Part shown: positions 1 to 43,854 of the stretch, in pieces | Layout: the number at the start of each line of letters is the position of its first letter | Position numbering within the stretch: position 1 is the stretch's first letter | Virus record (IMG/VR): IMGVR_UViG_3300012922_000003 | Location: 1 to 43,854 of that record | From: a virus | Length of the DNA stretch: 43,854 nucleotides | Strand: one strand, 5' to 3' | Position numbers and translations under genes: made by a program | The notes under the pieces: model-generated | The model's database searches: none | Told to the model about the DNA's origin: nothing | What the model saw: the letters and a program-made list of their open reading frames with translations, nothing else

Positions 1-123
1 CGGAGCGCAGATGGGCCGAGTGCGTGGCCTCGGTGACGAAGAACGTAGAGTCCGCGACGCGGATTGAAACGAAGAACGCGCTCCGGTAGTTGCTCTGGTT
101 GGGGCACGAGTTGGTCGGCGCGC
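1..123. repeat. Terminal direct repeat, copy 1 (identical to 43732..43854); consistent with a circular-assembly overlap
   Basis: Read directly. cggagcgcagatgggccgagtgcgtggcc...ggttggtcggcgcgc occurs at both window ends. The repeat lies inside an open reading frame that is continuous across the junction. Confidence 0.9.
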
Positions 124-1309
124 TCTCGGCCGCGAGTTGCGCGACGATGTTGTTGGTGAAGATGGTTTGATCGACCCAGCCAGGCCAACTGGTGTCCCCG
201 TTGACGACGCCAGAGCCATTGTCTACCCCGACGATGGTGTTGTGGTCGAGGTAGTTTCTGCCGCGCGCCTGAAGGATCGAGAGCCCATTTGCGCGCCCGA
301 CCCAGATGTTGCGGCGCCCCGTGAAGGTAATCATGCCGTCTTGGAAGATCGCCGGGCAGCCCTTCACCTTGAAGTAACACGAGTCCACGATGTTCCCGGA
401 GCAGCTCTTGCCGATGCTCCCGGAGCCCGAGAGTTGAATGTTGCAGGTCCCGGGGCCTCCTTGGAAGATCGTGTCCGAGACCATGCGGTTCAAGAGCGAG
501 GAGTCGCGCAGGATGAGCGCGCCCCAGCGGCCACCGACCAGGTTGTTGGTGATGTCCCAGCGGTTGCCGCGCCACAGCGAGTGCAGCATTCCGTAGTGCT
601 CGCGGGCGTGCGAGGTCGGGTCCCCACTCGCTTCGAGCAGGACGGTGAACTTGTTGAACATGTAGGTCGAGGAGTCCTGATACGACTTGAGCGAGGCGTT
701 GCCTGGGGTCCCCGTTACCACGCCGCTCATCATCACATTTCCGCCGCCGGTGTAGCCGACGCCGAGGCGATCCCAGATGTTCGAGAAGAAGCTGTTGCCG
801 ATGGCGTACTGGATATTCGTGCGGGCGATCCAGAAGGTCGGCGAGTGGAAAATGTTCCGCGCGAAAACGTTGTAGTCCGGGCCAGCGAGCTCAAAGGTCC
901 CGTCGACGATGCAATCCATCAGCGAGTCCCAGCGGCAGGCGTTGCCGATGCTGAGGCCGCTGCGGAACTCGACCCCGCGGATCGACAGCGCAGAGTCCGT
1001 GAGCGTGACCGCCGGGGCGATCTTCACGAGACTCGGGTTCGTCACGTCGCCGTAGTAGTGCACCCACTGGCCGGCCACCATCGGCAGGAGTGGGTTGGGC
1101 GCGATCAGGTAGTTGCCGGGGCGCATGAACACGTTGTCGCCGCCGACCGCGAGCAGGTTGGGGACCGCGATCGGACACGGCGCTCCGGCGGTGCAGGCCG
1201 TGCCGGTGCCGGTGGCTGAGACGTAGTAGTCGGTGGCGTGAGCCGGGAGCGCGCTCGCGAAGAGCAGCAGAGCCGAGCAGATCACGAGCCACCAGCGCGG
1301 GCGCGTCAT
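1..1309 (-). CDS. Secreted right-handed beta-helix (pectate-lyase-fold-like) protein, N-terminal part; the gene wraps the window ends (656 aa in total with 43070..43731)
   Basis: Missing from the ORF track because it runs off position 1. The ATG at 1309..1307 overlaps the upstream stop (ATGA). Translation starts MTRPRWWLVICSALLLFASALPAHA/TDYYVSATGTGTACTAGAPCPIAV..., a Sec-type signal peptide followed by the 'YYVS.tG....C....PC' opening typical of parallel beta-helix proteins. Many short N/G/I-rich turns follow. The frame stays open to position 1 and continues in frame at 43731. Confidence 0.75.
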   Translation of the reverse strand, partial: MTRPRWWLVICSALLLFASALPAHATDYYVSATGTGTACTAGAPCPIAVPNLLAVGGDNVFMRPGNYLIAPNPLLPMVAGQWVHYYGDVTNPSLVKIAPAVTLTDSALSIRGVEFRSGLSIGNACRWDSLMDCIVDGTFELAGPDYNVFARNIFHSPTFWIARTNIQYAIGNSFFSNIWDRLGVGYTGGGNVMMSGVVTGTPGNASLKSYQDSSTYMFNKFTVLLEASGDPTSHAREHYGMLHSLWRGNRWDITNNLVGGRWGALILRDSSLLNRMVSDTIFQGGPGTCNIQLSGSGSIGKSCSGNIVDSCYFKVKGCPAIFQDGMITFTGRRNIWVGRANGLSILQARGRNYLDHNTIVGVDNGSGVVNGDTSWPGWVDQTIFTNNIVAQLAAESAPTNSCPNQSNYRSAFFVSIRVADSTFFVTEATHSAHLRS

Positions 1310-1488
1310 CGTGTTGCCCTCATCGCTGCGAGCCGACGCCGACGGCTCTTGGACGGTTTCCCAACCCGGGCTGGCAGGCTGGCGTAGTCCACGCCCTTGT
1401 TGAAGTCCTCCAATTGCGACTTCGTGATCTCTCCGCGCTGGTAGAGCGCGCCCATCTTGCGGAACTGGGCCTGCGACACGGAGGGCAC
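1306..1488 (-). CDS. Small basic protein, DUF3008-like (SxAQxRxMGA....RGE motif)
   Basis: A GTG at 1488 sits directly after the stop of the upstream 75-aa gene. Translation is VPSVSQAQFRKMGALYQRGEITKSQLEDFNKGVDYASLP... The track ORF's Arg/Ala-rich N-terminal extension was trimmed. The stop overlaps the next ATG (ATGA). Confidence 0.5.
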   Translation of the reverse strand: MPSVSQAQFRKMGALYQRGEITKSQLEDFNKGVDYASLPARVGKPSKSRRRRLAAMRATR

Positions 1489-1489
1489 A

Positions 1490-1717
1490 TCAATCGCCGT
1501 AGGCCGGGTTGACGCCGCGCTTCTTCTCCATCGCGATCTCGGCGCGTCCCTTCGGGCCGCCGCCGCGCGCTCGTTCGAGGCGCCGCTCGGCACCGCTGGT
1601 GCGCAATCCGGCGAGCGCCTTCCGCCGGCCACCGCGCAGGAGGCGCGGGTTCTTCTTCTTCGCGCCGATCTTCGCCTTCACGGCTGCGAACCCCGGATGG
1701 CTACCTTGCGCCGCCAT
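1490..1717 (-). CDS. Small basic protein (HPGFAAVKAKI motif), head-module associated
   Basis: 75-aa ORF with G/C-rich third codon positions, starting 17 nt before the portal stop. The HPGF.AV.AKI.. opening resembles small proteins often found next to portal genes (recalled from memory, not searched). Confidence 0.5.
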   Translation of the reverse strand: MAAQGSHPGFAAVKAKIGAKKKNPRLLRGGRRKALAGLRTSGAERRLERARGGGPKGRAEIAMEKKRGVNPAYGD

Positions 1718-3548
1718 TCCTCGATCCTCCTGCGCCCTTCGCCGACGCTGCTGCTGCCTGCGCCTGCTGCATCCGCGCCATCGTCACGCGCTGCTGCACC
1801 GCGCCGCGATCTGGATAGTCAAGGTCCTCAAGAAGTGCACTGCCGTCAATCACACCCATCTGGTAGAGCTGCATGTCGAGGTCGCGGCGGTCCTGCCGAC
1901 CCTGCGCCGTGCCGCTGCCTTCGGCCCAGCGGATGTCGAAGTCCTCGGGGTCCAAGTCCTCCGGGTTGATCCACGCGTCGGTGCCGTCCTCGCCCTGGTA
2001 GTAGAGCGCGTCCTCGCTCTTCATCGCGTCGGCGCACATCATCTTCTTGAGCAGCAGCGCGCCGAACTCGAGCAGCGCCGGACCCTTGGCGTTGGCGCGC
2101 GCGGCGGCTCCTTCCTGGAGTCGCCGGATCGCGGCGGCGGCTTCGATACCGGTCGGGCGCTGCCCGAGCAGCGCGTCGGGTTGTCCCGAGATGATCTGCA
2201 TGTCCATGCGCCGCGTGGAGCGCATCTGGAAGTGCGCCTCGGCGACGCCCTGCTTCTGGAGGTACTCCATCACGGTGCCCTGCGGCACGCGGATGATCTC
2301 TCCACCGTCGACGCCCGAGCGGTCCTGCAACACGCCGCGCACGCCCGTGACCTTGATCGGCGGATTGCCTGTCAGTTCAAGGTCGCGTGAGATGAGCGCG
2401 TCCTGCCGGTTGACCGCGCGCTGGAGCGGGATCACGTCGTCGAGCTCGCCCTTGGCGTAGAAGCGTCCGCCCTGCTCGTAGTCGCGCCCGATCACGAGCG
2501 GGACACCGCCGAGGCAGACGTCCACCGGCATCGGCGGGCCGAGCACCTTCCCGTTGTTGAGCATCGGGATCATCCGCCAGCCGGACTCGCAGCACGGCTC
2601 CTGGGTGGTGTGGATGCCGCCGTAGCTGACCGGACCCGCATCGCTCTGCTCGGTCCAATCGCCGACGTACTTGACCGGCATGGTGGTGTAGTCGCGGCAG
2701 AAGAGTTGGACCAGCATCGCGCTCTGCCCGAACTGCATGTAGGAGCCGGTGTCGGCGACCCAGTGCGCGGCCTGCGTCGCGGTGTCGCCCTCCTTCACCG
2801 CCACCAGTCCGGGCGAGACGATCTGCGGGTGGCCGTAGCGCATCCCCGCTTCGTAGTAGTCGATGTAGGGGCGGATGAACACCTCGTAGCTCGGCGAGGC
2901 CACGTTGTCGGGCTGGATGTCGGCCGCCGCCTGCGGGTAGAGCGCACGCAGTTTCGCCACCGGGACCGGCAGCGCGATGATGAAGAACTCCATCGTCGAT
3001 TCGTCGACGGCGCCGGGGTCCGGGTAGAAGTCGAACGGCGAGAGGTGGCGCGGGACCGCGTTGCCGCGACCGTCCCAGCCGATCATCGTCGGGCTCCATC
3101 CGAACTTGAGCAGGTCGCGCACCGACAGGCGGAAGATGCGGTCGAACCCGCAGGTGTCCATCTTGTAGGTCGCCCACCCACGGATGCGATCGAGACGCCC
3201 CGGCGCGAGTGACCGGCGTGCCACCGGCTCAGGGCGCGGGCGCGTACCAGTCAGAATCGACCAGGGCGTCTCGACGGTCGAGAAACAGAAGTTCGTCACC
3301 GGGTTGTGCTTGTGGTCCCAGGCGTTCTCGTAGTGGAACCCGGCCCAGAACAACTCGCAGAGCTTGAGCCGCGCGGTCTCGCCGCGCTTGGCCTCGAACG
3401 CCATCTGCCACTTCTGCTGCACCCACGAGGCGAGCGCGGTGTCGTCGCTGCCGAGGTGTCCGTAGGGCGGCACCGCCGGGACGTGGCGCTCGTAGCCGAC
3501 GAACTGCTTGCCGCCGCCGAACTCGAACAGCCGCGCGCCGCCGTTCAC
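1701..3548 (-). CDS. Portal protein
   Basis: About 615 aa from the GTG at 3548 (GTGA overlap with the stop of 3545..3901). It lies downstream of the large terminase block and has an acidic/Ala-Gln-rich C-terminal tail. The first 58 codons of the track ORF overlap the upstream gene and were trimmed. Confidence 0.7.
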   Translation of the reverse strand: MNGGARLFEFGGGKQFVGYERHVPAVPPYGHLGSDDTALASWVQQKWQMAFEAKRGETARLKLCELFWAGFHYENAWDHKHNPVTNFCFSTVETPWSILTGTRPRPEPVARRSLAPGRLDRIRGWATYKMDTCGFDRIFRLSVRDLLKFGWSPTMIGWDGRGNAVPRHLSPFDFYPDPGAVDESTMEFFIIALPVPVAKLRALYPQAAADIQPDNVASPSYEVFIRPYIDYYEAGMRYGHPQIVSPGLVAVKEGDTATQAAHWVADTGSYMQFGQSAMLVQLFCRDYTTMPVKYVGDWTEQSDAGPVSYGGIHTTQEPCCESGWRMIPMLNNGKVLGPPMPVDVCLGGVPLVIGRDYEQGGRFYAKGELDDVIPLQRAVNRQDALISRDLELTGNPPIKVTGVRGVLQDRSGVDGGEIIRVPQGTVMEYLQKQGVAEAHFQMRSTRRMDMQIISGQPDALLGQRPTGIEAAAAIRRLQEGAAARANAKGPALLEFGALLLKKMMCADAMKSEDALYYQGEDGTDAWINPEDLDPEDFDIRWAEGSGTAQGRQDRRDLDMQLYQMGVIDGSALLEDLDYPDRGAVQQRVTMARMQQAQAAAASAKGAGGSRNGGAR

Positions 3549-3901
3549 GGCCACAGCCCTTTCCGGCGCAACTGCGTCTCCATCGTCGAGCCCTTCACCG
3601 GCTCCCAGTCCTTCGTGCCGTGCTTGCGCTGGAGTTCGCGGAAGTGGGAACCGCTGCGCACCGGTTGATCGAAGGTCATCGAATAGTGGGCGGGGATGTC
3701 GTTGCGCGTGGCGACCGACCATCGCGGCGTGAACACGACGAGGCGCGCGGTCCGGTCGCAGGTGTAGCAGGTCCGATCAGGATTGAGGCGCTCCGCCTCG
3801 CCGCGGGTCGGGTGCGGGCCGTGCTCGTGGCCGCGGCGGCAGCGCCACGCGAACTGGGGTCGGCCGGCCGGGGCGCCGTGGAACAGGACGTCGTCGGGCA
3901 T
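3545..3901 (-). CDS. Hypothetical protein with Cys/His pairs (WRCRRGHEH...CYTCDR)
   Basis: 118-aa ORF with an ATG start 1 nt after the upstream stop and protein-like composition. The stop overlaps the portal GTG. Confidence 0.6.
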   Translation of the reverse strand: MPDDVLFHGAPAGRPQFAWRCRRGHEHGPHPTRGEAERLNPDRTCYTCDRTARLVVFTPRWSVATRNDIPAHYSMTFDQPVRSGSHFRELQRKHGTKDWEPVKGSTMETQLRRKGLWP

Positions 3902-3902
3902 C

Positions 3903-4154
3903 TCAGTGGACCGTCCCGCGCACCGTGCGCGCGAAGTCGTTGATCGTCCGTCGGTATGCGGACGCGACCGCCATCATGTCGCGGCCGTCGAGGCAGGGAA
4001 CGTGGATGCGAAGCTGCGGCGCGTGCTTCCCGCGCAGGCCGTAGGTGCCGCTCGCTGGATCGCCGGGAGCCACCGGGAAGCCGCACAGGAAGCACTCCGA
4101 GAAACCTTCCTGGTCCTCGCTGCGGGCGTCGTCGAACTCGCGCTTGCCTGCCAC
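3903..4154 (-). CDS. Hypothetical protein
   Basis: 83-aa ORF with a GTG start 4 nt after the terminase stop and a GAGG ~8 nt upstream. Amino-acid composition is balanced. Confidence 0.55.
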   Translation of the reverse strand: MAGKREFDDARSEDQEGFSECFLCGFPVAPGDPASGTYGLRGKHAPQLRIHVPCLDGRDMMAVASAYRRTINDFARTVRGTVH

Positions 4155-4158
4155 CCGG

Positions 4159-7140
4159 CTACCTCATCCCGCCGAGACCGAGGCGGCGCTGCCGCTGTTC
4201 CTGTGCGAGCACCTGATCCTCCATCGCCAACACTTCTTCGCAAGAAAGTCCGGTCCGGTCAATCGAGACGCGGTTGGCGTTGGCCGGATCGCGCTCCATC
4301 AGCATCCGCAAATCCTCGGCCGTGGCGCGCACGGTTTCCTCCGGCAGCGGCTCCAGCGGCGCCTTCATCGAGCCGCGGTGCGCCATCAGGCAGAGCGCGA
4401 ACGCGATCAGCAGGTCCTTCTCGGCCCCCGACTGCGCATCGGCCTTGCCGTCCACGTAGACCAGCGATTGCATCTGCTGGACGAGGTGCGGACACGGGAG
4501 TTTGCCCATCCGCATCCGCACGAACTTCCGCAGCGTGTTGAACAGATGCTCGCGGTTCCGCTGCGTTGAGAGGTAGCCCGGCTTCTGCGTCACCTCCCCG
4601 CTCACCGTGTCCTCGCTGACCTTGCGGTAGTAGAGGTTCGGGTAGCCGAGCGAGATCACCGTCTCGTGGAACAGGATGCCGTGGTTGTTGGCCTCGTTGA
4701 TGATGAGCGCGTCCCGGAAGTGCTTGGCGAGGTCGACGGCGTGGCAGGCGAGCAGGTCGGGAGGCGTGCGCCCGTACCAGGTCGCCACGAGGTCGAGCGT
4801 CATCTGGTCGAGCACGGCGAGCGGCGAAGCGTCGGAGCCCGGGTCGCCTTCGGAGGGGTCGGCCCCGATCACGTAGCTGTGGCGATCGAGCGGCTCCGCG
4901 AAGATCCGCAGCCGCCCGCGGTCGTGCACGATGATGGTCGGGACGCCGACGCCGGGCGGGTCGGACTCGATCTCCGAGCGTGCCGCCAGCGTGTTCTTCC
5001 GCACCGACTCGGCGACTTTCTCGGTGTAGTGGAGCACCGCCTCGGTGTCGAACGCCGGCCGGCCCGAGAGCAGGAACGCCTCCTGCGGCGTGTTGTGCGT
5101 GAGGATGCCGTTGGCCGAGAACTCGTGATCCGGCTCAACGGTCAGGTCGTAGGTGGCCTCGTGTCCATCGGGCCGGACACTGCCGACGTGATCCGTGAGG
5201 GTCATCGGAAAGCGCGGGCGGCCAACCGCAGAGGGTGCCGCTGGCCGCATGGATCGCTTGCGGACGCCGACGAACCCGATGTGCTCGTGGAAAGCCTCCG
5301 ACGCCGACTTCGTGAAGTTGAGGGCGTAGGAATAGTACGGATTACCGGAGCCCGACTTCTTCGTGCTCGCGCGCAAGGACGTGGGGATTCCGAAGCCGAG
5401 CACGAGCAACTGAACCTCGCGTGCGAACGCGATTTTGGACGAGGACCATGTCACGTCGTGGCCGCGCGCCGAGCCGTCCGCCTCGAACAGCCCGCGCAGA
5501 AACTCTCTGACGATGTAGCGCGGGGATCGCCAAATCGCCTCTGGAACATGGATGTTCCGGCGGTACATGTCGTGCCCGGCGTGTGATCCGACGACGCCAA
5601 GGCGTGCCAGCGTCGGACGAGCAGCGACGCAACCCAGACGAACCTCGATCGCGCCCTTCCTGCCCTGCACGCGCGCAATGTTCCGAGTCGTCGGCTGACC
5701 GATGAGGTTGCGGACGAGGCGGCACACATCTTCGACGACATCTTGGTCCTTCGCGTCGCAGACCACGGAGAGCGTTCCGGCGTACCACGAGCCATCCCCC
5801 ATGAAGTATCCCAACAGCCGCGCCCAATCCCGACCGATGCGCACCGAAGTCTCGTTCCCCGGGATCTCGGACCACCGCTGCGTGTATGGGGTCGCGGCGA
5901 ATCGCGGGGGACGGAGGGTGATTTCCTGCCCGGGTTTGAGTCTGCTCAGCCACACGAAACCGTCCGGCGTGTGGATCGGATGATCGTGCGTACCGCGCAG
6001 GACTCGCCCGGCCGCCGTCGTCAGTAGGAAAATCGGAGAGGTCGGCTGCGGGCCACCGGCGACAATCGGACCTGACTCGGTCTCGGTGGCGGCCAACGAC
6101 TCAGAGATCGGCAGGATGCCTTTCTCTGTGGAGACGCGCACCTCTGCGGTGAGGCAGGCGGGATACTCCTGCCCGAACTTTTCCTCGTCGCCATCGAGGT
6201 TCGAGTTGATGCACCAGCGGCGCCAGCCGAGTTGCTCACCCGTCAGGCCGAAGCGGTCGGCGAGCCGCACCTCATCGGTCGTGAGCTTCCCGGGTCCGCG
6301 GTGGCGCTGATACTCCTCGTGGTCGAACCACGCGACGAACACCGGAGTCCAGCCCTTCTCTTCGAGCGGCACGTCCTTGTCGAGCGCGAGCCCGGTGGCG
6401 CGTGTCCAGGTGCGGTGGAACTTGTTACCGACGCCCTTCGCCGTGCTCTCGATCACCACCAGCGAGTCGACCTGCATCGGCACGGTCTGCATCACCGCGA
6501 CCAGCGTTTCCTCGGGCTGGTCGTACATGGCGAACTCGGACAGGTGGACGTACTGCGCGACGTAGCCACGCGGGTCGCCCTGAACCTCGACCTGCATCCG
6601 CGAGCCGTTGCCGAACTCCATCTCGTGCACGGTCGCCAGCTTCCGCTCCGGCTGAATCTCGGCGGCCAGCATCCGGTAGAAGGTGCGGCTCATGCGGAAG
6701 AGCACGCGCGACGACTTGAGGTTGTGAGCGAGCACCAACGCCGACCGATTCGCGCAGGTCAGGCAGGCGTGGAAGAGGATCGCCTCGATCAGAGTGCTCA
6801 CTCCGACCTGCCGGCTCTTGAGCACGATCAGGCGCGGGGGCACCCCCGCAGCGCGGAGGCGGCGGACCTCCTGGAGGATTTTGCGCTGCGTGGTGTTGAG
6901 GACGAAGGGGACGATCTGCCCGGTCTTGGTGACGATTCTCAGGCAGTCGCGGCAGAAGTCCTCGAAGTGGGTGCGGTAGTAGCCGAGGTCGCGCGCGTCA
7001 GGCTTGGGGCTCGTCTCCGGCTGCGGCGGTGGATTCGCCGTGCTGACGGCCGACGGACTGGGCGCGGCGAACGAAGCCCGCGCGCTCGAAGCCGCTGAGG
7101 AGTTCGCCGAGCGCTTCGGCGATGGCGACTTGCCCGGCAA
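4159..7140 (-). CDS. terL: Terminase large subunit interrupted by a 355-aa intein (993-aa precursor, ~638-aa extein)
   Basis: ATPase motifs LKSRQVGVST (Walker A-like), YVHLSEF (Walker B-like) and VIESTAKG. RNase H-like nuclease motifs YVIGADPS, LIINEANNHG and DLLIAFAL. The start is uncertain: the first ~47 codons are low-complexity and overlap 6998..7375 by 143 nt. Confidence 0.85.
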   Translation of the reverse strand: MPGKSPSPKRSANSSAASSARASFAAPSPSAVSTANPPPQPETSPKPDARDLGYYRTHFEDFCRDCLRIVTKTGQIVPFVLNTTQRKILQEVRRLRAAGVPPRLIVLKSRQVGVSTLIEAILFHACLTCANRSALVLAHNLKSSRVLFRMSRTFYRMLAAEIQPERKLATVHEMEFGNGSRMQVEVQGDPRGYVAQYVHLSEFAMYDQPEETLVAVMQTVPMQVDSLVVIESTAKGVGNKFHRTWTRATGLALDKDVPLEEKGWTPVFVAWFDHEEYQRHRGPGKLTTDEVRLADRFGLTGEQLGWRRWCINSNLDGDEEKFGQEYPACLTAEVRVSTEKGILPISESLAATETESGPIVAGGPQPTSPIFLLTTAAGRVLRGTHDHPIHTPDGFVWLSRLKPGQEITLRPPRFAATPYTQRWSEIPGNETSVRIGRDWARLLGYFMGDGSWYAGTLSVVCDAKDQDVVEDVCRLVRNLIGQPTTRNIARVQGRKGAIEVRLGCVAARPTLARLGVVGSHAGHDMYRRNIHVPEAIWRSPRYIVREFLRGLFEADGSARGHDVTWSSSKIAFAREVQLLVLGFGIPTSLRASTKKSGSGNPYYSYALNFTKSASEAFHEHIGFVGVRKRSMRPAAPSAVGRPRFPMTLTDHVGSVRPDGHEATYDLTVEPDHEFSANGILTHNTPQEAFLLSGRPAFDTEAVLHYTEKVAESVRKNTLAARSEIESDPPGVGVPTIIVHDRGRLRIFAEPLDRHSYVIGADPSEGDPGSDASPLAVLDQMTLDLVATWYGRTPPDLLACHAVDLAKHFRDALIINEANNHGILFHETVISLGYPNLYYRKVSEDTVSGEVTQKPGYLSTQRNREHLFNTLRKFVRMRMGKLPCPHLVQQMQSLVYVDGKADAQSGAEKDLLIAFALCLMAHRGSMKAPLEPLPEETVRATAEDLRMLMERDPANANRVSIDRTGLSCEEVLAMEDQVLAQEQRQRRLGLGGMR
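5092..6156 (-). mobile_element. Intein with LAGLIDADG homing-endonuclease domain inside terL
   Basis: Junctions were read on the DNA: ...FGQEYPA/CLTAEVRVSTEKG (Cys1 codon 6154..6156) and ...EFSANGILTHN/TPQEAF (terminal Asn codon 5092..5094, +1 Thr). Block B is GTHDHPIHT. The two LAGLIDADG motifs are LLGYFMGDGSW and FLRGLFEADGS. Block F is YDLTVEPDHEF. Confidence 0.9.
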
Positions 7141-7375
7141 TGATGGCCTCCTTGTTGGCGGTGGATTCCGCCTTCAAGGATGCGATGGCCTCAGCGTTCC
7201 CGTCCAGCGCGGCCCGGCATTCCTGCGCGACGTTGCCTGCCGCGTTGGCGATCTCGGCGACGGCTTTCGCGGCGTTGAGATAGGCTTCGGCGGCGAGCCA
7301 GCCACAGCGGTATCCGAGCGCGAGCAGTGAGATCATCGCGACGACGGTGCCGAGCGTGGTGAGGAAGAGGCTCAC
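6998..7375 (-). CDS. Membrane-anchored coiled-coil protein, unknown function
   Basis: The GTG start overlaps the upstream stop (GTGA). The N-terminal hydrophobic helix SLFLTTLGTVVAMISLLALGY is followed by an Ala/Glu-rich helical segment. The 3' end overlaps the annotated terL start. Confidence 0.5.
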   Translation of the reverse strand: MSLFLTTLGTVVAMISLLALGYRCGWLAAEAYLNAAKAVAEIANAAGNVAQECRAALDGNAEAIASLKAESTANKEAIIAGQVAIAEALGELLSGFERAGFVRRAQSVGRQHGESTAAAGDEPQA

Positions 7376-7704
7376 GGCTCCTCCCGCTGCGGAATGCCCA
7401 TGCTCTTGAGCAGATCATCGGCGGCAGAACCCGGAGTCGGCATATTCGCGAACTCCGAATAGTGCCGCCACCATGCGTTCGGTCCGGCTCCGGTCGCCTG
7501 GGTGAGCGCGTCGGCGAACATCTGGCCGTGCCGGTTCGTCTCGTCGAACGAGGCCATACGCCGCTCCGGTTCACGGCGCATCGAGCACAGTGGGCAAACG
7601 CAGCACAGTGGGTGACGGTCGAATCCGTCAGAGAACTGACCCGCACGCCAGCGTTCCACCATCCGACACGCCTCGCACTGGCACTGCGCTCCGTGAGTGG
7701 TCAC
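7372..7704 (-). CDS. Cys-rich (zinc-ribbon-like) protein
   Basis: GTG at 7704 with a GTGA overlap to the upstream stop. Contains CQCEAC...CCVCPLC. Trimmed from track ORF 7372..7746. Confidence 0.5.
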   Translation of the reverse strand: MTTHGAQCQCEACRMVERWRAGQFSDGFDRHPLCCVCPLCSMRREPERRMASFDETNRHGQMFADALTQATGAGPNAWWRHYSEFANMPTPGSAADDLLKSMGIPQREEP

Positions 7705-7913
7705 ACTTCCTCCACGGAAAAGGTCCGGGCGAAACGTTCGGCCCAATGGCGTGCTGGCGCCCCTCCGCCGGAGTAGAAGGATCCGATCAGGCGCGGATCA
7801 GGGAGACCGGGCGTGAGGAAGAACACTTCCGATCCGCGCACCTCAACTGCGCAGCCCCCCCGGGTCTCGATCGTAAGCGTTTCGTGTCCGGGTCGGAGCG
7901 GATCATGTATCAC
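7701..7913 (-). CDS. Hypothetical protein
   Basis: GTG at 7913 with a GTGA overlap to the stop of 7910..8554. 70 aa with plausible composition. Confidence 0.45.
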   Translation of the reverse strand: MIHDPLRPGHETLTIETRGGCAVEVRGSEVFFLTPGLPDPRLIGSFYSGGGAPARHWAERFARTFSVEEV

Positions 7914-8554
7914 GTCCCCTCCACGAGGAATGGATCGCGCCACTCGGGGGCGGGCGCAGGTTTCGGCACCAGGCGCACGCCGAGGCTCTTGAGTTGCGCG
8001 CGCATCCGGTCGTAGCGCTCGCGGTCGATGATGCCCCGTGCCGGGGCGCCCGACGGAGCGAGAATCACCGGGGGCGCGACCGGAGGATCAGAGAAAAGAA
8101 TGAGCTGGGGCGCATCTCCACCGCCTTCGCCAGCCGCACCACCACGCTCATCCGCAGGTCCGGCTGCTGCCGCAGCCACCACGCCTGCCCCCACGTCAGC
8201 CCCGCTCGGCGCAGCGCCTCCGACTTGCTCATGCAGGAGCTCCGGCCGCGTGATCGAGCGGATGTGGGCTGCGGCGTCCTGCCGGGCGAGTTGCTCAACC
8301 TCTTCCGCGCTCGGTCCAGAGCCAACTCCCAGGCAGCCTTCGACGGGGCAGCCGTCCTTCTCCTTCCGCCGCGGGTTGATGCCGTGGACCGGGCACGAGA
8401 AGAAGTCGGGCGAGTGCGCCTCGGCGTGGCAGACCGAGCAGATGCCGCCGATGGCCGGGACGCCGCGCTCGTTGACGAGGCGAACGACGCCGTGGATCTT
8501 GCAGATGTTCCACGTCGCGTCCGGGAGTTCGTCGCCTTTGAAGCGGTCATCCAC
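7910..8554 (-). CDS. Hypothetical protein with an N-terminal Cys/His cluster and a low-complexity Ala/Gly/Pro linker
   Basis: 214-aa ORF with a GTG start and GGAGGAG upstream. Contains CKIH...CSVCHAEAH...CPVH...CPVEGC. Confidence 0.55.
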   Translation of the reverse strand: MDDRFKGDELPDATWNICKIHGVVRLVNERGVPAIGGICSVCHAEAHSPDFFSCPVHGINPRRKEKDGCPVEGCLGVGSGPSAEEVEQLARQDAAAHIRSITRPELLHEQVGGAAPSGADVGAGVVAAAAAGPADERGGAAGEGGGDAPQLILFSDPPVAPPVILAPSGAPARGIIDRERYDRMRAQLKSLGVRLVPKPAPAPEWRDPFLVEGT

Positions 8555-8610
8555 GGTGCTCCTCCGTCATGCGGACCACTCTAGCGCTCAAGAGTGGAGC
8601 GCGTCAACGC

Positions 8611-8907
8611 TCACGATGCCCTCCGCCGTTCCGGCCAGCGCACGAAGCCCTCGGGCAACGGCGGCGCCAGCACCCGCGCCAGCCGCGCGTTCTCGTCTCG
8701 CAGCGACACCATCTCGTGTCTCATGTTGGTGATCTCCAGGAGCAGGTCACGCTCGCGTTTGGCCGCTGCGTTGCTGACTTCGATCAGCCGGTGGCGGAGT
8801 TCTCGTTCCGTCGGTGTGCCGCGTGAATCGTGCTCAGAGCGCTCACGGGCGAAGGCGATGCTCGCGAGCCGCCGGACTTCAGCCCGCCGGTAGTTGCGCG
8901 TCGCCAC
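8611..8907 (-). CDS. Hypothetical coiled-coil protein
   Basis: The C-terminal part (ELRHRLIEVSNAAAKRERDLLLEITNMRHEMVSLRDENARLARV) looks helical. The start was placed at the GTG at 8907. The start is uncertain. Confidence 0.4.
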   Translation of the reverse strand: MATRNYRRAEVRRLASIAFARERSEHDSRGTPTERELRHRLIEVSNAAAKRERDLLLEITNMRHEMVSLRDENARLARVLAPPLPEGFVRWPERRRAS

Positions 8908-9394
8908 CGGGTGCTCCGTCGACCGTGGCCGGGTGACTCGCACGCACCGTGAGGAACCCTGGCCGCTCGACTCCCCACCCGAGCTGCCACCCACGGTGCG
9001 CGAGAATCACCGACATCGGCAGCGAGATGCCGCCGCCGGCGTGCAGCACCAGCGGCGCCTCGCTCGACAGCGACGCCACCGCCGCGAGGAAGGCGATGAT
9101 CTCGTTGTTCGCCTCGGTGTGACCGCCCTCCGGCTCAGGCGGATCGTGGTCGCGGCACTCCTCGAGCCAGGTGAATCCGCAGGCCGCGCAGCCGCGGTGG
9201 ATGTGGGGCTGCGGTGCCTCGCACGCCATCGCGCGTTTCGTGCTCGCTTCGCCGCAGTAGCAGAACTCCTGCCGTGCGCAGCCGCACTTGGGGCAGGCGC
9301 CTCCGGTGGCGTTGAACGCGAGGACGCCAGCGCGCTCGGCCGCCTCGGCGATGCGGAGGATGCGCTGGCTCGCGATCTTCGCGTCGTGCCCCAC
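8879..9394 (-). CDS. Cys-rich hypothetical protein
   Basis: 171-aa ORF with a GTG start just after the upstream stop. Contains CPKCGC...CYCG...C..PQPHIHRGCAACG. Confidence 0.5.
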   Translation of the reverse strand: MGHDAKIASQRILRIAEAAERAGVLAFNATGGACPKCGCARQEFCYCGEASTKRAMACEAPQPHIHRGCAACGFTWLEECRDHDPPEPEGGHTEANNEIIAFLAAVASLSSEAPLVLHAGGGISLPMSVILAHRGWQLGWGVERPGFLTVRASHPATVDGAPGGDAQLPAG

Positions 9395-9396
9395 GG

Positions 9397-9702
9397 TTAG
9401 AGCCTTGCGAGCGCGTTTTCGGCGTCGCCGATCGCGACGGCGAGAACGTTGCGCGTCTCTTCGAGGATGAACACGAGATGGTCCGGGCGCGCCTTGGCGA
9501 CCGGGGTGCCCGTCTGGCGAGTAGGCTCGTCGACCGCGTGGATGCGCTGCGCGAGCCCCTCGACGAGATTCGCGAGACGCATCGCCGAATCGAGCAGCGC
9601 GCTAGCCTTGTCGGTGAGCGTCTCGGGGGCCGAACTGCCGACCAGCCCGCGACCGGCCATCCCGGTGTGTTCTGCGGTCGCCGCTGCCACGTACTGTGCC
9701 AT
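9397..9702 (-). CDS. Hypothetical protein
   Basis: 101-aa ORF with an ATG start and GGAG upstream, tightly packed between its neighbours. Confidence 0.5.
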   Translation of the reverse strand: MAQYVAAATAEHTGMAGRGLVGSSAPETLTDKASALLDSAMRLANLVEGLAQRIHAVDEPTRQTGTPVAKARPDHLVFILEETRNVLAVAIGDAENALARL

Positions 9703-9704
9703 GT

Positions 9705-10040
9705 TCAGATCTCCTCCACGGTGATGGTGGTGCGCGGTTCGCCGCGCTCGTCCTCCAGGCGCATCACCAGTTCCCGCACCTGGCGGTCGTTGGTGTAGGC
9801 CACGCCCTGAAGCGCGTCAAGCGCCATCTTCGGGGCGTAGCCGTCGAGGTCCATCCGGTGCCGTCGCGTCTGGCGAAACGAGAGCGTCACGCGCACCGCG
9901 CCGTCGAGCGGAGCGCCGAGCCAGTGGCAGGTGCACTGCACCCATTCGCGCCACGCTTTCGTCTCGCGGTCGCGCACCGACCAGTGGCGGCGCGTCCAGT
10001 CGTTGAGCGACATCGGCAGGCGCGGGACAGCGAAGGTCAT
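9705..10040 (-). CDS. rusA: RusA-like Holliday-junction resolvase
   Basis: 111 aa from the ATG at 10040. The MTFAVPRLPMSLNDWTRRHW...DLDGYAPKMALDALQGVAYTNDRQV pattern matches the RusA D.D....K...DAL......DD.QV signature. The Arg-rich N-terminal extension of the track ORF was discarded. Confidence 0.7.
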   Translation of the reverse strand: MTFAVPRLPMSLNDWTRRHWSVRDRETKAWREWVQCTCHWLGAPLDGAVRVTLSFRQTRRHRMDLDGYAPKMALDALQGVAYTNDRQVRELVMRLEDERGEPRTTITVEEI

Positions 10041-10066
10041 GCGCGTGCGGAGCGCGAGGGCCGGGA

Positions 10067-10597
10067 TCACGTCGCGTACTCCGGCTCGGGCGGCGCGTCC
10101 TCGGCTTCGAGCGCGACCGCGTAACTGCGCCCGGTGGCGCGCCGCGCTCGGGCGTCGATCGGGCCGCCCTGCACCAGCGCTCGCAGCTTCGCGCGATTCG
10201 ACGCCACCACCTCGGGCGTCATCTGCACGAACTCGTGCCGCACTTTCGCCGGATCGAGTGCCCGGCCGTTGTTGGCGACGAACCCGAGTGCGTAGCCGCC
10301 GCGCTTCAAGCACTCCTCGGCCGCATTCGAGGCGGCGACCACCAGCCAGTCCTCGCCCTCGCTCAGATCCTCCCACTGCACCAGCATCGGGAACGCCTCA
10401 GCGAAGCCACCGGCACGGATCAGCGTGGCGAAGGTCGCGGGCGACGTCGGCTCGTGACAGCGCCGATCGAGACACAGCCGCGCCACCAGCGTGGTCAGCG
10501 GCGAGCCGTCGAACTCGCGCTCCCACCCGCCGTCGGGGGCGAATCCGCCGCGGTGCTGAGGAGCCTCGGGCGTGGCGGAAGCGCGGCGCGGACTCAC
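10067..10597 (-). CDS. Hypothetical protein
   Basis: GTG at 10597 with a GTGA overlap to the upstream stop. The 176-aa C-terminal portion of track ORF 10067..10828 has normal composition. Confidence 0.5.
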   Translation of the reverse strand: MSPRRASATPEAPQHRGGFAPDGGWEREFDGSPLTTLVARLCLDRRCHEPTSPATFATLIRAGGFAEAFPMLVQWEDLSEGEDWLVVAASNAAEECLKRGGYALGFVANNGRALDPAKVRHEFVQMTPEVVASNRAKLRALVQGGPIDARARRATGRSYAVALEAEDAPPEPEYAT

Positions 10598-10854
10598 GCC
10601 TTCCCCCAGTTCAGCGGCACGATGATCGGCTTCCCGTGATCGACGGCGCGCCGCCAGTGGGGTCCGAGAAAGGCGCGGCAGCGGCTGTACATCTCGTCGA
10701 GGTCGCGAGAGATCGCGATGCGACAGAGATTGGACATGCGCCGATCCTCGCCGGTCGGGGGCGGCTGACCACCGCGTGATTTGGCGAGGTAGATGCGCTC
10801 GTTGGACAGCAGGACGATGCGGCGGCACAGATCGAGTTGCGAGAGCTCTCTCAC
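10594..10854 (-). CDS. Hypothetical protein
   Basis: GTG at 10854 with a GTGA overlap to the stop of 10851..11630. 86 aa. Confidence 0.5.
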   Translation of the reverse strand: MRELSQLDLCRRIVLLSNERIYLAKSRGGQPPPTGEDRRMSNLCRIAISRDLDEMYSRCRAFLGPHWRRAVDHGKPIIVPLNWGKA

Positions 10855-11630
10855 GCTGGCTCCTGCTCGTAGCGCCGCTGGTTCAGCCACGTCGCCGCGT
10901 GCGGGATGAACTCGGCCTCCGTCCCGCGCTCCTGCCACCAGCGCACCCAATGCTCGAGCCGGTCGAGGATCTGCCCGAAGGCAAGGTCGCGCCCGGCCTG
11001 GTCAGCCCCCTTCGGGCGGATCTTGCGCCAACTCCGCAGCGCTGCCACCCGGCTCACCCGCCGCGGGTACATCCCCCAGAACTCATCGAACCCGGACTCC
11101 CAATCGACCACCGGGTCGGGGTGATGTCCGTTGCCGACGTCAGGGTTCGTCAGCCCCGCTGACGGGGACCCTACGAGCGTAGCGAGTAGGGAATCTGTAG
11201 GTTCTACAGCAACAGCAGAAGCAGAAGCATAGGGTAGGTTTGGCTTCCTTGTGCTAGAGGCTGGCTTTAGACCCATGCCGCCATGTGATATACGACCGCC
11301 TCTAGAACCACGCGATGCGGCACTCATGTACCTGCAAACCTGTTGATGTCGGTGCATCACCATCGCGAACTGAACCAGGCTTCCATCAGCTTGAGCTTGG
11401 GTTTCTTTAGCTAGCAGTTGCTTGAAGCTCGGGTGGCAGTCAGGTTCCGCACCGCTCCACCGAATCCACTCATCGAGGGTGCCGACCCCGTAGGATCCAG
11501 AGTCCCAGGAGGCGTCGAGCGCCCGGCGGTAGGCTAACTCGGTGGGGTCGTCGATCATCAGCAGGCGCATCTTCGCGGCGAAGTCCCGCGGGAACCACTG
11601 GTAGGAAGGCGCCCGATCGTTGGCCGGCAT
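10851..11630 (-). CDS. Replication initiation/organiser protein (DUF1376-like N-terminus, DnaT/DnaD-like C-terminal motif)
   Basis: The N-terminus YQWFPRDFAAKMRLLMIDDPTELAYRRALDASW fits the DUF1376 Y.W...DF pattern. The C-terminus FDEFWGMYPRRVSRVAALRSWRKI...IPHAATWLNQRRYEQE is the common phage replication-protein tail. The central linker is encoded by a low-GC island. Confidence 0.55.
   Translation of the reverse strand: MPANDRAPSYQWFPRDFAAKMRLLMIDDPTELAYRRALDASWDSGSYGVGTLDEWIRWSGAEPDCHPSFKQLLAKETQAQADGSLVQFAMVMHRHQQVCRYMSAASRGSRGGRISHGGMGLKPASSTRKPNLPYASASAVAVEPTDSLLATLVGSPSAGLTNPDVGNGHHPDPVVDWESGFDEFWGMYPRRVSRVAALRSWRKIRPKGADQAGRDLAFGQILDRLEHWVRWWQERGTEAEFIPHAATWLNQRRYEQEPA
11161..11420. 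other. Candidate origin of replication embedded in the replication-protein gene
   Basis: Locally AT-richer stretch within a GC-rich genome. Palindromes ctacgagcgtag (11171..11182) and ctgtag-gtt-ctacag (11195..11209). Tandem gcagaa-gcagaa-gca (11215..11229). Several GTAGG motifs. Inverted ctagaggc/gcctctag (11254..11261 and 11298..11305). Confidence 0.35.
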
Positions 11631-11842
11631 CAGCGAATCCCCGCCGCCCGCGCACGCCGTCGCTCCGCTATCGCGTGCACGTACGGCAACTCCCGCCGCG
11701 TCACCGCGTACTCGTGCGACGCCTCGAACCCGAGCTTCACCCGCCCGCCGTTGATCTCCACCGCCACCACCCGCACGATCACCTCACCGGCCGCGTCGCG
11801 CACCAGGATCTCCTCGTTCTCCCGACGCTCCAAAACCAGCAT
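11630..11842 (-). CDS. csrA: CsrA/RsmA-family RNA-binding regulator homolog (70 aa)
   Basis: MLVLERRENEEILVRDAAGEVIVRVVAVEINGGRVKLGFEASHEYAVTRRELPY aligns by eye to E. coli CsrA ([47 protein letters not shown]), including the ML.L.RR start and the V.R.E segment. A strong SD, GGAAAGGAGG, lies 7 nt upstream of the ATG at 11842. The longer track ORF to 12007 was rejected. Confidence 0.65.
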   Translation of the reverse strand: MLVLERRENEEILVRDAAGEVIVRVVAVEINGGRVKLGFEASHEYAVTRRELPYVHAIAERRRARAAGIR

Positions 11843-12613
11843 CGCAAGCCTCCTTTCCCGCCTCGCCTGTGCACTGGCTCCCGAGTGGGGACCGGGTGGC
11901 CTCGGGGTAACTTCCGAGGAGTGCCGTTCCATCGCGCGAGCGAGAGGTTGGGCCATCAACCGATCCCCGCTCAGGTGCCAATGCGACCTCACTCTCGCAT
12001 CGCTCACCTACCCTGCTCCCGCGATCTCCTCCCTGTCAACCACCAAAAAAATCCGCCCGCCCTCTCGCGCCGCGACCACCGTGAGGCTTCCACCTCGGCG
12101 CTGCGTCGGAGCCTCCTGCGCCGGGTGGCGATGACCTGCGGCCGGGCAGCCGGCCTGCGCCTCGGCGCGCCCCCGGGCAGCGCTCGTGCGCCACGCTCCC
12201 CACGCTGGCGAGCTCCGCCGCGCGTCCGTGCTCGCCGGTCCGCGAGCGTCCGCCAGCCGCGCTCGAGCTTTTCGCGCACAGTCGCTCCATCTCCGGTGCA
12301 TGTTGAGAAGTAGACTCGTGCGAGGGTGTAGGTGAGTCTGGTGAAGGTGTAGGGGAGCAGTCTCGGGGAGTGAGCGCAGTGCCAAGGAATGGGGGTTGTC
12401 CGCGCGCGCGCGGAGACGTGCGCGTGTGTGCGCGCGAGGGGTGGGGGGTTGTTGGGGGCTGTGAGTTATGACGAAGGAATGTCTTTCTTAGCGGTGCTCG
12501 TTTGTCAATCTTTCGTGTTTCTTCGCGAATGCTATTGACACAGGAATGACGCGGGCTCATAGTGTGAGTACGCGAGCGGGGAATGGACCCGGCCCGCGAT
12601 TGGCGAGGGTCCG
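11843..12613. promoter_or_regulatory. Divergent control region between the leftward (csrA/replication) operon and the rightward accessory island
   Basis: About 770 bp with no credible ORF; all track ORFs here are Arg/Pro-rich. Contains repeated motifs, a (CG)n palindrome, G-runs, a TTGACA on each strand and hairpins next to both first genes. Confidence 0.7.
12535..12563 (+). promoter_or_regulatory. Sigma70-like promoter for the plus-strand island
   Basis: TTGACA (12535..12540), a 17-nt spacer, then CATAGT (12558..12563), about 50 nt upstream of the ATG at 12614. Confidence 0.4.
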
Positions 12614-12850
12614 ATGACACTTCAACAGTTGGAGTCGGCGCATCCGTGGGTGAGCGCCACGCAGCCCGCACCGATGACGCGCCGCCTCGCTGCGCTGATC
12701 CGCCACGAGGGATCGCGCGTCCGCCTCAGCCACGATCAGGTGATCTGCCCCCGTTGTACAGCGCGGAAGCGGGCCAACCTTGTAACGCGCGAATGGATTA
12801 TCCAGCACTCACGAGACGCCGACCGCCGCGCCGCGAAGGAGACACGATGA
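12614..12850 (+). CDS. Small protein with a CPRC motif, first gene of the plus-strand island
   Basis: 78-aa ORF with an ATG start. The stop overlaps the next ATG (ATGA at 12847..12850). An alternative internal start is the ATG at 12674, inside the 23-bp repeat. Confidence 0.5.
   Translation: MTLQQLESAHPWVSATQPAPMTRRLAALIRHEGSRVRLSHDQVICPRCTARKRANLVTREWIIQHSRDADRRAAKETR
12664..12686 (+). repeat. 23-bp direct repeat, copy 1 (gcccgcaccgatgacgcgccgcc)
   Basis: Identical to 13496..13518. Each copy contains an ATG followed by ACG CGC CGC. Confidence 0.9.
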
Positions 12851-13509
12851 GCGCACTGTCTGAACTGATCGCCACCCGCTTCGGCGGGATCTTGCTCGCT
12901 GGCAAGCACAAGATGACACTCGACCTCGAATCGTTCCAGCTTTCCGCCGGCGCACACGGCACCAAGTTTGCCGGCCAAGCCTGCTTCATCGAAGCCGCTT
13001 CGGTCTACCACGGCGAGCCGTTCCGGGACCGCGCCGTGGACGAGTTCTGCCCGCGCATCGAAGCCTACGGCCGCATCCTCAACGACTGGTTGCCCGACGC
13101 CGACCGCCAGCGCCTCAAGGCGTTCATCCCGCGGCTCAAGAACACTCGTGGAACTCCTGAGCAGGATCAGCGCAAGCGCTGGATGATCCAGGATACGGCC
13201 ACCCGCGTCTTTGCGGCGGAGGCGCTGCGTGCCGCCGGACTGACCGAACAGGCCGATCAGCTCGCCGCCTGCACCGTGACCGATCAAGCCTCGTCGGATG
13301 CCGCCAGCGCGAGTGCCGCGAGGGCCGCGGAGGCCGCGGAGGCCGCGAGGGCCGCGTGGGCCGCGTGGGCCGCGTGGGCCGCGGGGGCCGCGAGTGCCGC
13401 GAGGGCCGCGGGGGCCGCGAGGGCCGCGGGGGCCGCCATCATCGACGACGCTATCGACCTGCTGGACCGCCTGATTCGCGTCACGGAGGAAGCATGCCCG
13501 CACCGATGA
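12847..13509 (+). CDS. Hypothetical protein with a C-terminal (X-Ala-Ala)x14 repeat
   Basis: AAGGAG lies 6 nt upstream of the ATG at 12847. 220 aa. The N-terminal domain (QACFIEAASVYHGEPFRDRAVDEFCPRIEAYGRILNDWLPDADRQRLKAFIPRLKNTRGT) is followed by SAARAAEAAEAARAAWAAWAAWAAGAASAARAAGAARAAGAA. Confidence 0.65.
   Translation: MSALSELIATRFGGILLAGKHKMTLDLESFQLSAGAHGTKFAGQACFIEAASVYHGEPFRDRAVDEFCPRIEAYGRILNDWLPDADRQRLKAFIPRLKNTRGTPEQDQRKRWMIQDTATRVFAAEALRAAGLTEQADQLAACTVTDQASSDAASASAARAAEAAEAARAAWAAWAAWAAGAASAARAAGAARAAGAAIIDDAIDLLDRLIRVTEEACPHR
13312..13437 (+). repeat. Fourteen in-frame 9-bp tandem repeats (NNN-GCC-GCG)
   Basis: Read directly. The units are agt/agg/gag/gag/agg/tgg/tgg/tgg/ggg/agt/agg/ggg/agg/ggg, each followed by gccgcg (the last unit ends gccgcc). 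Only the first codon of each unit varies. Confidence 0.95.
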
Positions 13510-13518
13510 CGCGCCGCC
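13496..13518 (+). repeat. 23-bp direct repeat, copy 2
   Basis: Identical to 12664..12686. It spans the stop codon of the 12847..13509 gene. Confidence 0.9.
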
Positions 13519-13640
13519 CGTCTGGGCGCGCGATGGAACTGGATCGCGCTCGTGATTGACGGACACGAGAGCACCCAAACGGATGCCCAATACGCGGCGA
13601 AGCAGGCCCGCGCCGCGTTGGCGAAAGCCGGGGTGACGCC

Positions 13641-13871
13641 GTGAGCACGCGCTTCGTGGGCGGCAAGCGCGACGGTGCCGAGTTCATCGCCCGCAACCTG
13701 CAGCTGATCCTGCGCGAGCCGGACGGGGAGCTCTACTACCTGCGTTACGACGCCGGGAGGATGCGCTACGTCGCGGGATCACTGGTCGCAGCGACCGAAG
13801 GCGGCATCCCGACTAGGCGCGAGATCGACGCGGAGCGCAGGAAGTGGGACCGCAGGGGGCCGATCGAATGA
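13641..13871 (+). CDS. Hypothetical protein
   Basis: 76-aa ORF with a GTG start and normal composition (STRFVGGKRDGAEFIARNLQLILREPDGELYYLRYDAG...). Confidence 0.5.
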   Translation: MSTRFVGGKRDGAEFIARNLQLILREPDGELYYLRYDAGRMRYVAGSLVAATEGGIPTRREIDAERRKWDRRGPIE

Positions 13872-13976
13872 GCCGCCGCGCGTTGCGGCAGTGCCGATGC
13901 ACCTGTCGTGTGCGCGGCTCTACGCTCCGAAACCCACCAGCAGGCGCCGCCGTGTCGCGGCGCAGAAGGAGGCCGC

Positions 13977-14231
13977 ATGGCAACGCTGAACCTCGCCGCT
14001 CGACTCACCGCCGCAGACGTGGTGCGCGCCCAGCTCTGGCACTGGCACGCCCAAGCGCAGCGCGTCCGCTCTCAGGTCGGGAACGCTCGGGCGATCCTGG
14101 CGCTGAGCGCGCAGTCGCCGAGGCACGACGAGGCGCGGCTCGAGCTTGCGCGTGCGGCGGAGAACCTCGACCAGCTCACGGCCGCGATCCAGCACTCAGC
14201 CTGCCCGCGGGAGGCTCGCCCGGCGGACTAG
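13977..14231 (+). CDS. Hypothetical helical protein
   Basis: The ATG at 13977 is preceded by GAAGGAGG. 84 aa. The upstream part of the track ORF was trimmed. Confidence 0.55.
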   Translation: MATLNLAARLTAADVVRAQLWHWHAQAQRVRSQVGNARAILALSAQSPRHDEARLELARAAENLDQLTAAIQHSACPREARPAD

Positions 14232-14255
14232 ACCGCGAAGCGCCCCGAATGGCAG

Positions 14256-14288
14256 AAACGGCCTCGGCCTCGCCCGCCGGGGCCGTTT
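14256..14288. terminator. Hairpin between convergent genes (possible bidirectional terminator)
   Basis: AAACGGCC (14256..14263) pairs with GGCCGTTT (14281..14288). An inner stem cggc/gccg is also present. It sits between the plus-strand stop at 14231 and the minus-strand stop at 14288. Confidence 0.5.
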
Positions 14289-15019
14289 CACAGCTCCGGG
14301 GCTTCCCAGGCCGGTTCAGGCTGGGCGATCTCGGCGGAGTCTGAGTCCCAAGCCTCGGGCGGTGGCGGTGTCTCAGCCGGGCCGACCGGCAGCGCCAAGC
14401 CGGGCACGTCCGCCAGCGCCACGAGCCGGAAAGTGAGCGGGTCGCCAGTCTCGCCCAGCAGCGCCCGGGCGACCCCCCGACGCCACCCGACGCCGGGCAG
14501 GCCCGGGAGCCCGTCCGAGGCATCGCCCATCAGCCCGAGCAAGGCGCGCAGGAACATCGGCGGCACGCCCCAGCGGTCCATCACCCCCGCCTCGTCGATC
14601 TCCTTGCCTGCCGACGTCACCACCCGGCAACCGGGATCTTCGACGAGCTGCAGCATGTCCTTGTCGTCCGAGACGACGGCGGCCGAGTCGCCGTGCTCGA
14701 GCGCGAGCCGCGTCAGTGTTGCCAGCAGGTCGTCGGCTTCGTAGCGCGCGACCTCAAGGTGCTCGAACGGTAGCGCCCGACACTGGGCGATCGCGCGCAC
14801 AAGGGCGTCAGGCTTCTTGCGGCGCCCGTGTTTGTAGGCGGCGAAGATTTCCTGCCGCCAGGTCGGAGCCGGCGCGTCCCAGCACAGCGTGATCGTGCTG
14901 GCGCGCGCGTTCTCGGCGAGGCGCAGCACTAGTGCGCGTGTGCGCTCGGGAGCGCCGTTGGCGTTCGCCCACCACAGCTTGCAGGCCACGCCGTTCGCGT
15001 CCACGAGGAGGTGTGTCAC
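14288..15019 (-). CDS. 5'-3' exonuclease / flap endonuclease (Pol I 5'-nuclease family)
   Basis: 243 aa from the GTG at 15019 (GTGA overlap). Contains LLVDANGVACKLWWA, YKHGRRKKPDAL, YEADDLLATL, VVSDDKDMLQLV and LMGDASDGLPGLPGVG (H3TH-like). Confidence 0.75.
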   Translation of the reverse strand: MTHLLVDANGVACKLWWANANGAPERTRALVLRLAENARASTITLCWDAPAPTWRQEIFAAYKHGRRKKPDALVRAIAQCRALPFEHLEVARYEADDLLATLTRLALEHGDSAAVVSDDKDMLQLVEDPGCRVVTSAGKEIDEAGVMDRWGVPPMFLRALLGLMGDASDGLPGLPGVGWRRGVARALLGETGDPLTFRLVALADVPGLALPVGPAETPPPPEAWDSDSAEIAQPEPAWEAPEL

Positions 15020-15234
15020 GGCAGCGCCCTCACGCTGTCGAAGTCGAACTTGCTCCAGTCGTGGGCGTGCCGGGTCTCCCAGCTCGGGAGATGGCCATGA
15101 TAGAGCGTGTAGATGGCACCCAACTCCACGCCGTATTCGGTGCGGAGACGCGCCATCCTCGCGTGGTGGAGTTCGCGGGCCACGAGCATCCCGATCAGGA
15201 TGCCGACCACCAGCGGCCAAGGGTTGAACCTCAC
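15016..15234 (-). CDS. Small membrane protein
   Basis: 72 aa, with a GTGA overlap at the start. N-terminal TM helix PWPLVVGILIGMLVA. Confidence 0.5.
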   Translation of the reverse strand: MRFNPWPLVVGILIGMLVARELHHARMARLRTEYGVELGAIYTLYHGHLPSWETRHAHDWSKFDFDSVRALP

Positions 15235-15494
15235 GGCTCGACCCCGGCGGCGCGCAGGCGGTCCAGGGCGGCCCAGCCCTGCGAGGGCCGAGACCCGTAA
15301 CTCTCCTCAATCTGGGACATGAGGTTCTTGAGCGCCGCCACCGCCGCGCACAGCGCCAGCACGCGCTCGGGAAACATCTCTAACACGAGTTTCACTCCCG
15401 GGTCGTCTTTCTTCGGTTGCCTACCGTGCTCCCAGAAATCCGCTTCATCGCTAATGGCCGCCCGCGCCAGCGCCTCCAGTTCCGCGAGTTTCAC
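15231..15494 (-). CDS. Hypothetical protein
   Basis: 87 aa, GTG start with GGAGGTGAG upstream. Normal composition. Confidence 0.55.
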   Translation of the reverse strand: MKLAELEALARAAISDEADFWEHGRQPKKDDPGVKLVLEMFPERVLALCAAVAALKNLMSQIEESYGSRPSQGWAALDRLRAAGVEP

Positions 15495-15533
15495 GGTCTC
15501 ACCTCCAGGTAGTGCGCGATGGGTCGGGGGGCT

Positions 15534-15974
15534 TCACCGCACCTTCTCGATCGTCCCGACGCCGCGCGCCGGGTCCACGGTCACGCGACCGCGCCGTTTG
15601 CCATTGACAACGTTGTTGACGTGCGTTCTTGAGATTCCGAACTCTCGACACATCACAACCTGAGACTCCCCGGCTGCTGCGCGTCGCCTGATCGACTCAA
15701 TCGTGTCGTCCGGGATCACGTGGGCATGACGGCCCTTGCGCGCCATGTCTTGCATGTTGTCTCGGTGAGTTCCAACCCACAGATGGTCTGGGTTCACACA
15801 CCGCGGATTGTCGCACCGGTGGAGGACGCAACTCCCCTCGGGGATAGGTCCAAGCCATCGCTCGTAGGACCAGCGATGGGCGCGTATCCATCGGGTTCCA
15901 ACGGAAAATCTTGGGTAGCCGTCCCAGTAGGCGCTAGCCGTCCACAACCAGCACCCGCTTGGACCGCGTTCCAC
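15534..15974 (-). CDS. HNH homing-type endonuclease with a C-terminal HTH-like segment
   Basis: GCWLWTASAYWDGYPRF...RAHRWSYERW.GPIPEG..VLHRCDNPRCVNPDHLWVGTHRDN is the classic HNH_3 pattern. Confidence 0.75.
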   Translation of the reverse strand: MERGPSGCWLWTASAYWDGYPRFSVGTRWIRAHRWSYERWLGPIPEGSCVLHRCDNPRCVNPDHLWVGTHRDNMQDMARKGRHAHVIPDDTIESIRRRAAAGESQVVMCREFGISRTHVNNVVNGKRRGRVTVDPARGVGTIEKVR

Positions 15975-16005
15975 GCGCGACAGGAATCAATGTCGTCGCT
16001 CTCGC

Positions 16006-17115
16006 TCACGTGATGAATCTCCCCGATCGCTCGCCCGGACGCACTTCGACCAATCCGTGCTCAAATGACCTGGTCCATCTCCCGTCGTTCGCTAGGACTG
16101 CGGTACCAGCCGGAGCGCCGAGGTTGAGGTCCATCTCCGGAATCCAGATATCGACCATCCCGCGGATGGCGGGATGCCCAGCTTCGTCCGGGGGCGGAAC
16201 GATGACGCCACACCCTTCCCCGAGAGTTGCAGACGCAAGCACGAAGCGGAGGCGTCTTTCGTCTTCCGCATGGTTGCCAGTGGCGATGATGTTCAAAAAC
16301 GAGAGTGGCGGCCTCAAGTAACGCTCTCCGTCCAGCAAATACCCCGGTCCTGGCCATATACCCGGGGCGGTCCCGACCATGTTGGATTCCCAAGTGCCAC
16401 CGTTCTGCGCTGGGAATGCCTCTCGACACCAACCGTTGAACACATCGGGGTCGCTCCCCGGACCGCAGTTGCCGACCAGCAGCTTGTCGCCGATGTGCCA
16501 GCGCAGGCCCTCGACGTAGGCGCGTCGGCCGTTCTGCCAGGCGCGCTCGAAGCTCGGGAAATCCGGGAAGCCGGCGCGCACGAAGTCGAACTGCTGCTCC
16601 GGCGTCTGCATCCACGCGAGCGTCGGGCAGCAGAGGTCGAGGAACAGACCATCGGCGAGCGCGCGTGTGCGATCCCAAGACGGCATGACCCCGGTCTCGG
16701 CGATGGCGCGGGCGTCGTGGTGAGAGAGCGCCCACGGCACCGCCCAGTGGGCGAAGTTGACGTTGCAGCCGGGGAACAACCTTCCATCTTTCGCCCACAC
16801 GAACGCCTTCTCCCCGTAGTGCGCGAGCGCCAACCAGCGCTGGTGCGCGAAGTCCTCCGCCCCGGCGCTCGGGTTGTTCCAGACTGCGTGCGCGGTGTTG
16901 AACAGCAGCAGCGTCATCGCCGGATTGCGCTTCTTCAAGGCCTCGGCGATCTCGGGATACCACAGCAGCGGCGCGGCATCCAGCACCACCACCGAGTAGC
17001 GGGCGTGGAGGTCTAGCTGGGCGTCGTTCAACGAGCCATCGGGGTTCCTGAGCGGCCAGCCGTCGCTATGTCCGCCGCGGCAGAAGCCATAGACCGAGGT
17101 ACGAGGATACTTCAC
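16006..17115 (-). CDS. TIM-barrel glycoside-hydrolase-like protein (GHL15-like, tentative)
   Basis: 369 aa with no signal peptide. The motifs ADGLFLDLC, NGWCREAFP, RFVLASATLGEG and the C-terminal W.PE.DLNLGAPAG......W.R.F.HGLVEVRP resemble hypothetical glycosyl-hydrolase family 15 as I recall it (not searched). The ATG overlaps the methyltransferase stop (ATGA). Confidence 0.4.
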   Translation of the reverse strand: MKYPRTSVYGFCRGGHSDGWPLRNPDGSLNDAQLDLHARYSVVVLDAAPLLWYPEIAEALKKRNPAMTLLLFNTAHAVWNNPSAGAEDFAHQRWLALAHYGEKAFVWAKDGRLFPGCNVNFAHWAVPWALSHHDARAIAETGVMPSWDRTRALADGLFLDLCCPTLAWMQTPEQQFDFVRAGFPDFPSFERAWQNGRRAYVEGLRWHIGDKLLVGNCGPGSDPDVFNGWCREAFPAQNGGTWESNMVGTAPGIWPGPGYLLDGERYLRPPLSFLNIIATGNHAEDERRLRFVLASATLGEGCGVIVPPPDEAGHPAIRGMVDIWIPEMDLNLGAPAGTAVLANDGRWTRSFEHGLVEVRPGERSGRFIT

Positions 17116-17819
17116 AGCGGCTCCTCGAATGGATCGGTCAGGCTACCTTGATGCGGAGCCACCGCTTTCTCGGGCGCGAACTCCATCACTTCCTGCGCGA
17201 GGCGCTTGGCGGCGATCTCGCAGTAGCGCTCCTCGATCTCAATGCCGATTGCGCGGCGACCACCTTTCTTGGCTGCAATGAGGATTGTTCCTGATCCAGT
17301 GAATGGGTCCAGCACAACTTCGCCGGGGTCGGACCACCACGCCACCACCCAATCGGCGTGCTTTGGGTAACGTGGAGTTGGATGGTTCAGCTCTCGCTTG
17401 CCTTGTATGTAGGTTGCGCTGCATTCTCCTGGAATGACCGTACGCCCCTCAGCCCGCGCGATGTATTCACCGAACCCGTATAGCACGTCCCCCGAGACAA
17501 GGGTGCGTGAGTTATACCCGGGAATGGCGCGACGAAGATAAGAGACGCGCAGGAATGGCCATCGATCAGGAACCGAGCGCAGCATTCGTGGATCCGTGCC
17601 ACAGCCGAGCCAGATCGCTAGACGTTTGACAGAAGGCGCGGCGGACAAAGCCTCTCTCAAGAGCGCTTCTGGCCGGTCCCAGCCTTCTAGGCCATCGTGG
17701 GAGTTGGTCCACACCGGGTCTGTTATCAGGCTGTCGGCGGAGAGCCCCGGGAGCACCTCCCTGCAATCCCCGTGGTAGATGGTGATGCCGGCGTAGTCGT
17801 AGTAGGGCTTCACGGGCAC
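17112..17819 (-). CDS. DNA methyltransferase, beta-class N6/N4 family, with an atypical DPVW motif IV
   Basis: TIYHGDCREVLPGL....LITDPVW (motif IV variant of DPPY/W), then later VLDPFTGSGTILIAAKKGGRRAIGIEIEERY (motif I). Confidence 0.8.
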   Translation of the reverse strand: MPVKPYYDYAGITIYHGDCREVLPGLSADSLITDPVWTNSHDGLEGWDRPEALLREALSAAPSVKRLAIWLGCGTDPRMLRSVPDRWPFLRVSYLRRAIPGYNSRTLVSGDVLYGFGEYIARAEGRTVIPGECSATYIQGKRELNHPTPRYPKHADWVVAWWSDPGEVVLDPFTGSGTILIAAKKGGRRAIGIEIEERYCEIAAKRLAQEVMEFAPEKAVAPHQGSLTDPFEEPL

Positions 17820-17853
17820 GGCGTCATCCTCCCGTGCGAGACGTAGCCCGACC

Positions 17854-18201
17854 TCACTCTGCCGCCTCGTAGGTGGCCTCGAAGATGTCGGGCTTCACCG
17901 GATAGAACTCACCATTGATCCCGGTCACGATCCAGTCGCCCGGGCAGACCGTGTGCCCGCCCTCGGGGGTGTCGATCCATCCATGCTCGTGCATCGTGCG
18001 CCCACAGGGCACAGACCTAAGGCACATCGCGTCGCCTGAAATCGCGGGGTGCCGGAAGTAGCGCACGACCTTCCCCTCCAGCAACTCGCCCGCGAACTCT
18101 CCGCCGTCAAACCGCTCGGTTCCGTCGTTAGGATGGTCGCCGTTTTTCCACCACCGGTGCGCCTCAATCACGATCGGCTTTTTGCGGTACTTGGTCGTCA
18201 T
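17854..18201 (-). CDS. PGDYG-like small phage protein
   Basis: 115 aa from the ATG at 18201 (ATGA coupling). KKPIVIEAHRW...CPGDWIVTGINGEFYPVKPDIFEATYE. Confidence 0.5.
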   Translation of the reverse strand: MTTKYRKKPIVIEAHRWWKNGDHPNDGTERFDGGEFAGELLEGKVVRYFRHPAISGDAMCLRSVPCGRTMHEHGWIDTPEGGHTVCPGDWIVTGINGEFYPVKPDIFEATYEAAE

Positions 18202-18716
18202 GGACACGGCACCATCCTCCCCCTGTAGAACCACTCGGGCGGTCCGGGCTCCCTGCGCGAGCACTGGCAGATCGCCGCGCGGTCGCGCTCCTGCAGTTCG
18301 TCCCACGACAACGCCTCGGCCCCAGGCGTCTGCGCCATCGTCAGCGTCCACCACAGGCGCCCGCCCTGGGTGCGCTGCCAGTGCGTGCCGGGCGGACATG
18401 ACCACAGCGTGTCTCCGAGCCCGGCCACCGCGATCACACCGTTCGACCACTCGGCGATCTTGCTGTTCGAGTCCACCGCCGCGACGCGATACATGCGCCA
18501 GCGCTGATCCTGAGAGAGCGAGACGTAGACGTGCTCCGAATCTCCGGCAGCGCGCTTGGGGACGGGAGGACCGGCAGTCGGAAATGGCGCAGAGTAGAGC
18601 CGAGGCAGCCAGGCGTATCCGGTGGCGTCGTTGGCGCGGCACTGGTAGGACGCGAGAGGCGCTTGCGACCGCGGCGTAGTGAAGGTCAGGTGCAGCCACA
18701 CCGCGAGGACGATCAT
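18198..18716 (-). CDS. Hypothetical protein with a hydrophobic N-terminus
   Basis: 172 aa from the ATG at 18716, preceded by GGAGGT. Starts MIVLAVWLHLTF. Trimmed from the track ORF. Confidence 0.5.
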   Translation of the reverse strand: MIVLAVWLHLTFTTPRSQAPLASYQCRANDATGYAWLPRLYSAPFPTAGPPVPKRAAGDSEHVYVSLSQDQRWRMYRVAAVDSNSKIAEWSNGVIAVAGLGDTLWSCPPGTHWQRTQGGRLWWTLTMAQTPGAEALSWDELQERDRAAICQCSRREPGPPEWFYRGRMVPCP

Positions 18717-18886
18717 GGGGACCTCCGTATCTGGTCGCCGACGATTACAACCAGAATGGCGATCAGCAACCAGTTCGACGCGCGGCTGAATCCCAGTTCC
18801 GGCCCAAAAATGAACGGCGAGACAAATGATGTTACGACGAAGCCGGCCGCCACCGAGTATTCGATTCTCCACTTCAATCCGCCCAT
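18713..18886 (-). CDS. Small two-TM membrane protein
   Basis: 57 aa from the ATG at 18886 (GGAGAGAGGA upstream). Sequence is MGGLKWRIEYSVAAGFVVTSFVSPFIFGPELGFSRASNWLLIAILVVIVG. Confidence 0.45.
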   Translation of the reverse strand: MGGLKWRIEYSVAAGFVVTSFVSPFIFGPELGFSRASNWLLIAILVVIVGDQIRRSP

Positions 18887-19179
18887 CGTCCTCTCTCCGC
18901 CGGAGCCAGCCGGTCGCGTTCGGCTCTCAGCGCCAGCCGGATCGCCGCGCGGTCGGGACGGCGGCCCTTGGCGGTCCAGGCGATCAGGCGCAGCACAGTG
19001 CGCGCAGTGCACATGTTAGCGTCGAGCCATATCATGGCGGCGTCCGGGTTGTTGTGCCACCAGAAATGACAACGATGGCAGACGGCGAGCCCGTTCCGAA
19101 TGTCCCAGCGCAGACACTGAATGTTTCGCCGGTAGATGTGGTGGTGCTGAAGCCATTCGTCGCGTCCCTTGCAATGCAT
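18874..19179 (-). CDS. Small His/Cys-rich protein, HNH/NinG-like (tentative)
   Basis: 101 aa. Contains HHHIYRRNIQCLRWDIRNGLAVCHRCHFWWHNNP. Confidence 0.4.
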   Translation of the reverse strand: MHCKGRDEWLQHHHIYRRNIQCLRWDIRNGLAVCHRCHFWWHNNPDAAMIWLDANMCTARTVLRLIAWTAKGRRPDRAAIRLALRAERDRLAPAERGRWAD

Positions 19180-19212
19180 CCCGATCTCGCATTTGCCTAA
19201 GAGCCGGCGCGG

Positions 19213-19506
19213 TCATTCGAACTCCTCATCCAGCGTCACCGCCACATCGCCGCAGATCGGAGCGGTCGTTCCGGGGCGGCAGACCGAGTGATAGAGCTTC
19301 GTCGCCTCGGGGTTTACCGGGCGGCCGTCAACCATGCCGGTATCGTCCACGGCCATCACTCGCCCATCGTGCAGGTTCACGAAGTCCAACCCCTGCGGCG
19401 CCGCGATCATTCTCCTGATCCAGTCAAGCAAGATGTGACGGCCAACCTCATGCTGCTCTCGACTCCCGCTGACACGAACGATCTCGACCTTCGCCAGCGT
19501 GCTCAT
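19213..19506 (-). CDS. DUF3846-like protein
   Basis: 97 aa from the ATG at 19506 (GGGAGGA upstream). LDFVNLHDGRVMAVDDTGMVDGRPVNPEATKLY...ICGDVAV resembles the DUF3846 pattern. Confidence 0.5.
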   Translation of the reverse strand: MSTLAKVEIVRVSGSREQHEVGRHILLDWIRRMIAAPQGLDFVNLHDGRVMAVDDTGMVDGRPVNPEATKLYHSVCRPGTTAPICGDVAVTLDEEFE

Positions 19507-19954
19507 CGCGTCCTCCCGGTCCTGCGTTGACTCGCGGCGGCCCCCATGTGGACCGTAGTGGTCGGGGCGTAGCACCGTATCTCCTCTCCCCGTCCAGACG
19601 GCTTGTCGCCGAGGTGCATGGGCTCCCACCTTGGTTGCCGCCGCTTCCACTTTCGCTCGCGTGGCCGGTTCGTCTAGGTCTCGCCGAACGGTTAGACGCT
19701 CTCCCGGACCTGAGCCTCAACGGTGCTCCAACGCCGGATTCATTCCCACCAGCGCCGGGCCGCACGCGAGCACGATTGGTCGGTGCATGGGTGTTGCGAC
19801 TTGGGCTAGATGATGCCGCGGCCGGCGACGGCAGGTGGCTGCGATCCCCAACTTCCTCGCTCCTTCGGGCAGATAACACCAGCGGTCGCATCGTTCTCAC
19901 CCATGCACCGATTTCTGACGCGGGCCGCTGCGGGATGCACGGTCGCAGCGTCAC
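19507..19954 (-). other. ORF-free 448-nt structured segment inside the early operon
   Basis: No protein-like frame. 13-bp inverted repeat cggtgcatgggtg (19781..19793) / cacccatgcaccg (19898..19910), extended by tgcgac/gtcgca (19795..19800 / 19885..19890). A third copy, ggtgcatggg, lies at 19613..19622. An additional hairpin cgtcta...tagacg lies near 19670..19699. Confidence 0.5.
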
Positions 19955-20704
19955 TCACCTGTTGACCACGCTCTCGACCGCCTCGAATCGCATCCCGCGC
20001 CACACCACGCTCTCGCCAGGCGCGGGTTTCTGCGCTCCACCTGAGAGCACCGCCGAGGCGAACATCGCGCGCGCCACGGCTGGGATGATGGCGAGGCACT
20101 CGACCGGAGCCTGTGCCGGATCGACGATCTCCACCGGGTTGATGCGCACCTGGGTGTGTGACGCGCCGAGGCCACCGACGGCGATCTTCTTCGGTGGCTC
20201 CTGCACAGCGATCTCCGCAGGCGGTGGGGCGTCCTCGCCCAACATCGCGGCCTCCGATGCCGCCGCCGCCTGCGCTTCTCTGGCTTCGCGCTCGAGCCGC
20301 TCCTGCGCGGTGCGGGCACGGCGCTCCTGCTCGCGTTTGTAGGCGAGCTGGGCGTCGTTGCCGTAGTTCTTCGCGGTGTCGAGCTTGGTGCGCCACTCGT
20401 TCGTGCGGTTTCTGACCGCCGTCTCCATCGCTTTCGGGATGCGCAGCAGCAGGCCCTCTTCGAGTTTGAGCACCTTCTCGCCCGCGATCACCTGCTTGAC
20501 TGCATCGAAGAGCGCCGCAGCCTCGGCGTCGTTCTGCACCAGCACGCCCGGGATGATCGCCTCTGCGGCCGCCAGCGCCGCGACCACCTCCGGCTTCGTG
20601 CGAATGCGCTCCGCGACGGTGCCCATCGCGACCGCGAGCCGGTGTTCCACGCTGGCGGGGCTGGCGACCAGCGCCTCGGTGAGAGTCGGAGCGGTCGTGG
20701 TCAT
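19955..20704 (-). CDS. Coiled-coil protein of the recombination module, unknown function
   Basis: 249 aa from the ATG at 20704 (ATGA coupling). Contains a central charged helix KREQERRARTAQERLEREAREAQAAAASEAA. Confidence 0.55.
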   Translation of the reverse strand: MTTTAPTLTEALVASPASVEHRLAVAMGTVAERIRTKPEVVAALAAAEAIIPGVLVQNDAEAAALFDAVKQVIAGEKVLKLEEGLLLRIPKAMETAVRNRTNEWRTKLDTAKNYGNDAQLAYKREQERRARTAQERLEREAREAQAAAASEAAMLGEDAPPPAEIAVQEPPKKIAVGGLGASHTQVRINPVEIVDPAQAPVECLAIIPAVARAMFASAVLSGGAQKPAPGESVVWRGMRFEAVESVVNR

Positions 20705-20943
20705 GGCGTCGGCCACTTTCCCGAGCGCATCAACTCGTCGGCGAGGTCCGAGACGGTCTTGCCCTGCACCTGATCGAGTGTCCACTGACCGGCGAGCGTC
20801 CAGGTTCCGACCTCGCCGCAGTCGCAGCGCATGAGCAGAACGGTGCTCTGGATCGCGGTCGGCGAGATCACGCTCATCGGCATCTCGCGGTGCTGAATCG
20901 CGAACGGCCGCATCTTGTGCCGGTGCGTCCAAGGCCACTTCAC
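20701..20943 (-). CDS. Hypothetical protein
   Basis: 80 aa, with a GTGA overlap at the start and an ATGA overlap at the stop. Confidence 0.5.
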   Translation of the reverse strand: MKWPWTHRHKMRPFAIQHREMPMSVISPTAIQSTVLLMRCDCGEVGTWTLAGQWTLDQVQGKTVSDLADELMRSGKWPTP

Positions 20944-21158
20944 GGCTGCACCTCCTCACTCGGCTTGTCGAGTTGCCGCTGGCGCACTTCGGCGTCGAGT
21001 GCGTCCCATAGTTCGTCCTGCATCTTCGGGTGCCCGCCTGCGCGCTCCGCCTGCTCCTTCCGCCAGACGTTCAGCAGGTGCACGCCGTGCATGTCCTCGA
21101 TCAGCAGGTTCTCCTTCTTCGACGAACTCCAGTAGCGTACCAGCCCGTAGCGGCTCAT
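20940..21158 (-). CDS. Hypothetical protein
   Basis: 72 aa. The ATG overlaps the RecT-like stop (ATGA). Normal composition. Confidence 0.5.
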   Translation of the reverse strand: MSRYGLVRYWSSSKKENLLIEDMHGVHLLNVWRKEQAERAGGHPKMQDELWDALDAEVRQRQLDKPSEEVQP

Positions 21159-22477
21159 CGCCTGCTCCTCTCCGCCTCGTCGCAGTCCTCGGCGAGCACC
21201 TTGTAGAGCCCCTCCAACGCCTGCTGGTCGATCTTCTGCGCCCCATCCTTCTGCATGTGCACCGAGGTCGGGTAGCCCAACTTCCCGAATGTCTCCTGGT
21301 CGATGAACCAGTAGGAGTGGCTACCGGTCGGAGACTCCTTCAAGAACTGGCGCTTGAAGATCCCGCGCGCGCGCTTCACAAGCACGAGGAACGAGTCGTA
21401 GGTGATCGCGCCATCCTCGTCGGGCGGCCCGTAGTCCGGCGCTTCGTGCACCGGCGTCGTCTCTGGCTCCGGTGGTGTCTCGGGCTCCGGCGCGGCGTCC
21501 GTGACCTCGCCGGTCTCGGGATCGACGATCTCGCCCGTCTCCGGGTCGACGTGCTCCTCGGGCTTCGCAGCCTTCGCCTTGCGCGCGTCGTACTCGGTCA
21601 GGTACGAGATCATCTGCTCCGCCTCCACCGGGCCGAGCTCGTCCACCCGCGAGAACACGCGCCTGGGGTTCGCGCCAGTCTGCTCCTTCACCATCTGATT
21701 GTAGAGGATGGTGGTTTTCTGGAGCGCCTCGGCTGGCTTCATGGAACCGTACCGCTTCGCCAGCATGTCGGAAAGCCGCAGGATTGGCGAGCGCCCCGCG
21801 GCTGGCGGTGGCGCCGTGGCCTTCGCCTTCTTCTTCGCAGGCTCCGGCTTCTCGCCCTCGCCAGTGATCGCCTTGTCGAGCGCATCCGGCGGCCGCTGCG
21901 GCGGAGGCTCTACCGCATCGTCGTCGTACCGCGTCGGCGGCAGGCCCATGAGGATGTGCGCGCCGATCACGTCGGCGCCGCGCTTGTAGCACTGCTTGAA
22001 TAGCATCTCGACCGGATTCGACTTGTAGGTCTCCTTCGCCGCGAGCCCCTGCCGCTGCGCGTCCGCCATCGTGTAGATCTCGGTGTGCTCGTTGCCGTCG
22101 CCGTCCGCGAAGTAGAGTTCGCACTTCTCTGGCGTCTTGGCAATCACCTTGAACTTGAAGCCCGGCAGCCGCGACTTGAGCAGCGCGTGGAGGAACTCCC
22201 AGCGCGGCTCGATCACGGTGCGCTTGCGACCGCCGCGCTCCATCTCGATCGCCCACACGCTCGTCATGTAGGTGGCGGGGTGCACCATGAGCGCGTCGGC
22301 GTTCCAGCAGGCCGCGAGGATCTTCGGCACGGTGTCGTAGCCGTAGGCGGAGAACACCATCGCCGCAGCGGTGCTGCTGATCTGCTGGAAGGCTTTGACC
22401 TTCTCCTCCAGCGTTCCAGTGACGACCGCCAGGGCCAGCGAGGTCGTCGGCTTGTCGTCTGTCACAAGGCCCTCCAT
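21155..22477 (-). CDS. RecT-like single-strand annealing protein with a long C-terminal extension
   Basis: The N-terminal ~200 aa (YTMADAQRQGLAAKETYKSNPVEMLFKQCYKRGADVIGAHILMG) fit the RecT pattern. A Lys/Pro linker, the duplicated VDPETGEIVDPETGEV and an extra domain follow. The ATG at 22477 is preferred over the TTG at 22480. Confidence 0.55.
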   Translation of the reverse strand: MEGLVTDDKPTTSLALAVVTGTLEEKVKAFQQISSTAAAMVFSAYGYDTVPKILAACWNADALMVHPATYMTSVWAIEMERGGRKRTVIEPRWEFLHALLKSRLPGFKFKVIAKTPEKCELYFADGDGNEHTEIYTMADAQRQGLAAKETYKSNPVEMLFKQCYKRGADVIGAHILMGLPPTRYDDDAVEPPPQRPPDALDKAITGEGEKPEPAKKKAKATAPPPAAGRSPILRLSDMLAKRYGSMKPAEALQKTTILYNQMVKEQTGANPRRVFSRVDELGPVEAEQMISYLTEYDARKAKAAKPEEHVDPETGEIVDPETGEVTDAAPEPETPPEPETTPVHEAPDYGPPDEDGAITYDSFLVLVKRARGIFKRQFLKESPTGSHSYWFIDQETFGKLGYPTSVHMQKDGAQKIDQQALEGLYKVLAEDCDEAERSRR

Positions 22478-22588
22478 CAAACAGAATCGCCACCTAGTCT
22501 CGCGCTCGGATGGGCCTTGTCACCCGTGCGATTTCAGTGGCGATTCATCGAGGCCCATCCGACCTACGCGGGAAGATAGACCGCGACC

Positions 22589-22613
22589 CCTCTTGAGCGC
22601 AAGAGGTTTCTTT
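22589..22613 (+). terminator. Stem-loop with T-tract (CCTCTTG-agcg-CAAGAGG-TTTCTTT) at the late/early operon boundary
   Basis: Read directly. The T-tract follows the stem only on the plus strand. On the minus strand the hairpin sits immediately after the stop at 22613. Confidence 0.55.
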
Positions 22614-22753
22614 CAGCGCCTCGCAGTCGTGTCGGGCGCGGTCGGAAGCGGGCGCTTCTGCACCATGCCGATGCCCACGAGGTAGCCGCAGCCGGCGGCG
22701 ATGACCAGCGCCCCGAGGAACGCCACCAGCACGATGACCCGGCCCCGCCGCAT
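22613..22753 (-). CDS. 46-aa membrane protein/lipoprotein candidate (lipobox-like IAAGC); possible o-spanin
   Basis: Below the track size cut-off. ATG at 22753, sharing one nucleotide with the upstream TGA. Sequence is MRRGRVIVLVAFLGALVIAAGCGYLVGIGMVQKRPLPTAPDTTARR. Confidence 0.4.
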   Translation of the reverse strand: MRRGRVIVLVAFLGALVIAAGCGYLVGIGMVQKRPLPTAPDTTARR

Positions 22754-23028
22754 CAGACGCTCAGGCGCCAGGCGTGCGGGTCGGTGCCGGTGGTGCCACT
22801 GATGATGTCGCGTGCGATGCCGGCCAGCATGGCGGCAGCCTGCGCCGGATCCAGGTAGGGCCGCAGCGTCGATTCCAGCAACGCCGTCAGCTTGGTGATC
22901 TGCGTCTCGGCGTCTGGGAACTCGGTCTTGATCTTGACCAGCTCGGTCTTGATCTCATCGAGCAGCCCGCCGGGGGCGCCGATGGACGCGAGCAGCCGTT
23001 CGAGAATCCCGAAGATGGTGAGTGCCAT
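22753..23028 (-). CDS. Hypothetical protein
   Basis: 91-aa ORF with normal composition. Confidence 0.5.
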   Translation of the reverse strand: MALTIFGILERLLASIGAPGGLLDEIKTELVKIKTEFPDAETQITKLTALLESTLRPYLDPAQAAAMLAGIARDIISGTTGTDPHAWRLSV

Positions 23029-23040
23029 CGAAGCGCCTCC

Positions 23041-23589
23041 TTACGGGTAGATGAGTCCGGTTCCGACCGGCCGGACGAACTCGTAGTCGCCGTCCGCCGT
23101 GGTCTTGCCGAATGCGTGTGCAAACGACGCGGCGAGCGCGAATCGCGAACTCACCGCGTAGGATCCGGACAGGTGGGCTTCCGTCCCACGCCAGCGCCGC
23201 ACGCTGCTCTCGCCCTGCCACATCGCGCCCCCACCGATCCCGAGCGAGAACTTCGACTGCACCAGCGGCGGCGGATAGACCAGCAGGTTTGCGCACAGGC
23301 GGACATCGTTGATGTGCCCGTCGTCGCGGGAGAAGGGGAACCCGTGCTCGAGCACCAGGTAGGTCGAGAGCCGCGGGTGCCACGAGTAGGTGAGCGCTCC
23401 GGCGAGCGAGGCCCCCCGCCAGTCAGGGTTCTCGCCCGACTTCGTGAACCACAGTCCGCCAGCCTGCCACGAGAGCGAGGTGCGTTCCTGCCAGTCGAAC
23501 AGCGAGTAGCGCTCCTGCGCCCGGCCTGCGCGCGGGAGCACCGCAGCCAGCAGTAGCGCGAGGATCAGAAAGCGTGCGAATCGGTGCAT
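23041..23589 (-). CDS. Exported beta-barrel outer-membrane-protein-like protein
   Basis: Signal peptide MHRFARFLILALLLAAVLPRAGRAQ. Alternating-hydrophobicity strands (LSGSYAVSSRFALAASFAHAF, FSLGIGGGAMW, TYLVLEHGFPF). ATG preceded by AAGGGGGA. Confidence 0.45.
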   Translation of the reverse strand: MHRFARFLILALLLAAVLPRAGRAQERYSLFDWQERTSLSWQAGGLWFTKSGENPDWRGASLAGALTYSWHPRLSTYLVLEHGFPFSRDDGHINDVRLCANLLVYPPPLVQSKFSLGIGGGAMWQGESSVRRWRGTEAHLSGSYAVSSRFALAASFAHAFGKTTADGDYEFVRPVGTGLIYP

Positions 23590-23598
23590 CGGTCCCCC

Positions 23599-23868
23599 TT
23601 ACGGTTGAGAGTCGGTTTTCATCGCCGGGTGCAGCGCGATGAACGAGGCCAGCCCCGGCAGCGCCAGCGCCCAGACGAAGGCCACATCGAACCAGTCCAG
23701 CAACGGCTGACCGAGCCACGCCTTCGGCTGCGCGATGATGAGGTAGAACCCCATCCCGCAAAGCGCGAGCGCCACCTTCACGACTGCGGTAGGGATGGAC
23801 TTCTTCGCGTTGAGGAACTGGCCGAGCGCCGCCACGGCAACGCCGGCCAGCATCAGCAAGAACTGCAT
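23599..23868 (-). CDS. Holin candidate (89 aa, three hydrophobic segments)
   Basis: ATG at 23868 preceded by AGGAGGAGG. Sequence is MQFLLMLAGVAVAALGQFL...VVKVALALCGMGFYLIIA...VAFVWALALPGLASFIAL. Confidence 0.5.
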   Translation of the reverse strand: MQFLLMLAGVAVAALGQFLNAKKSIPTAVVKVALALCGMGFYLIIAQPKAWLGQPLLDWFDVAFVWALALPGLASFIALHPAMKTDSQP

Positions 23869-23879
23869 GGCACCTCCTC

Positions 23880-24056
23880 CTACGCAGGTTCGTACTTCGC
23901 GGTGAAGTCGGCGTCCGAGAGGACTTCCTCCGTCTCGTCCGCGTGCACGACGATCCAACTCTCGGCCACCACGCCGAGGTTCGACGCGAGCGGCTCGTGG
24001 AGTTGGATGGCCTCGACCATTTCCGGGTTGCTCGGGCGCCTCTTGAACTGCGGCAT
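23880..24056 (-). CDS. Small hypothetical protein (58 aa)
   Basis: Below the track cut-off. ATG at 24056 with GGAGGT upstream. Sequence is MPQFKRRPSNPEMVEAIQLHEPL...SWIVVHADETEEVLSDADFTAKYEPA. Confidence 0.4.
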   Translation of the reverse strand: MPQFKRRPSNPEMVEAIQLHEPLASNLGVVAESWIVVHADETEEVLSDADFTAKYEPA

Positions 24057-24082
24057 GGCTACCTCCGGTCAGGGTTGACGGC

Positions 24083-24184
24083 TCAGCGGGACTTCGCGAA
24101 CAAACCGGCTGCACCGAGGATCAGCGCGATCCACAGCAGCGCGTTGCCCAAGTTCCAGCAGACGAAGCGACGGTAGCAGCTCAT
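24083..24184 (-). CDS. 33-aa single-TM peptide
   Basis: The ATG overlaps the stop of 24181..24501 (ATGA). Sequence is MSCYRRFVCWNLGNALLWIALILGAAGLFAKSR. Confidence 0.35.
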   Translation of the reverse strand: MSCYRRFVCWNLGNALLWIALILGAAGLFAKSR

Positions 24185-24501
24185 TTCTTCTTGAGGGCGT
24201 CGTTCACGCGGTCCTCAAGCCTCAGCAGCCCGGTCTGGATGTTGGCACAGTCCTGCACTACGGCGGTGCTCTCGCGGACCACCTGCCCCAGCCGCTCGCG
24301 GTCCTCCTTGACGCTGGCTTCGACCGCCGCCAGCCGGGCGGTGAGCGCGGCGCGCTCCTCGCTCGACTTCCCGAGCGCGGCCTGGGCCTTCTCCAGTTCG
24401 CTCCCGAGTTTCCCCACGCGCCAGTGCGTGACTGCCGCCTGCGCCACGACTCCCGCAACGCCTAGGCCAGCCACAATCCATGCCGGATCGACTTTTTCCA
24501 A
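24181..24501 (-). CDS. i-spanin-like protein (N-terminal TM helix plus coiled coil)
   Basis: 106 aa, TTG start with GAGAGGAAG upstream. AWIVAGLGVAGVVAQAAV is followed by a long charged helix. It lies next to the endolysin. Confidence 0.45.
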   Translation of the reverse strand: MEKVDPAWIVAGLGVAGVVAQAAVTHWRVGKLGSELEKAQAALGKSSEERAALTARLAAVEASVKEDRERLGQVVRESTAVVQDCANIQTGLLRLEDRVNDALKKK

Positions 24502-24566
24502 CGCTTCCTCTCACGGGGACTGATGCCTCCCTAGCCGGTTTGCCGGCGTGACTCTCGGCCTCTCGG

Positions 24567-25082
24567 TTACGCCAACTCGTCGAACTGGTCTGCGGCGCGA
24601 TTGAGCCAGCCTGCGGCGAACGTGGCCTGTGACGGTCGGCCAGAGATCAACCGCCCGTAGAAGCGGACGCGCTCCGCGAGGAAGCGCCGCGCCGTCTTGA
24701 GCCCGTCGAGCAGGTTGAGCGTTCCGAGCGTCTGCGGCCCCAGCACGCCGTCCTCGCGAACGCCCAGCACATGCTGGAGCAGCCGCGTTGACACCATCGG
24801 CCCGTGATTTACGGCGGCGTCTACGATGCACGCGCGCAGAACCTCGGAGGCGATGCCGTCGTAGCCTGGCTTGATGATGTAGCGGTTGAGGAGGATCGCG
24901 CGGGCTTCCTCGACGGTCAGCGCTTTCACTTCGTCAGCGGTGGCGATGCGGCCGAGCCTGCGTGAATCTCCGAGCGTGGCGGCGGTGATGCCGAAGTTGG
25001 TGGGGCCGCCCTTGTCGGCGGGGTTGTCCACGAAGCCGCCCTCGCGCTGGAGCACGCGGTCGATCATCTCGGCGTCGGTCAC
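24567..25082 (-). CDS. Endolysin, GH108 lysozyme with a C-terminal peptidoglycan-binding domain
   Basis: 171 aa from the GTG at 25082 (GTGA overlap with the giant gene's stop). LQREGGFVDNPADKGGPTNFGIT is the GH108 signature. The long track ORF extension was rejected. Confidence 0.85.
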   Translation of the reverse strand: MTDAEMIDRVLQREGGFVDNPADKGGPTNFGITAATLGDSRRLGRIATADEVKALTVEEARAILLNRYIIKPGYDGIASEVLRACIVDAAVNHGPMVSTRLLQHVLGVREDGVLGPQTLGTLNLLDGLKTARRFLAERVRFYGRLISGRPSQATFAAGWLNRAADQFDELA

Positions 25083-28000
25083 GCGGCTCTCCTGCGCCGG
25101 TGGATCGGGCGCCGGGCGCGGTCCTCGCGCTGCGGATCGAGCGTGCGGTTGATATACATGAGGCGCTCGACGGGGGTGAGCCCGACCTCCTTCGAGCGGA
25201 TGCCGAGGATGTCGTAGATCGCTGGCACGCGGTCGAACACTTCCGGCATCGACGACACGCCGCGCTTCAACGCCTGCAAGCCCGGGATGAAGCGCCAGCG
25301 GGCGAAGTCGGCGACGGTCTGCGCCGGGTTGCTTCCGAACTCCGAGACGGCGGTCGGGATCGGACCCTCGACGGCGCGCGACAGGCCGCCTGCGACCTCG
25401 GTGGCTGCCCGCAGAACCGTCGGCGTTTTCTTCCCGGTCGCCGAGTAGGGGATGAAGCCCTCGCTGCCGCGCTCGGTGAACTGGAGCGCCCGCTTGGCCG
25501 CACGGTTGCGCGGCTGCGACAGCGCCCACGACAGAACGCCCAGCGCGAACAGCGCCGGCACGCCACCGATCACCAGGTTGACGCCCGCGCCCATCGCCAC
25601 GCCCAGCATCACGCCCGCCACCGTCATGCTGCGCACGAAGGCGTTGCCAGAGTTCCTGACGCCAGCAGGCGCGCCGCGCTCGTCCATCGCCCTGAGCAGC
25701 GGGCTCTCCGCACCCGGGTAGCGCGAGAGCCGCGGCCCCTTCGCCGGCCGTGCTGGCAGTGGAGCGGTCACGGCGGCCGTGACGGACTTCGCCGCTCCCT
25801 CGACGTTGCGCACACCGAAGCGCAGGAACGACTGAGGCCAGGTCGTGAGGCCGCCGAACACGCGCCCCAGCGGCCCGGCCTGCCAGAGTGGCTGGCTCAT
25901 GCCGTTCCACCGGAACTGTGTCACCGTCATGGCGTCCGCGACGAAGCGAGCGGTGCCGCCGGGTTCGCGGCTCGCCGAATGCCACAGGTCCGTGAGCACT
26001 CTCATGCGAGCATTGTCCTCAGCGGTGTAGGTCCTGTCTACGGCCGCCATGTCGAGCCCCAAGCGCCGGGCGTGCGCCAACGCCGCAAACGCGTCCCAGG
26101 CACGCTGGAAGGAGAGGACCGCGTGCAGCGGTCCGAGCGGGGTCCGCCACCACGGAGCCTCGCCCCGCGTCTTACCCGAGCGCGCCGTCTCCTCCAGCGA
26201 AAAGCCCTCGAATCCGCGCGGACCCAGCGCCTCAGACGCGAAGTGCGCGGCGGTCAGCGGGATCAGCGCGCGGAAGTGCTCGGCCTGCTCCGCCGTCAGA
26301 TGCCCGCTCGCCTCCCAGCGGTCGATCTCGCGCAGCAGCGCGTTGGTCTTGAACTTGCCGACCGCGCCAGTGAACCCCTGCGCCGCGTTCACGAAGCCAT
26401 GCTCGGGGATCACCGTGACGAAGTTCTGGAGCGTGTGCTTCGTGATGGTGGAGGGGTTCCAGCCCACGAGGGCGCGAACGGTCGAGCGCGAGTACGAAGC
26501 CAGCGAGGCCGCCGGGTTGTGGTACATCGCCAGCGCGCGAGAGCGGGCCGCGATGGCCTCGCGCACGTGCGCCTCGGGCACATTCCACTCGCGCTGCATC
26601 AGCACGCGCGCCTTCGTCCCGAGGAAGTTCTTCAACTTGAAGAGCGTGCGCAGGTCGGGCGCACCGCTGGCGTGGATCATCGCGCCTTCGGCTCCGGGCT
26701 GCACCGGCCCGGCGTAGATCGTGCCGCCGTGCGGCGTCGTCCCGACGGCGTGATAGGTCGGCTCCCCGTCGTGTGTCGGGATGCCGATGCTCGCGCCTTC
26801 CTTCACGTAGACGTAGTGCTGATAGGGCACGCGGCTCGCCCCGCCGCCGGTCGTCGGCTTGACGGTGCGCCACAGCCGTGCGTCCTCGCGGTTCGTGAGA
26901 TCGAGCCCGGCGAGCGCCGCAGCGTGCTCCTGCGAGACCTCGAGCGTGCCGTCGATGCCGCGCGCGAAGGTCAGCCAGCGCATCCCGTTGTCGACCCACT
27001 GGTGGAGGACGCCGGGCTTGCGCGCGATCCAGGTCTCGGCCCAGGTGCGCACCAGCGCCGCGCGGTTCTGATCCCGCAGCGCCTCTTCGCTGCCGAGGTA
27101 CTCGTTGATCGCGTCGACCACGTGGTTCTTCGCCATCCAGTTGACGTGCGCGTTCGTGCGCCGCATGAAGGCGGACCAGAAACCTTCGGCTTCGCCTTCG
27201 GGCGCGACGCGGTGCTCGAGAAAGCGGTTCCACAGCTCGTCGAGCTCGGCCGCAGGGAGCGAGGCGCGGGCGCGGATCTTGCCGAAGAACTCGACGATGT
27301 TCTTGGGCACCGGCCCGGCCCGCTGCGGCAGGTAGTTCTCCAAGCGCGCTGGAAGTTCGTGGTGGGAGTAGCCGCGCTCCAACAGGTCGTGCGCTTCCGT
27401 CATAAACTCCACATCAAGGATCTGGCGCAGCTTCGCGAGCATCGGCGCGAACTGCTTCGGGACCGCGTGCGGTTGGCCGCGCAGGGCCTTCTCGATCTCG
27501 AAGTCGCCGACCCCGTACTGCCGCGCGTAGCGCATTCCGGCGGGCCCGAGCGCGAGCGCGGCCGCCTCGCGGTAGAAGTTGGCGTAATCGCTGGCCTGCG
27601 CCTCGAAGATGGCGTGGGCGGCGCGCACCGACGGCGGGAGGATGTCCTGCCCGGTGGCGAGGACGCCGCTGCGCGCCATGAGGCGCGAACTCGCGTAGTC
27701 GCTCCAGGCGTCCTGCTCGTATTGGACGGCGACGCGCTTCACGGTGTTGCCGTGCTCGTCGACGAACCGCAGGTCGCGCTCCGCCCTCGGAATCCTCTGC
27801 CAGAGCCGCTGCATCGCGCGCGGGACGCCGCGCACCAGCGCCTCGTGCAGACCGGACACGCCGAACGCCGAGAGCGAGCCGCCGACCGGCGGCGGCATCT
27901 CGTCGGCCGGGGTCCACTCCCCGAGTTGCTGGTCCACCCAGCGGCCGACTTCCGCGGCCGCGTCCACCAGCGAGCCGCCGGGCTTCTGCAACGCCTGGAG

Positions 28001-30886
28001 GAAGCGGGCCTGCGCCTCGTTCTTGAGCTTCTCTGCGAGCTTCGCCTCGGCGTGGAAGCGATTGAGCAGCAGTTCGCCGGCCTTGACCTCAGCCTTCGAG
28101 ACCTTCGGGCGCTTGAGCAGGTCCTTGAGCGCCCTAACCGCGCCACTGGCCTTGGCACGCGCCTTCACCGCATGGCCGACCGCGCGCACCATGTAATCGC
28201 TCGCCGCGTCGGGGCTGATGGCGCCAGGCCCCATGTCGGCTTTCGAGAGCAGGTCGAGCTGCTGCGTGCGCTTGAGGACTTCGATATAGAACTCCGTCAC
28301 GCCCTTGAGCACCGGCAGCGACGAGATGCGCCCGTCGGCGAGGCGTGCGAGCCACGAGCGCTGGTGCACCGGCGCGATCCGGTACTCGCGCACCAGTGCT
28401 CCGATGTGAGCACCCGCTGCGGCCGGAAGTCCCTGCTCGCCGAAATACTGGCGGCGCAGTTCGTCGTCGACGTGACCGAGATCGAGCAGTTGCCGCGCCT
28501 TCGCCTCGCTCCCGCCAGCAGCCTGACGCGCCACCTCTCTGAGCGAGAGCCCGCGGTCGGTCAGGCGCTTCACGACGCCAGCCTGCTCAGAGAGCGTGTT
28601 CGGTTTGCCCTGGAAGTTCGAGGTGTCGGCGTAGTTGAGCGCCTGGGCGTAGGTGCCCTCAAACGGTGCCACGGCCACGTCGCGATCCGAGGTCCCGCCG
28701 CGATGGAGTTTGCCCTCCTGGTCGACCCACTCGTGCTGCGCGACGTAGGTGCGATGGTGGCCCGAGAGGACGTACACGCGACCTTCGGGACCGATCTCTC
28801 CCTTGCGGTCCACCCACGTCACGATCGGGTTGCGCCGGCCTTCCTCCTGCGAGTAGCCGCCGTACTTCTCGGCGAGCTGGAGCGCGTGCGCCTCGTCGAT
28901 GACGCCGCTCGGAATGTCGCGCTGCTGGAACGGCTTGTGGAAGTGGAGAGACTGCGCGCGAACGGTCTGGGTCTCGGCGGGCAACGCGGGCTCCGGCGTG
29001 ACTCCTTCACGCAAACCGGGCGCCGACGGTGGAACCGCAGCACCAGGAGGACCCCCTCTCGGTTGAAGTGTGAGCGTAGGTGCCGGAGCCCGCTCCAATG
29101 TCTGTGGTTCGGCCGGGGGCGCGGCGGCCGTTGGGGCGCTAGCCGCCGTCTGGCCGCCTGTCCGCGTGGGTGCCCCCTGCTCGCTCTCGTTCTGCATCAA
29201 CGCGCTCATCTCGCCAGCGCCCTCGGGCACGATGGCCTGGTGGAGCGCAGCCACGTCGCGGAAGTAGAACGGCACCTCCTTGCCGGTTGCGTCCACAATG
29301 GTTACGCGCGTCTGCTGCGGCAGGCCGCTGTATGGGAAGTTGACGGCGCGCACGACCGTGCCAGTGACGACCGACTTCTCCGGTCTGCCGCTGGTTCCAC
29401 CGGGCAGATCGACGAGCATAGTGATCTTCTTACCGCCAAGTGTCTCAAGCAGTTGCGTGCTTGTCTCAAGCGATGCTTGCTGCGAGGCCGGATCGGGCGG
29501 GCCGGGGTCTCGGATGGCGTCGGCGATGGCCTGCACGCCCTTGGCCTGCGCCCGGGCTCGAGATGCGGCTTCGCGCACCTGGGCGTCCGTCGGGTTCTCC
29601 GGCAGCAGAGCGTAGAAGCGGTCCTGAGCCCCCCTGCTGGCCGTCCTGCCATGATCGAGCGGGTTGGGGGCCGTGGAGTCCAGCCCCCGGAGGATTGCCC
29701 GCACGACGCGAATCTGGCCTGCTGGCAGGGCAACCCGTGGCTCGGCCGGAGCCGGAGTGGGCGGCTGCGGCGCGGCGGGGGCGGTCCCCACCTGTGCCGG
29801 GCCAGCTCCCGGCGGCTCCGCAACCCCCTCCGGTGCGCTCCGCTTCGCTCCCCTGCGCACTCCAACGCCGGTCACGGCCGACAGGAGCGCCAGCCCGCCT
29901 GCGCTCTGGGCGGTCTCCTGCCACGACGGCCATTCGATGTTCTCGCCGGTGGCCTTGCGGATGGCGGTCTCGGTGACGGGGGCCGCGGCGCCGAACAGCG
30001 CGCCGGAGGCGACGGCCACGCCGGTCAGTTTAGCCGCCTGCCGAGCCGTGGCGGCGCTCTGCGCTCCGCGGCTCAGCATGTCGAGCCCGGACTTGACCGC
30101 GCGCTCCCCGGCCTGCTTGGGCGTCAGCTTCGAGGCGAGCCCCTCGGCGTAGGTCTCGGCGACGTGGCGCTCGACCCCGGCCGCGAACTCCGGCGCCTGC
30201 TTGGCGATGGCGCGCATGACGGGCGCGGCGACGAAATCGGCAAGCGGGCCGACAGCCGCGGAGGCCAAGGCCATGACACCAGCGCCGACGATCTTCTCTC
30301 GGGCCGTCCCGGGCTGCGCCAGCACCGGCGCTCCGCCAGCCAGAGCGCGGCCGGCAGCCGCCAGCGCCACGCGCGCTGGCAGCGCGGCCGTGACGCCCGC
30401 AGCCGTCAGCCCGTAGCCGACGATGCCGCCAGCGGTCTGAGCGATCTTCCCGGCCGTCCCGGTCGGCGTCTTGGCGAAGCGACCGGCGCGCGCCTGGGCT
30501 TCTGCGAGCGCCCAAAGCCCCGGATTAACGGCAGCGCTCGGGAGCGGAACACCTTCGACGCTCATCGCTGGCAGCGCGCCGAGGAAGCCCGAGGCCGCGC
30601 GCTTGAGGAGTGAGTCAGACTCCTTCGGCGCTGTGGCAGCGGGGGCGGGAGCCGCCGGGGCTGCGGCCGTCGTCTCTGGCGTGGCGGCCTTGGCCCTCTC
30701 GGCTCGGCCGCGCTCCAGCCACTCCGGGAGCTTCGCCGCCATCGCGGAGACCAGCGCACGGCGCTCGGGCGTGCCAGCCGCAGGGGCCGGGCGATTGAGC
30801 CACGCCTGCACGTCGGCGGGGAAGCTGTCCGGCGGGAACGAAGCGCGGGTCTTGGGCCCGATCAGGTCGAGCGCGGTCTCAGCCAT
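25079..30886 (-). CDS. Giant (1935 aa) putative internal/ejected virion protein with a central ParB-like nuclease/HTH domain and hydrophobic segments
   Basis: Longest ORF in the window, located where podoviruses carry internal core proteins. Residues ~645-810 (28457..28954) contain RVYVLSGHHRTYVA (codons verified on the DNA at 28760..28762) followed by LSLREVARQAAGGSEAKARQLLDLG. Gly/Ala-rich hydrophobic stretches occur near both ends. Confidence 0.7.
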   Translation of the reverse strand: MAETALDLIGPKTRASFPPDSFPADVQAWLNRPAPAAGTPERRALVSAMAAKLPEWLERGRAERAKAATPETTAAAPAAPAPAATAPKESDSLLKRAASGFLGALPAMSVEGVPLPSAAVNPGLWALAEAQARAGRFAKTPTGTAGKIAQTAGGIVGYGLTAAGVTAALPARVALAAAGRALAGGAPVLAQPGTAREKIVGAGVMALASAAVGPLADFVAAPVMRAIAKQAPEFAAGVERHVAETYAEGLASKLTPKQAGERAVKSGLDMLSRGAQSAATARQAAKLTGVAVASGALFGAAAPVTETAIRKATGENIEWPSWQETAQSAGGLALLSAVTGVGVRRGAKRSAPEGVAEPPGAGPAQVGTAPAAPQPPTPAPAEPRVALPAGQIRVVRAILRGLDSTAPNPLDHGRTASRGAQDRFYALLPENPTDAQVREAASRARAQAKGVQAIADAIRDPGPPDPASQQASLETSTQLLETLGGKKITMLVDLPGGTSGRPEKSVVTGTVVRAVNFPYSGLPQQTRVTIVDATGKEVPFYFRDVAALHQAIVPEGAGEMSALMQNESEQGAPTRTGGQTAASAPTAAAPPAEPQTLERAPAPTLTLQPRGGPPGAAVPPSAPGLREGVTPEPALPAETQTVRAQSLHFHKPFQQRDIPSGVIDEAHALQLAEKYGGYSQEEGRRNPIVTWVDRKGEIGPEGRVYVLSGHHRTYVAQHEWVDQEGKLHRGGTSDRDVAVAPFEGTYAQALNYADTSNFQGKPNTLSEQAGVVKRLTDRGLSLREVARQAAGGSEAKARQLLDLGHVDDELRRQYFGEQGLPAAAGAHIGALVREYRIAPVHQRSWLARLADGRISSLPVLKGVTEFYIEVLKRTQQLDLLSKADMGPGAISPDAASDYMVRAVGHAVKARAKASGAVRALKDLLKRPKVSKAEVKAGELLLNRFHAEAKLAEKLKNEAQARFLQALQKPGGSLVDAAAEVGRWVDQQLGEWTPADEMPPPVGGSLSAFGVSGLHEALVRGVPRAMQRLWQRIPRAERDLRFVDEHGNTVKRVAVQYEQDAWSDYASSRLMARSGVLATGQDILPPSVRAAHAIFEAQASDYANFYREAAALALGPAGMRYARQYGVGDFEIEKALRGQPHAVPKQFAPMLAKLRQILDVEFMTEAHDLLERGYSHHELPARLENYLPQRAGPVPKNIVEFFGKIRARASLPAAELDELWNRFLEHRVAPEGEAEGFWSAFMRRTNAHVNWMAKNHVVDAINEYLGSEEALRDQNRAALVRTWAETWIARKPGVLHQWVDNGMRWLTFARGIDGTLEVSQEHAAALAGLDLTNREDARLWRTVKPTTGGGASRVPYQHYVYVKEGASIGIPTHDGEPTYHAVGTTPHGGTIYAGPVQPGAEGAMIHASGAPDLRTLFKLKNFLGTKARVLMQREWNVPEAHVREAIAARSRALAMYHNPAASLASYSRSTVRALVGWNPSTITKHTLQNFVTVIPEHGFVNAAQGFTGAVGKFKTNALLREIDRWEASGHLTAEQAEHFRALIPLTAAHFASEALGPRGFEGFSLEETARSGKTRGEAPWWRTPLGPLHAVLSFQRAWDAFAALAHARRLGLDMAAVDRTYTAEDNARMRVLTDLWHSASREPGGTARFVADAMTVTQFRWNGMSQPLWQAGPLGRVFGGLTTWPQSFLRFGVRNVEGAAKSVTAAVTAPLPARPAKGPRLSRYPGAESPLLRAMDERGAPAGVRNSGNAFVRSMTVAGVMLGVAMGAGVNLVIGGVPALFALGVLSWALSQPRNRAAKRALQFTERGSEGFIPYSATGKKTPTVLRAATEVAGGLSRAVEGPIPTAVSEFGSNPAQTVADFARWRFIPGLQALKRGVSSMPEVFDRVPAIYDILGIRSKEVGLTPVERLMYINRTLDPQREDRARRPIHRRRRAA

Positions 30887-30892
30887 GCTCGG

Positions 30893-31888
30893 CTACGGGA
30901 GGTTGTCTGCGCTCGCCGCCTCTTCCGGCGTCGGTTGCGCTGACGGCTGGAGGTTCAGCGACTCGCGCGTGATGACATCCTCGTGGAGCCTGCGCTGCGG
31001 CGCGAGCACCGCTGAGACTCCTGCGCGCGAACGCTCCAAGGTGCTGGCGTAGAGTTGCTTCTTCGCCTCAACGATGGCCGACCGCTTGTCCGCGACACTG
31101 AGCGAACCAATCCAGTCCTGCGGCGAGACGGCGATCCCGTAGCGCTTGAGCGCCTTGCCCACGAGTTTCTCATTCGTCGGTCCGCTGGGGCCGAACAGTC
31201 CAGCCAAGCCCTGCGATTCGTTCGCTCCCAGTCCAAGCAACGGATCGTAGGCGCGAGCTGTCTGATCCACGGCGCGCTGCGCGTTGCGCTTCGCGAGCGC
31301 CTCGGTGCGCGCGTCGATGTCGCCGATGGCGGCCTTCGCGGCCGAGTACCGCTTCACCGAGCCGGCGCGAGTCGTGGCGCGGCGGTCGATCTCCTTCTGG
31401 CGCTCGCCCTGCATGTAGACGGACAGTTCGGCGGTCGGGACCTCGGTGCCAGCCTTGTAGGGCCCGATGTCGCGCGTGAGCTTCACGCTGGTCCCGGGGC
31501 TGGACCCGGGATGGAGGCGGTCGTATCCGGCGATGTATTCCGGCCCCGTCAGTCCACCGACCTTCTGGCCGCCCGGCACCTGGAGGTCGTAGCGGCCCGT
31601 CACCTCGGCTCTGAGTTTCGCGATCTCCGCCCGCGTTTTCTCCTGCTCGAGTTCCGCCGCCTTGGCGCGCAGCCGGTAGTTGGCGCGTTCCCGCAAAGCA
31701 CGCGCCGCTGCCACGCCGACGTTCATCAAGCCAGCGGCGGTGGTCGCGGAGCCCGGGCCGAAGGGCTCCGGGGCGGGGATCTCGGGCCCAGCTTCGTTCA
31801 GACCCTTCGTGACCCCGGCTGCGCCAGCCCTGAGCCGGGCGAGCGCGTGCACCGCGAAGTCGCGCGAGGACGACGCGAGCGACGGCAT
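30893..31888 (-). CDS. Internal virion protein candidate
   Basis: 331-aa ORF adjacent to the giant protein, containing a coiled-coil segment. Confidence 0.45.
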   Translation of the reverse strand: MPSLASSSRDFAVHALARLRAGAAGVTKGLNEAGPEIPAPEPFGPGSATTAAGLMNVGVAAARALRERANYRLRAKAAELEQEKTRAEIAKLRAEVTGRYDLQVPGGQKVGGLTGPEYIAGYDRLHPGSSPGTSVKLTRDIGPYKAGTEVPTAELSVYMQGERQKEIDRRATTRAGSVKRYSAAKAAIGDIDARTEALAKRNAQRAVDQTARAYDPLLGLGANESQGLAGLFGPSGPTNEKLVGKALKRYGIAVSPQDWIGSLSVADKRSAIVEAKKQLYASTLERSRAGVSAVLAPQRRLHEDVITRESLNLQPSAQPTPEEAASADNLP

Positions 31889-31891
31889 GGC

Positions 31892-32509
31892 TCAGTACGC
31901 CTGCGGAACGCGGTAGGTGTTGCTCCCCGGCACGCCGCCAGAGGGATCGTAGCCGTAGGCCGAGCCGGAGGCGGTCCCCGAGCCGGCGGCAGCGGGCGCA
32001 GCCCCCTTGGCTCCAGCGCCGGGTGCTCCGCCTCCGGCGAATCCGGCGATGCTCCCGACCACGGTGCTCATCGAGTTCCAGAACGCCGCGGTCTGCGCAT
32101 CGCGGCTCTGCTGCTCTCGGTCGGCGAGATGAGTCTGCGCTCCGAAGGCGGCGAGTGCCACGTTCTGCCCGTAGGACTCGCGGCCCATGCGGATGTTGTA
32201 GAGCTGCTCCTCCGCCGACGTGCCGGCCTGCTGGCGACCGTAGGCGGTCTGATCGTTGATGCGCGCGATGTCGCGCTCGCTGGAGGGCGAGCCGGCGAGG
32301 CCGCGCGCCTGAGACCGCCGCAGCGCCTCCATGCGTGCGTAGTCGCCGGAGGCGGTGGCGGCTTCAGTGAGGCGCCCGCGGGTGAGTTCGGCGGCGCGGT
32401 AGTCCTCTGGGGTGAGGTATCCGGTCGGCCGCGAGGCACGCAGTTCCGCGATGGCCGCGCGGTAGTCGTGGCCGATGCCGCTGTGCTTCCTGCGCCCGAA
32501 GAGACCCAT
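31892..32509 (-). CDS. Internal virion protein candidate
   Basis: 205-aa ORF with a Gly/Ala-rich C-terminus. The call rests on position. Confidence 0.4.
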   Translation of the reverse strand: MGLFGRRKHSGIGHDYRAAIAELRASRPTGYLTPEDYRAAELTRGRLTEAATASGDYARMEALRRSQARGLAGSPSSERDIARINDQTAYGRQQAGTSAEEQLYNIRMGRESYGQNVALAAFGAQTHLADREQQSRDAQTAAFWNSMSTVVGSIAGFAGGGAPGAGAKGAAPAAAGSGTASGSAYGYDPSGGVPGSNTYRVPQAY

Positions 32510-32519
32510 CGCTACGCTC

Positions 32520-32954
32520 CTAGAGCTTGATGATGAAGGCGACCGAGTAGAACGCCGGCTCGCTGTTCACGGTGTCGTGCGTGAGCGTGGCTGGAGTTCC
32601 GGTGAAGGTCGGCGCCGGGTGCGTGTGCGTGTTGTCCGCCGCCGTGGTCCCGAGCGCTCCGATCGAGACGCCTGCCGTCGCCGTGGCTGAGACCGCGCTC
32701 ACCGTGCCAGCGGGCGTGTGCGAGTGGCTGGCGTGTGTGTGTGTCGCCGCCCCTCCGGTGACGCCGGGGTCGACCGCCGCCGCCGCGCCCTTCACGAACT
32801 TCGAGCGCAGGTCCGGCCTGCCGCCACCGCCGTCGCACAGCGCCCAGCCGGTCGGGATCGAGGCCAGCACGCCCGACCACATGCAGATCAGCCCAGCCGG
32901 GATCACGCCCACGCCGTCGTAGGCGTCCCGCAGCGTCGTCCTGGTCGAAGCCAT
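32520..32954 (-). CDS. Phage tail-collar domain fibre protein
   Basis: GVIPAGLICMWSGVLASIPTGWALCDGGGGRPDLRSKFVKG followed by H.H-rich repeats (THTHASHSHT, THTHPAPTFTG). Confidence 0.7.
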   Translation of the reverse strand: MASTRTTLRDAYDGVGVIPAGLICMWSGVLASIPTGWALCDGGGGRPDLRSKFVKGAAAAVDPGVTGGAATHTHASHSHTPAGTVSAVSATATAGVSIGALGTTAADNTHTHPAPTFTGTPATLTHDTVNSEPAFYSVAFIIKL

Positions 32955-32957
32955 CGG

Positions 32958-33344
32958 TCACGGTCCACTCACCTTGAAGGTCGCCACGCAGCCATCGAAC
33001 GAGCCTGCGATCAGCAGGATTCTCACGCGCGCGGAGGTTGCCGTCCACTTCTCCTTGCCGACCGGCCGCGCCGTCGAGAGATAAGTCTCAGGCGTGGTCG
33101 GGTTGTCCCACTCCTTCAACTCGCACAGCACCGGGACCGTCCCGAGATCATGCCCCACATCGAACTCGCGCGCGGTCCCTGGGGCGCCTCCGCCGATCAG
33201 ATTGACCTTCGCCCACACCGCGTTCTGCTTGCCGACGCGCACCGCCCCAGCGCCGTCGGGGTCGCCGACGCCGAGCGACTTGCTGGTGAGCTCGGGACCG
33301 TACAGCGTCCGCACGCCGAGGCCGCGCCGATTCGGCTGGCTCAT
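32958..33344 (-). CDS. Tail-associated hypothetical protein
   Basis: 128-aa ORF, coupled (ATGA) to the upstream fibre gene. Confidence 0.45.
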   Translation of the reverse strand: MSQPNRRGLGVRTLYGPELTSKSLGVGDPDGAGAVRVGKQNAVWAKVNLIGGGAPGTAREFDVGHDLGTVPVLCELKEWDNPTTPETYLSTARPVGKEKWTATSARVRILLIAGSFDGCVATFKVSGP

Positions 33345-33955
33345 GCGATGCTCAACCAGTAGACGCGAATCGTGAGGCCGGAGTAGTCGTGGAGCCCCTC
33401 GTTCCAGTACTGGAAGTAGTACTGCCCTGTGTCAGTGCGCAGATAGAACCTGACGGTCAGCGCGCCGTCGAAGTTGTTGGTGGCTCCCGAGCGCCGATAC
33501 TCGATGAACAACGGAATGCCCGTCGTGGCCGTCAGGCCGGTGATGCCCTGGTTGAAACTGAGGGCGGGCGACACGCTGCCGAGCGGGTAGTCGAAGATGT
33601 TGAGCTTGAGTTTGCCAGAGACGATCGCTGCCGCTGCGAGTTTGGCCGGCGTGACGCAGCCATCGCGCAGGTGGTTCGTGGTGACGGAGCGGTTCCCATC
33701 CACGGCCGCGTCATCGCGCAGCACGCGCGCGTCCACGGTGTCGTCGTCGAAGCGGTCGTTGGGGATGCGCAGGCCGGGGATGCTGGAGAGCTTCGTGCCG
33801 ACGATGCCAGCGTTGGTGCGGATGTCCTCGTTGCCGATACCGCCCGAGCCCTCGGTGAACTTGCCGGCGCACGCTTGGAAGTTGGCATTGACCTGCGACG
33901 CCTTGGCCTTGTTCCCGGGGCCGCCAATGAAGGTGTAGGGGATCGACAGGCTCAT
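33341..33955 (-). CDS. Tail fibre protein
   Basis: The MSLSIPYTFIGGPGNKAKASQVNANFQ opening is the common fibre N-terminal motif (Y.F..G..A.A..VNANF). Confidence 0.5.
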   Translation of the reverse strand: MSLSIPYTFIGGPGNKAKASQVNANFQACAGKFTEGSGGIGNEDIRTNAGIVGTKLSSIPGLRIPNDRFDDDTVDARVLRDDAAVDGNRSVTTNHLRDGCVTPAKLAAAAIVSGKLKLNIFDYPLGSVSPALSFNQGITGLTATTGIPLFIEYRRSGATNNFDGALTVRFYLRTDTGQYYFQYWNEGLHDYSGLTIRVYWLSIA

Positions 33956-36069
33956 CGGTCGTACTCCCGGTCTGGCAGCAGCAGACAGTCGAGGTCGAAA
34001 GCGGTGAGCGTGAGATCGGCCGCCACCTGAGCAGCAAGGTTGAGGCGGAAGCGGCGACCCAGCGTGCCGAACGGAACGCCCGCCACCACCGTCACCGGTC
34101 CGTCAGCCGCCCAGTCGCCCACATCCCACTCCAGGTCGTTCGGGTTCGAGCCGACGTCCGCCGCCCAGTCGTTGCCGCTGCCAGCGAGCAGCAGTTGGAG
34201 CGTCACCGCGGCGTCCGCCGGGTCCGGCGTCAGGACTGCGGAGGCTCCGATCACATCGCCCTCGGCATAGACCGCGAGCCGATCAGCCGCCTTCCATGCG
34301 TCCGGCGAGCCGCCATCAAGGAACGGCGTCTCCAGCAGGAAGGAGACGGGATTGCCGCCTGCGCCGCTGGCGGTTTTCTCGTCCTTGAACGAGTCGAAGC
34401 CCGCCCAGCAGTGGTACTCGGAGATCGTGACGACTGGCGAGCCGTTGATCGTGTTGCAGTGCGCGGTGGCGGCGCCAGCGATGGTGAGCGTCACATTCTT
34501 AGCGGTGGCGGTCGCCGGGTTGCTCATTGAGAGGCTGGTGTCGCCGGCTGCGACGACGAACTGGATGATGGTGGCGCCAGGAACACCCGCCCCCGTGATG
34601 CTGGCGCCGCCAGCGATGGCCCCGAACGACGCGCGGTTCAGTGGATCGCAGAACACCATGCTGGCGTTGTTGAAGAGCCCACCGCGCAACTCGATCACGT
34701 CGCGCGCTCGCCAGCCGGTGAAGTGCCACATCTGCCGGAAGCGCGCATCGTAGACCAGCATCTCCTTCGCGTAGGAGTCGCTGCCGATCGGATACCAGCC
34801 GAGCCAGTAGTCGCCCGCGTGATTGACCATCGTGAGCTGGTCGAGCTGTGCGGTGTTGAGCGTGTCGATGTAGTGGCCGATCTGCTCCCAAGCGAACGGC
34901 GAGACGGTGCGACCGTCGAACTTGAAGAGCCCGCCGTCACCCCAGAAGTAGGCGCTGCCACCGATGACCGTCGCCGCGCGCGGACCAGCGCAGCCAGCCT
35001 CGGAGCCACGCGAGGGGTCGGCATAGACCACGCTCGTCAGCGTGTAGCTGTCGGGGTCCACGCCCGAGAGCACATGCACGCTGCGCTTCTTCAGGATCAG
35101 CAGTTGCTCACCGACGACGAGGCACACCTGGATCGTGTCGCCGTCGTCCTTGGCGATCTGAAAGAGGTTGTCGGCGTCGTAGTTGGCGATCCCGGTGGCT
35201 TCGAGGTCGCCGATGGCGTTGCTGGCGTAGAGCCCGGAGCCGGACCAGCCGAACAGCCGCCCGGTGAACGCGCACACGCCATCGAAGTGCGGGGGCTCGC
35301 CGTGCACGCCCTCATCGGCACGGTAGCCGAGCGAAGCGTCGGCCCTGGCGTCGGCGTAGGTGTTGCCGGTGCCGTCGGCGACCCACCAGAATGGCCCGGT
35401 CGCATCGCCGTTCACCTTGCTGCGCTCGAGCGTCCAGCCGAGGTAGTCGGCGCGCGGCACTCCGGGATCGAGCCCGGTCAGGTTGACGGTCTGGTTCGGC
35501 GCCGCGACGGTGCGCTTGGCCGAGACTGGCGAGGTGAGGCTCGAGCCTTTGGCGTAGCGCCAGCGCACGCGGTAGTAGTGGTCGCCCACGTCCACCGCGC
35601 CGCCCACGCTGTCGGCGTTGAAGGTCGGCGCGCTGCCGGGCTTTGGCAGCAGGAGTTCTTTCCAGCCCCCATCGTAGAACAGCGGGACCTTGGCTCCGCC
35701 GCGCTGGGCCACGATCAGCACGCCGTCGAGGTTCGTGTGCGTCCAGATGTCGGAGCCCGCCGGGTGCCCGCTGGGGAGCGTCTGCACCGGATAGGCGGCG
35801 GCCTGCGCCTCGAAGATCAGCGCCGCGGCGCCCACGAACAGCTTGTTGCCGCCGGCCGCGTAGTAGCCCATCAGGCTGTGCGGCTGGTCGGAGAGGATGT
35901 CCGTCGAGATGTCGCGCGTCCCCGGCCGAATGCGGCACGCGCGGTGCGGGCGCCCCAGCAAGTTGTCGGCGCGGTGCAGCCACGTCGGCCTGAGCTTCCG
36001 CTCCGAGACGCCACCGACGATCGCGCCCGAGAAGTCGGACATGCCGAGGTTGAGCGCCGCCGGGCTCAT
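33952..36069 (-). CDS. Large tail structural protein (tubular-B/nozzle-like by size and position)
   Basis: 705-aa beta-rich ORF directly after a ~220-aa gene, matching the podoviral adaptor/nozzle order. Confidence 0.45.
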   Translation of the reverse strand: MSPAALNLGMSDFSGAIVGGVSERKLRPTWLHRADNLLGRPHRACRIRPGTRDISTDILSDQPHSLMGYYAAGGNKLFVGAAALIFEAQAAAYPVQTLPSGHPAGSDIWTHTNLDGVLIVAQRGGAKVPLFYDGGWKELLLPKPGSAPTFNADSVGGAVDVGDHYYRVRWRYAKGSSLTSPVSAKRTVAAPNQTVNLTGLDPGVPRADYLGWTLERSKVNGDATGPFWWVADGTGNTYADARADASLGYRADEGVHGEPPHFDGVCAFTGRLFGWSGSGLYASNAIGDLEATGIANYDADNLFQIAKDDGDTIQVCLVVGEQLLILKKRSVHVLSGVDPDSYTLTSVVYADPSRGSEAGCAGPRAATVIGGSAYFWGDGGLFKFDGRTVSPFAWEQIGHYIDTLNTAQLDQLTMVNHAGDYWLGWYPIGSDSYAKEMLVYDARFRQMWHFTGWRARDVIELRGGLFNNASMVFCDPLNRASFGAIAGGASITGAGVPGATIIQFVVAAGDTSLSMSNPATATAKNVTLTIAGAATAHCNTINGSPVVTISEYHCWAGFDSFKDEKTASGAGGNPVSFLLETPFLDGGSPDAWKAADRLAVYAEGDVIGASAVLTPDPADAAVTLQLLLAGSGNDWAADVGSNPNDLEWDVGDWAADGPVTVVAGVPFGTLGRRFRLNLAAQVAADLTLTAFDLDCLLLPDREYDR

Positions 36070-36734
36070 CGCATCCCCGCCATCGGCGCTCGCGTCGGAC
36101 GAATCGCCGGGCGCCGATCGTCCACGCGGTCCTCCATCTTGTCCTGCAAACCCTCGGCCACGTCAACGATCCACTGCTTGAGCTCGGCGTCGGCCTCCCC
36201 GATGCGGTCGCGGGCGTACTTGGCAGCGATCACCAGCCGACGGATCACGTAGTCCTGGCAGAACTCCGGCAGCGGGAAGATCGCCGAGGGCAGATCGAAG
36301 ATGCGGTCAGGGATGCCGAAGTAGGTCAGGCGCCCGCCCTGGACCACGGTGGTCGTCGGCTTGCCGACGAGGTGGAACCAGTTGCGGCGCGGGAAATATT
36401 CGAGCGGCGGGTCCATCGGCGGATAGAGTCGGTCGGTGCGCGCCGTGAACTCGTCCTCACGCAACTCGTCGAGCTTGAAGAAGGTATTGGCATCTCCGGC
36501 GATGGCCTGCGCTTCGAACTTGGTGATGGCGGTCGCACGCCACGGATAGCCGTAACGGTCGGTCGGGAGGGTGTCGAAAAGTCCCTGGAACTCCAGCACG
36601 TTCGCCTTCTCGCACAACTCTCGCACCGCTTGGTTGTAGAACAGCACCCATTCCACGTCCCGCACGCGCGTGCGGTTCACGTCGCCGATCTTGAGTGCGG
36701 CGTCGGAGATCAGGTAATCGACAGAGAGGCTCAC
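36066..36734 (-). CDS. Tail tubular-A/adaptor-like protein
   Basis: 222 aa from the GTG at 36734 (GTGA overlap). The call rests on position. Confidence 0.35.
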   Translation of the reverse strand: MSLSVDYLISDAALKIGDVNRTRVRDVEWVLFYNQAVRELCEKANVLEFQGLFDTLPTDRYGYPWRATAITKFEAQAIAGDANTFFKLDELREDEFTARTDRLYPPMDPPLEYFPRRNWFHLVGKPTTTVVQGGRLTYFGIPDRIFDLPSAIFPLPEFCQDYVIRRLVIAAKYARDRIGEADAELKQWIVDVAEGLQDKMEDRVDDRRPAIRPTRAPMAGMR

Positions 36735-37504
36735 GCCTGAGTCTCCGCGTAGACCGTGGCTGGCGCGCCTGACTCGGTGTAGGCGGTCGCGATCTGCCAA
36801 GCGTAGGCGCCGTCGAGCTGGGAGAGGTCGACCGGGCCCCACGGGTGGGTCGTGATCGGATCGCGCAACTGAGCGGTCAGCGTGAAGTCCTGCTGAGCGA
36901 GGCCGGTCCTCGTGCTGCGGACTACCGCACCCAAGCCTTCGGAGGTCGCCCAGGTCACGGCGTTCGGGCCGGGCGTGAACCCGAGCGTGGCGAGCCGGAT
37001 CGTCACTCCCGCGCGCGAGAGTCCGTCGAGACCGTTGAAGAGCGTGACCTCGCCAACGAAGCCAGCCGCCGGGAGGAGGAATCCACCCGCGCCGCCGTCA
37101 TTGGGGCTGAGCTGGGCATCGGAGTCGAGGTTGAACCTCCAGTCTCCGGCGCCAGCGTCGTAGCTCACGATGAGGCGGTGCCACGCGCCGTCAGCCTGCA
37201 CGCGGCCGGGGGCCGTCTGCACGCCAACGCCCAGCGGATGTGCCGCCTGCACGCGCCCGCTCGGGCTAATGCCCACGTCCAACAACCGACGCGCACCAGC
37301 GCTGGCGTACTCATGGAAGCTGGCGATGGCGTGGCACTCGTCGGCGCTCGCCAACTGGATCGGCACCGAGTCGAGCCGGAACTCCACCACCCACTCCAGC
37401 GCTCCGAAGGCCGGCAGGCTCGGCGCGTTCATGTACGCGAGCGTCTGCTGCACCATCGCGAAGTAGGGGCGACCGGTCGAGCGCAGCGCGTAGCCGTTAC
37501 TCAT
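36731..37504 (-). CDS. LamG/concanavalin-like jelly-roll protein (tentative)
   Basis: 257 aa from the ATG at 37504 (ATGA overlap). DGAWHRLIVSYDAGAGDWRFNLDSD resembles the LamG core motif. Confidence 0.4.
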   Translation of the reverse strand: MSNGYALRSTGRPYFAMVQQTLAYMNAPSLPAFGALEWVVEFRLDSVPIQLASADECHAIASFHEYASAGARRLLDVGISPSGRVQAAHPLGVGVQTAPGRVQADGAWHRLIVSYDAGAGDWRFNLDSDAQLSPNDGGAGGFLLPAAGFVGEVTLFNGLDGLSRAGVTIRLATLGFTPGPNAVTWATSEGLGAVVRSTRTGLAQQDFTLTAQLRDPITTHPWGPVDLSQLDGAYAWQIATAYTESGAPATVYAETQA

Positions 37505-39480
37505 GGCGTGTCGACGTAGACGAACTCGATCGGCTCGCGGCCACGGATGGCGAACGAGTTGATGTAGTTGATCTTCGCGACGAGGCACTTGAGCTGCCAC
37601 CAGCCCGGGCGGTACTTGATGCCGCTACCGTCGTCGCCGAACTGCCCCATCGGGATCGTGAACACCTCCAGCGGGTAGCGGAAGTTGTGGATGTAGTACG
37701 GCAGGTCGCGCCAGTACCACAGGCCCGTAAGGCGTCCCCAGATGAACTCGTTCTCGAAGTCGTGCGTGGTCTGAAGCGCGGTCGTGACGCCGCCTACCAC
37801 GCGCCCGCGACTGCGCAGGAAGTTCACGGTGCCGAGCCGCGTTGAGCGCGCCGATGAACTCCACGCCGTGAGTGCCTCGGTGCCGGGACCGTAGGCCCAC
37901 GGGTTGCCGCCGACGACGTGGCCGACTCCGGTGCCGGGGGCGGAATAGGCGGTCCCGTCCAGTGCACGCGTGGCTCCCGGAGAACTGTTCTGCTGCTCGC
38001 CGGAGAACACGACATGCGTGACGCCTGCTGCGGCGAGTGCCGTCGCAAGCGAGTCGGGGTCCGGCATCACGCCGCGCGAGTAGTTCGACGGGATGTAGTC
38101 CTCGCCGGCCGTGATGAGCGCAGTGCCGACCTTGGGCGCGAACGGCGAGAGTCGGGCGCCCGCCATGATCGCTCTGATCCCGCAGAAGTAACTCGTGTCC
38201 GAGGCTCCGCAGGTATACGGAGGCCACGAGGCGAACATCGTCCGGCTGCGGAGCAGCCCCACCGCGTCCACTGGCGTCGCGAAGGACGAGTTTCCGGCCG
38301 GAGCACCCGAGACCGTCCCCACGGTGTTCTCGGGGAAGAAGCGCGCCGCCGTGACGCGCTTGAGCCACGCCACTTCGTCGGGGTACGTCGCCGTCGAGTC
38401 GGGGTTGAAGCCGATACTGAGCGGGACGGGCCGACCAAGGTGATCGACGAGACTGTTGAGCGAGTCGGCCATGTCCGTGCTCGGCAGGCCAAGCGCGTAA
38501 CTGCCGTTCGCATCCGGGAACGCCGCCCCAGCTCCGCCACCGGTCGAGCCGCTGCGGCCGCACGCCCGCGTGATGAGCAGGCGAACGCGCAGTTTCTTCC
38601 AGCCCGGCTTCTGCCCGATCAGGACGCCGCCGGAGAGCGAGTCGAGGTGCACGAGCATCGCGGCGCTGAGTGCTGCGTCCCAACTCACGCCAATCGTGCC
38701 GGTGTTCGCGAGCGGCCACGCGCACACGATCGGGTTGTTCACCGACCCCGACGGATCTCCGTAAATCTCGAACGCCGACGCCGAATCCGGTGACGCCGTG
38801 CTGACGCCGAAGCAGTTGGTGCAGTTCTTGGGGCCGGTGACGCCCGTGTCCACGCCAGTACGCTTGCCCTGAAGCACGCGGTAGGTCTTGTTCGTGGGCG
38901 GCGTCGGCGACATTCCGAAGGTGGCCTGGTTGTCCCAGGTGTCGTAGACGATCGAGGTGCCGGGCTTGTAGGCCATGCGCAGGTGCGCGGTGTCGGTGAG
39001 TTCGTTGTTCATGGTGCCAGTCGAGCAAGCCGCGCAGCCGCTCCAAACGGTGAAGCCAACCGCCGTGACCGGGCCAGTTACGAGCGTGGGCTTCTTCGGC
39101 CAGTAATACTGGTGGAACAGCGAGTCTCCGGTGAACCAGCCGGTGATGTTCGTCACCATCGAGCCACCAAACGACCAGCCCATGACCCACACCGCATCGA
39201 AGTTGCGCTTCTCGCCGGGCGTATCGAACGTGGCGTTCCGGGCGCACCACGTCATGTTCTCGAGCACACCGTTATCGTTGGCGACCGACCGGGCCTCCAG
39301 AGTCGTCATGTTGATTCCGAGTTGGTCGGCCAACGCCACATCCATGTCGATCTTGCGGAGGGTTTTCTGCTCCTGACCGACCTGGCTACCCGTCGGGCGG
39401 ATCGCCAGCAAACTGCCAGCAAAGGCAGGCCATGCCAAGACCGCCCCGAAGATCCACGCCCACCACAGACGCGGCTTCAT
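37501..39480 (-). CDS. Exported 659-aa protein of unknown function (Sec signal peptide)
   Basis: N-terminus MKPRLWWAWIFGAVLAWPAFA/GS. Coupled to both neighbours by ATGA overlaps. Rich in Cys, Trp and Asn. Confidence 0.6.
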   Translation of the reverse strand: MKPRLWWAWIFGAVLAWPAFAGSLLAIRPTGSQVGQEQKTLRKIDMDVALADQLGINMTTLEARSVANDNGVLENMTWCARNATFDTPGEKRNFDAVWVMGWSFGGSMVTNITGWFTGDSLFHQYYWPKKPTLVTGPVTAVGFTVWSGCAACSTGTMNNELTDTAHLRMAYKPGTSIVYDTWDNQATFGMSPTPPTNKTYRVLQGKRTGVDTGVTGPKNCTNCFGVSTASPDSASAFEIYGDPSGSVNNPIVCAWPLANTGTIGVSWDAALSAAMLVHLDSLSGGVLIGQKPGWKKLRVRLLITRACGRSGSTGGGAGAAFPDANGSYALGLPSTDMADSLNSLVDHLGRPVPLSIGFNPDSTATYPDEVAWLKRVTAARFFPENTVGTVSGAPAGNSSFATPVDAVGLLRSRTMFASWPPYTCGASDTSYFCGIRAIMAGARLSPFAPKVGTALITAGEDYIPSNYSRGVMPDPDSLATALAAAGVTHVVFSGEQQNSSPGATRALDGTAYSAPGTGVGHVVGGNPWAYGPGTEALTAWSSSARSTRLGTVNFLRSRGRVVGGVTTALQTTHDFENEFIWGRLTGLWYWRDLPYYIHNFRYPLEVFTIPMGQFGDDGSGIKYRPGWWQLKCLVAKINYINSFAIRGREPIEFVYVDTP

Positions 39481-40268
39481 CGGCCACCGAAGAAGTCGAG
39501 GCTCACCGCATACGGCTTCTCCTGCGTACCGACCGCAGGCGCGAACGAGAAGTCGAGGTAGGTGTCGACGTGGCGGACGCCGACCGCGAAGTAGGGCGCA
39601 CCGAAGGTCTGGAACACCTTCCAGATCGTGTGCGAGAACACGTGCGTCGCCAGCCCGAAGCCGGGCACGCTCTGTCCGCAGTTGTCACCGACCCGGGTGT
39701 TCTGCCAGGCAATCGGGATCTCGTCGCGGCACACGACCGAATCATTGCAGGCGGGTTGGCCGAGCGTCCCCACCGTGTCGGAAACTCCCGGGGCTGCTGC
39801 CGTGGTCGTGCCGGAGCGCGGGCCCACCGCCCACAGGCCGCGCGCCGAAGTGTCGCTCCCTGCGTAACTGTTGCCCCACACCTTCATCGCGAACAGCGCC
39901 GACGCCACCGAGTCGCACGTCGCCGCCGTGCCCCTCACCGGGTCGATGTTGATGGTGATGCGCACCGCGATCCAGGTGAGCCCCTGGACCGGATACGCCG
40001 CCGTCGAGTCCATCCAGATTTCCGGCGTCGCGCCGTTGCCGGGGACGTGCCACAGGCGGGTGTTGAGCGCGGGGGACTGAGCGAGTTTGTAGAGGTGCGA
40101 GGGGTTCTGCTCCTGGGTTTTCTGGAAGCCCTCGGGCGTTACCGCGACCGGAGTCCACACCGGACTCACGAGTGTGCCAGAGTTGCCCTGCATGTTGACG
40201 GGCGTTGCAGCAAAAGCGGGCGCCGCCAGCAGCAGCGCCAGAATGATGGTGCCGTACCAGCGGCGCAT
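39477..40268 (-). CDS. Exported 263-aa protein of unknown function (Sec signal peptide)
   Basis: N-terminus MRRWYGTIILALLLAAPAFA/ATP. Beta-rich composition. Confidence 0.6.
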   Translation of the reverse strand: MRRWYGTIILALLLAAPAFAATPVNMQGNSGTLVSPVWTPVAVTPEGFQKTQEQNPSHLYKLAQSPALNTRLWHVPGNGATPEIWMDSTAAYPVQGLTWIAVRITINIDPVRGTAATCDSVASALFAMKVWGNSYAGSDTSARGLWAVGPRSGTTTAAAPGVSDTVGTLGQPACNDSVVCRDEIPIAWQNTRVGDNCGQSVPGFGLATHVFSHTIWKVFQTFGAPYFAVGVRHVDTYLDFSFAPAVGTQEKPYAVSLDFFGGR

Positions 40269-40292
40269 CGCCTTGTCTCCTTCGTCAGACTC

Positions 40293-40832
40293 CTAGTTCG
40301 GATTCACGATCAGACCCGCGTGGGCCGTGCTGCCGGTCCCCGGAGCCGCGACCGTGTTGGTCTTGAGGCACACCCCGAGCACCAGGCCCGTGGTCGTGTT
40401 GCTGGTGATCGAATCGACCGCTCCGGCCGTCGCGGACCCGCCGAGCTTGTTGCCGACGGTGATGGCTCCCGCCACGGTCTTGACGGTCGTGAGACTCCCG
40501 GCTCCAGCCACGAGCCCGACCTTGTTGATGCCGATCGGCTCCAGCGCGACGCCGAGCCACATGACGTTCGTGGTCGCCGACACGCGCAGCCCGGCCAGTG
40601 CGAGCGACTGCGGAAGGTCCGAGGCAGGAGTCGCCCCGGCCGCCGTGGTCTCGAGTCGCGGGAGAACTCCGTTCGTCGAGTCCCAGCGGACGGCTTCCGC
40701 CAGCGTCATTGCCGCAGAGTCGGTGTTCTTGACGTGGTACATCACGCCGACGACCGCCGTCCCGGTCCAGAGGATCGTGCCGTCGGAGCCCCGCACCTGC
40801 ACCTGAGATTCCAATCCAACTGCGATGGGCAA
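40293..40832 (-). CDS. Head decoration/cement-like protein (tentative)
   Basis: 179-aa Gly/Ala/Thr/Val-rich ORF immediately after the capsid gene. TTG start with AAGGGGGGTGA upstream. Confidence 0.35.
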   Translation of the reverse strand: MPIAVGLESQVQVRGSDGTILWTGTAVVGVMYHVKNTDSAAMTLAEAVRWDSTNGVLPRLETTAAGATPASDLPQSLALAGLRVSATTNVMWLGVALEPIGINKVGLVAGAGSLTTVKTVAGAITVGNKLGGSATAGAVDSITSNTTTGLVLGVCLKTNTVAAPGTGSTAHAGLIVNPN

Positions 40833-40846
40833 CTACGTCACCCCCC

Positions 40847-41902
40847 TTACGACACGCCCGACGTGTCCACCTGATCCTGGACACCGTTGGCGCGCGGCTC
40901 GGAAACGATGAACTCACCGCGCCACAGGATGTAGGCGGTGCGAACCATCTGGTTGTGCGGCTTGCGGAACGGCTCGAAGGCGAAGTCGGCCCGGCTGTCC
41001 ACCCACAGCCGAACGCTCGGCTCGTGGAGGTAGTAGACCGTCTCGACCTTGCCCGACGTCCGCGGTGCCTTCTCGTCCTGCACCCACACGGCGGTGCGGA
41101 ACATGAAGTTCTCGAACCCCGACTTGTAGAGGTCGGCGTTCTGCTGCGGCTTCACGTAGCGCTCGTTCTTCACGAGGCTGTAGTGCACGTCCGACCACGA
41201 GCCGACGTTGCTCGCGATCATCGTGGGCGCCTTGCCGCTGGCGAGTTTGATCTTCGCGAACATCCGCGAGATCGGCATGAAGTTGTCGCCGCAGTAGGTG
41301 CCACCAGCACCCGTGGTGTAGGCCGTGTTGTCGCCCTGGTGAATCCACCAGTTGTTGGTCTGCGTGCCGCCGCCCGAGCCGTCGTAGCGTCCCTGGCGGC
41401 TGATACCGCCGTAGACATTCGCGGGCAGGACGCCGGGCGCAGCTCCGGTGAACGGCTTGAGCGCGTAGGCAAGGCCGGTCAGCGCCTTCACCTCCGTGCC
41501 GTCGTTGAACATGTTGGTGCCCATGCCGTCGAAGAAGGTGTTGCGCGCCCACTCGCCCTTCGACTCCATAAGGTCCATCACCTGCTCCGGGCCGGAGACC
41601 GTCATCTCCTCGTCCCAGTCGATCGTCAGGTCGACGTTGGCGTTCTTGGGCACGAACTCCGCCGCCTGGAACGGGTCGCGGATCGTCGGCGCGAACACAT
41701 CCGCACCCGCGAACCACTTGAGCCCGCCCTGCGTGCGCCATCCCAGCGGAACCACGATGCGGCGTCCTCCTGTGAAATTCTTCGAGCGCCCCTTCATGCG
41801 CATGAACAGGGCGTTCGACAGGAAGATCTGATCGTGGATCATCGGGATGATGTAGTCCTGGACCATGACGTTGGCCTGGTTCCAGGGGAAGCTGCTCGTC
41901 AT
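40847..41902 (-). CDS. Major capsid protein
   Basis: 351-aa ORF directly downstream of an acidic scaffold-like gene. Size and composition are typical of podoviral capsid proteins. Confidence 0.7.
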   Translation of the reverse strand: MTSSFPWNQANVMVQDYIIPMIHDQIFLSNALFMRMKGRSKNFTGGRRIVVPLGWRTQGGLKWFAGADVFAPTIRDPFQAAEFVPKNANVDLTIDWDEEMTVSGPEQVMDLMESKGEWARNTFFDGMGTNMFNDGTEVKALTGLAYALKPFTGAAPGVLPANVYGGISRQGRYDGSGGGTQTNNWWIHQGDNTAYTTGAGGTYCGDNFMPISRMFAKIKLASGKAPTMIASNVGSWSDVHYSLVKNERYVKPQQNADLYKSGFENFMFRTAVWVQDEKAPRTSGKVETVYYLHEPSVRLWVDSRADFAFEPFRKPHNQMVRTAYILWRGEFIVSEPRANGVQDQVDTSGVS

Positions 41903-41916
41903 CCGAGATCACTCCT

Positions 41917-42738
41917 TTACGGTCGACGCTTCACGCCCAGCAGGCGTTCGCCTGCGGCCTTGATCGCCGACTCCATTGTGGTGTTGGGACCGGGCTTCCA
42001 CGGCTCCGCGGGGGCAGCCCCGCTGCTGCCGGTGTCCACGATCGTGGCGACGGGCTGGGTCTTGCCGCCGGAAGCCGCACCGGGCTTCGCAGCGGTGGCC
42101 CCGTTCGTCCCGACTCTCACGGCGTCAGGGAACACCACGCGGGTGGCCTGAGCGAGCGAGAGTTGCCTGCCGAGATCGGGATGCTGGAGGAGGTAGTCCT
42201 CCACTTGGTCCACGTGCTCTCTCGTCATCGGCTTGCCGCCGACGCGGTAGTCGTTCATGAGGGCCACCTCTTCGGCGGCCAACTTGGTGTCCTCGCGCTC
42301 CACGCGATCAGCGTGGGTGGCGCTGCGCTGCGCGGCGAGATCCTGCTCCGCCTGCTGGAGCCGCTTCGCGAGGCCCTGCACCACGGGGTCGTCGTGCGCG
42401 AGCGCGGCCTTGAGGAGTTCATCCTCTTCGGCCTTGGTCTCGGGCTCGGGTTCCGCCATGCGGCGCGAGATGGTCTCGGTGAGCTCGCTGATCTGCTCGC
42501 TGATCTGGTCGAGGCTGAGTTCGTCCTCGGCGGGCTCGGCTGCCGGCTCGGCCTCGGGGGCGTCGGGGGCCGGCTCTGGCTTCGCCTCGGGCTCCGGCTT
42601 CGCAGCGTCGGCGGCCGGGATGCCCTCGGCCTCGCGCTCCTCGGCGCTCAGGCTGGCGTAGAAGTCGGTGGTGTTCGCATCCGCCCTCGCGGCGGCGTCA
42701 CGCGGCATGGTGAAGTTCGGAAGGTTCGGCATGGTCAC
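41917..42738 (-). CDS. Scaffolding protein
   Basis: 273 aa, very acidic and Ala/Glu/Pro-rich with helical segments, immediately upstream of the capsid gene. Confidence 0.6.
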   Translation of the reverse strand: MTMPNLPNFTMPRDAAARADANTTDFYASLSAEEREAEGIPAADAAKPEPEAKPEPAPDAPEAEPAAEPAEDELSLDQISEQISELTETISRRMAEPEPETKAEEDELLKAALAHDDPVVQGLAKRLQQAEQDLAAQRSATHADRVEREDTKLAAEEVALMNDYRVGGKPMTREHVDQVEDYLLQHPDLGRQLSLAQATRVVFPDAVRVGTNGATAAKPGAASGGKTQPVATIVDTGSSGAAPAEPWKPGPNTTMESAIKAAGERLLGVKRRP

Positions 42739-43070
42739 ATCTCCTCAGGGAAGATCGGCTGCGCTCCAGCGTCGGTTCCGAGCGGCTCGGCTCCGGTCGC
42801 GTTCATGTCCATCGGTGACTGCGGCGCGCCCTCTGGCCCGCCCGGCCCCTGCGGCGGCTGCGCGCCGACGCCGATCCCGCCGAGCGCCTGCGCACGCGCC
42901 TGCACCTCATGGAAGAAGGCCGCGAGGATGCGCTGCTCGTTCACGTCGAGCTGGCGGTCGGCGAAGAGCAGCGCGAGCCCCTGCCGCGCCCACTGCTCCA
43001 GACTCAGCGTGGGGCGGTCTGGCGGTGCTTGCGCCGTCGGGCTGACGCCGGTTTCAGGTGCGAGTCCCAT
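42735..43070 (-). CDS. Hypothetical head-module protein
   Basis: 111 aa from the ATG at 43070 (GAGAGGAGA upstream; shares one nucleotide with the upstream TGA). The stop overlaps the scaffold ATG. Confidence 0.45.
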   Translation of the reverse strand: MGLAPETGVSPTAQAPPDRPTLSLEQWARQGLALLFADRQLDVNEQRILAAFFHEVQARAQALGGIGVGAQPPQGPGGPEGAPQSPMDMNATGAEPLGTDAGAQPIFPEEM

Positions 43071-43854
43071 CAGCGTCTCCTCTCGCCGGGGTCTCCGCGT
43101 GGCGGGGAACCGCCAGGGTTGTTGATGTAGCAAGGGAAGTAGACGAGCTTACCGCTGCCATCGTTGGACTCGATGCCGAGGTTCAACAGCCCGGGCGCGG
43201 TGCCGGTCCCGGTCGGCGTAAACGTCAGCGTCACGAAGCCAACCGCCCCAACACCCACCGAGAGCGTGTCCTGTGAAGCGGTGAGCAGCGGCGTCGAACC
43301 ACCGCTTGAGTTCTGAGGCGTCATGTGCGAGACGCTCAAGACGGTGGTGCCGAAGTTGAAGATCCCCACGTCCCAGGTCTGCGCCGAGCCCTCGTCAGTG
43401 AAGTAGGCAGGAGCGCTGAACTGGATCACTGGGTAGCCCGCGAATGGCAGGGCACCGATGTCTCCGCCCGCGAGGTCGTGCGAGCGGGCCTGCGAGGGGG
43501 TGGTGATCGTGGGATCGAAGGTCGCGAAGATCGAGTCGCGGAACCACGGCGACCCGTAGTAACTGGAGTCGTCGCAGCCCACGCACCACTTGGTCGTCCA
43601 GGCGGTGTTGGTGCCGGGGCGCTGTCCGCGGTCTCCGTTCTGCCACTGGAGCAGGATGCTACGGACTCCCACGGTGTCGTTCGGGTAGGAGCAGCCGATG
43701 GCGGTGCCATAGTAGGCGTAGAGGTTGCCCTCGGAGCGCAGATGGGCCGAGTGCGTGGCCTCGGTGACGAAGAACGTAGAGTCCGCGACGCGGATTGAAA
43801 CGAAGAACGCGCTCCGGTAGTTGCTCTGGTTGGGGCACGAGTTGGTCGGCGCGC
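43070..43854 (-). CDS. C-terminal part of the wrap-around secreted beta-helix protein (continues from 1..1309)
   Basis: The frame is open from the window end down to the stop at 43070..43072. Junction reading ...THSAHLRSE-GNLYAYYGTAIGCSYPNDTVGVRSILLQ was verified codon by codon. The C-terminal ~90 aa (VGFVTLTFTPTGTGTAPGLLNLGIESND) look like an Ig/ASH-type beta-sandwich. Confidence 0.75.
   Translation of the reverse strand, partial: APTNSCPNQSNYRSAFFVSIRVADSTFFVTEATHSAHLRSEGNLYAYYGTAIGCSYPNDTVGVRSILLQWQNGDRGQRPGTNTAWTTKWCVGCDDSSYYGSPWFRDSIFATFDPTITTPSQARSHDLAGGDIGALPFAGYPVIQFSAPAYFTDEGSAQTWDVGIFNFGTTVLSVSHMTPQNSSGGSTPLLTASQDTLSVGVGAVGFVTLTFTPTGTGTAPGLLNLGIESNDGSGKLVYFPCYINNPGGSPPRGDPGERRR
43732..43854. 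repeat. Terminal direct repeat, copy 2 (identical to 1..123)
   Basis: Read directly from the sequence. Confidence 0.9.

What the first reader, a model, noticed from the sequence alone, without database searches (positions are those of the whole stretch)
1..1309. Hidden wrap-around gene: a secreted parallel beta-helix protein between portal and scaffold
The ORF track misses this 656-aa gene because it crosses the window ends (1309..1, then 43731..43070). It has a Sec signal peptide (…LLFASALPAHA/TDYYVS), a beta-helix-type N-terminus and an Ig-like C-terminal domain. Beta-helix depolymerases in phages are normally tailspikes without signal peptides and sit in the tail module. This one is exported and lies inside the head-morphogenesis block, which suggests a soluble secreted polysaccharide-degrading enzyme released during infection.
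Basis: partly seen in the sequence, partly recalled or inferred. Interest (0 to 1): 0.65.

Follow-up and report, generated by a model that had tools for sequence, protein, structure and literature searches.

The report
Exported beta-helix protein in phage head operon
A real 656-residue gene spans the two ends of this circular phage genome and encodes a sugar-enzyme-like beta-helix protein that carries an export signal instead of a virion-attachment domain, so it most likely acts on the host's envelope sugars, not as a tailspike; its activity is untested.

Summary
The window ends share a 123-bp direct repeat. Joining them gives a 1971-nt minus-strand ORF (1309..1 + 43731..43070, 656 aa). An independent assembly carries the same gene mid-contig and is 100% identical over 7,971 bp across the junction.

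With a 36-sequence alignment, AlphaFold (pLDDT 85.5) gives three parts:
- an N-terminal helix with canonical Sec signal features (…ALPAHA|TDYYV);
- a long right-handed parallel beta-helix (best PDB hits: PL9 Pel9A, PL6 alginate lyases, tailspikes);
- a C-terminal PapD/ASH/HYDIN-type Ig domain.

The gene sits between a small DUF3008-like gene and the g111–scaffold–capsid genes. ATGA overlaps couple it to both neighbours, and it has no promoter or terminator of its own.

It is accessory cargo, not a core head gene. Homologues in related uncultured podoviruses occupy at least four genomic positions and keep the signal peptide. One is fused to a subtilase. The closest capsid relatives lack the gene in this slot.

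It is most likely exported and not part of the virion. If the host is Gram-negative, as the endolysin suggests, export means the periplasm. No catalytic family membership could be shown. Two neighbouring structural-block proteins also carry signal peptides. I rate it a new variant of a known kind, of moderate interest.

The parts
1..123 (.). Terminal direct repeat, identical to 43732-43854; marks a circular (or circularly permuted) assembly. It lies inside the beta-helix gene.
   Evidence: exact 123-bp match. (an independent contig reads through the junction at 100% identity).
43732..43854 (.). Second copy of the terminal repeat. Redundant sequence; remove it when circularising.
1..1309 (-). 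5' part of the beta-helix gene: codons 1-436 and the first base of codon 437. ATG at 1309-1307.
43070..43731 (-). 3' part of the beta-helix gene: the rest of codon 437 through codon 656, and the TGA stop at 43072-43070.
1235..1309 (-). Predicted Sec signal peptide, residues 1-25 (MTRPRWWLVICSALLLFASALPAHA | TDYYV).
   Evidence: Sequence features. AF2 helix at 6-18. The same design occurs in about 70 family representatives. Cleavage was not tested.
1..1234 (-). Right-handed parallel beta-helix, N-terminal cap and rungs (residues 26 to about 436); continues across the junction.
   Evidence: repeated short strands, pLDDT mostly above 90. (Foldseek hits to Pel9A, PL6 lyases, tailspikes). (N-terminal cap matches PL9 lyase 5olq).
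43511..43731 (-). Distal part of the beta-helix / C-terminal cap region (residues about 437-510). The domain boundary is approximate.
43121..43426 (-). C-terminal Ig-like beta-sandwich of PapD/ASH/HYDIN/DUF1573 type, residues about 539-640.
   Evidence: strand pattern. (HYDIN, CEP192 ASH, PapD; rmsd 3-5 Å). (ASH / HYDIN_VesB_CFA65-like_Ig / DUF1573 hits in homologues)..
1317..1321 (-). GAGGG Shine-Dalgarno motif 7 nt upstream of the ATG. It lies inside the end of the upstream gene.
   Evidence: The same motif and spacing occur in L001.
1306..1488 (-). Small upstream gene (60 aa, GTG start) of the DUF3008 kind. Its TGA overlaps the beta-helix ATG (ATGA at 1309-1306). In relatives without the beta-helix gene it directly abuts g111.
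   Evidence: Pfam DUF3008 at 25.0 and 24.4 bits in the L018 and L012 orthologues; the window copy itself is below threshold. Fused in frame to the beta-helix protein in L007/L008.
42735..43070 (-). Downstream 111-aa gene (g111). Its ATG (43070-43068) overlaps the beta-helix TGA. It is conserved just before the scaffold gene across most of the lineage; its function is unknown.
1701..3722 (-). Portal protein (P22-like). The ORF as listed; the independent gene call uses a later start (617 aa).
41917..42738 (-). Scaffold-like protein: acidic, Ala/Pro/Glu-rich, directly upstream of the capsid gene. Assigned by position and composition only.
   Evidence: inference.
40847..41902 (-). Major capsid protein.
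   Evidence: phrog_9953, E = 6.7e-29.

Best explanation
The wrap-around ORF is a genuine late gene. Its product is exported, is not part of the virion, and is a right-handed beta-helix protein of the pectin-lyase-like (carbohydrate-binding / sugar-hydrolase) superfamily.

Proposed mechanism:
1. The gene is transcribed within the head operon. ATGA overlaps couple its translation to the small DUF3008-like gene upstream and to g111 downstream, so it is made in quantity together with portal, scaffold and capsid proteins.
2. The 25-residue signal peptide sends the pre-protein through SecYEG, and signal peptidase I cuts after A-H-A. The mature protein begins directly at the beta-helix cap (TDYYV…). 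No room is left for a virion-attachment domain.
3. In the probably Gram-negative host it accumulates in the periplasm. There the beta-helix groove, helped by the C-terminal Ig-like domain, binds envelope polysaccharide (capsule, EPS or O-antigen) in transit and most likely cleaves or modifies it. At lysis it is released as a free enzyme.
4. The likely benefit is receptor or matrix destruction: fewer progeny are lost on debris and slime, and release is easier.

Shown: the gene, the circular junction, signal-peptide features, the fold, the operon context, and mobility of the gene among related phages.
Inferred: export and cleavage, catalysis, the substrate, and the benefit to the phage.
For: Gene and junction.

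Signal peptide:
- Canonical n/h/c regions with A-x-A placed immediately before the conserved (T/A)TYYV cap in nearly all of about 70 representatives, down to about 25% identity.
- The solved PL9 lyase 5olq begins at the equivalent position.

Fold: pLDDT 85.5 and pTM 0.80. Foldseek probability is about 1.0 for Pel9A, PL6 alginate lyases, XylC and tailspikes, and for PapD/ASH/HYDIN Ig domains.

Not a virion part. The family occupies at least four positions in related P22-portal / SU10-adaptor podoviruses:
- portal to scaffold: window, L001, L002, L005/6, L007/8, L024;
- after the cement gene: L004, L010;
- before the terminase, fused to a secreted-type subtilase: L009;
- the early/replication region of a 40%-GC relative: L025.
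The closest capsid relatives (about 70% MCP identity) lack it in this slot; there the DUF3008 gene abuts g111.

A cellular homologue with a signal peptide sits next to a PMT-family envelope glycosyltransferase on a 1.2-Mb contig.

No promoter or terminator flanks the gene on its coding strand.

Gram-negative host: a GH108 + PG_binding_3 endolysin without signal peptide or SAR domain.

Cysteine content is 2.1%, against 0.96% in 30 other proteins of the phage and 0-0.6% in scaffold, capsid and cement proteins.

The gene diverges faster than its neighbours in L001: 41% identity against 59-63% for g111 and the portal end.

Precedents for periplasmic beta-helix glycanases acting on polysaccharide in transit: VexL (PMC6003464) and WceF (PMC7949094). 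Precedent for a Sec-exported phage enzyme: Lys44 (PMC6116005).
Against: - No catalytic family could be assigned. The window protein hits no Pfam, PHROG or NCBIfam model, and homologues match PL9 models only over the signal peptide and N-terminal cap.
- In the 36-sequence alignment no Lys, Arg or His is invariant or nearly invariant. The conserved Asp-Ser and Asn positions look like structural repeat features (my reading).
- I had no model coordinates, so no active-site groove could be inspected.
- Signal-peptide assignment rests on sequence rules; no dedicated predictor was available.
- Cysteine parity across the family is uninformative: 23 of 45 proteins have an even count.
- The host is unknown.
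- Beta-helix plus Ig is also a typical tailspike or fibre architecture, and no clear tailspike was identified elsewhere in this genome.
Confidence: 0.55

Rival explanations
1. Exported but non-catalytic. The beta-helix/Ig protein is a periplasmic or surface-bound binding protein. It would mask or block a receptor or an export machine, giving superinfection exclusion or protecting progeny from debris in the manner of T5 Llp, without cleaving any polysaccharide.
For: The export evidence is the same as for the best explanation. No catalytic signature or family membership was detected. Two further signal-peptide proteins of unknown fold lie in the same structural block, which suggests a broader set of envelope-directed factors. 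The comparison with T5 Llp is from my own knowledge.
Against: A beta-helix of about 480 residues with a PL9-like cap is the usual scaffold of glycan lyases and hydrolases. One family member is fused to a subtilase and others carry two tandem beta-helix domains, which look like enzyme cassettes. Nine Asp residues are invariant among the nine closest homologues.
Confidence: 0.2
2. Virion-associated tailspike, receptor-binding protein or head fibre. The hydrophobic N-terminus would not be used for export; it would be uncleaved, buried, or used for attachment. The protein would be assembled onto particles like ordinary phage beta-helix depolymerases.
For: The gene lies in the structural operon. 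Beta-helix plus Ig is a classic tailspike or decoration architecture, and BFVD hits include many tailspikes. No other obvious tailspike was found in the genome. The variable cement-to-adaptor region of relatives carries fibre-like proteins (collagen, PKD, BNR) mixed with signal-peptide proteins.
Against: The mature chain would start at the beta-helix cap, with no particle-binding domain. The signal-peptide design is conserved across the whole family and in a chromosomal homologue. The gene moves to pre-terminase and early-region positions and is missing from the closest relatives in this slot. It is fused behind a subtilase that has its own N-terminal signal. A Sec substrate leaves the cytoplasm, where tailed phages assemble (established knowledge).
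Confidence: 0.12
3. Moron or lysogenic-conversion gene. It would be expressed from a prophage for the benefit of the host, for example by remodelling biofilm matrix or surface antigen, and not for the lytic cycle.
For: Signal-peptide-bearing cargo genes inside late operons are a known moron pattern; lambda lom and bor are examples from my own knowledge. The distribution among relatives is patchy. An OMP-like 182-aa gene with a signal peptide also occurs in this genome.
Against: No promoter-like or terminator-like element flanks the gene on its coding strand, and ATGA overlaps occur at both ends. No integrase or repressor was found in about 40 ORFs scanned. Pattern scans of 185,579 species-representative genomes found no relatives of the capsid or of the beta-helix protein, so no prophage copies were found.
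Confidence: 0.08

Closest known systems
PL9 pectate / rhamnogalacturonan lyases (Dickeya Pel9A/PelL, 1ru4; Bacteroides BT4170, 5olq)
   Same: Secreted proteins with a Sec signal peptide followed at once by the '(T)YYV..G.D.N.GT…P..TI..A……GD.V.V..G.Y' cap, then a right-handed parallel beta-helix. Pel9A is the best PDB fold hit. The N-terminal cap matches by sequence.
   Different: Sequence similarity stops after about 60 residues. Scores are far below family cutoffs (PelN 33-37 bits against 740). The Ca2+-binding Asp cluster and catalytic Lys of PL9 could not be mapped. This protein is about 200 residues longer, has an added Ig domain, and is encoded by a phage.
VexL, the periplasmic Vi-antigen lyase of Burkholderiales (PL1 beta-helix; PMC6003464)
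   Same: A signal-peptide-bearing, disulfide-containing beta-helix enzyme that works in the periplasm on capsule polymer in transit. This is the mode of action I propose here.
   Different: VexL is a cellular gene in a capsule locus. It belongs to PL1, is about 400 aa, and has no Ig domain. No sequence relationship was detected here.
Phage tailspike / virion depolymerases (P22, Sf6, Dettilon gp208, K1F and others)
   Same: Phage-encoded right-handed beta-helix, often with C-terminal beta-sandwich domains; structural hits.
   Different: Tailspikes have an N-terminal particle-binding domain and no signal peptide, are assembled in the cytoplasm, and sit in the tail module. This protein has a signal peptide and no adaptor domain, and its gene position varies, including early regions.
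WceF of Pantoea stewartii (Tat-exported, tailspike-like stewartan hydrolase; PMC7949094)
   Same: An exported beta-helix glycanase related to phage tailspikes that trims the producer's own EPS. It shows that tailspike-like folds function as free exported enzymes.
   Different: WceF is bacterial, uses a Tat signal, is trimeric, and keeps a P22-like head-binding domain. Here the gene is viral, the signal is Sec-type, and the oligomeric state is unknown.
Sec-exported phage lysis enzymes (fOg44 Lys44; SAR endolysins; PMC6116005)
   Same: Precedent that tailed phages use the host Sec system to place a late enzyme in the envelope before lysis.
   Different: Those are peptidoglycan hydrolases within lysis cassettes. 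This phage has a separate cytoplasmic GH108 endolysin, and the beta-helix protein has no muralytic domain.

Membership tests
Right-handed parallel beta-helix (pectin-lyase-like / CASH) superfamily | Stack of three-stranded coils forming a right-handed parallel beta-helix | tested here: met
   The AF2 model (pLDDT 85.5) shows more than 40 short strands in a regular repeat over residues 27 to about 510. Foldseek probability is about 1.0 for Pel9A, PL6 lyases, XylC and tailspikes. Four of the 36 aligned family members hit Pfam Beta_helix and four hit Pel9A-like_beta_helix.
Polysaccharide lyase family 9 (Pel9A / PelN / BT4170) | Full-length sequence match above the family threshold | tested here: not met
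   The window protein has no hit. Homologues match residues about 10-70 only: Pel9A-like at 27.3 bits over 50 residues, and PelN at 33-37 bits against a cutoff of 740.
Polysaccharide lyase family 9 (Pel9A / PelN / BT4170) | Ca2+-binding Asp cluster and catalytic Lys base in the groove | not testable with these tools
No Lys, Arg or His is invariant or nearly invariant in the 36-sequence alignment.
Sec/SPase-I secreted pre-proteins | Positively charged n-region, hydrophobic h-region of 10-15 residues, small residues at -3 and -1 (A-x-A) | tested here: met
   MTRPRWWLVICSALLLFASALPAHA|TD: two Arg, best 10-residue Kyte-Doolittle mean 3.0, and A-H-A. The same pattern holds in nearly all of about 70 family representatives. 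There is no lipobox and no twin-arginine motif (read from the sequence). SignalP was not available.
Sec/SPase-I secreted pre-proteins | Demonstrated export and cleavage | not testable with these tools
   This needs fractionation or N-terminal sequencing.
Phage tailspike / virion depolymerase | N-terminal particle-binding (adaptor) domain ahead of the beta-helix | tested here: not met
   The beta-helix cap starts at residue 26, immediately after the predicted cleavage site.
Phage tailspike / virion depolymerase | Fixed position in the tail module; a core gene of the lineage | tested here: not met
   Four different positions were found, including pre-terminase and early regions, and the gene is absent from this slot in the closest capsid relatives.
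Phage tailspike / virion depolymerase | Homotrimer present in virions | not tested
   No multimer prediction or proteomics was possible.
PapD/ASH/HYDIN-like Ig domains (Pfam ASH, HYDIN_VesB_CFA65-like_Ig, DUF1573) | Seven- or eight-stranded beta-sandwich matching the family by structure or sequence | tested here: met
   Structure: HYDIN, CEP192 and PapD hits with rmsd 3-5 Å over about 110-125 columns. Sequence: the family profile hits Hydin at E = 8.5e-8. Eight of 36 homologues hit the Pfam models. The window copy itself is below Pfam thresholds.
Moron (autonomous cargo cassette) | Own promoter and terminator flanking the gene | tested here: not met
   No promoter-like or terminator-like site flanks the gene on its coding strand in L011. 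ATGA overlaps occur at both ends.

The most novel reading that the evidence does not exclude
This uncultured podovirus lineage may run a late 'periplasmic secretome'. Several signal-peptide proteins are encoded inside the structural operon: the beta-helix protein and the 263-aa and 659-aa proteins at 39477-40268 and 37501-39480. A 182-aa OMP-like signal-peptide protein is encoded elsewhere in the genome (23041-23589), and relatives carry analogous but different signal-peptide beta-helix proteins in the structural block. Together these would be exported to dismantle or re-model the host's surface polysaccharide from the inside before lysis. That would be a receptor-destroying strategy comparable to viral neuraminidase or T5 Llp, and has not been described for tailed phages in this form.
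Probability: 0.25. Interest if true: 0.7.

Novelty: new variant of a known kind. Interest (0 to 1): 0.45.

Why it matters
Phage polysaccharide depolymerases are nearly always studied as tailspikes fixed to the particle. If this family is truly Sec-exported, it is a second route by which phages deploy beta-helix glycan-active proteins: as free envelope enzymes made with the capsid proteins. The family is phage-borne, keeps its signal peptide down to about 25% identity, and moves between genome positions. That would bear on how progeny escape capsule, slime and receptor-rich debris. It would also offer naturally soluble enzymes without an adaptor domain for biofilm or capsule degradation.

There is a practical lesson too. 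The gene is invisible to ORF callers on a linearised contig, because the assembler's terminal overlap cuts it in two.

Tried and rejected
- Direct family scans of the window protein (Pfam, PHROGs, NCBIfam) found nothing beyond one marginal PHROG of unknown function.
- tblastn of the target and the portal against 50,697 cultured phage records gave no match.
- The first AlphaFold run, with only two sequences, failed (pLDDT 33). It succeeded only after the exhaustive HMMER search supplied 36 homologues.
- Word-indexed homologue searches found almost nothing beyond one 41% homologue.
- Pattern-based locus scans for the beta-helix family found nothing in IMG/VR, GTDB genomes or JGI metagenomes. Two alignments were too divergent to use. 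The capsid scan of GTDB also found nothing.
- I tested whether the 659-aa signal-peptide protein is a paralogue of the target. It is not.
- I tried cysteine parity as a disulfide/export indicator. It is uninformative; only a modest cysteine enrichment remains.
- I looked for a promoter or terminator of the gene's own and found none.
- I looked for lysogeny genes and found none in about 40 ORFs.
- Literature searches found no report of a signal-peptide-bearing beta-helix protein in a tailed-phage head operon, only analogues.
Full report
**1. The observation**

The first 123 bases of the window are identical to the last 123. Removing one copy gives a 43,731-bp circle with 67.6% G+C.

On the minus strand, 1309..1 followed by 43731..43070 is a single ORF of 656 codons plus TGA.

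It is a coding sequence and not a chance open frame of a high-GC genome:
- GC at codon positions 1/2/3 is 0.54/0.52/0.88, and the pattern disappears in the shifted frames.
- A GAGGG ribosome-binding motif lies 7 nt before the ATG, here and in a 41%-identical homologue.
- Full-length homologues exist.
- The protein folds confidently.

An independent assembly of run SRR6266850 carries the gene intact in the middle of a 43,723-bp contig. It is 100% identical over 7,971 bp spanning the junction. The database contig is 43,872 bp, 141 bp longer than the circle. That suggests an assembler k-mer overlap and not a physical terminal repeat; this is my inference.

**2. What the protein is**

The window protein matches no Pfam or NCBIfam model, and among PHROGs only one marginal family of unknown function. 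It has no relative among 50,697 cultured phage records.

An exhaustive HMMER search of 1.84 billion representatives found 62 relatives below 1e-30. Most are 630-700 aa and align end to end.

With 36 of them as the alignment, AlphaFold gave pLDDT 85.5 and pTM 0.80. The model has three parts:
- an N-terminal helix at residues 6-18;
- a long run of short, regularly spaced strands from residue 27 to about 510;
- a beta-sandwich at residues 539-640.

Foldseek places the body with right-handed parallel beta-helix proteins: PL9 Pel9A, PL6 alginate lyases, XylC, phage tailspikes, and uncultured-phage 'right-handed beta helix' proteins. It places the C-terminal domain with PapD/ASH/HYDIN Ig-like domains. 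Sequence profiles agree for the N-terminal cap (PL9 lyase 5olq) and for the Ig domain (Hydin; ASH, HYDIN_VesB_CFA65-like_Ig and DUF1573 in homologues).

The N-terminus, MTRPRWWLVICSALLLFASALPAHA|TDYYV, has all three regions of a Sec/SPase-I signal peptide. Nearly every family representative has the same design, with A-x-A immediately before the conserved (T/A)TYYV cap. The solved PL9 structure starts at the equivalent residue.

**3. Context**

All neighbouring genes are on the minus strand. In order they are:
- a terminase large subunit that carries a LAGLIDADG intein;
- two small genes;
- a P22-like portal;
- a 75-aa gene;
- a 60-aa DUF3008-like gene;
- the beta-helix gene;
- a conserved 111-aa gene (g111);
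- a scaffold-like gene;
- the major capsid protein;
- a cement protein.

The beta-helix ATG overlaps the stop of the DUF3008-like gene (ATGA), and its TGA overlaps the ATG of g111. No promoter-like or terminator-like element flanks it on its coding strand. It is therefore an embedded, translationally coupled member of the late head operon, and not an autonomous cassette.

**4. Comparative evidence: cargo, not core**

Every phage context sampled belongs to the same uncultured podovirus group, marked by a P22_portal or SU10_portal hit; loci that reach the tail genes also carry an SU10_adaptor gene.

The family sits in the portal-to-scaffold slot in the window/L011, L001, L002, L005/6, L007/8 and L024. 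Elsewhere it occupies other positions:
- after the cement gene in L004 and L010;
- upstream of the terminase in L009, where it is fused behind a subtilase domain;
- in the early/replication region, on the strand opposite the portal gene, in a 40%-GC relative, as a tandem double beta-helix (L025).

In L007/L008 it is fused in frame to the DUF3008 gene.

The window's closest capsid relatives in IMG/VR (about 70% MCP identity) have no family member within ±10 kb of the capsid gene. In L012 and L015 of that group, and in the more distant L018, a DUF3008 gene lies directly before g111.

One more distant member is chromosomal. It lies on a 1.23-Mb, 72%-GC contig, has a signal peptide, and sits next to a PMT-family glycosyltransferase.

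A gene that hops between late, pre-terminase and early positions, is present or absent among close relatives, and always keeps its signal peptide is very unlikely to be a virion part. The mature chain would also start directly at the beta-helix cap, which leaves no particle-binding domain.

**5. Likely mechanism**

The phage has a separate GH108 + PG_binding_3 endolysin that starts at ATG 25067 and has no signal or SAR sequence. It also has an OMP-like 182-aa gene with a signal peptide. I take these as indications of a Gram-negative host; that is an inference.

In such a host a Sec signal delivers to the periplasm, not to the medium.

The best-supported model is an exported glycan-binding beta-helix protein, probably glycan-cleaving, that acts on capsule, EPS or O-antigen in transit and afterwards in the lysate. 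It would work like cellular VexL (PMC6003464) or WceF (PMC7949094), using the Sec route that some phage endolysins use (PMC6116005).

Weaker supporting signs:
- Cysteine content is 2.1% against 0.96% in other proteins of the phage.
- In L001 it diverges faster than its neighbours: 41% identity against 59-63% for g111 and the portal end.

Limits of this model:
- No catalytic family membership could be shown. PL9 models match only the first ~60 residues.
- No conserved basic residue stands out.
- Cysteine parity is uninformative.

A non-catalytic binding or masking role therefore remains a serious rival. A virion role and a lysogenic-conversion role are less likely, for the reasons given in the rival entries. 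No integrase or repressor was found, and pattern scans found no prophage copies in 185,579 species genomes.

**6. An unexpected extra**

The target is not the only exported protein in the structural block. The 263-aa and 659-aa genes between the cement and adaptor genes have equally canonical signal peptides (…LLLAAPAFA|AT and …VLAWPAFA|GS). Proteins at the same positions in L002 and L007 also carry signal peptides. A homologue of the 659-aa protein lies directly upstream of the beta-helix gene in L010.

This cement-to-adaptor region ranges from about 0.5 to 9 kb in relatives. It carries other signal-peptide proteins, including an unrelated 999-aa Beta_helix/NosD protein in L014, alongside PKD, collagen-like and Sortilin/BNR proteins. 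What this lineage does with several exported late proteins is unexplained. It is the basis of the 'novel case'.

**7. Verdict**

- Observation: confirmed.
- Interpretation: partly supported. The fold, signal peptide, Ig domain and position are right. The enzyme activity and 'secretion' are inferred. The head-module position is incidental cargo placement and says nothing about function.
- Novelty: a new variant of a known kind, namely a phage beta-helix depolymerase-like protein deployed by export and not on the tail. I found no published precedent in the searchable literature.
- Interest: moderate (0.45). The anatomy is solid and a little surprising, but the function is untested.

Noticed in passing
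window 39477-40268 (-) and 37501-39480 (-): Two further genes in the structural block, between the cement and adaptor genes, encode proteins of 263 and 659 aa with canonical Sec signal peptides (MRRWYGTIILALLLAAPAFA|AT; MKPRLWWAWIFGAVLAWPAFA|GS). Neither has a Pfam, PHROG, NCBIfam or PDB match. Proteins at the same positions in L002 (236 and 674 aa) and L007 (205 aa) also have signal peptides, and a homologue of the 659-aa protein lies just upstream of the beta-helix gene in L010.
   Followed up: partly
window 4159-7140 (-): The terminase large subunit ORF is 993 aa and contains an intein with a LAGLIDADG homing-endonuclease domain (LAGLIDADG_3 at residues 544-622; Intein_splicing at 368-683). 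Related phages have terminases of about 590-650 aa without it.
   Followed up: no
window 1306-1488 (-); L007 9288-11696; L012 8546-8755; L018 8394-8663: The small gene just upstream of the beta-helix gene is of the DUF3008 kind; Pfam passes threshold in the L012 and L018 orthologues, not in the window copy. In L007/L008 it is fused in frame to the beta-helix protein (802 aa), which would turn the signal peptide into an internal membrane anchor unless an internal start is used.
   Followed up: partly
window 23041-23589 (-): A 182-aa protein with a signal peptide (MHRFARFLILALLLAAVLPRAGRA|QE) and an alternating, aromatic-ended sequence that looks like a small outer-membrane beta-barrel (Lom/Ail-like by eye). 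It has no database match.
   Followed up: no
window 16006-17115 (-): A 369-aa early-region protein matches Pfam GHL15 (hypothetical glycosyl hydrolase family 15; 32.4 bits against a cutoff of 27). This is a second possible glycan-active gene in the phage.
   Followed up: no
window 24567-25067 (-): The endolysin (GH108 + PG_binding_3) starts at ATG 25067, directly after the 1935-aa gene, and has no signal or SAR sequence. The listed 472-aa ORF (24567-25985) overextends it into the neighbouring gene. A nearby 106-aa protein (24181-24501) has an N-terminal hydrophobic segment followed by a long, probably helical (coiled-coil-like) region, judged by eye, and may be a spanin or holin.
   Followed up: partly
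window 25079-30886 (-) and 25100-30613 (+): A cysteine-free 1935-aa protein with a ParB-like region (phrog_1033, residues 637-813), probably an internal or ejection protein. An 1837-aa antisense ORF on the plus strand mirrors it, which shows how long spurious ORFs become at 68% GC.
   Followed up: no
L014 15748-18747; L012 16520-20065; L015 13175-15223; L007 15172-17481: The cement-to-adaptor region of relatives is hypervariable (0.5-9 kb). It holds an unrelated 999-aa signal-peptide protein with Beta_helix/NosD repeats, an 1181-aa Sortilin/BNR protein, a PKD-domain protein and a collagen-repeat protein.
   Followed up: partly
L009 7178-11164 and 5618-5866: In this relative the beta-helix/Ig module is fused behind a subtilase (Peptidase_S8) in a 1328-aa protein with a signal or anchor sequence, encoded upstream of the terminase. 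The same locus has an Acb2/Tad1-hairpin (anti-CBASS/Thoeris sponge) gene.
   Followed up: no
L025 10001-13336: A 40%-GC phage with an SU10-type portal carries a 1111-aa member with two tandem beta-helix domains, in its early/replication region next to primase, thymidylate synthase and DNA polymerase genes. The family therefore spans hosts of very different GC content.
   Followed up: no

What the first reader, a model, noticed from the sequence alone, without database searches (positions are those of the whole stretch)
11630..12040. Phage-encoded CsrA homolog as the first gene of the replication operon, with GGA-containing leader structures
The 70-aa product aligns along its whole length with CsrA/RsmA. 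It has a near-perfect SD and is the promoter-proximal gene of the leftward operon. Its leader contains the hairpin CCUCGG-AAGUUACC-CCGAGG (11900..11919) presenting a GGA at the stem/loop junction. The SD itself (GGAAAGGAGG) contains GGA. This is the arrangement used for CsrA autoregulation in E. coli. A phage copy could reprogram host post-transcriptional control (carbon storage, motility, biofilm) or time phage translation.
Basis: partly seen in the sequence, partly recalled or inferred. Interest (0 to 1): 0.7.

Follow-up and report, generated by a model that had tools for sequence, protein, structure and literature searches.

The report
Divergent phage CsrA-like RNA-binding regulator

Summary
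The 70-aa ORF at 11630..11842 (-) is a genuine member of the CsrA family. It scores 43.3 bits against Pfam PF02599 (cut-off 27). The RNA-contact residues L2, L4, R6, R7 and R49 (E. coli R44) are kept. The AlphaFold model has pLDDT 86.8, and its top 15 PDB matches are all CsrA, RsmA or RsmE. It has an AGGAGG Shine-Dalgarno sequence 6 nt before the ATG. It is the first ORF after a 771-nt non-coding gap and strand switch. Its stop overlaps the start (TGATG) of a replication-initiator-like gene at the head of a tightly packed 8-gene operon.

The window is a novel phage genome with terminase, portal and major head genes; the host is unknown. The protein has no relative above about 50% identity in the libraries searched, which represent about 15 billion proteins.

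The leader claim does not hold as evidence. The hairpin at 11900..11919 exists, but such hairpins occur at or below chance frequency. Its GGA lies mostly inside the stem. GGA density is only mildly raised. A GGA in the Shine-Dalgarno sequence is generic in this phage.

Phage csrA genes are already known (PHROG 9500, 88 GenBank phage records, a 2020 survey, a 2025 knock-down). Verdict: a new, divergent member of a known kind, of modest interest.

The parts
11630..11842 (-). csrA-like CDS, 70 aa (MLVLERRENEE...AAGIR). ATG at 11842-11840, TGA at 11632-11630.
   Evidence: ORF and sequence. Pfam CsrA 43.3 bits. phrog_9500. Third-position GC of 0.93-0.95 in this frame only, which stops at the ATG. 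AF2 model pLDDT 86.8. Foldseek top 15 matches all CsrA/RsmA/RsmE.
11849..11859 (-). Ribosome-binding region GGGAAAGGAGG. AGGAGG lies at 11854..11849, 6 nt before the ATG. It holds two overlapping-range GGA motifs (11858-11856 and 11853-11851).
   Evidence: Read. A weak hairpin gcggg-AAAGGAGG-cuugc could place the Shine-Dalgarno sequence in a loop. An alternative local fold pairs the AUG region with the leader.
11900..11919 (-). It is real as a sequence feature but is at chance frequency, and its GGA is mostly inside the stem.
11843..12613 (.). 771-nt non-coding region between csrA and the divergent plus-strand genes. It must hold the promoter(s) of the csrA operon.
   Evidence: No frame-specific third-position GC signal. 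No called gene. No Rfam match.
12034..12051 (-). TTGACA (12039..12034) preceded by a run of 7 T (12051..12045). Candidate -35 element with an UP-like element for the csrA operon, giving a leader of about 160 nt. No good -10 element at 16-18 nt.
   Evidence: 3 of the 6 TTGACA in the whole window lie in this intergenic region. The promoter scan found no minus-strand site here.
12503..12563 (.). Back-to-back TTGACA boxes: 12508..12503 on the minus strand and 12535..12540 on the plus strand. The plus-strand box forms TTGACA-17-CATAGT (12535..12563), upstream of the 78-aa plus-strand gene.
   Evidence: (I13).
12385..12548 (+). Three copies of AGGAATG (12385, 12475, 12542). Two are embedded in a 13-mer, TGACGAAGGAATG and TGACACAGGAATG. 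Candidate operator or regulatory repeats; function unknown.
   Evidence: 3 of the 7 copies in the window; D9. The third copy sits in the spacer of the plus-strand promoter-like site.
10851..11630 (-). Replication-initiator-like gene, 259 aa. Its ATG shares base 11630 with the csrA stop (TGATG), which implies translational coupling.
   Evidence: C-terminal residues 172-258 match phrog_270, phrog_9327 and phrog_9474, annotated as replication initiation or primosomal proteins. Weak tblastn hits to phage proteins.
8611..10854 (-). Rest of the tightly packed early operon: genes of 86, 176, 121 (RusA, 9705..10070), 101, 171 and 98 aa. Junctions are overlaps of 4, 4 and 4 nt, gaps of 2 and 2 nt, then an overlap of 29 nt.
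   Evidence: Gene calls and the Pfam RusA hit. Coordinates converted as window = 21843 - L001. No PHROG hits for the others.
12614..14231 (+). Divergent block of four plus-strand genes (78, 220, 71 and 84 aa) with no recognisable family. These are the only genes called on this strand in the 20-kb locus L001 (window about 1630..21840).

Best explanation
The ORF encodes a functional, highly divergent CsrA-family protein.

**Inferred from family knowledge.** It is a small homodimeric RNA-binding protein that recognises GGA-containing sites, typically at or near Shine-Dalgarno sequences, and changes translation or mRNA stability.

**Shown by the sequence.** It is the first cistron of the phage's early replication/recombination operon. 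It is translationally coupled to the replication-initiator-like gene through a TGATG overlap.

**Inferred timing and role.** It is therefore made as soon as that operon is transcribed, in fixed proportion to Rep. The most likely role is early post-transcriptional control. It would bind GGA-type ribosome-binding sites of host and/or phage mRNAs to redirect translation during infection. A plausible secondary effect is damping of its own bicistronic csrA-rep message, but this has no specific support.

**Context.** The same placement recurs in unrelated phages: at or near the head of early operons, next to nucleases, recombinases, ATPases or polymerases. This argues that the gene serves the phage's own early programme and is not a lysogenic-conversion cargo gene.
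For: **Family membership**
- Pfam CsrA 43.3 bits against a cut-off of 27.
- phrog_9500 'CsrA-like regulator'.
- PDB sequence hits are only CsrA proteins. They align L2, L4, R6, R7 and R49 with the E. coli RNA-contact residues.
- In a 37-sequence alignment of the nearest relatives, M1, L2, G38 and R49 are invariant. L4, R6, L37 and E51 are at least 90% conserved.
- The AF2 model has pLDDT 86.8. Its top 15 Foldseek PDB matches are all CsrA/RsmA/RsmE, with probability 0.89-1.00 (1.00 for the top 14) and TM 0.45-0.76.

**A real gene with the short start**
- Third-position GC is 0.93-0.95 in frame and drops to background upstream of the ATG.
- There is a strong AGGAGG Shine-Dalgarno sequence.
- All relatives begin with MLVL.

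**Operon position and coupling**.

**Phage identity of the window**: terminase, portal, major head protein and exonuclease.

**Recurrent early-operon placement**
- IMG/VR contigs L002-L012 carry csrA-like genes directly upstream of YqaJ + RecT, upstream of an AAA_24 ATPase, or between an exonuclease and DNA polymerase A.
- In F116 and phi297, csrA lies in an operon leading to an exonuclease (F116) or to a PD-(D/E)XK nuclease and RecT (phi297).
- In VvAW1, csrA lies between a DEDD exonuclease and an HNH endonuclease.

**A phage csrA can matter for infection**: knock-down of PTXU04 gp28 reduces plaque size (PMC11879866).
Against: - No RNA binding, dimerisation or target has been tested. The dimer model could not be run.
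- The protein scores far below every NCBIfam csrA equivalog cut-off. It has a 5-residue longer beta2-beta3 hairpin than canonical CsrA, so its specificity may differ.
- The host is unknown. Whether a host Csr system exists to be hijacked cannot be said.
- The leader carries no statistically distinctive CsrA-type sites.
- The window holds no CsrB/Rsm-type RNA and no FliW.
- The placement of csrA in phages is not universal. In Bcep22-like podoviruses it sits between structural genes and is treated as a moron (PMC9144972).
Confidence: 0.75

Rival explanations
1. Autoregulatory leader. CsrA binds the hairpin at 11900..11919 together with the Shine-Dalgarno GGA. It thereby represses its own translation and, through coupling, that of Rep, as E. 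coli CsrA does on its own leader.
For: - GGA motifs lie in and just before the Shine-Dalgarno sequence (11858-11851).
- Further GGA lie 28 nt (11881) and 62 nt (11915) upstream, within the spacing a CsrA dimer can bridge (own knowledge of E. coli CsrA).
- 9 GGA occur in the 200-nt leader, a count reached by about 2% of windows.
- The Shine-Dalgarno sequence can sit in the loop of a weak hairpin.
- In unrelated viral contigs L002, L005 and L006, the csrA leader really is GGA-rich, with a conserved hairpin presenting GGA in its loop.
Against: - The named hairpin is at chance frequency and keeps both G's of its GGA base-paired.
- The leader folds no better than shuffles.
- Five other genes have as many upstream GGA.
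- GGAG-type Shine-Dalgarno sequences are generic in this phage.
- No relative exists with which to test conservation of the leader.
Confidence: 0.2
2. Lysogenic-conversion cargo (moron). The gene is carried to reprogramme host physiology (motility, biofilm, carbon storage, immunity) from a prophage, as proposed for plasmid RsmQ and for csrA in Bcep22-like phages.
For: - Phage and plasmid csrA genes are discussed in this way in the literature (PMC7366521; PMC9144972; PMC9928087, listed).
- Host Rsm controls CRISPR-Cas expression (PMC8450108, listed).
Against: - The gene has no promoter or terminator of its own.
- It overlaps the rep start codon and heads a packed 8-gene early operon.
- No integrase or recognisable repressor was found in the parts of the window examined.
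- Its composition matches the phage.
Confidence: 0.15
3. The CsrA fold is re-used for another job at the 'cro position'. One version is a nucleic-acid-binding switch protein that acts on the divergent control region, for example on the three AGGAATG repeats as DNA or as RNA of the opposite transcript. Another version is a protein-binding factor.
For: - It is the first gene next to a divergent control region that holds 3 of the window's 6 TTGACA and 3 of its 7 AGGAATG.
- AGGAAUG resembles the CAGGAUG-type repeats of CsrB (own knowledge).
- The protein is very divergent and lies below the equivalog cut-offs.
Against: - All RNA-contact residues of canonical CsrA are retained.
- The only sigma-70-like plus-strand promoter would start transcription downstream of all three repeats.
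- No CsrA-family member is known to bind DNA (own knowledge).
- The clustering statistics are post hoc, and the region is locally AT-richer.
Confidence: 0.07
4. Chance ORF or decayed pseudogene with no function.
For: The protein is a singleton: no relative above about 50% identity.
Against: - Strong frame-specific codon bias.
- A canonical Shine-Dalgarno sequence and an intact full-length domain with conserved key residues.
- A confident fold prediction.
Confidence: 0.02

Closest known systems
Phage-encoded CsrA/Rsm homologs: PHROG 9500 'CsrA-like regulator'; the 'RsmM' type of P. aeruginosa phages such as F116 and phi297; Vibrio phage VvAW1 gp26; coliphage PTXU04 gp28.
   Same: - A small CsrA-domain protein encoded by a tailed phage.
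- In F116, phi297 and VvAW1 it also lies in an early operon with nuclease and recombination genes.
- It has a PHROG 9500 match.
- The PTXU04 homolog contributes to plaque size.
   Different: - tblastn of this protein against 50,697 GenBank phage records finds nothing at E <= 0.01. It is therefore far from all of these homologs.
- Here it is the very first cistron and overlaps the rep start. In F116 and phi297 it is the 4th gene and carries a long C-terminal extension (123 aa).
E. coli CsrA / Pseudomonas RsmA and RsmE (PDB 1y00, 1vpz, 2jpp, 2mfc, 7yr6)
   Same: - Same fold at the monomer level.
- Same N-terminal MLxLxRR motif and the same GxxVRLG...V.R.E motif, including the critical arginine.
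   Different: - About 25-35% identity.
- A 5-residue longer beta2-beta3 hairpin and a basic C-terminal helix at residues 57-67.
- Fails the equivalog cut-offs.
- No sponge RNA or FliW partner is encoded nearby.
csrA in the replication region of S. meliloti plasmid pMBA19a; plasmid RsmQ of pQBR103; CsrT of Legionella ICEs
   Same: - A CsrA homolog carried by a mobile element.
- In pMBA19a it is physically linked to the replication module, in a host without a chromosomal csrA (PMC7366521).
   Different: - Those are plasmid or ICE genes close to gammaproteobacterial CsrA.
- This one is in a phage, is far more divergent, and is translationally coupled to rep.
Long-loop and tandem-duplicated CsrA proteins from metagenomes (P0002-P0107)
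   Same: - These are the nearest sequence relatives (34-57% identity).
- Many share the extended beta2-beta3 loop and the GGRVKLGFEA motif.
   Different: - None is close enough to be an ortholog.
- Their contexts are mixed: chromosomal, integrase-bearing elements, and short contigs.
- The two genome hits found are flagellar csrA-fliW loci in alphaproteobacterial MAGs.

Membership tests
CsrA/RsmA family (Pfam PF02599) | Sequence match to the family HMM above the curated gathering score | tested here: met
   43.3 bits against a gathering score of 27, E 3.5e-11, residues 1-52 on model positions 1-47 of 53.
CsrA/RsmA family (Pfam PF02599) | Conserved RNA-contact residues. In E. coli numbering: L2, L4, R6, R7 in beta1, and V42, R44, E46, I47 in beta5. 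| tested here: met
   Alignments to 1y00, 2bti and 1t3o place L2, L4, R6, R7, V47, R49, E51 and L52 at these positions. R49 and L2 are invariant, and L4, R6 and E51 are at least 90% conserved, among 37 relatives. Which residues are critical is taken from my own knowledge of published alanine scanning.
CsrA/RsmA family (Pfam PF02599) | Monomer fold of five beta-strands followed by a C-terminal alpha-helix | tested here: met
   The AF2 model has pLDDT 86.8. DSSP assigns three strands and one helix. Beta1 and beta5 are unassigned in the isolated monomer, as expected if they pair with the partner subunit. The top 15 Foldseek matches are all CsrA/RsmA/RsmE. E-values are only 5e-3 to 0.13 because the domain is very small.
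CsrA/RsmA family (Pfam PF02599) | Interdigitated (strand-swapped) homodimer | not testable with these tools
Only a monomer could be modelled.
CsrA/RsmA family (Pfam PF02599) | Binding of GGA-containing RNA, preferably in hairpin loops | not testable with these tools
   This needs EMSA or CLIP. Candidate sites in the window are not statistically distinctive.
Orthologous 'carbon storage regulator CsrA' (NCBIfam equivalogs TIGR00202, NF002469, NF001844) | Score above the equivalog cut-off | tested here: not met
   36.0 vs 70.1, 33.0 vs 73, and 32.4 vs 106. It is a family member but not an equivalog of chromosomal CsrA.
Csr/Rsm system (protein plus antagonist) | A cognate antagonist: a multi-GGA sponge sRNA (CsrB, CsrC, RsmX, RsmY, RsmZ) or the FliW protein | tested here: not met
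   No Rfam family reaches its gathering score anywhere in the window. There is no FliW-like ORF. There is no GGA-dense non-coding stretch: the maximum is 4 ANGGA per 150 nt. An antagonist could be host-encoded, and the host is unknown.
CsrA autoregulatory leader (E. coli csrA type) | Several CsrA sites in the gene's own leader, including one over the Shine-Dalgarno sequence, more than background would give | tested here: inconclusive
   GGA overlaps the Shine-Dalgarno sequence, but 23 of the 29 other genes listed also have a GGA within 20 nt of their start. There are 5 GGA per 100 nt (top 5% of windows) and 9 per 200 nt (top 2%). The hairpin is at chance frequency. No homologous leaders exist for comparison.
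Phage CsrA-like regulators (PHROG 9500) | Match to the PHROG profile and location in a phage genome | tested here: met
   phrog_9500 at E 4.7e-8, residues 1-54 on profile positions 1-48 of 65. The window encodes a terminase, portal, major head protein and internal virion protein.

The most novel reading that the evidence does not exclude
The CsrA-like protein is the phage's early post-transcriptional switch, an RNA-level counterpart of Cro. Made first from the leftward operon, it would set the dose of the coupled replication initiator by feedback on the csrA-rep message. At the same time it would bind the AGGAAUG repeats and GGA hairpins of the divergent control-region transcripts, silencing the four unknown plus-strand genes. 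If so, the recurrent placement of csrA-like genes at the head of early replication/recombination operons in unrelated phages would mark a general, unrecognised mode of phage developmental control.
Probability: 0.1. Interest if true: 0.65.

Novelty: new member of a known kind. Interest (0 to 1): 0.3.

Why it matters
Phage-borne CsrA homologs are catalogued, but their function is almost untested. The only evidence I found is one knock-down phenotype.

This example adds a very divergent sequence from an otherwise unknown phage lineage. It also has an unusually clean arrangement: it is the first cistron and is start/stop-coupled to the replication initiator.

Together with the viral contigs and GenBank phages examined here, it suggests that phage csrA genes often belong to the early replication/recombination programme and are not always cargo. 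That gives a concrete hypothesis for experiments. It does not open a new category of system.

Tried and rejected
**Looking for close relatives to compare the leader**
- A word-indexed search of 5.8 billion proteins found only the protein itself.
- A full HMMER search of 1.84 billion representatives gave a best hit of about 46-57% identity.
- IMG/VR with the single protein found nothing. GenBank phages by DNA and by tblastn found nothing.
- No comparative test of the leader was therefore possible.

**Identifying the host**
- The portal protein found nothing in genome contigs or in GenBank phages.
- The CsrA motif returned only two alphaproteobacterial flagellar csrA-fliW loci, which are not close.
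- The SRA run id appears in no paper.

**Rep relatives**: none in IMG/VR.

**PHROG annotation**: none of the ten neighbouring small genes had a hit.

**Rfam**: nothing in the control region at E <= 1, and nothing in the whole window at gathering scores.

**CsrB-like decoy**: a search for a GGA-dense stretch found none. The best stretch, 13451..13625 on the plus strand, does not fold better than shuffles.

**Longer 125-aa ORF from GTG 12007**: rejected. There is no codon bias upstream of 11842, and all homologs start at MLVL.

**Minus-strand promoter**: sigma-70 rules give TTGACA boxes at 12039 and 12508 but no acceptable -10 element. The transcription start of the operon stays undetermined.

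**Gene downstream of csrA in contig L020**: it is not a homolog of the window's rep.
Full report
**1. What is at the coordinates**

- On the minus strand an ORF runs from ATG 11842-11840 to TGA 11632-11630. It encodes 70 aa: MLVLERRENEEILVRDAAGEVIVRVVAVEINGGRVKLGFEASHEYAVTRRELPYVHAIAERRRARAAGIR.
- AGGAGG lies at 11854..11849, 6 nt before the ATG.
- The stop codon shares base 11630 with the ATG of the next gene (TGATG).
- A longer in-frame ORF from GTG 12007 exists. However, frame-specific third-position GC is 0.93-0.95 inside the 70-aa ORF and falls to background upstream of 11842. All relatives start with MLVL. The 70-aa reading is therefore the right one.

**2. Is it CsrA?**

- Pfam PF02599 (CsrA) scores 43.3 bits against a gathering score of 27, E 3.5e-11, over residues 1-52.
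- PHROG 9500 'CsrA-like regulator' matches at 4.7e-8.
- The NCBIfam equivalog models for chromosomal CsrA match but lie far below their cut-offs: 36 vs 70.1, 33 vs 73, 32.4 vs 106. It is a family member, not an ortholog-grade CsrA.
- A sequence search of the PDB returns only CsrA proteins, weakly (E 0.004-0.65). The alignments keep L2, L4, R6 and R7, and R49 sits at the position of E. coli R44.
- In an alignment of 37 of the nearest single-domain relatives, M1, L2, G38 and R49 are invariant. L4, R6, L37 and E51 are at least 90% conserved.
- An AlphaFold2 model built on that alignment has mean pLDDT 86.8.
- Its 15 best Foldseek matches in the PDB are all CsrA, RsmA or RsmE chains, with probability 0.89-1.00 (1.00 for the top 14) and TM 0.45-0.76.
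- Strands beta1 and beta5 are not assigned in the isolated monomer. That is what a strand-swapped dimer would give, but the dimer itself could not be modelled.
- Compared with canonical CsrA, the protein has a 5-residue longer beta2-beta3 hairpin and a basic C-terminal helix at residues 57-67.

**3. How isolated is it?**

- A word-indexed search of 5.8 billion proteins finds only the protein itself, on a 43,872-bp contig. This shows the window is essentially a whole contig.
- An exhaustive HMMER search of 1.84 billion cluster representatives finds 107 hits at E <= 1e-3. Beyond the protein itself, none is better than E 3.4e-8, and identities run from 34% to 57%.
- Many hits share the long loop, and many are tandem double-CsrA proteins.
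- There is no match in 50,697 GenBank phage records by DNA or tblastn.
- IMG/VR holds no close relative.

**4. Context**

- The window is a phage genome. It carries a large terminase with a LAGLIDADG insert, a P22-type portal, a major head protein, an internal virion protein and a 5'-3' exonuclease.
- It resembles no deposited phage. The host could not be determined.
- Nearly all genes called in the 20-kb locus L001 are on the minus strand. Most high-GC3 ORFs elsewhere in the window are on the minus strand too.
- A block of four unannotatable plus-strand genes (12614..14231) interrupts them.
- Next comes a 771-nt stretch with no coding signal (11843..12613).
- csrA follows, then a packed operon. 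Rep-like gene 10851..11630 has a C-terminal domain matching PHROGs 270, 9327 and 9474.
- Further genes of 86 and 176 aa, RusA, and genes of 101, 171 and 98 aa follow. Junctions are overlaps of 1, 4, 4 and 4 nt, gaps of 2 and 2 nt, and an overlap of 29 nt.
- 'First gene of the replication operon' is therefore correct.

**5. The control region**

- Three of the six TTGACA hexamers in the whole 43.9-kb window lie in the control region. They are at 12039..12034 (minus strand, preceded by a run of 7 T), 12508..12503 (minus strand) and 12535..12540 (plus strand).
- About 0.1 would be expected in 771 bp (my arithmetic).
- Only the plus-strand box has a sigma-70-like partner, TTGACA-17-CATAGT at 12535..12563. 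The start of the csrA transcript therefore remains unknown.
- Three of the seven AGGAATG heptamers of the window cluster at 12385, 12475 and 12542 on the plus strand. Two sit in a 13-mer repeat (D9), and one lies in the spacer of the plus-strand promoter.
- These look like regulatory repeats. Whether they act as DNA or RNA is open.
- There is no Rfam match here or anywhere in the window.

**6. The leader claim**

- The inverted repeat CCUCGG-AAGUUACC-CCGAGG is exactly at 11919..11900 and forms in the predicted folds.
- Perfect 6-bp stems with 3-10 nt loops occur 169 times in the window, against 201 +/- 16 in Markov simulations.
- The 221-nt leader is no more stable than shuffles (z = -0.68).
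- The GGA has both G's in the stem and only the A in the loop. This is not the loop-presented arrangement CsrA prefers.
- GGA counts are 5 in the 100 nt upstream, reached by 5% of all windows and by 5 of the 29 other genes' upstream regions. They are 9 in 200 nt, reached by about 2% of windows.
- 23 of the 29 other genes listed also have a GGA within 20 nt of their start, because their Shine-Dalgarno sequences are GGAG-type.
- Slightly better candidate sites exist. The Shine-Dalgarno sequence could lie in the loop of a weak hairpin, gcggg-AAAGGAGG-cuugc. A second candidate is cacu-CGGGAGCC-agug, 28 nt upstream.
- An alternative local fold instead pairs the AUG with the leader.
- With no homologous leaders to compare, none of this can be tested. 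The autoregulation idea is possible but unsupported.

**7. Comparison with other phages**

- A motif scan of IMG/VR found 11 viral contigs with csrA-like genes at 36-48% identity. They are otherwise unrelated to this phage, apart from one weak match (25% identity) between L010 and the window's 369-aa protein.
- In L002-L006 the gene follows a divergent region and overlaps a YqaJ exonuclease gene, which is followed by RecT.
- In L008 it precedes an AAA_24 ATPase.
- In L009 and L011 it lies between an Rv2179c-like exonuclease and a family A DNA polymerase.
- tblastn with P. aeruginosa RsmA finds csrA homologs in 88 GenBank phage records.
- In F116 and phi297 the gene is the 4th of an early operon. 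That operon leads to an exonuclease in F116, and to a PD-(D/E)XK nuclease and RecT in phi297.
- In VvAW1 it sits between a DEDD exonuclease and an HNH endonuclease.
- In Bcep22-like podoviruses it lies among structural genes and is called a moron, possibly virion-associated (PMC9144972).
- Early-operon placement is thus common but not universal.
- The leaders of L002, L005 and L006 are truly GGA-rich: 10 and 8 GGA in 160 nt (L002, L005) against a background of 3.1 and 2.5.
- Those leaders share a conserved block with AAGGAUG on both sides of a hairpin. The arms of that hairpin differ between contigs but still pair, and its loop carries GGA. This shows what a convincing CsrA-type leader looks like. 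The window has nothing comparable.

**8. Mechanism**

- *Shown:* a conserved CsrA domain; first-cistron position; start/stop overlap with rep; membership of an early replication/recombination operon.
- *Inferred from family knowledge:* a homodimer binding GGA sites at ribosome-binding regions and altering translation.
- *Most likely role (confidence about 0.75 for identity and general mode of action):* an early phage translational regulator acting on host and/or phage mRNAs.
- *Feedback on the csrA-rep message:* an attractive sub-hypothesis at about 0.2.
- *Other rivals:* lysogenic-conversion cargo (0.15), a re-purposed fold acting on the divergent control region (0.07), a non-functional ORF (0.02).

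**9. Novelty**

- Phage csrA genes are a curated PHROG family.
- They were surveyed in 2020, when 30 of 2517 phage genomes carried one (PMC7366521).
- They are annotated in dozens of GenBank phages.
- One was shown to affect plaque size (PMC11879866).
- Plasmid and ICE homologs are also known, including one in a plasmid replication region.
- This is a new and unusually divergent member of a known kind, in a novel phage, with a neat coupling to rep. Interest is modest (0.3).

Noticed in passing
window 12385..12548 (+): Three of the window's seven AGGAATG heptamers cluster in 164 bp of the control region. Two sit inside a 13-mer direct repeat (TGACGAAGGAATG and TGACACAGGAATG). One lies in the spacer of the plus-strand promoter-like site. 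They could be operators, or GGA-type RNA sites if that strand is transcribed from further upstream.
   Followed up: partly
window 12034..12039 (-), 12503..12508 (-), 12535..12540 (+): Three of only six TTGACA hexamers in the 43.9-kb window lie in the 771-nt intergenic region. Two are back to back, 27 bp apart, on opposite strands. Only the plus-strand one has a recognisable -10 element.
   Followed up: partly
window 12300..12460: There is strong strand asymmetry here: 46-52% G and 12-20% C on the plus strand. The stretch includes a 21-nt tandem pair (12313..12354) and a long alternating-GC hairpin (about 12398..12441) whose loop reads GGAGAC on the plus strand. No explanation was found.
   Followed up: no
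window 13451..13625 (+): This is the highest density of ANGGA motifs in the window: 4 in 150 nt against a mean of 0.31. It lies between the 220-aa and 71-aa plus-strand genes. Two of the GGA lie in predicted hairpin loops. The stretch folds no better than shuffles.
   Followed up: partly
window 4159..6843 (-): The large terminase gene (894 aa) has terminase similarity at both ends and a LAGLIDADG_3 domain in the middle. This suggests an intein or a homing-endonuclease insertion.
   Followed up: no
L002:1895-2062, L005:3840-4003, L006 (IMG/VR contigs): The leaders of the csrA-like genes in these viral contigs carry 8-10 GGA in 160 nt. They share a conserved block: AAGGAUG, then a hairpin with GGA in its loop whose arms differ between contigs but still pair, then GGGAAAGGAG, then GAAGGAUG. 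This is a strong candidate CsrA-binding, autoregulatory leader.
   Followed up: partly
proteins P0002-P0012 and others: Many of the nearest relatives are tandem double-CsrA proteins (130-210 aa, two CsrA domains in one chain). They would form a covalently linked pseudo-dimer.
   Followed up: no
window 12847..13509 (+): The 220-aa plus-strand protein ends in a long alanine-rich repeat (AARAAEAAEAARAAWAAWAAWAAGAASAARAAGAARAAGAA). It has no family match.
   Followed up: no

What the first reader, a model, noticed from the sequence alone, without database searches (positions are those of the whole stretch)
37501..40268. Two Sec-signal-peptide proteins wedged between head and tail genes
Both ORFs start with textbook cleavable signal peptides (MRRWYGTIILALLLAAPAFA/ATP and MKPRLWWAWIFGAVLAWPAFA/GS). 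They are translationally coupled by ATGA overlaps into the late structural operon, between the decoration-like gene and the LamG/tail genes. Virion parts are assembled in the cytoplasm, so export signals here are unexpected. With the beta-helix protein (1309..wrap..43070) and the OMP-like protein (23041..23589), the late operon encodes four exported proteins. This looks like a phage-encoded envelope or exopolysaccharide-remodelling set rather than virion components, and I recognise no family for either protein.
Basis: partly seen in the sequence, partly recalled or inferred. Interest (0 to 1): 0.75.

Follow-up and report, generated by a model that had tools for sequence, protein, structure and literature searches.

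The report
Exported protein pair in phage late operon
Two adjacent late genes of an uncultured phage encode proteins with conserved export signals; the same gene pair recurs in at least ten other uncultured phages, belongs to no described family, and most likely makes a secreted accessory complex rather than a part of the virus particle.

Summary
SP1 (39477-40268, 263 aa) and SP2 (37501-39480, 659 aa) are real minus-strand genes. They are joined by ATGA overlaps, and each starts with a classic Sec/signal-peptidase-I signal ending A-F-A.

SP2 has relatives: 86 clusters in an exhaustive search, about 30% identical and 640-700 aa long. By my heuristic, 70 of 72 aligned members keep a signal peptide, and the Ala residues at -3 and -1 of the cleavage site are among the best conserved columns.

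In all 11 loci examined, every one a phage, an SP1-like gene of 259-309 aa (full length in ten loci, each with a signal peptide) lies directly upstream of the SP2-like gene. In eight loci the pair sits just before the endolysin, and in four of these a third signal-peptide protein follows. In the window and one relative the pair fills a hypervariable slot between the cement and adaptor genes.

Neither protein matches Pfam, PHROGs, NCBIfam, PADLOC, PDB or any cultured phage. The SP2 model is confident and two-domain alpha/beta. SP1 looks like a jelly-roll, at low confidence.

Best reading: an exchangeable, non-virion, periplasm-matured pair, probably acting on an envelope glycan. Export is well supported. 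The activity is only inferred.

The parts
40277..40283 (-). Shine-Dalgarno sequence GAAGGAG, 8 nt upstream of the SP1 start, inside the 24-nt spacer after the cement gene stop (40293-40295)
   Evidence: Sequence read
39477..40268 (-). SP1 gene, 263 aa (about 243 aa mature). All-beta protein and member of the SP1-like family that always precedes SP2-like genes. The family has a conserved C-terminal DLVGWR-type motif (DFFGGR here).
   Evidence: GC3 0.87; homology network; model (pLDDT 55, pTM 0.60, eight long strands); weak jelly-roll matches
40209..40268 (-). SP1 signal peptide, aa 1-20: MRR / WYGTIILALLLAAP / AFA, predicted cleavage before ATP
   Evidence: signal peptides in all ten full-length SP1-like proteins
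39477..39480 (-). ATGA overlap: SP1 stop TGA and SP2 start ATG (translational coupling)
   Evidence: stop/start overlaps at this junction in 8 of 11 loci (coordinates)
37501..39480 (-). SP2 gene, 659 aa (about 638 aa mature). Member of an unnamed family of at least 86 clusters.
   Evidence: (GC3 0.86); AlphaFold2 model pLDDT 82.8, pTM 0.90
39418..39480 (-). SP2 signal peptide, aa 1-21: MKPR / LWWAWIFGAVLAWP / AFA, predicted cleavage before GS. The first beta-strand of the mature protein starts 1-2 residues later.
   Evidence: 70 of 72 homologues; A19 85% and A21 93% conserved
38596..39417 (-). SP2 N-terminal domain (aa about 22-295): three-layer alpha/beta fold. Conserved C152 (CSTG), CxxC at 220/223, D224, D232, D280, S281.
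   Evidence: Secondary structure; weak Foldseek matches to ThuA-like 4jqs (probability 0.92, E=0.025) and flavodoxin- or caspase-like folds; conservation
37504..38595 (-). SP2 C-terminal domain (aa about 296-659): about seven alternating beta/alpha units, barrel-like. Conserved D336, D339, S340, D361, S362, D405 (invariant), G408, R411, R413, D428, D461, D476, N641 and the Cys424-x8-Cys433 loop.
   Evidence: only weak structural matches (2qv5 YibQ-type deacetylase E=0.12; class II aldolase barrel)
37501..37504 (-). ATGA overlap: SP2 stop and start of the next gene (g257, MSNGY...)
40293..40832 (-). Upstream flank of the slot: cement/decoration-like head protein, conserved in all relatives
   Evidence: PF09956 E=1.3e-4, below the gathering score; homologues in L003-L009, L016, L020
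36731..37504 (-). Downstream flank: g257, conserved with L016 and L020 directly upstream of the adaptor. No family hit, so the LamG assignment is not verified.
36066..36734 (-). Head-tail adaptor (g222); marks the start of the tail module
   Evidence: The L016 homologue carries PF24175 SU10_adaptor; homologues in L004 and L007

Best explanation
SP1 and SP2 form an exchangeable accessory cassette, not virion parts. They are transcribed with the late genes and made in a fixed ratio through the ATGA overlap. The Sec system exports them, signal peptidase I cuts them after A-F-A, and they mature in the periplasm of a Gram-negative host, probably as a complex. SP1 would be a beta-sandwich partner and SP2 the enzyme, built from an alpha/beta domain plus a beta/alpha barrel-like domain with a conserved Asp/Ser/Arg-rich surface. 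The most likely target is a host-specific envelope glycan (O-antigen, capsule or exopolysaccharide). It could be attacked while it crosses the periplasm, or after lysis releases the enzyme, so that progeny do not stick to the dying cell, its debris or its matrix. Shown here: the genes, the coupling, the conserved signal peptides and AXA site, the conserved pairing, the phage-only contexts seen so far, and replacement of the pair in close relatives. Inferred: actual export, complex formation, disulfides, enzymatic activity, a glycan substrate, and the benefit to the phage.
For: Export:
- n/h/c signal peptides in both proteins and in 70 of 72 SP2 homologues.
- Positions -3 and -1 of the cleavage site are 85% and 93% conserved.
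- All ten full-length SP1-like proteins have signal peptides.
- The mature SP2 chain starts right at the first beta-strand.
- Short-range Cys pairs recur (CxxC, Cx4C, Cx8C), which fits disulfide loops.

Diderm host:
- The window endolysin (24567-25082) is GH108 plus PG_binding_3. Every host named in the output summary of its 730 phage relatives is Gram-negative.
- The named phage relatives of the capsid protein (Myxococcus, Brucella, Rhizobium, Microcystis, Stenotrophomonas, Bradyrhizobium) also infect Gram-negative hosts.

One functional unit:
- SP1-like lies immediately upstream of SP2-like in 11 of 11 loci.
- Stop/start overlaps occur at this junction in 8 of 11.

Not core virion:
- The pair is absent from relatives with 70-74% identical capsid protein. 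Their slot holds unrelated genes.
- No tail or fibre family or fold matches.
- The window keeps conserved adaptor, nozzle and fibre-like genes downstream.

Glycan hint:
- In four loci a third signal-peptide protein follows the pair, and a fifth short contig is cut off inside such a gene. Three of the five hit Pfam Beta_helix or fn3.
- The same slot in relative L006 holds a signal-peptide Beta_helix protein (E=1.7e-8).
- SP2 diverges fast (about 27% identity even in the collinear phage L016), as expected for host-surface-specific proteins.
- A periplasmic beta-helix lyase can destroy a capsule polymer in transit (VexL, PMC6003464).
Against: - No catalytic family, motif or significant structural match was found for SP2 or SP1, so 'enzyme' and 'glycan' are inference.
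- The weak fold hits (E of 0.01 or worse) are not significant.
- The SP1 model is of low confidence (pLDDT 55).
- Signal peptides were judged with a home-made heuristic plus conservation, not with SignalP.
- Late expression leaves little time to clear surface glycan already in place.
- The positions of the pair (after the last tail gene, or in a host-range slot) are also where fibres and spikes are encoded.
- SP2 family members vary in Cys count, with 37 of 72 even and 35 odd. This gives no clean disulfide signature.
Confidence: 0.45

Rival explanations
1. They are virion hardware (fibre, spike or decoration). Either the N-terminal hydrophobic segment is not used for export, or the proteins mature in the periplasm and attach to particles only at lysis.
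For: The pair sits where receptor-binding genes usually lie: after the J-like gene of about 1000 aa and before the lysis genes in eight loci, and in a hypervariable slot next to PKD- and MG4-domain proteins in relatives. Other signal-peptide proteins in the same slot show fibre-like modular exchange, with conserved ends and a swapped centre. SP1 may be a jelly-roll, a fold common in fibre tips.
Against: The AXA cleavage site is among the best conserved columns, so the N-terminus is very probably removed outside the cytoplasm, where tailed-phage particles assemble. There is no homology or fold match to any tail, fibre or spike protein. SP2 is a globular alpha/beta protein, not a fibre or beta-helix. 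Collinear relatives do without the pair.
Confidence: 0.12
2. They are a lysis or egress accessory: exported enzymes that weaken an outer envelope layer (outer membrane links, S-layer, sheath or capsule) to complete release, working alongside the endolysin, holin and spanin.
For: In eight of 11 loci the pair, with or without a third exported protein, lies directly upstream of the endolysin. In L018 the SP2-like gene overlaps the endolysin start by 4 nt. Exported endolysins with cleavable signals are known (review PMC6116005).
Against: In the window and L016 the pair is far from the lysis genes. The window already has a GH108 endolysin, holin-like membrane proteins, a TM plus coiled-coil protein and a small lipobox ORF that could be spanins. 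No peptidoglycan- or lipid-hydrolase signature was found.
Confidence: 0.15
3. They protect the infected cell or lysogen by non-enzymatic means, masking a receptor or blocking DNA entry in the periplasm (superinfection exclusion).
For: Phage-encoded exported proteins next to tail genes have precedents in T5 Llp, Cor and lambda Lom (own knowledge). The pair is exchangeable cargo at module junctions. Several carrier phages have repressor-like HTH and ERF genes, which suggests they are temperate.
Against: The known examples are small lipoproteins or membrane proteins, not a pair of 243 plus 638 aa. No separate promoter or terminator flanks the pair beyond chance. It is coupled to late structural genes, so expression from a prophage is unlikely. 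The many conserved Asp/Ser/Arg positions at strand ends look more like an active site than a binding surface.
Confidence: 0.1
4. They are a two-subunit exported toxin or effector aimed at other organisms and released by lysis, like Shiga toxin.
For: Two adjacent signal-peptide genes sit in the late region just before the lysis genes in most loci. This is the same layout as stxA/stxB (own knowledge).
Against: No similarity to any toxin family or fold was found. The larger subunit lacks known toxin catalytic motifs. The frequent third beta-helix/fn3 protein points to carbohydrate substrates.
Confidence: 0.06

Closest known systems
Shiga-toxin genes stxA/stxB of lambdoid phages (own knowledge)
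   Same: Two adjacent genes, each with a Sec signal peptide, in the phage late transcript next to the lysis genes. The products assemble in the periplasm and leave the cell when the phage lyses it. This is the closest match in operating logic.
   Different: No sequence or fold similarity. The sizes are very different (263 and 659 aa against about 315 and 89 aa). In the window the pair lies between head and tail genes, not at the lysis cassette. Nothing suggests a toxin.
Exported accessory proteins near tail genes: lambda Lom and Bor, T5 Llp, phi80/N15 Cor (own knowledge)
   Same: Phage-encoded exported proteins, not part of the particle, inserted at module junctions near tail or host-range genes and variable between relatives.
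   Different: Those are single small outer-membrane proteins or lipoproteins, often with their own promoter and expressed from the prophage. Here there is a large soluble-type pair with no lipobox and no separate promoter or terminator, translationally coupled to late genes.
Periplasmic or secreted bacterial glycan depolymerases with tailspike-like fold: VexL (PMC6003464) and WceF (PMC7949094)
   Same: Exported enzymes that cut a surface polysaccharide. VexL shows that a periplasmic enzyme can reach capsule polymer in transit. The third signal-peptide proteins next to the pair in other phages hit Pfam Beta_helix.
   Different: VexL and WceF are chromosomal beta-helix proteins. SP1 and SP2 are not beta-helices and share no detectable homology with them.
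Virion-borne phage depolymerases (tailspikes and fibres)
   Same: Genomic position, fast divergence and replacement between close relatives.
   Different: Tailspikes have an N-terminal particle-binding domain and no signal peptide. SP1 and SP2 have conserved cleavable signals and no matching fold.
Sec-exported and SAR endolysins (review PMC6116005)
   Same: Phage late proteins that use the host Sec system to reach the periplasm.
   Different: No muralytic domain in SP1 or SP2. A separate conventional GH108 or Hydrolase_2 endolysin is present in the window and, among the ten related loci, in six.
ThuA-like / class I glutamine-amidotransferase-like fold and YibQ-type 'divergent polysaccharide deacetylase' barrels
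   Same: The best, but weak, structural resemblances of the two SP2 domains (4jqs probability 0.92, E=0.025; 2qv5 E=0.12).
   Different: Not significant. There is no sequence signal even with family consensus sequences, and no recognisable catalytic motifs.

Membership tests
Sec-type cleavable signal peptide (signal peptidase I substrate) | Positively charged n-region, 10-15 residue hydrophobic h-region, and small residues at -3/-1 (AXA) | tested here: met
   SP1 is MRR/14 hydrophobic/AFA and SP2 is MKPR/14 hydrophobic/AFA. The heuristic is positive for 70 of 72 homologues. No SignalP run was possible.
Sec-type cleavable signal peptide (signal peptidase I substrate) | The feature is kept in divergent homologues, so it is functional and not a chance hydrophobic start | tested here: met
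   A19 is 85% and A21 is 93% conserved in a family with 20% mean column identity. All ten full-length SP1-like proteins have it.
Sec-type cleavable signal peptide (signal peptidase I substrate) | Demonstrated export and cleavage | not testable with these tools
   Needs PhoA/BlaM fusions, fractionation and N-terminal sequencing.
Lipoprotein (signal peptidase II) or Tat substrate | Lipobox with Cys at +1, or a conserved S/T-R-R-x-F-L-K motif with a long, weakly hydrophobic h-region | tested here: not met
   No Cys at +1 in SP1 or SP2. The twin Arg is not conserved, since many homologues start MKR, MKK or MRL. The signals are short (17-21 aa) and strongly hydrophobic.
Phage tail fibre, tailspike or decoration protein | Homology or fold match to a known virion protein family | tested here: not met
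   No Pfam or PHROG hit for SP1, SP2 or any of the 72 SP2 relatives. No tblastn hit in 50,697 phage records. Foldseek against BFVD and PDB gave nothing at E<0.001.
Phage tail fibre, tailspike or decoration protein | Presence in purified particles | not testable with these tools
   The phage is uncultured, so virion proteomics would be needed.
Moron (autonomous accessory gene, Lom/Bor type) | Absent from close relatives and inserted at a module junction | tested here: met
   Relatives L004, L006, L007, L008 and L020 have other genes between the cement and adaptor genes. Elsewhere the pair lies at the tail/lysis junction.
Moron (autonomous accessory gene, Lom/Bor type) | Own promoter and terminator | tested here: not met
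   No promoter-like or terminator-like site flanks the pair on the minus strand beyond shuffled expectation, and the hits lie inside coding sequence. Junctions are a 24-nt spacer and two ATGA overlaps. The scan covers sigma-70-type sites only.
Carbohydrate esterase or hydrolase beta/alpha barrel (CE4/NodB, YibQ type) | Significant fold or sequence match and the family's catalytic motifs | tested here: inconclusive
   About seven beta/alpha units in the model, with a weak 2qv5 match at E=0.12. No Pfam signal even with the family consensus. Conserved Asp/Ser/Arg positions exist but match no known motif.
ThuA-like / class I glutamine-amidotransferase-like domain (SP2 N-domain) | Fold match | tested here: inconclusive
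   4jqs: probability 0.92, E=0.025, TM 0.44 on the target. No PF06283 hit.
Jelly-roll beta-sandwich (SP1) | Eight-stranded jelly-roll topology in a confident model | tested here: inconclusive
   The model has pLDDT 55 and pTM 0.60, with eight long strands. Nearly all of the listed Foldseek hits are jelly-rolls, but at E of 0.012 or worse and TM of 0.47 or lower. A classical outer-membrane barrel is unlikely, because no family member ends in an aromatic residue.
Spanin, holin or endolysin (lysis proteins) | Muralytic domain, or a small TM or lipoprotein architecture | tested here: not met
   Neither protein has such a domain. The window has a separate GH108 endolysin and small membrane or lipobox ORFs.
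Known anti-phage defence proteins | Match to a PADLOC model | tested here: not met
   No meaningful hit for SP1, SP2 or three homologues.

The most novel reading that the evidence does not exclude
SP1 and SP2, together with the exported beta-helix proteins found beside them elsewhere, are host-recognition or depolymerase hardware of tailed phages that must mature in the periplasm and is picked up by particles only at lysis. That would make part of virion assembly extracytoplasmic.
Probability: 0.07. Interest if true: 0.9.

Novelty: new variant of a known kind. Interest (0 to 1): 0.6.

Why it matters
Tailed phages are thought to export very few late proteins: some endolysins, spanins, and a few small exclusion proteins or toxins. 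This finding shows a large, conserved, translationally coupled pair of exported proteins. It recurs in at least two unrelated phage architectures (podovirus-like and siphovirus-like) and belongs to no described family. No cultured phage has it.

If the pair is a free, periplasm-matured, receptor-destroying or matrix-degrading complex, it would add a new class of phage function at the cell envelope. It would also be a new source of glycan-active enzymes, and it would show that 'signal peptide in the structural operon' can be a real, selectable trait and not an annotation error. The confident SP2 model has no close structural relative, which makes it a worthwhile target for structure and function work.

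Tried and rejected
Searches that found nothing:
- Pfam, PHROGs, NCBIfam and PADLOC scans of SP1, SP2 and neighbouring genes; Pfam and PHROGs scans of all 72 SP2 relatives; a Pfam scan of family consensus sequences.
- PDB sequence and profile searches.
- blastn and tblastn against cultured phages, with SP1, SP2 and three other family members as queries.
- Word-indexed protein searches returned only the query or one known relative. The exhaustive HMMER search was the one that found the family.
- Foldseek of both models against PDB, and of the SP2 model against BFVD, gave nothing at E<0.001.
- Scans of species genomes and JGI metagenome contigs with one degenerate SP2 motif found no relative. This is one motif only, so it does not prove absence. 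The full alignment was too diverse to scan with.

Ideas rejected:
- The window's 656-aa signal-peptide protein as the relocated third member of the cassette. A tiny-database BLAST gave E=0.002-0.005, but hhalign probability is 2%, and there is no Pfam beta-helix hit and no similarity to L006's beta-helix protein.
- SP2 related to the window's GHL15-like protein, or SP1 related to g257.
- SP1 as a classical outer-membrane beta-barrel, because the C-terminal residue is never aromatic.
- Host inference from the only genome hit. That contig is binned as 'Clavibacter' but has 57% GC and looks like a binned phage contig, so it is unreliable.
- A twin-arginine (Tat) signal, because the motif is not conserved.
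- A caspase-like Cys-His protease reading of the N-domain, because no His in that domain reaches 80% conservation.

Full report
1. Observation

SP1 is 39477-40268 (263 aa) and SP2 is 37501-39480 (659 aa). Their third-position GC is 0.87 and 0.86, within the 0.81-0.92 range of the surrounding late genes. An independent gene caller called the same two genes on the public contig.

The junctions were read directly from the sequence:
- The cement gene ends in TAG. A 24-nt spacer follows, holding GAAGGAG 8 nt before the SP1 ATG.
- The SP1 stop and SP2 start overlap as ATGA.
- The SP2 stop overlaps the ATG of the next gene (g257) in the same way.

No promoter-like or terminator-like site beyond shuffled expectation flanks the pair, so it belongs to the late transcript.

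SP1 begins MRR-WYGTIILALLLAAP-AFA|ATP and SP2 begins MKPR-LWWAWIFGAVLAWP-AFA|GS. Each has a positive n-region, a 14-residue hydrophobic core and Ala at -3/-1. Neither has a lipobox Cys.

2. Surroundings

The window is a near-complete, circularly assembled phage genome. The window is 43,854 nt; the public copies are 43,723 and 43,872 nt.

In the direction of transcription the late operon reads:
- terminase, carrying an insertion with a LAGLIDADG hit;
- P22-type portal;
- a 656-aa signal-peptide protein;
- scaffold;
- major capsid protein (phrog_9953, E=7e-29);
- cement-like protein (PF09956, weak);
- SP1, SP2 and g257;
- adaptor (its L016 homologue hits PF24175 SU10_adaptor);
- a 705-aa Hc3/nozzle-like protein and fibre-like small proteins;
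- a 1935-aa protein;
- a GH108 plus PG_binding_3 endolysin at 24567-25082 and small membrane proteins.

The capsid protein is distantly related to those of Myxococcus phage Mx9, the Brucella Tb group, and Rhizobium, Microcystis, Stenotrophomonas and Bradyrhizobium phages. The endolysin has 730 relatives, and every host named in the output summary is Gram-negative. The host is therefore almost certainly diderm, and a Sec signal would deliver a protein to the periplasm.

3. The pair is cargo in a hypervariable slot

Eight IMG/VR contigs share the head module, with capsid protein 67-74% identical (85% over the 128 residues present on the truncated contig L010). In those that extend past the cement gene, the stretch up to the adaptor and nozzle genes differs completely:
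- L004 has about 8 kb of other genes.
- L007 has about 9 kb of other genes.
- L008 has three tandem paralogues of about 150 aa.
- L020 has a 454-aa protein with no signal peptide.

None of these has SP1 or SP2. Several do carry other signal-peptide proteins in the slot. L006 has a 999-aa protein that hits Pfam Beta_helix at E=1.7e-8. L004 and L007 carry related proteins of 280 and 664 aa whose N- and C-terminal segments of about 110 aa are conserved and whose centres differ.

A more distant collinear phage, L016 (capsid protein 42% identical), has an SP1-like and an SP2-like gene in exactly the same place, followed by g257 and adaptor homologues.

4. SP2 has a family, and the export signal is its most constant feature

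Word-indexed searches found only the query. The exhaustive HMMER search found 86 cluster representatives at E<=1e-3, 55 at E<=1e-10 and 22 at E<=1e-30. Most are 640-700 aa, match end to end, and are about 30% identical.

In a 72-sequence alignment with 20% mean column identity:
- 70 members start with an n/h/c signal peptide by my heuristic.
- The two Ala residues at -3 and -1 are conserved in 85% and 93% of sequences.
- The mature chain begins one or two residues before the first beta-strand of the model.

A hydrophobic start that arose by chance would not survive this much divergence. I take export and cleavage to be strongly supported, though not demonstrated. The twin Arg is not conserved and the signals are short and very hydrophobic, so the route is Sec and not Tat.

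5. SP1-SP2 is a conserved gene pair found only in phage contexts so far

I retrieved ten further loci carrying an SP2 homologue.

- In all 11 loci, counting the window, a gene for a 259-309 aa protein lies directly upstream of the SP2-like gene. On one short contig this gene is cut off at its start.
- The stop and start overlap in 8 of the 11.
- These upstream proteins form a weak but connected homology network with SP1. Examples are SP1 against L018 at 8e-10, SP1 against L012 at 7e-8, and L012 against L014 at 4e-27.
- All ten full-length ones start with a signal peptide, and most end in a DLVGWR-like motif.
- Every locus is phage-like, carrying tape measure and J-like genes, endolysins, ERF, DnaB, methylases or anti-defence genes.

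Eight loci are siphovirus-like. In these the pair lies after the last large tail gene. In seven of them it is immediately upstream of the endolysin or an endolysin-like gene (Pfam GH108 or Hydrolase_2 in six). In four of those a third signal-peptide protein of 664-965 aa sits between the pair and the endolysin. A short contig (L011) ends inside a similar third gene. Three of these five third proteins hit Pfam Beta_helix and/or fn3.

No cultured phage has a detectable homologue of SP1, SP2 or three other family members. No Pfam or PHROG model matches any of the 72 relatives. One-motif scans of 185,579 species genomes and of JGI metagenome contigs found nothing, which is weak negative evidence.

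6. Structure

With the 72-sequence alignment, AlphaFold2 gives a confident SP2 model (pLDDT 82.8, pTM 0.90) with two domains:
- an N-terminal three-layer alpha/beta domain (about aa 22-295);
- a C-terminal domain of about seven alternating beta/alpha units (about aa 296-659).

Foldseek finds no match at E<0.001 in PDB or BFVD. The best resemblances are:
- a ThuA-like protein (4jqs; probability 0.92, E=0.025);
- flavodoxin- and caspase-like sandwiches;
- a YibQ-type 'divergent polysaccharide deacetylase' (2qv5, E=0.12);
- a class II aldolase barrel.

The conserved positions are mostly Asp, Ser, Arg and Gly, and by the secondary-structure map they fall near strand ends and loops. They are D224, D232, D280, S281, D336, D339, S340, D361, S362, invariant D405, G408, R411, R413, D428, D461, D476 and N641. 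This looks like an active or ligand-binding site, but it matches no motif I can name.

Short-range Cys pairs recur in the family (CxxC, Cx4C, Cx8C), together with a highly conserved Cys in CSTG. This is compatible with disulfide loops in an exported protein. It is not proof, because members with even and odd Cys counts are about equally common.

SP1 could be modelled with only eight sequences (pLDDT 55, pTM 0.60). The model has eight long strands. Its weak Foldseek hits are nearly all jelly-rolls, such as picornavirus and polyomavirus capsid proteins and Eph ligand-binding domains, at E of 0.012 or worse. I take this only as 'probably a beta-sandwich'. A classical outer-membrane barrel is unlikely, because no family member ends in an aromatic residue.

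7. Mechanism

The best-supported account has four steps:
- The pair is made late and in a fixed ratio.
- It is exported by Sec and cleaved after AFA.
- It folds in the periplasm, probably as a complex of a beta-sandwich subunit and an enzymatic subunit.
- It is not built into particles, because particles assemble in the cytoplasm and collinear relatives do without it.

Its home is always a junction used for host-interaction or accessory genes, and its sequence diverges fast: only about 27% identity between the window and the collinear L016, against 42% for the capsid protein. Its frequent neighbours are exported beta-helix/fn3 proteins, the fold typical of polysaccharide depolymerases.

I therefore favour a host-specific envelope glycan as the target. 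It could be degraded or modified in transit through the periplasm. The bacterial lyase VexL does this to Vi capsule (PMC6003464), and WceF is another exported tailspike-like glycanase (PMC7949094). Alternatively the enzyme could act after release by lysis, as Shiga toxin is released (own knowledge).

The likely benefit is that progeny are not trapped on the dying cell, its debris or its matrix. Steps shown: genes, coupling, conserved signals, conserved pairing, phage-only contexts, replaceability. Steps inferred: export itself, the complex, disulfides, catalysis, the substrate and the benefit.

8. Rivals

- Virion fibre or spike, including attachment to particles after lysis. The position and the modular exchange seen in the slot support it. 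The conserved cleavage site, the globular alpha/beta fold and the lack of any fibre homology argue against it.
- Lysis or egress accessory. Eight loci place the pair next to the endolysin. The window and L016 do not, and the window has a conventional lysis set.
- Non-enzymatic exclusion or receptor masking. The size, the late coupling and the active-site-like conservation argue against it.
- Exported toxin in the Stx layout. No toxin signal was found.

The window does encode further proteins with signal-peptide-like N-termini:
- the 656-aa protein spanning the window ends (MTRPRWWLVICSALLLFASALPAHA|TDYY);
- the 182-aa protein at 23041-23589;
- a 46-aa lipobox ORF at 22613-22753.

I could not verify that the 656-aa protein is a beta-helix, nor that it is related to the third proteins of other cassettes. 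The 182-aa protein lies among the lysis genes. A single four-protein 'remodelling set' is therefore not established.

10. Novelty and limits

Exported phage accessory proteins are a known kind: Lom, Bor, Llp, Cor, Stx and Sec-type endolysins. This large, conserved, coupled pair, with unnamed families and a confident fold that has no close relative, is a new variant of that kind.

Limits:
- No SignalP run was possible.
- The SP1 model is poor, and all fold matches are non-significant.
- The eleven contexts were chosen partly for contig length.
- The host is unknown.
- No experiment was done.

Noticed in passing
window 4159-7140 (-): The large terminase carries an in-frame insertion of about 350 aa (roughly aa 334-683). 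It is absent from all eight relatives, whose flanking segments are contiguous. The product has a LAGLIDADG_3 hit, so this is probably an intein or homing-endonuclease insertion.
   Followed up: partly
window 1-1309 and 43070-43854 (-), i.e. L002:4441-6411: A 656-aa protein with a clear signal peptide (…ALPAHA|TDYYVSATG) lies between the portal and scaffold genes. Relatives L003-L010 and L016 have no such gene there.
   Followed up: partly
window 24567-25082 (-): The endolysin (GH108 plus PG_binding_3, E=7e-21) is hidden inside a longer spurious ORF (24567-25985) that overlaps the 1935-aa gene. It is 51% identical to the endolysin that directly follows the SP2-like gene in L018.
   Followed up: yes
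window 22613-24501 (-): Probable lysis cassette after the endolysin. It holds a 106-aa protein with an N-terminal TM segment and coiled coil (i-spanin-like or holin-like), a 33-aa TM peptide, a holin-like ORF of about 90 aa with three TM segments inside 23599-24114, the 182-aa signal-peptide protein (23041-23589), and a 46-aa ORF with a lipobox (IAAGC, 22613-22753) that could be an o-spanin.
   Followed up: no
window 16006-17115 (-): A 369-aa protein in the early/replication region hits Pfam GHL15 (hypothetical glycosyl-hydrolase-like family 15, E=1.2e-7). This is a second possible carbohydrate-active gene in the phage. It is not related to SP2 by hhalign.
   Followed up: partly
window ends (about the last and first 130 nt): The window (43,854 nt) is about 130 nt longer than the Logan copy of the contig (43,723 nt). 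Reading a gene across the junction adds 41 aa. This looks like terminal redundancy from a circular assembly.
   Followed up: partly
L004:14968-15810 and L007:15220-17214: Two signal-peptide proteins occupy the same hypervariable slot in relatives. They share 61-63% identical N- and C-terminal segments of about 110 aa but have different centres (280 against 664 aa). This is modular exchange of the kind seen in fibres, yet with an export signal.
   Followed up: partly
L008:12206-13588: In another relative the slot holds three tandem paralogues of about 150 aa (…FDVIRGTV.GTGT…HGGTPNIN…).
   Followed up: no
L020 (CAZGMF010000015.1): A 25-kb contig binned in a MAG labelled 'uncultured Clavibacter sp.' carries the same head-tail module (capsid protein 45% identical) at 57% GC. 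It is probably a phage contig swept into the bin, so it is not reliable host evidence.
   Followed up: partly
window 25079-30886 (-): A 1935-aa protein with no cysteine at all lies directly upstream of the endolysin. It is presumably an internal or ejection protein and was not analysed.
   Followed up: no
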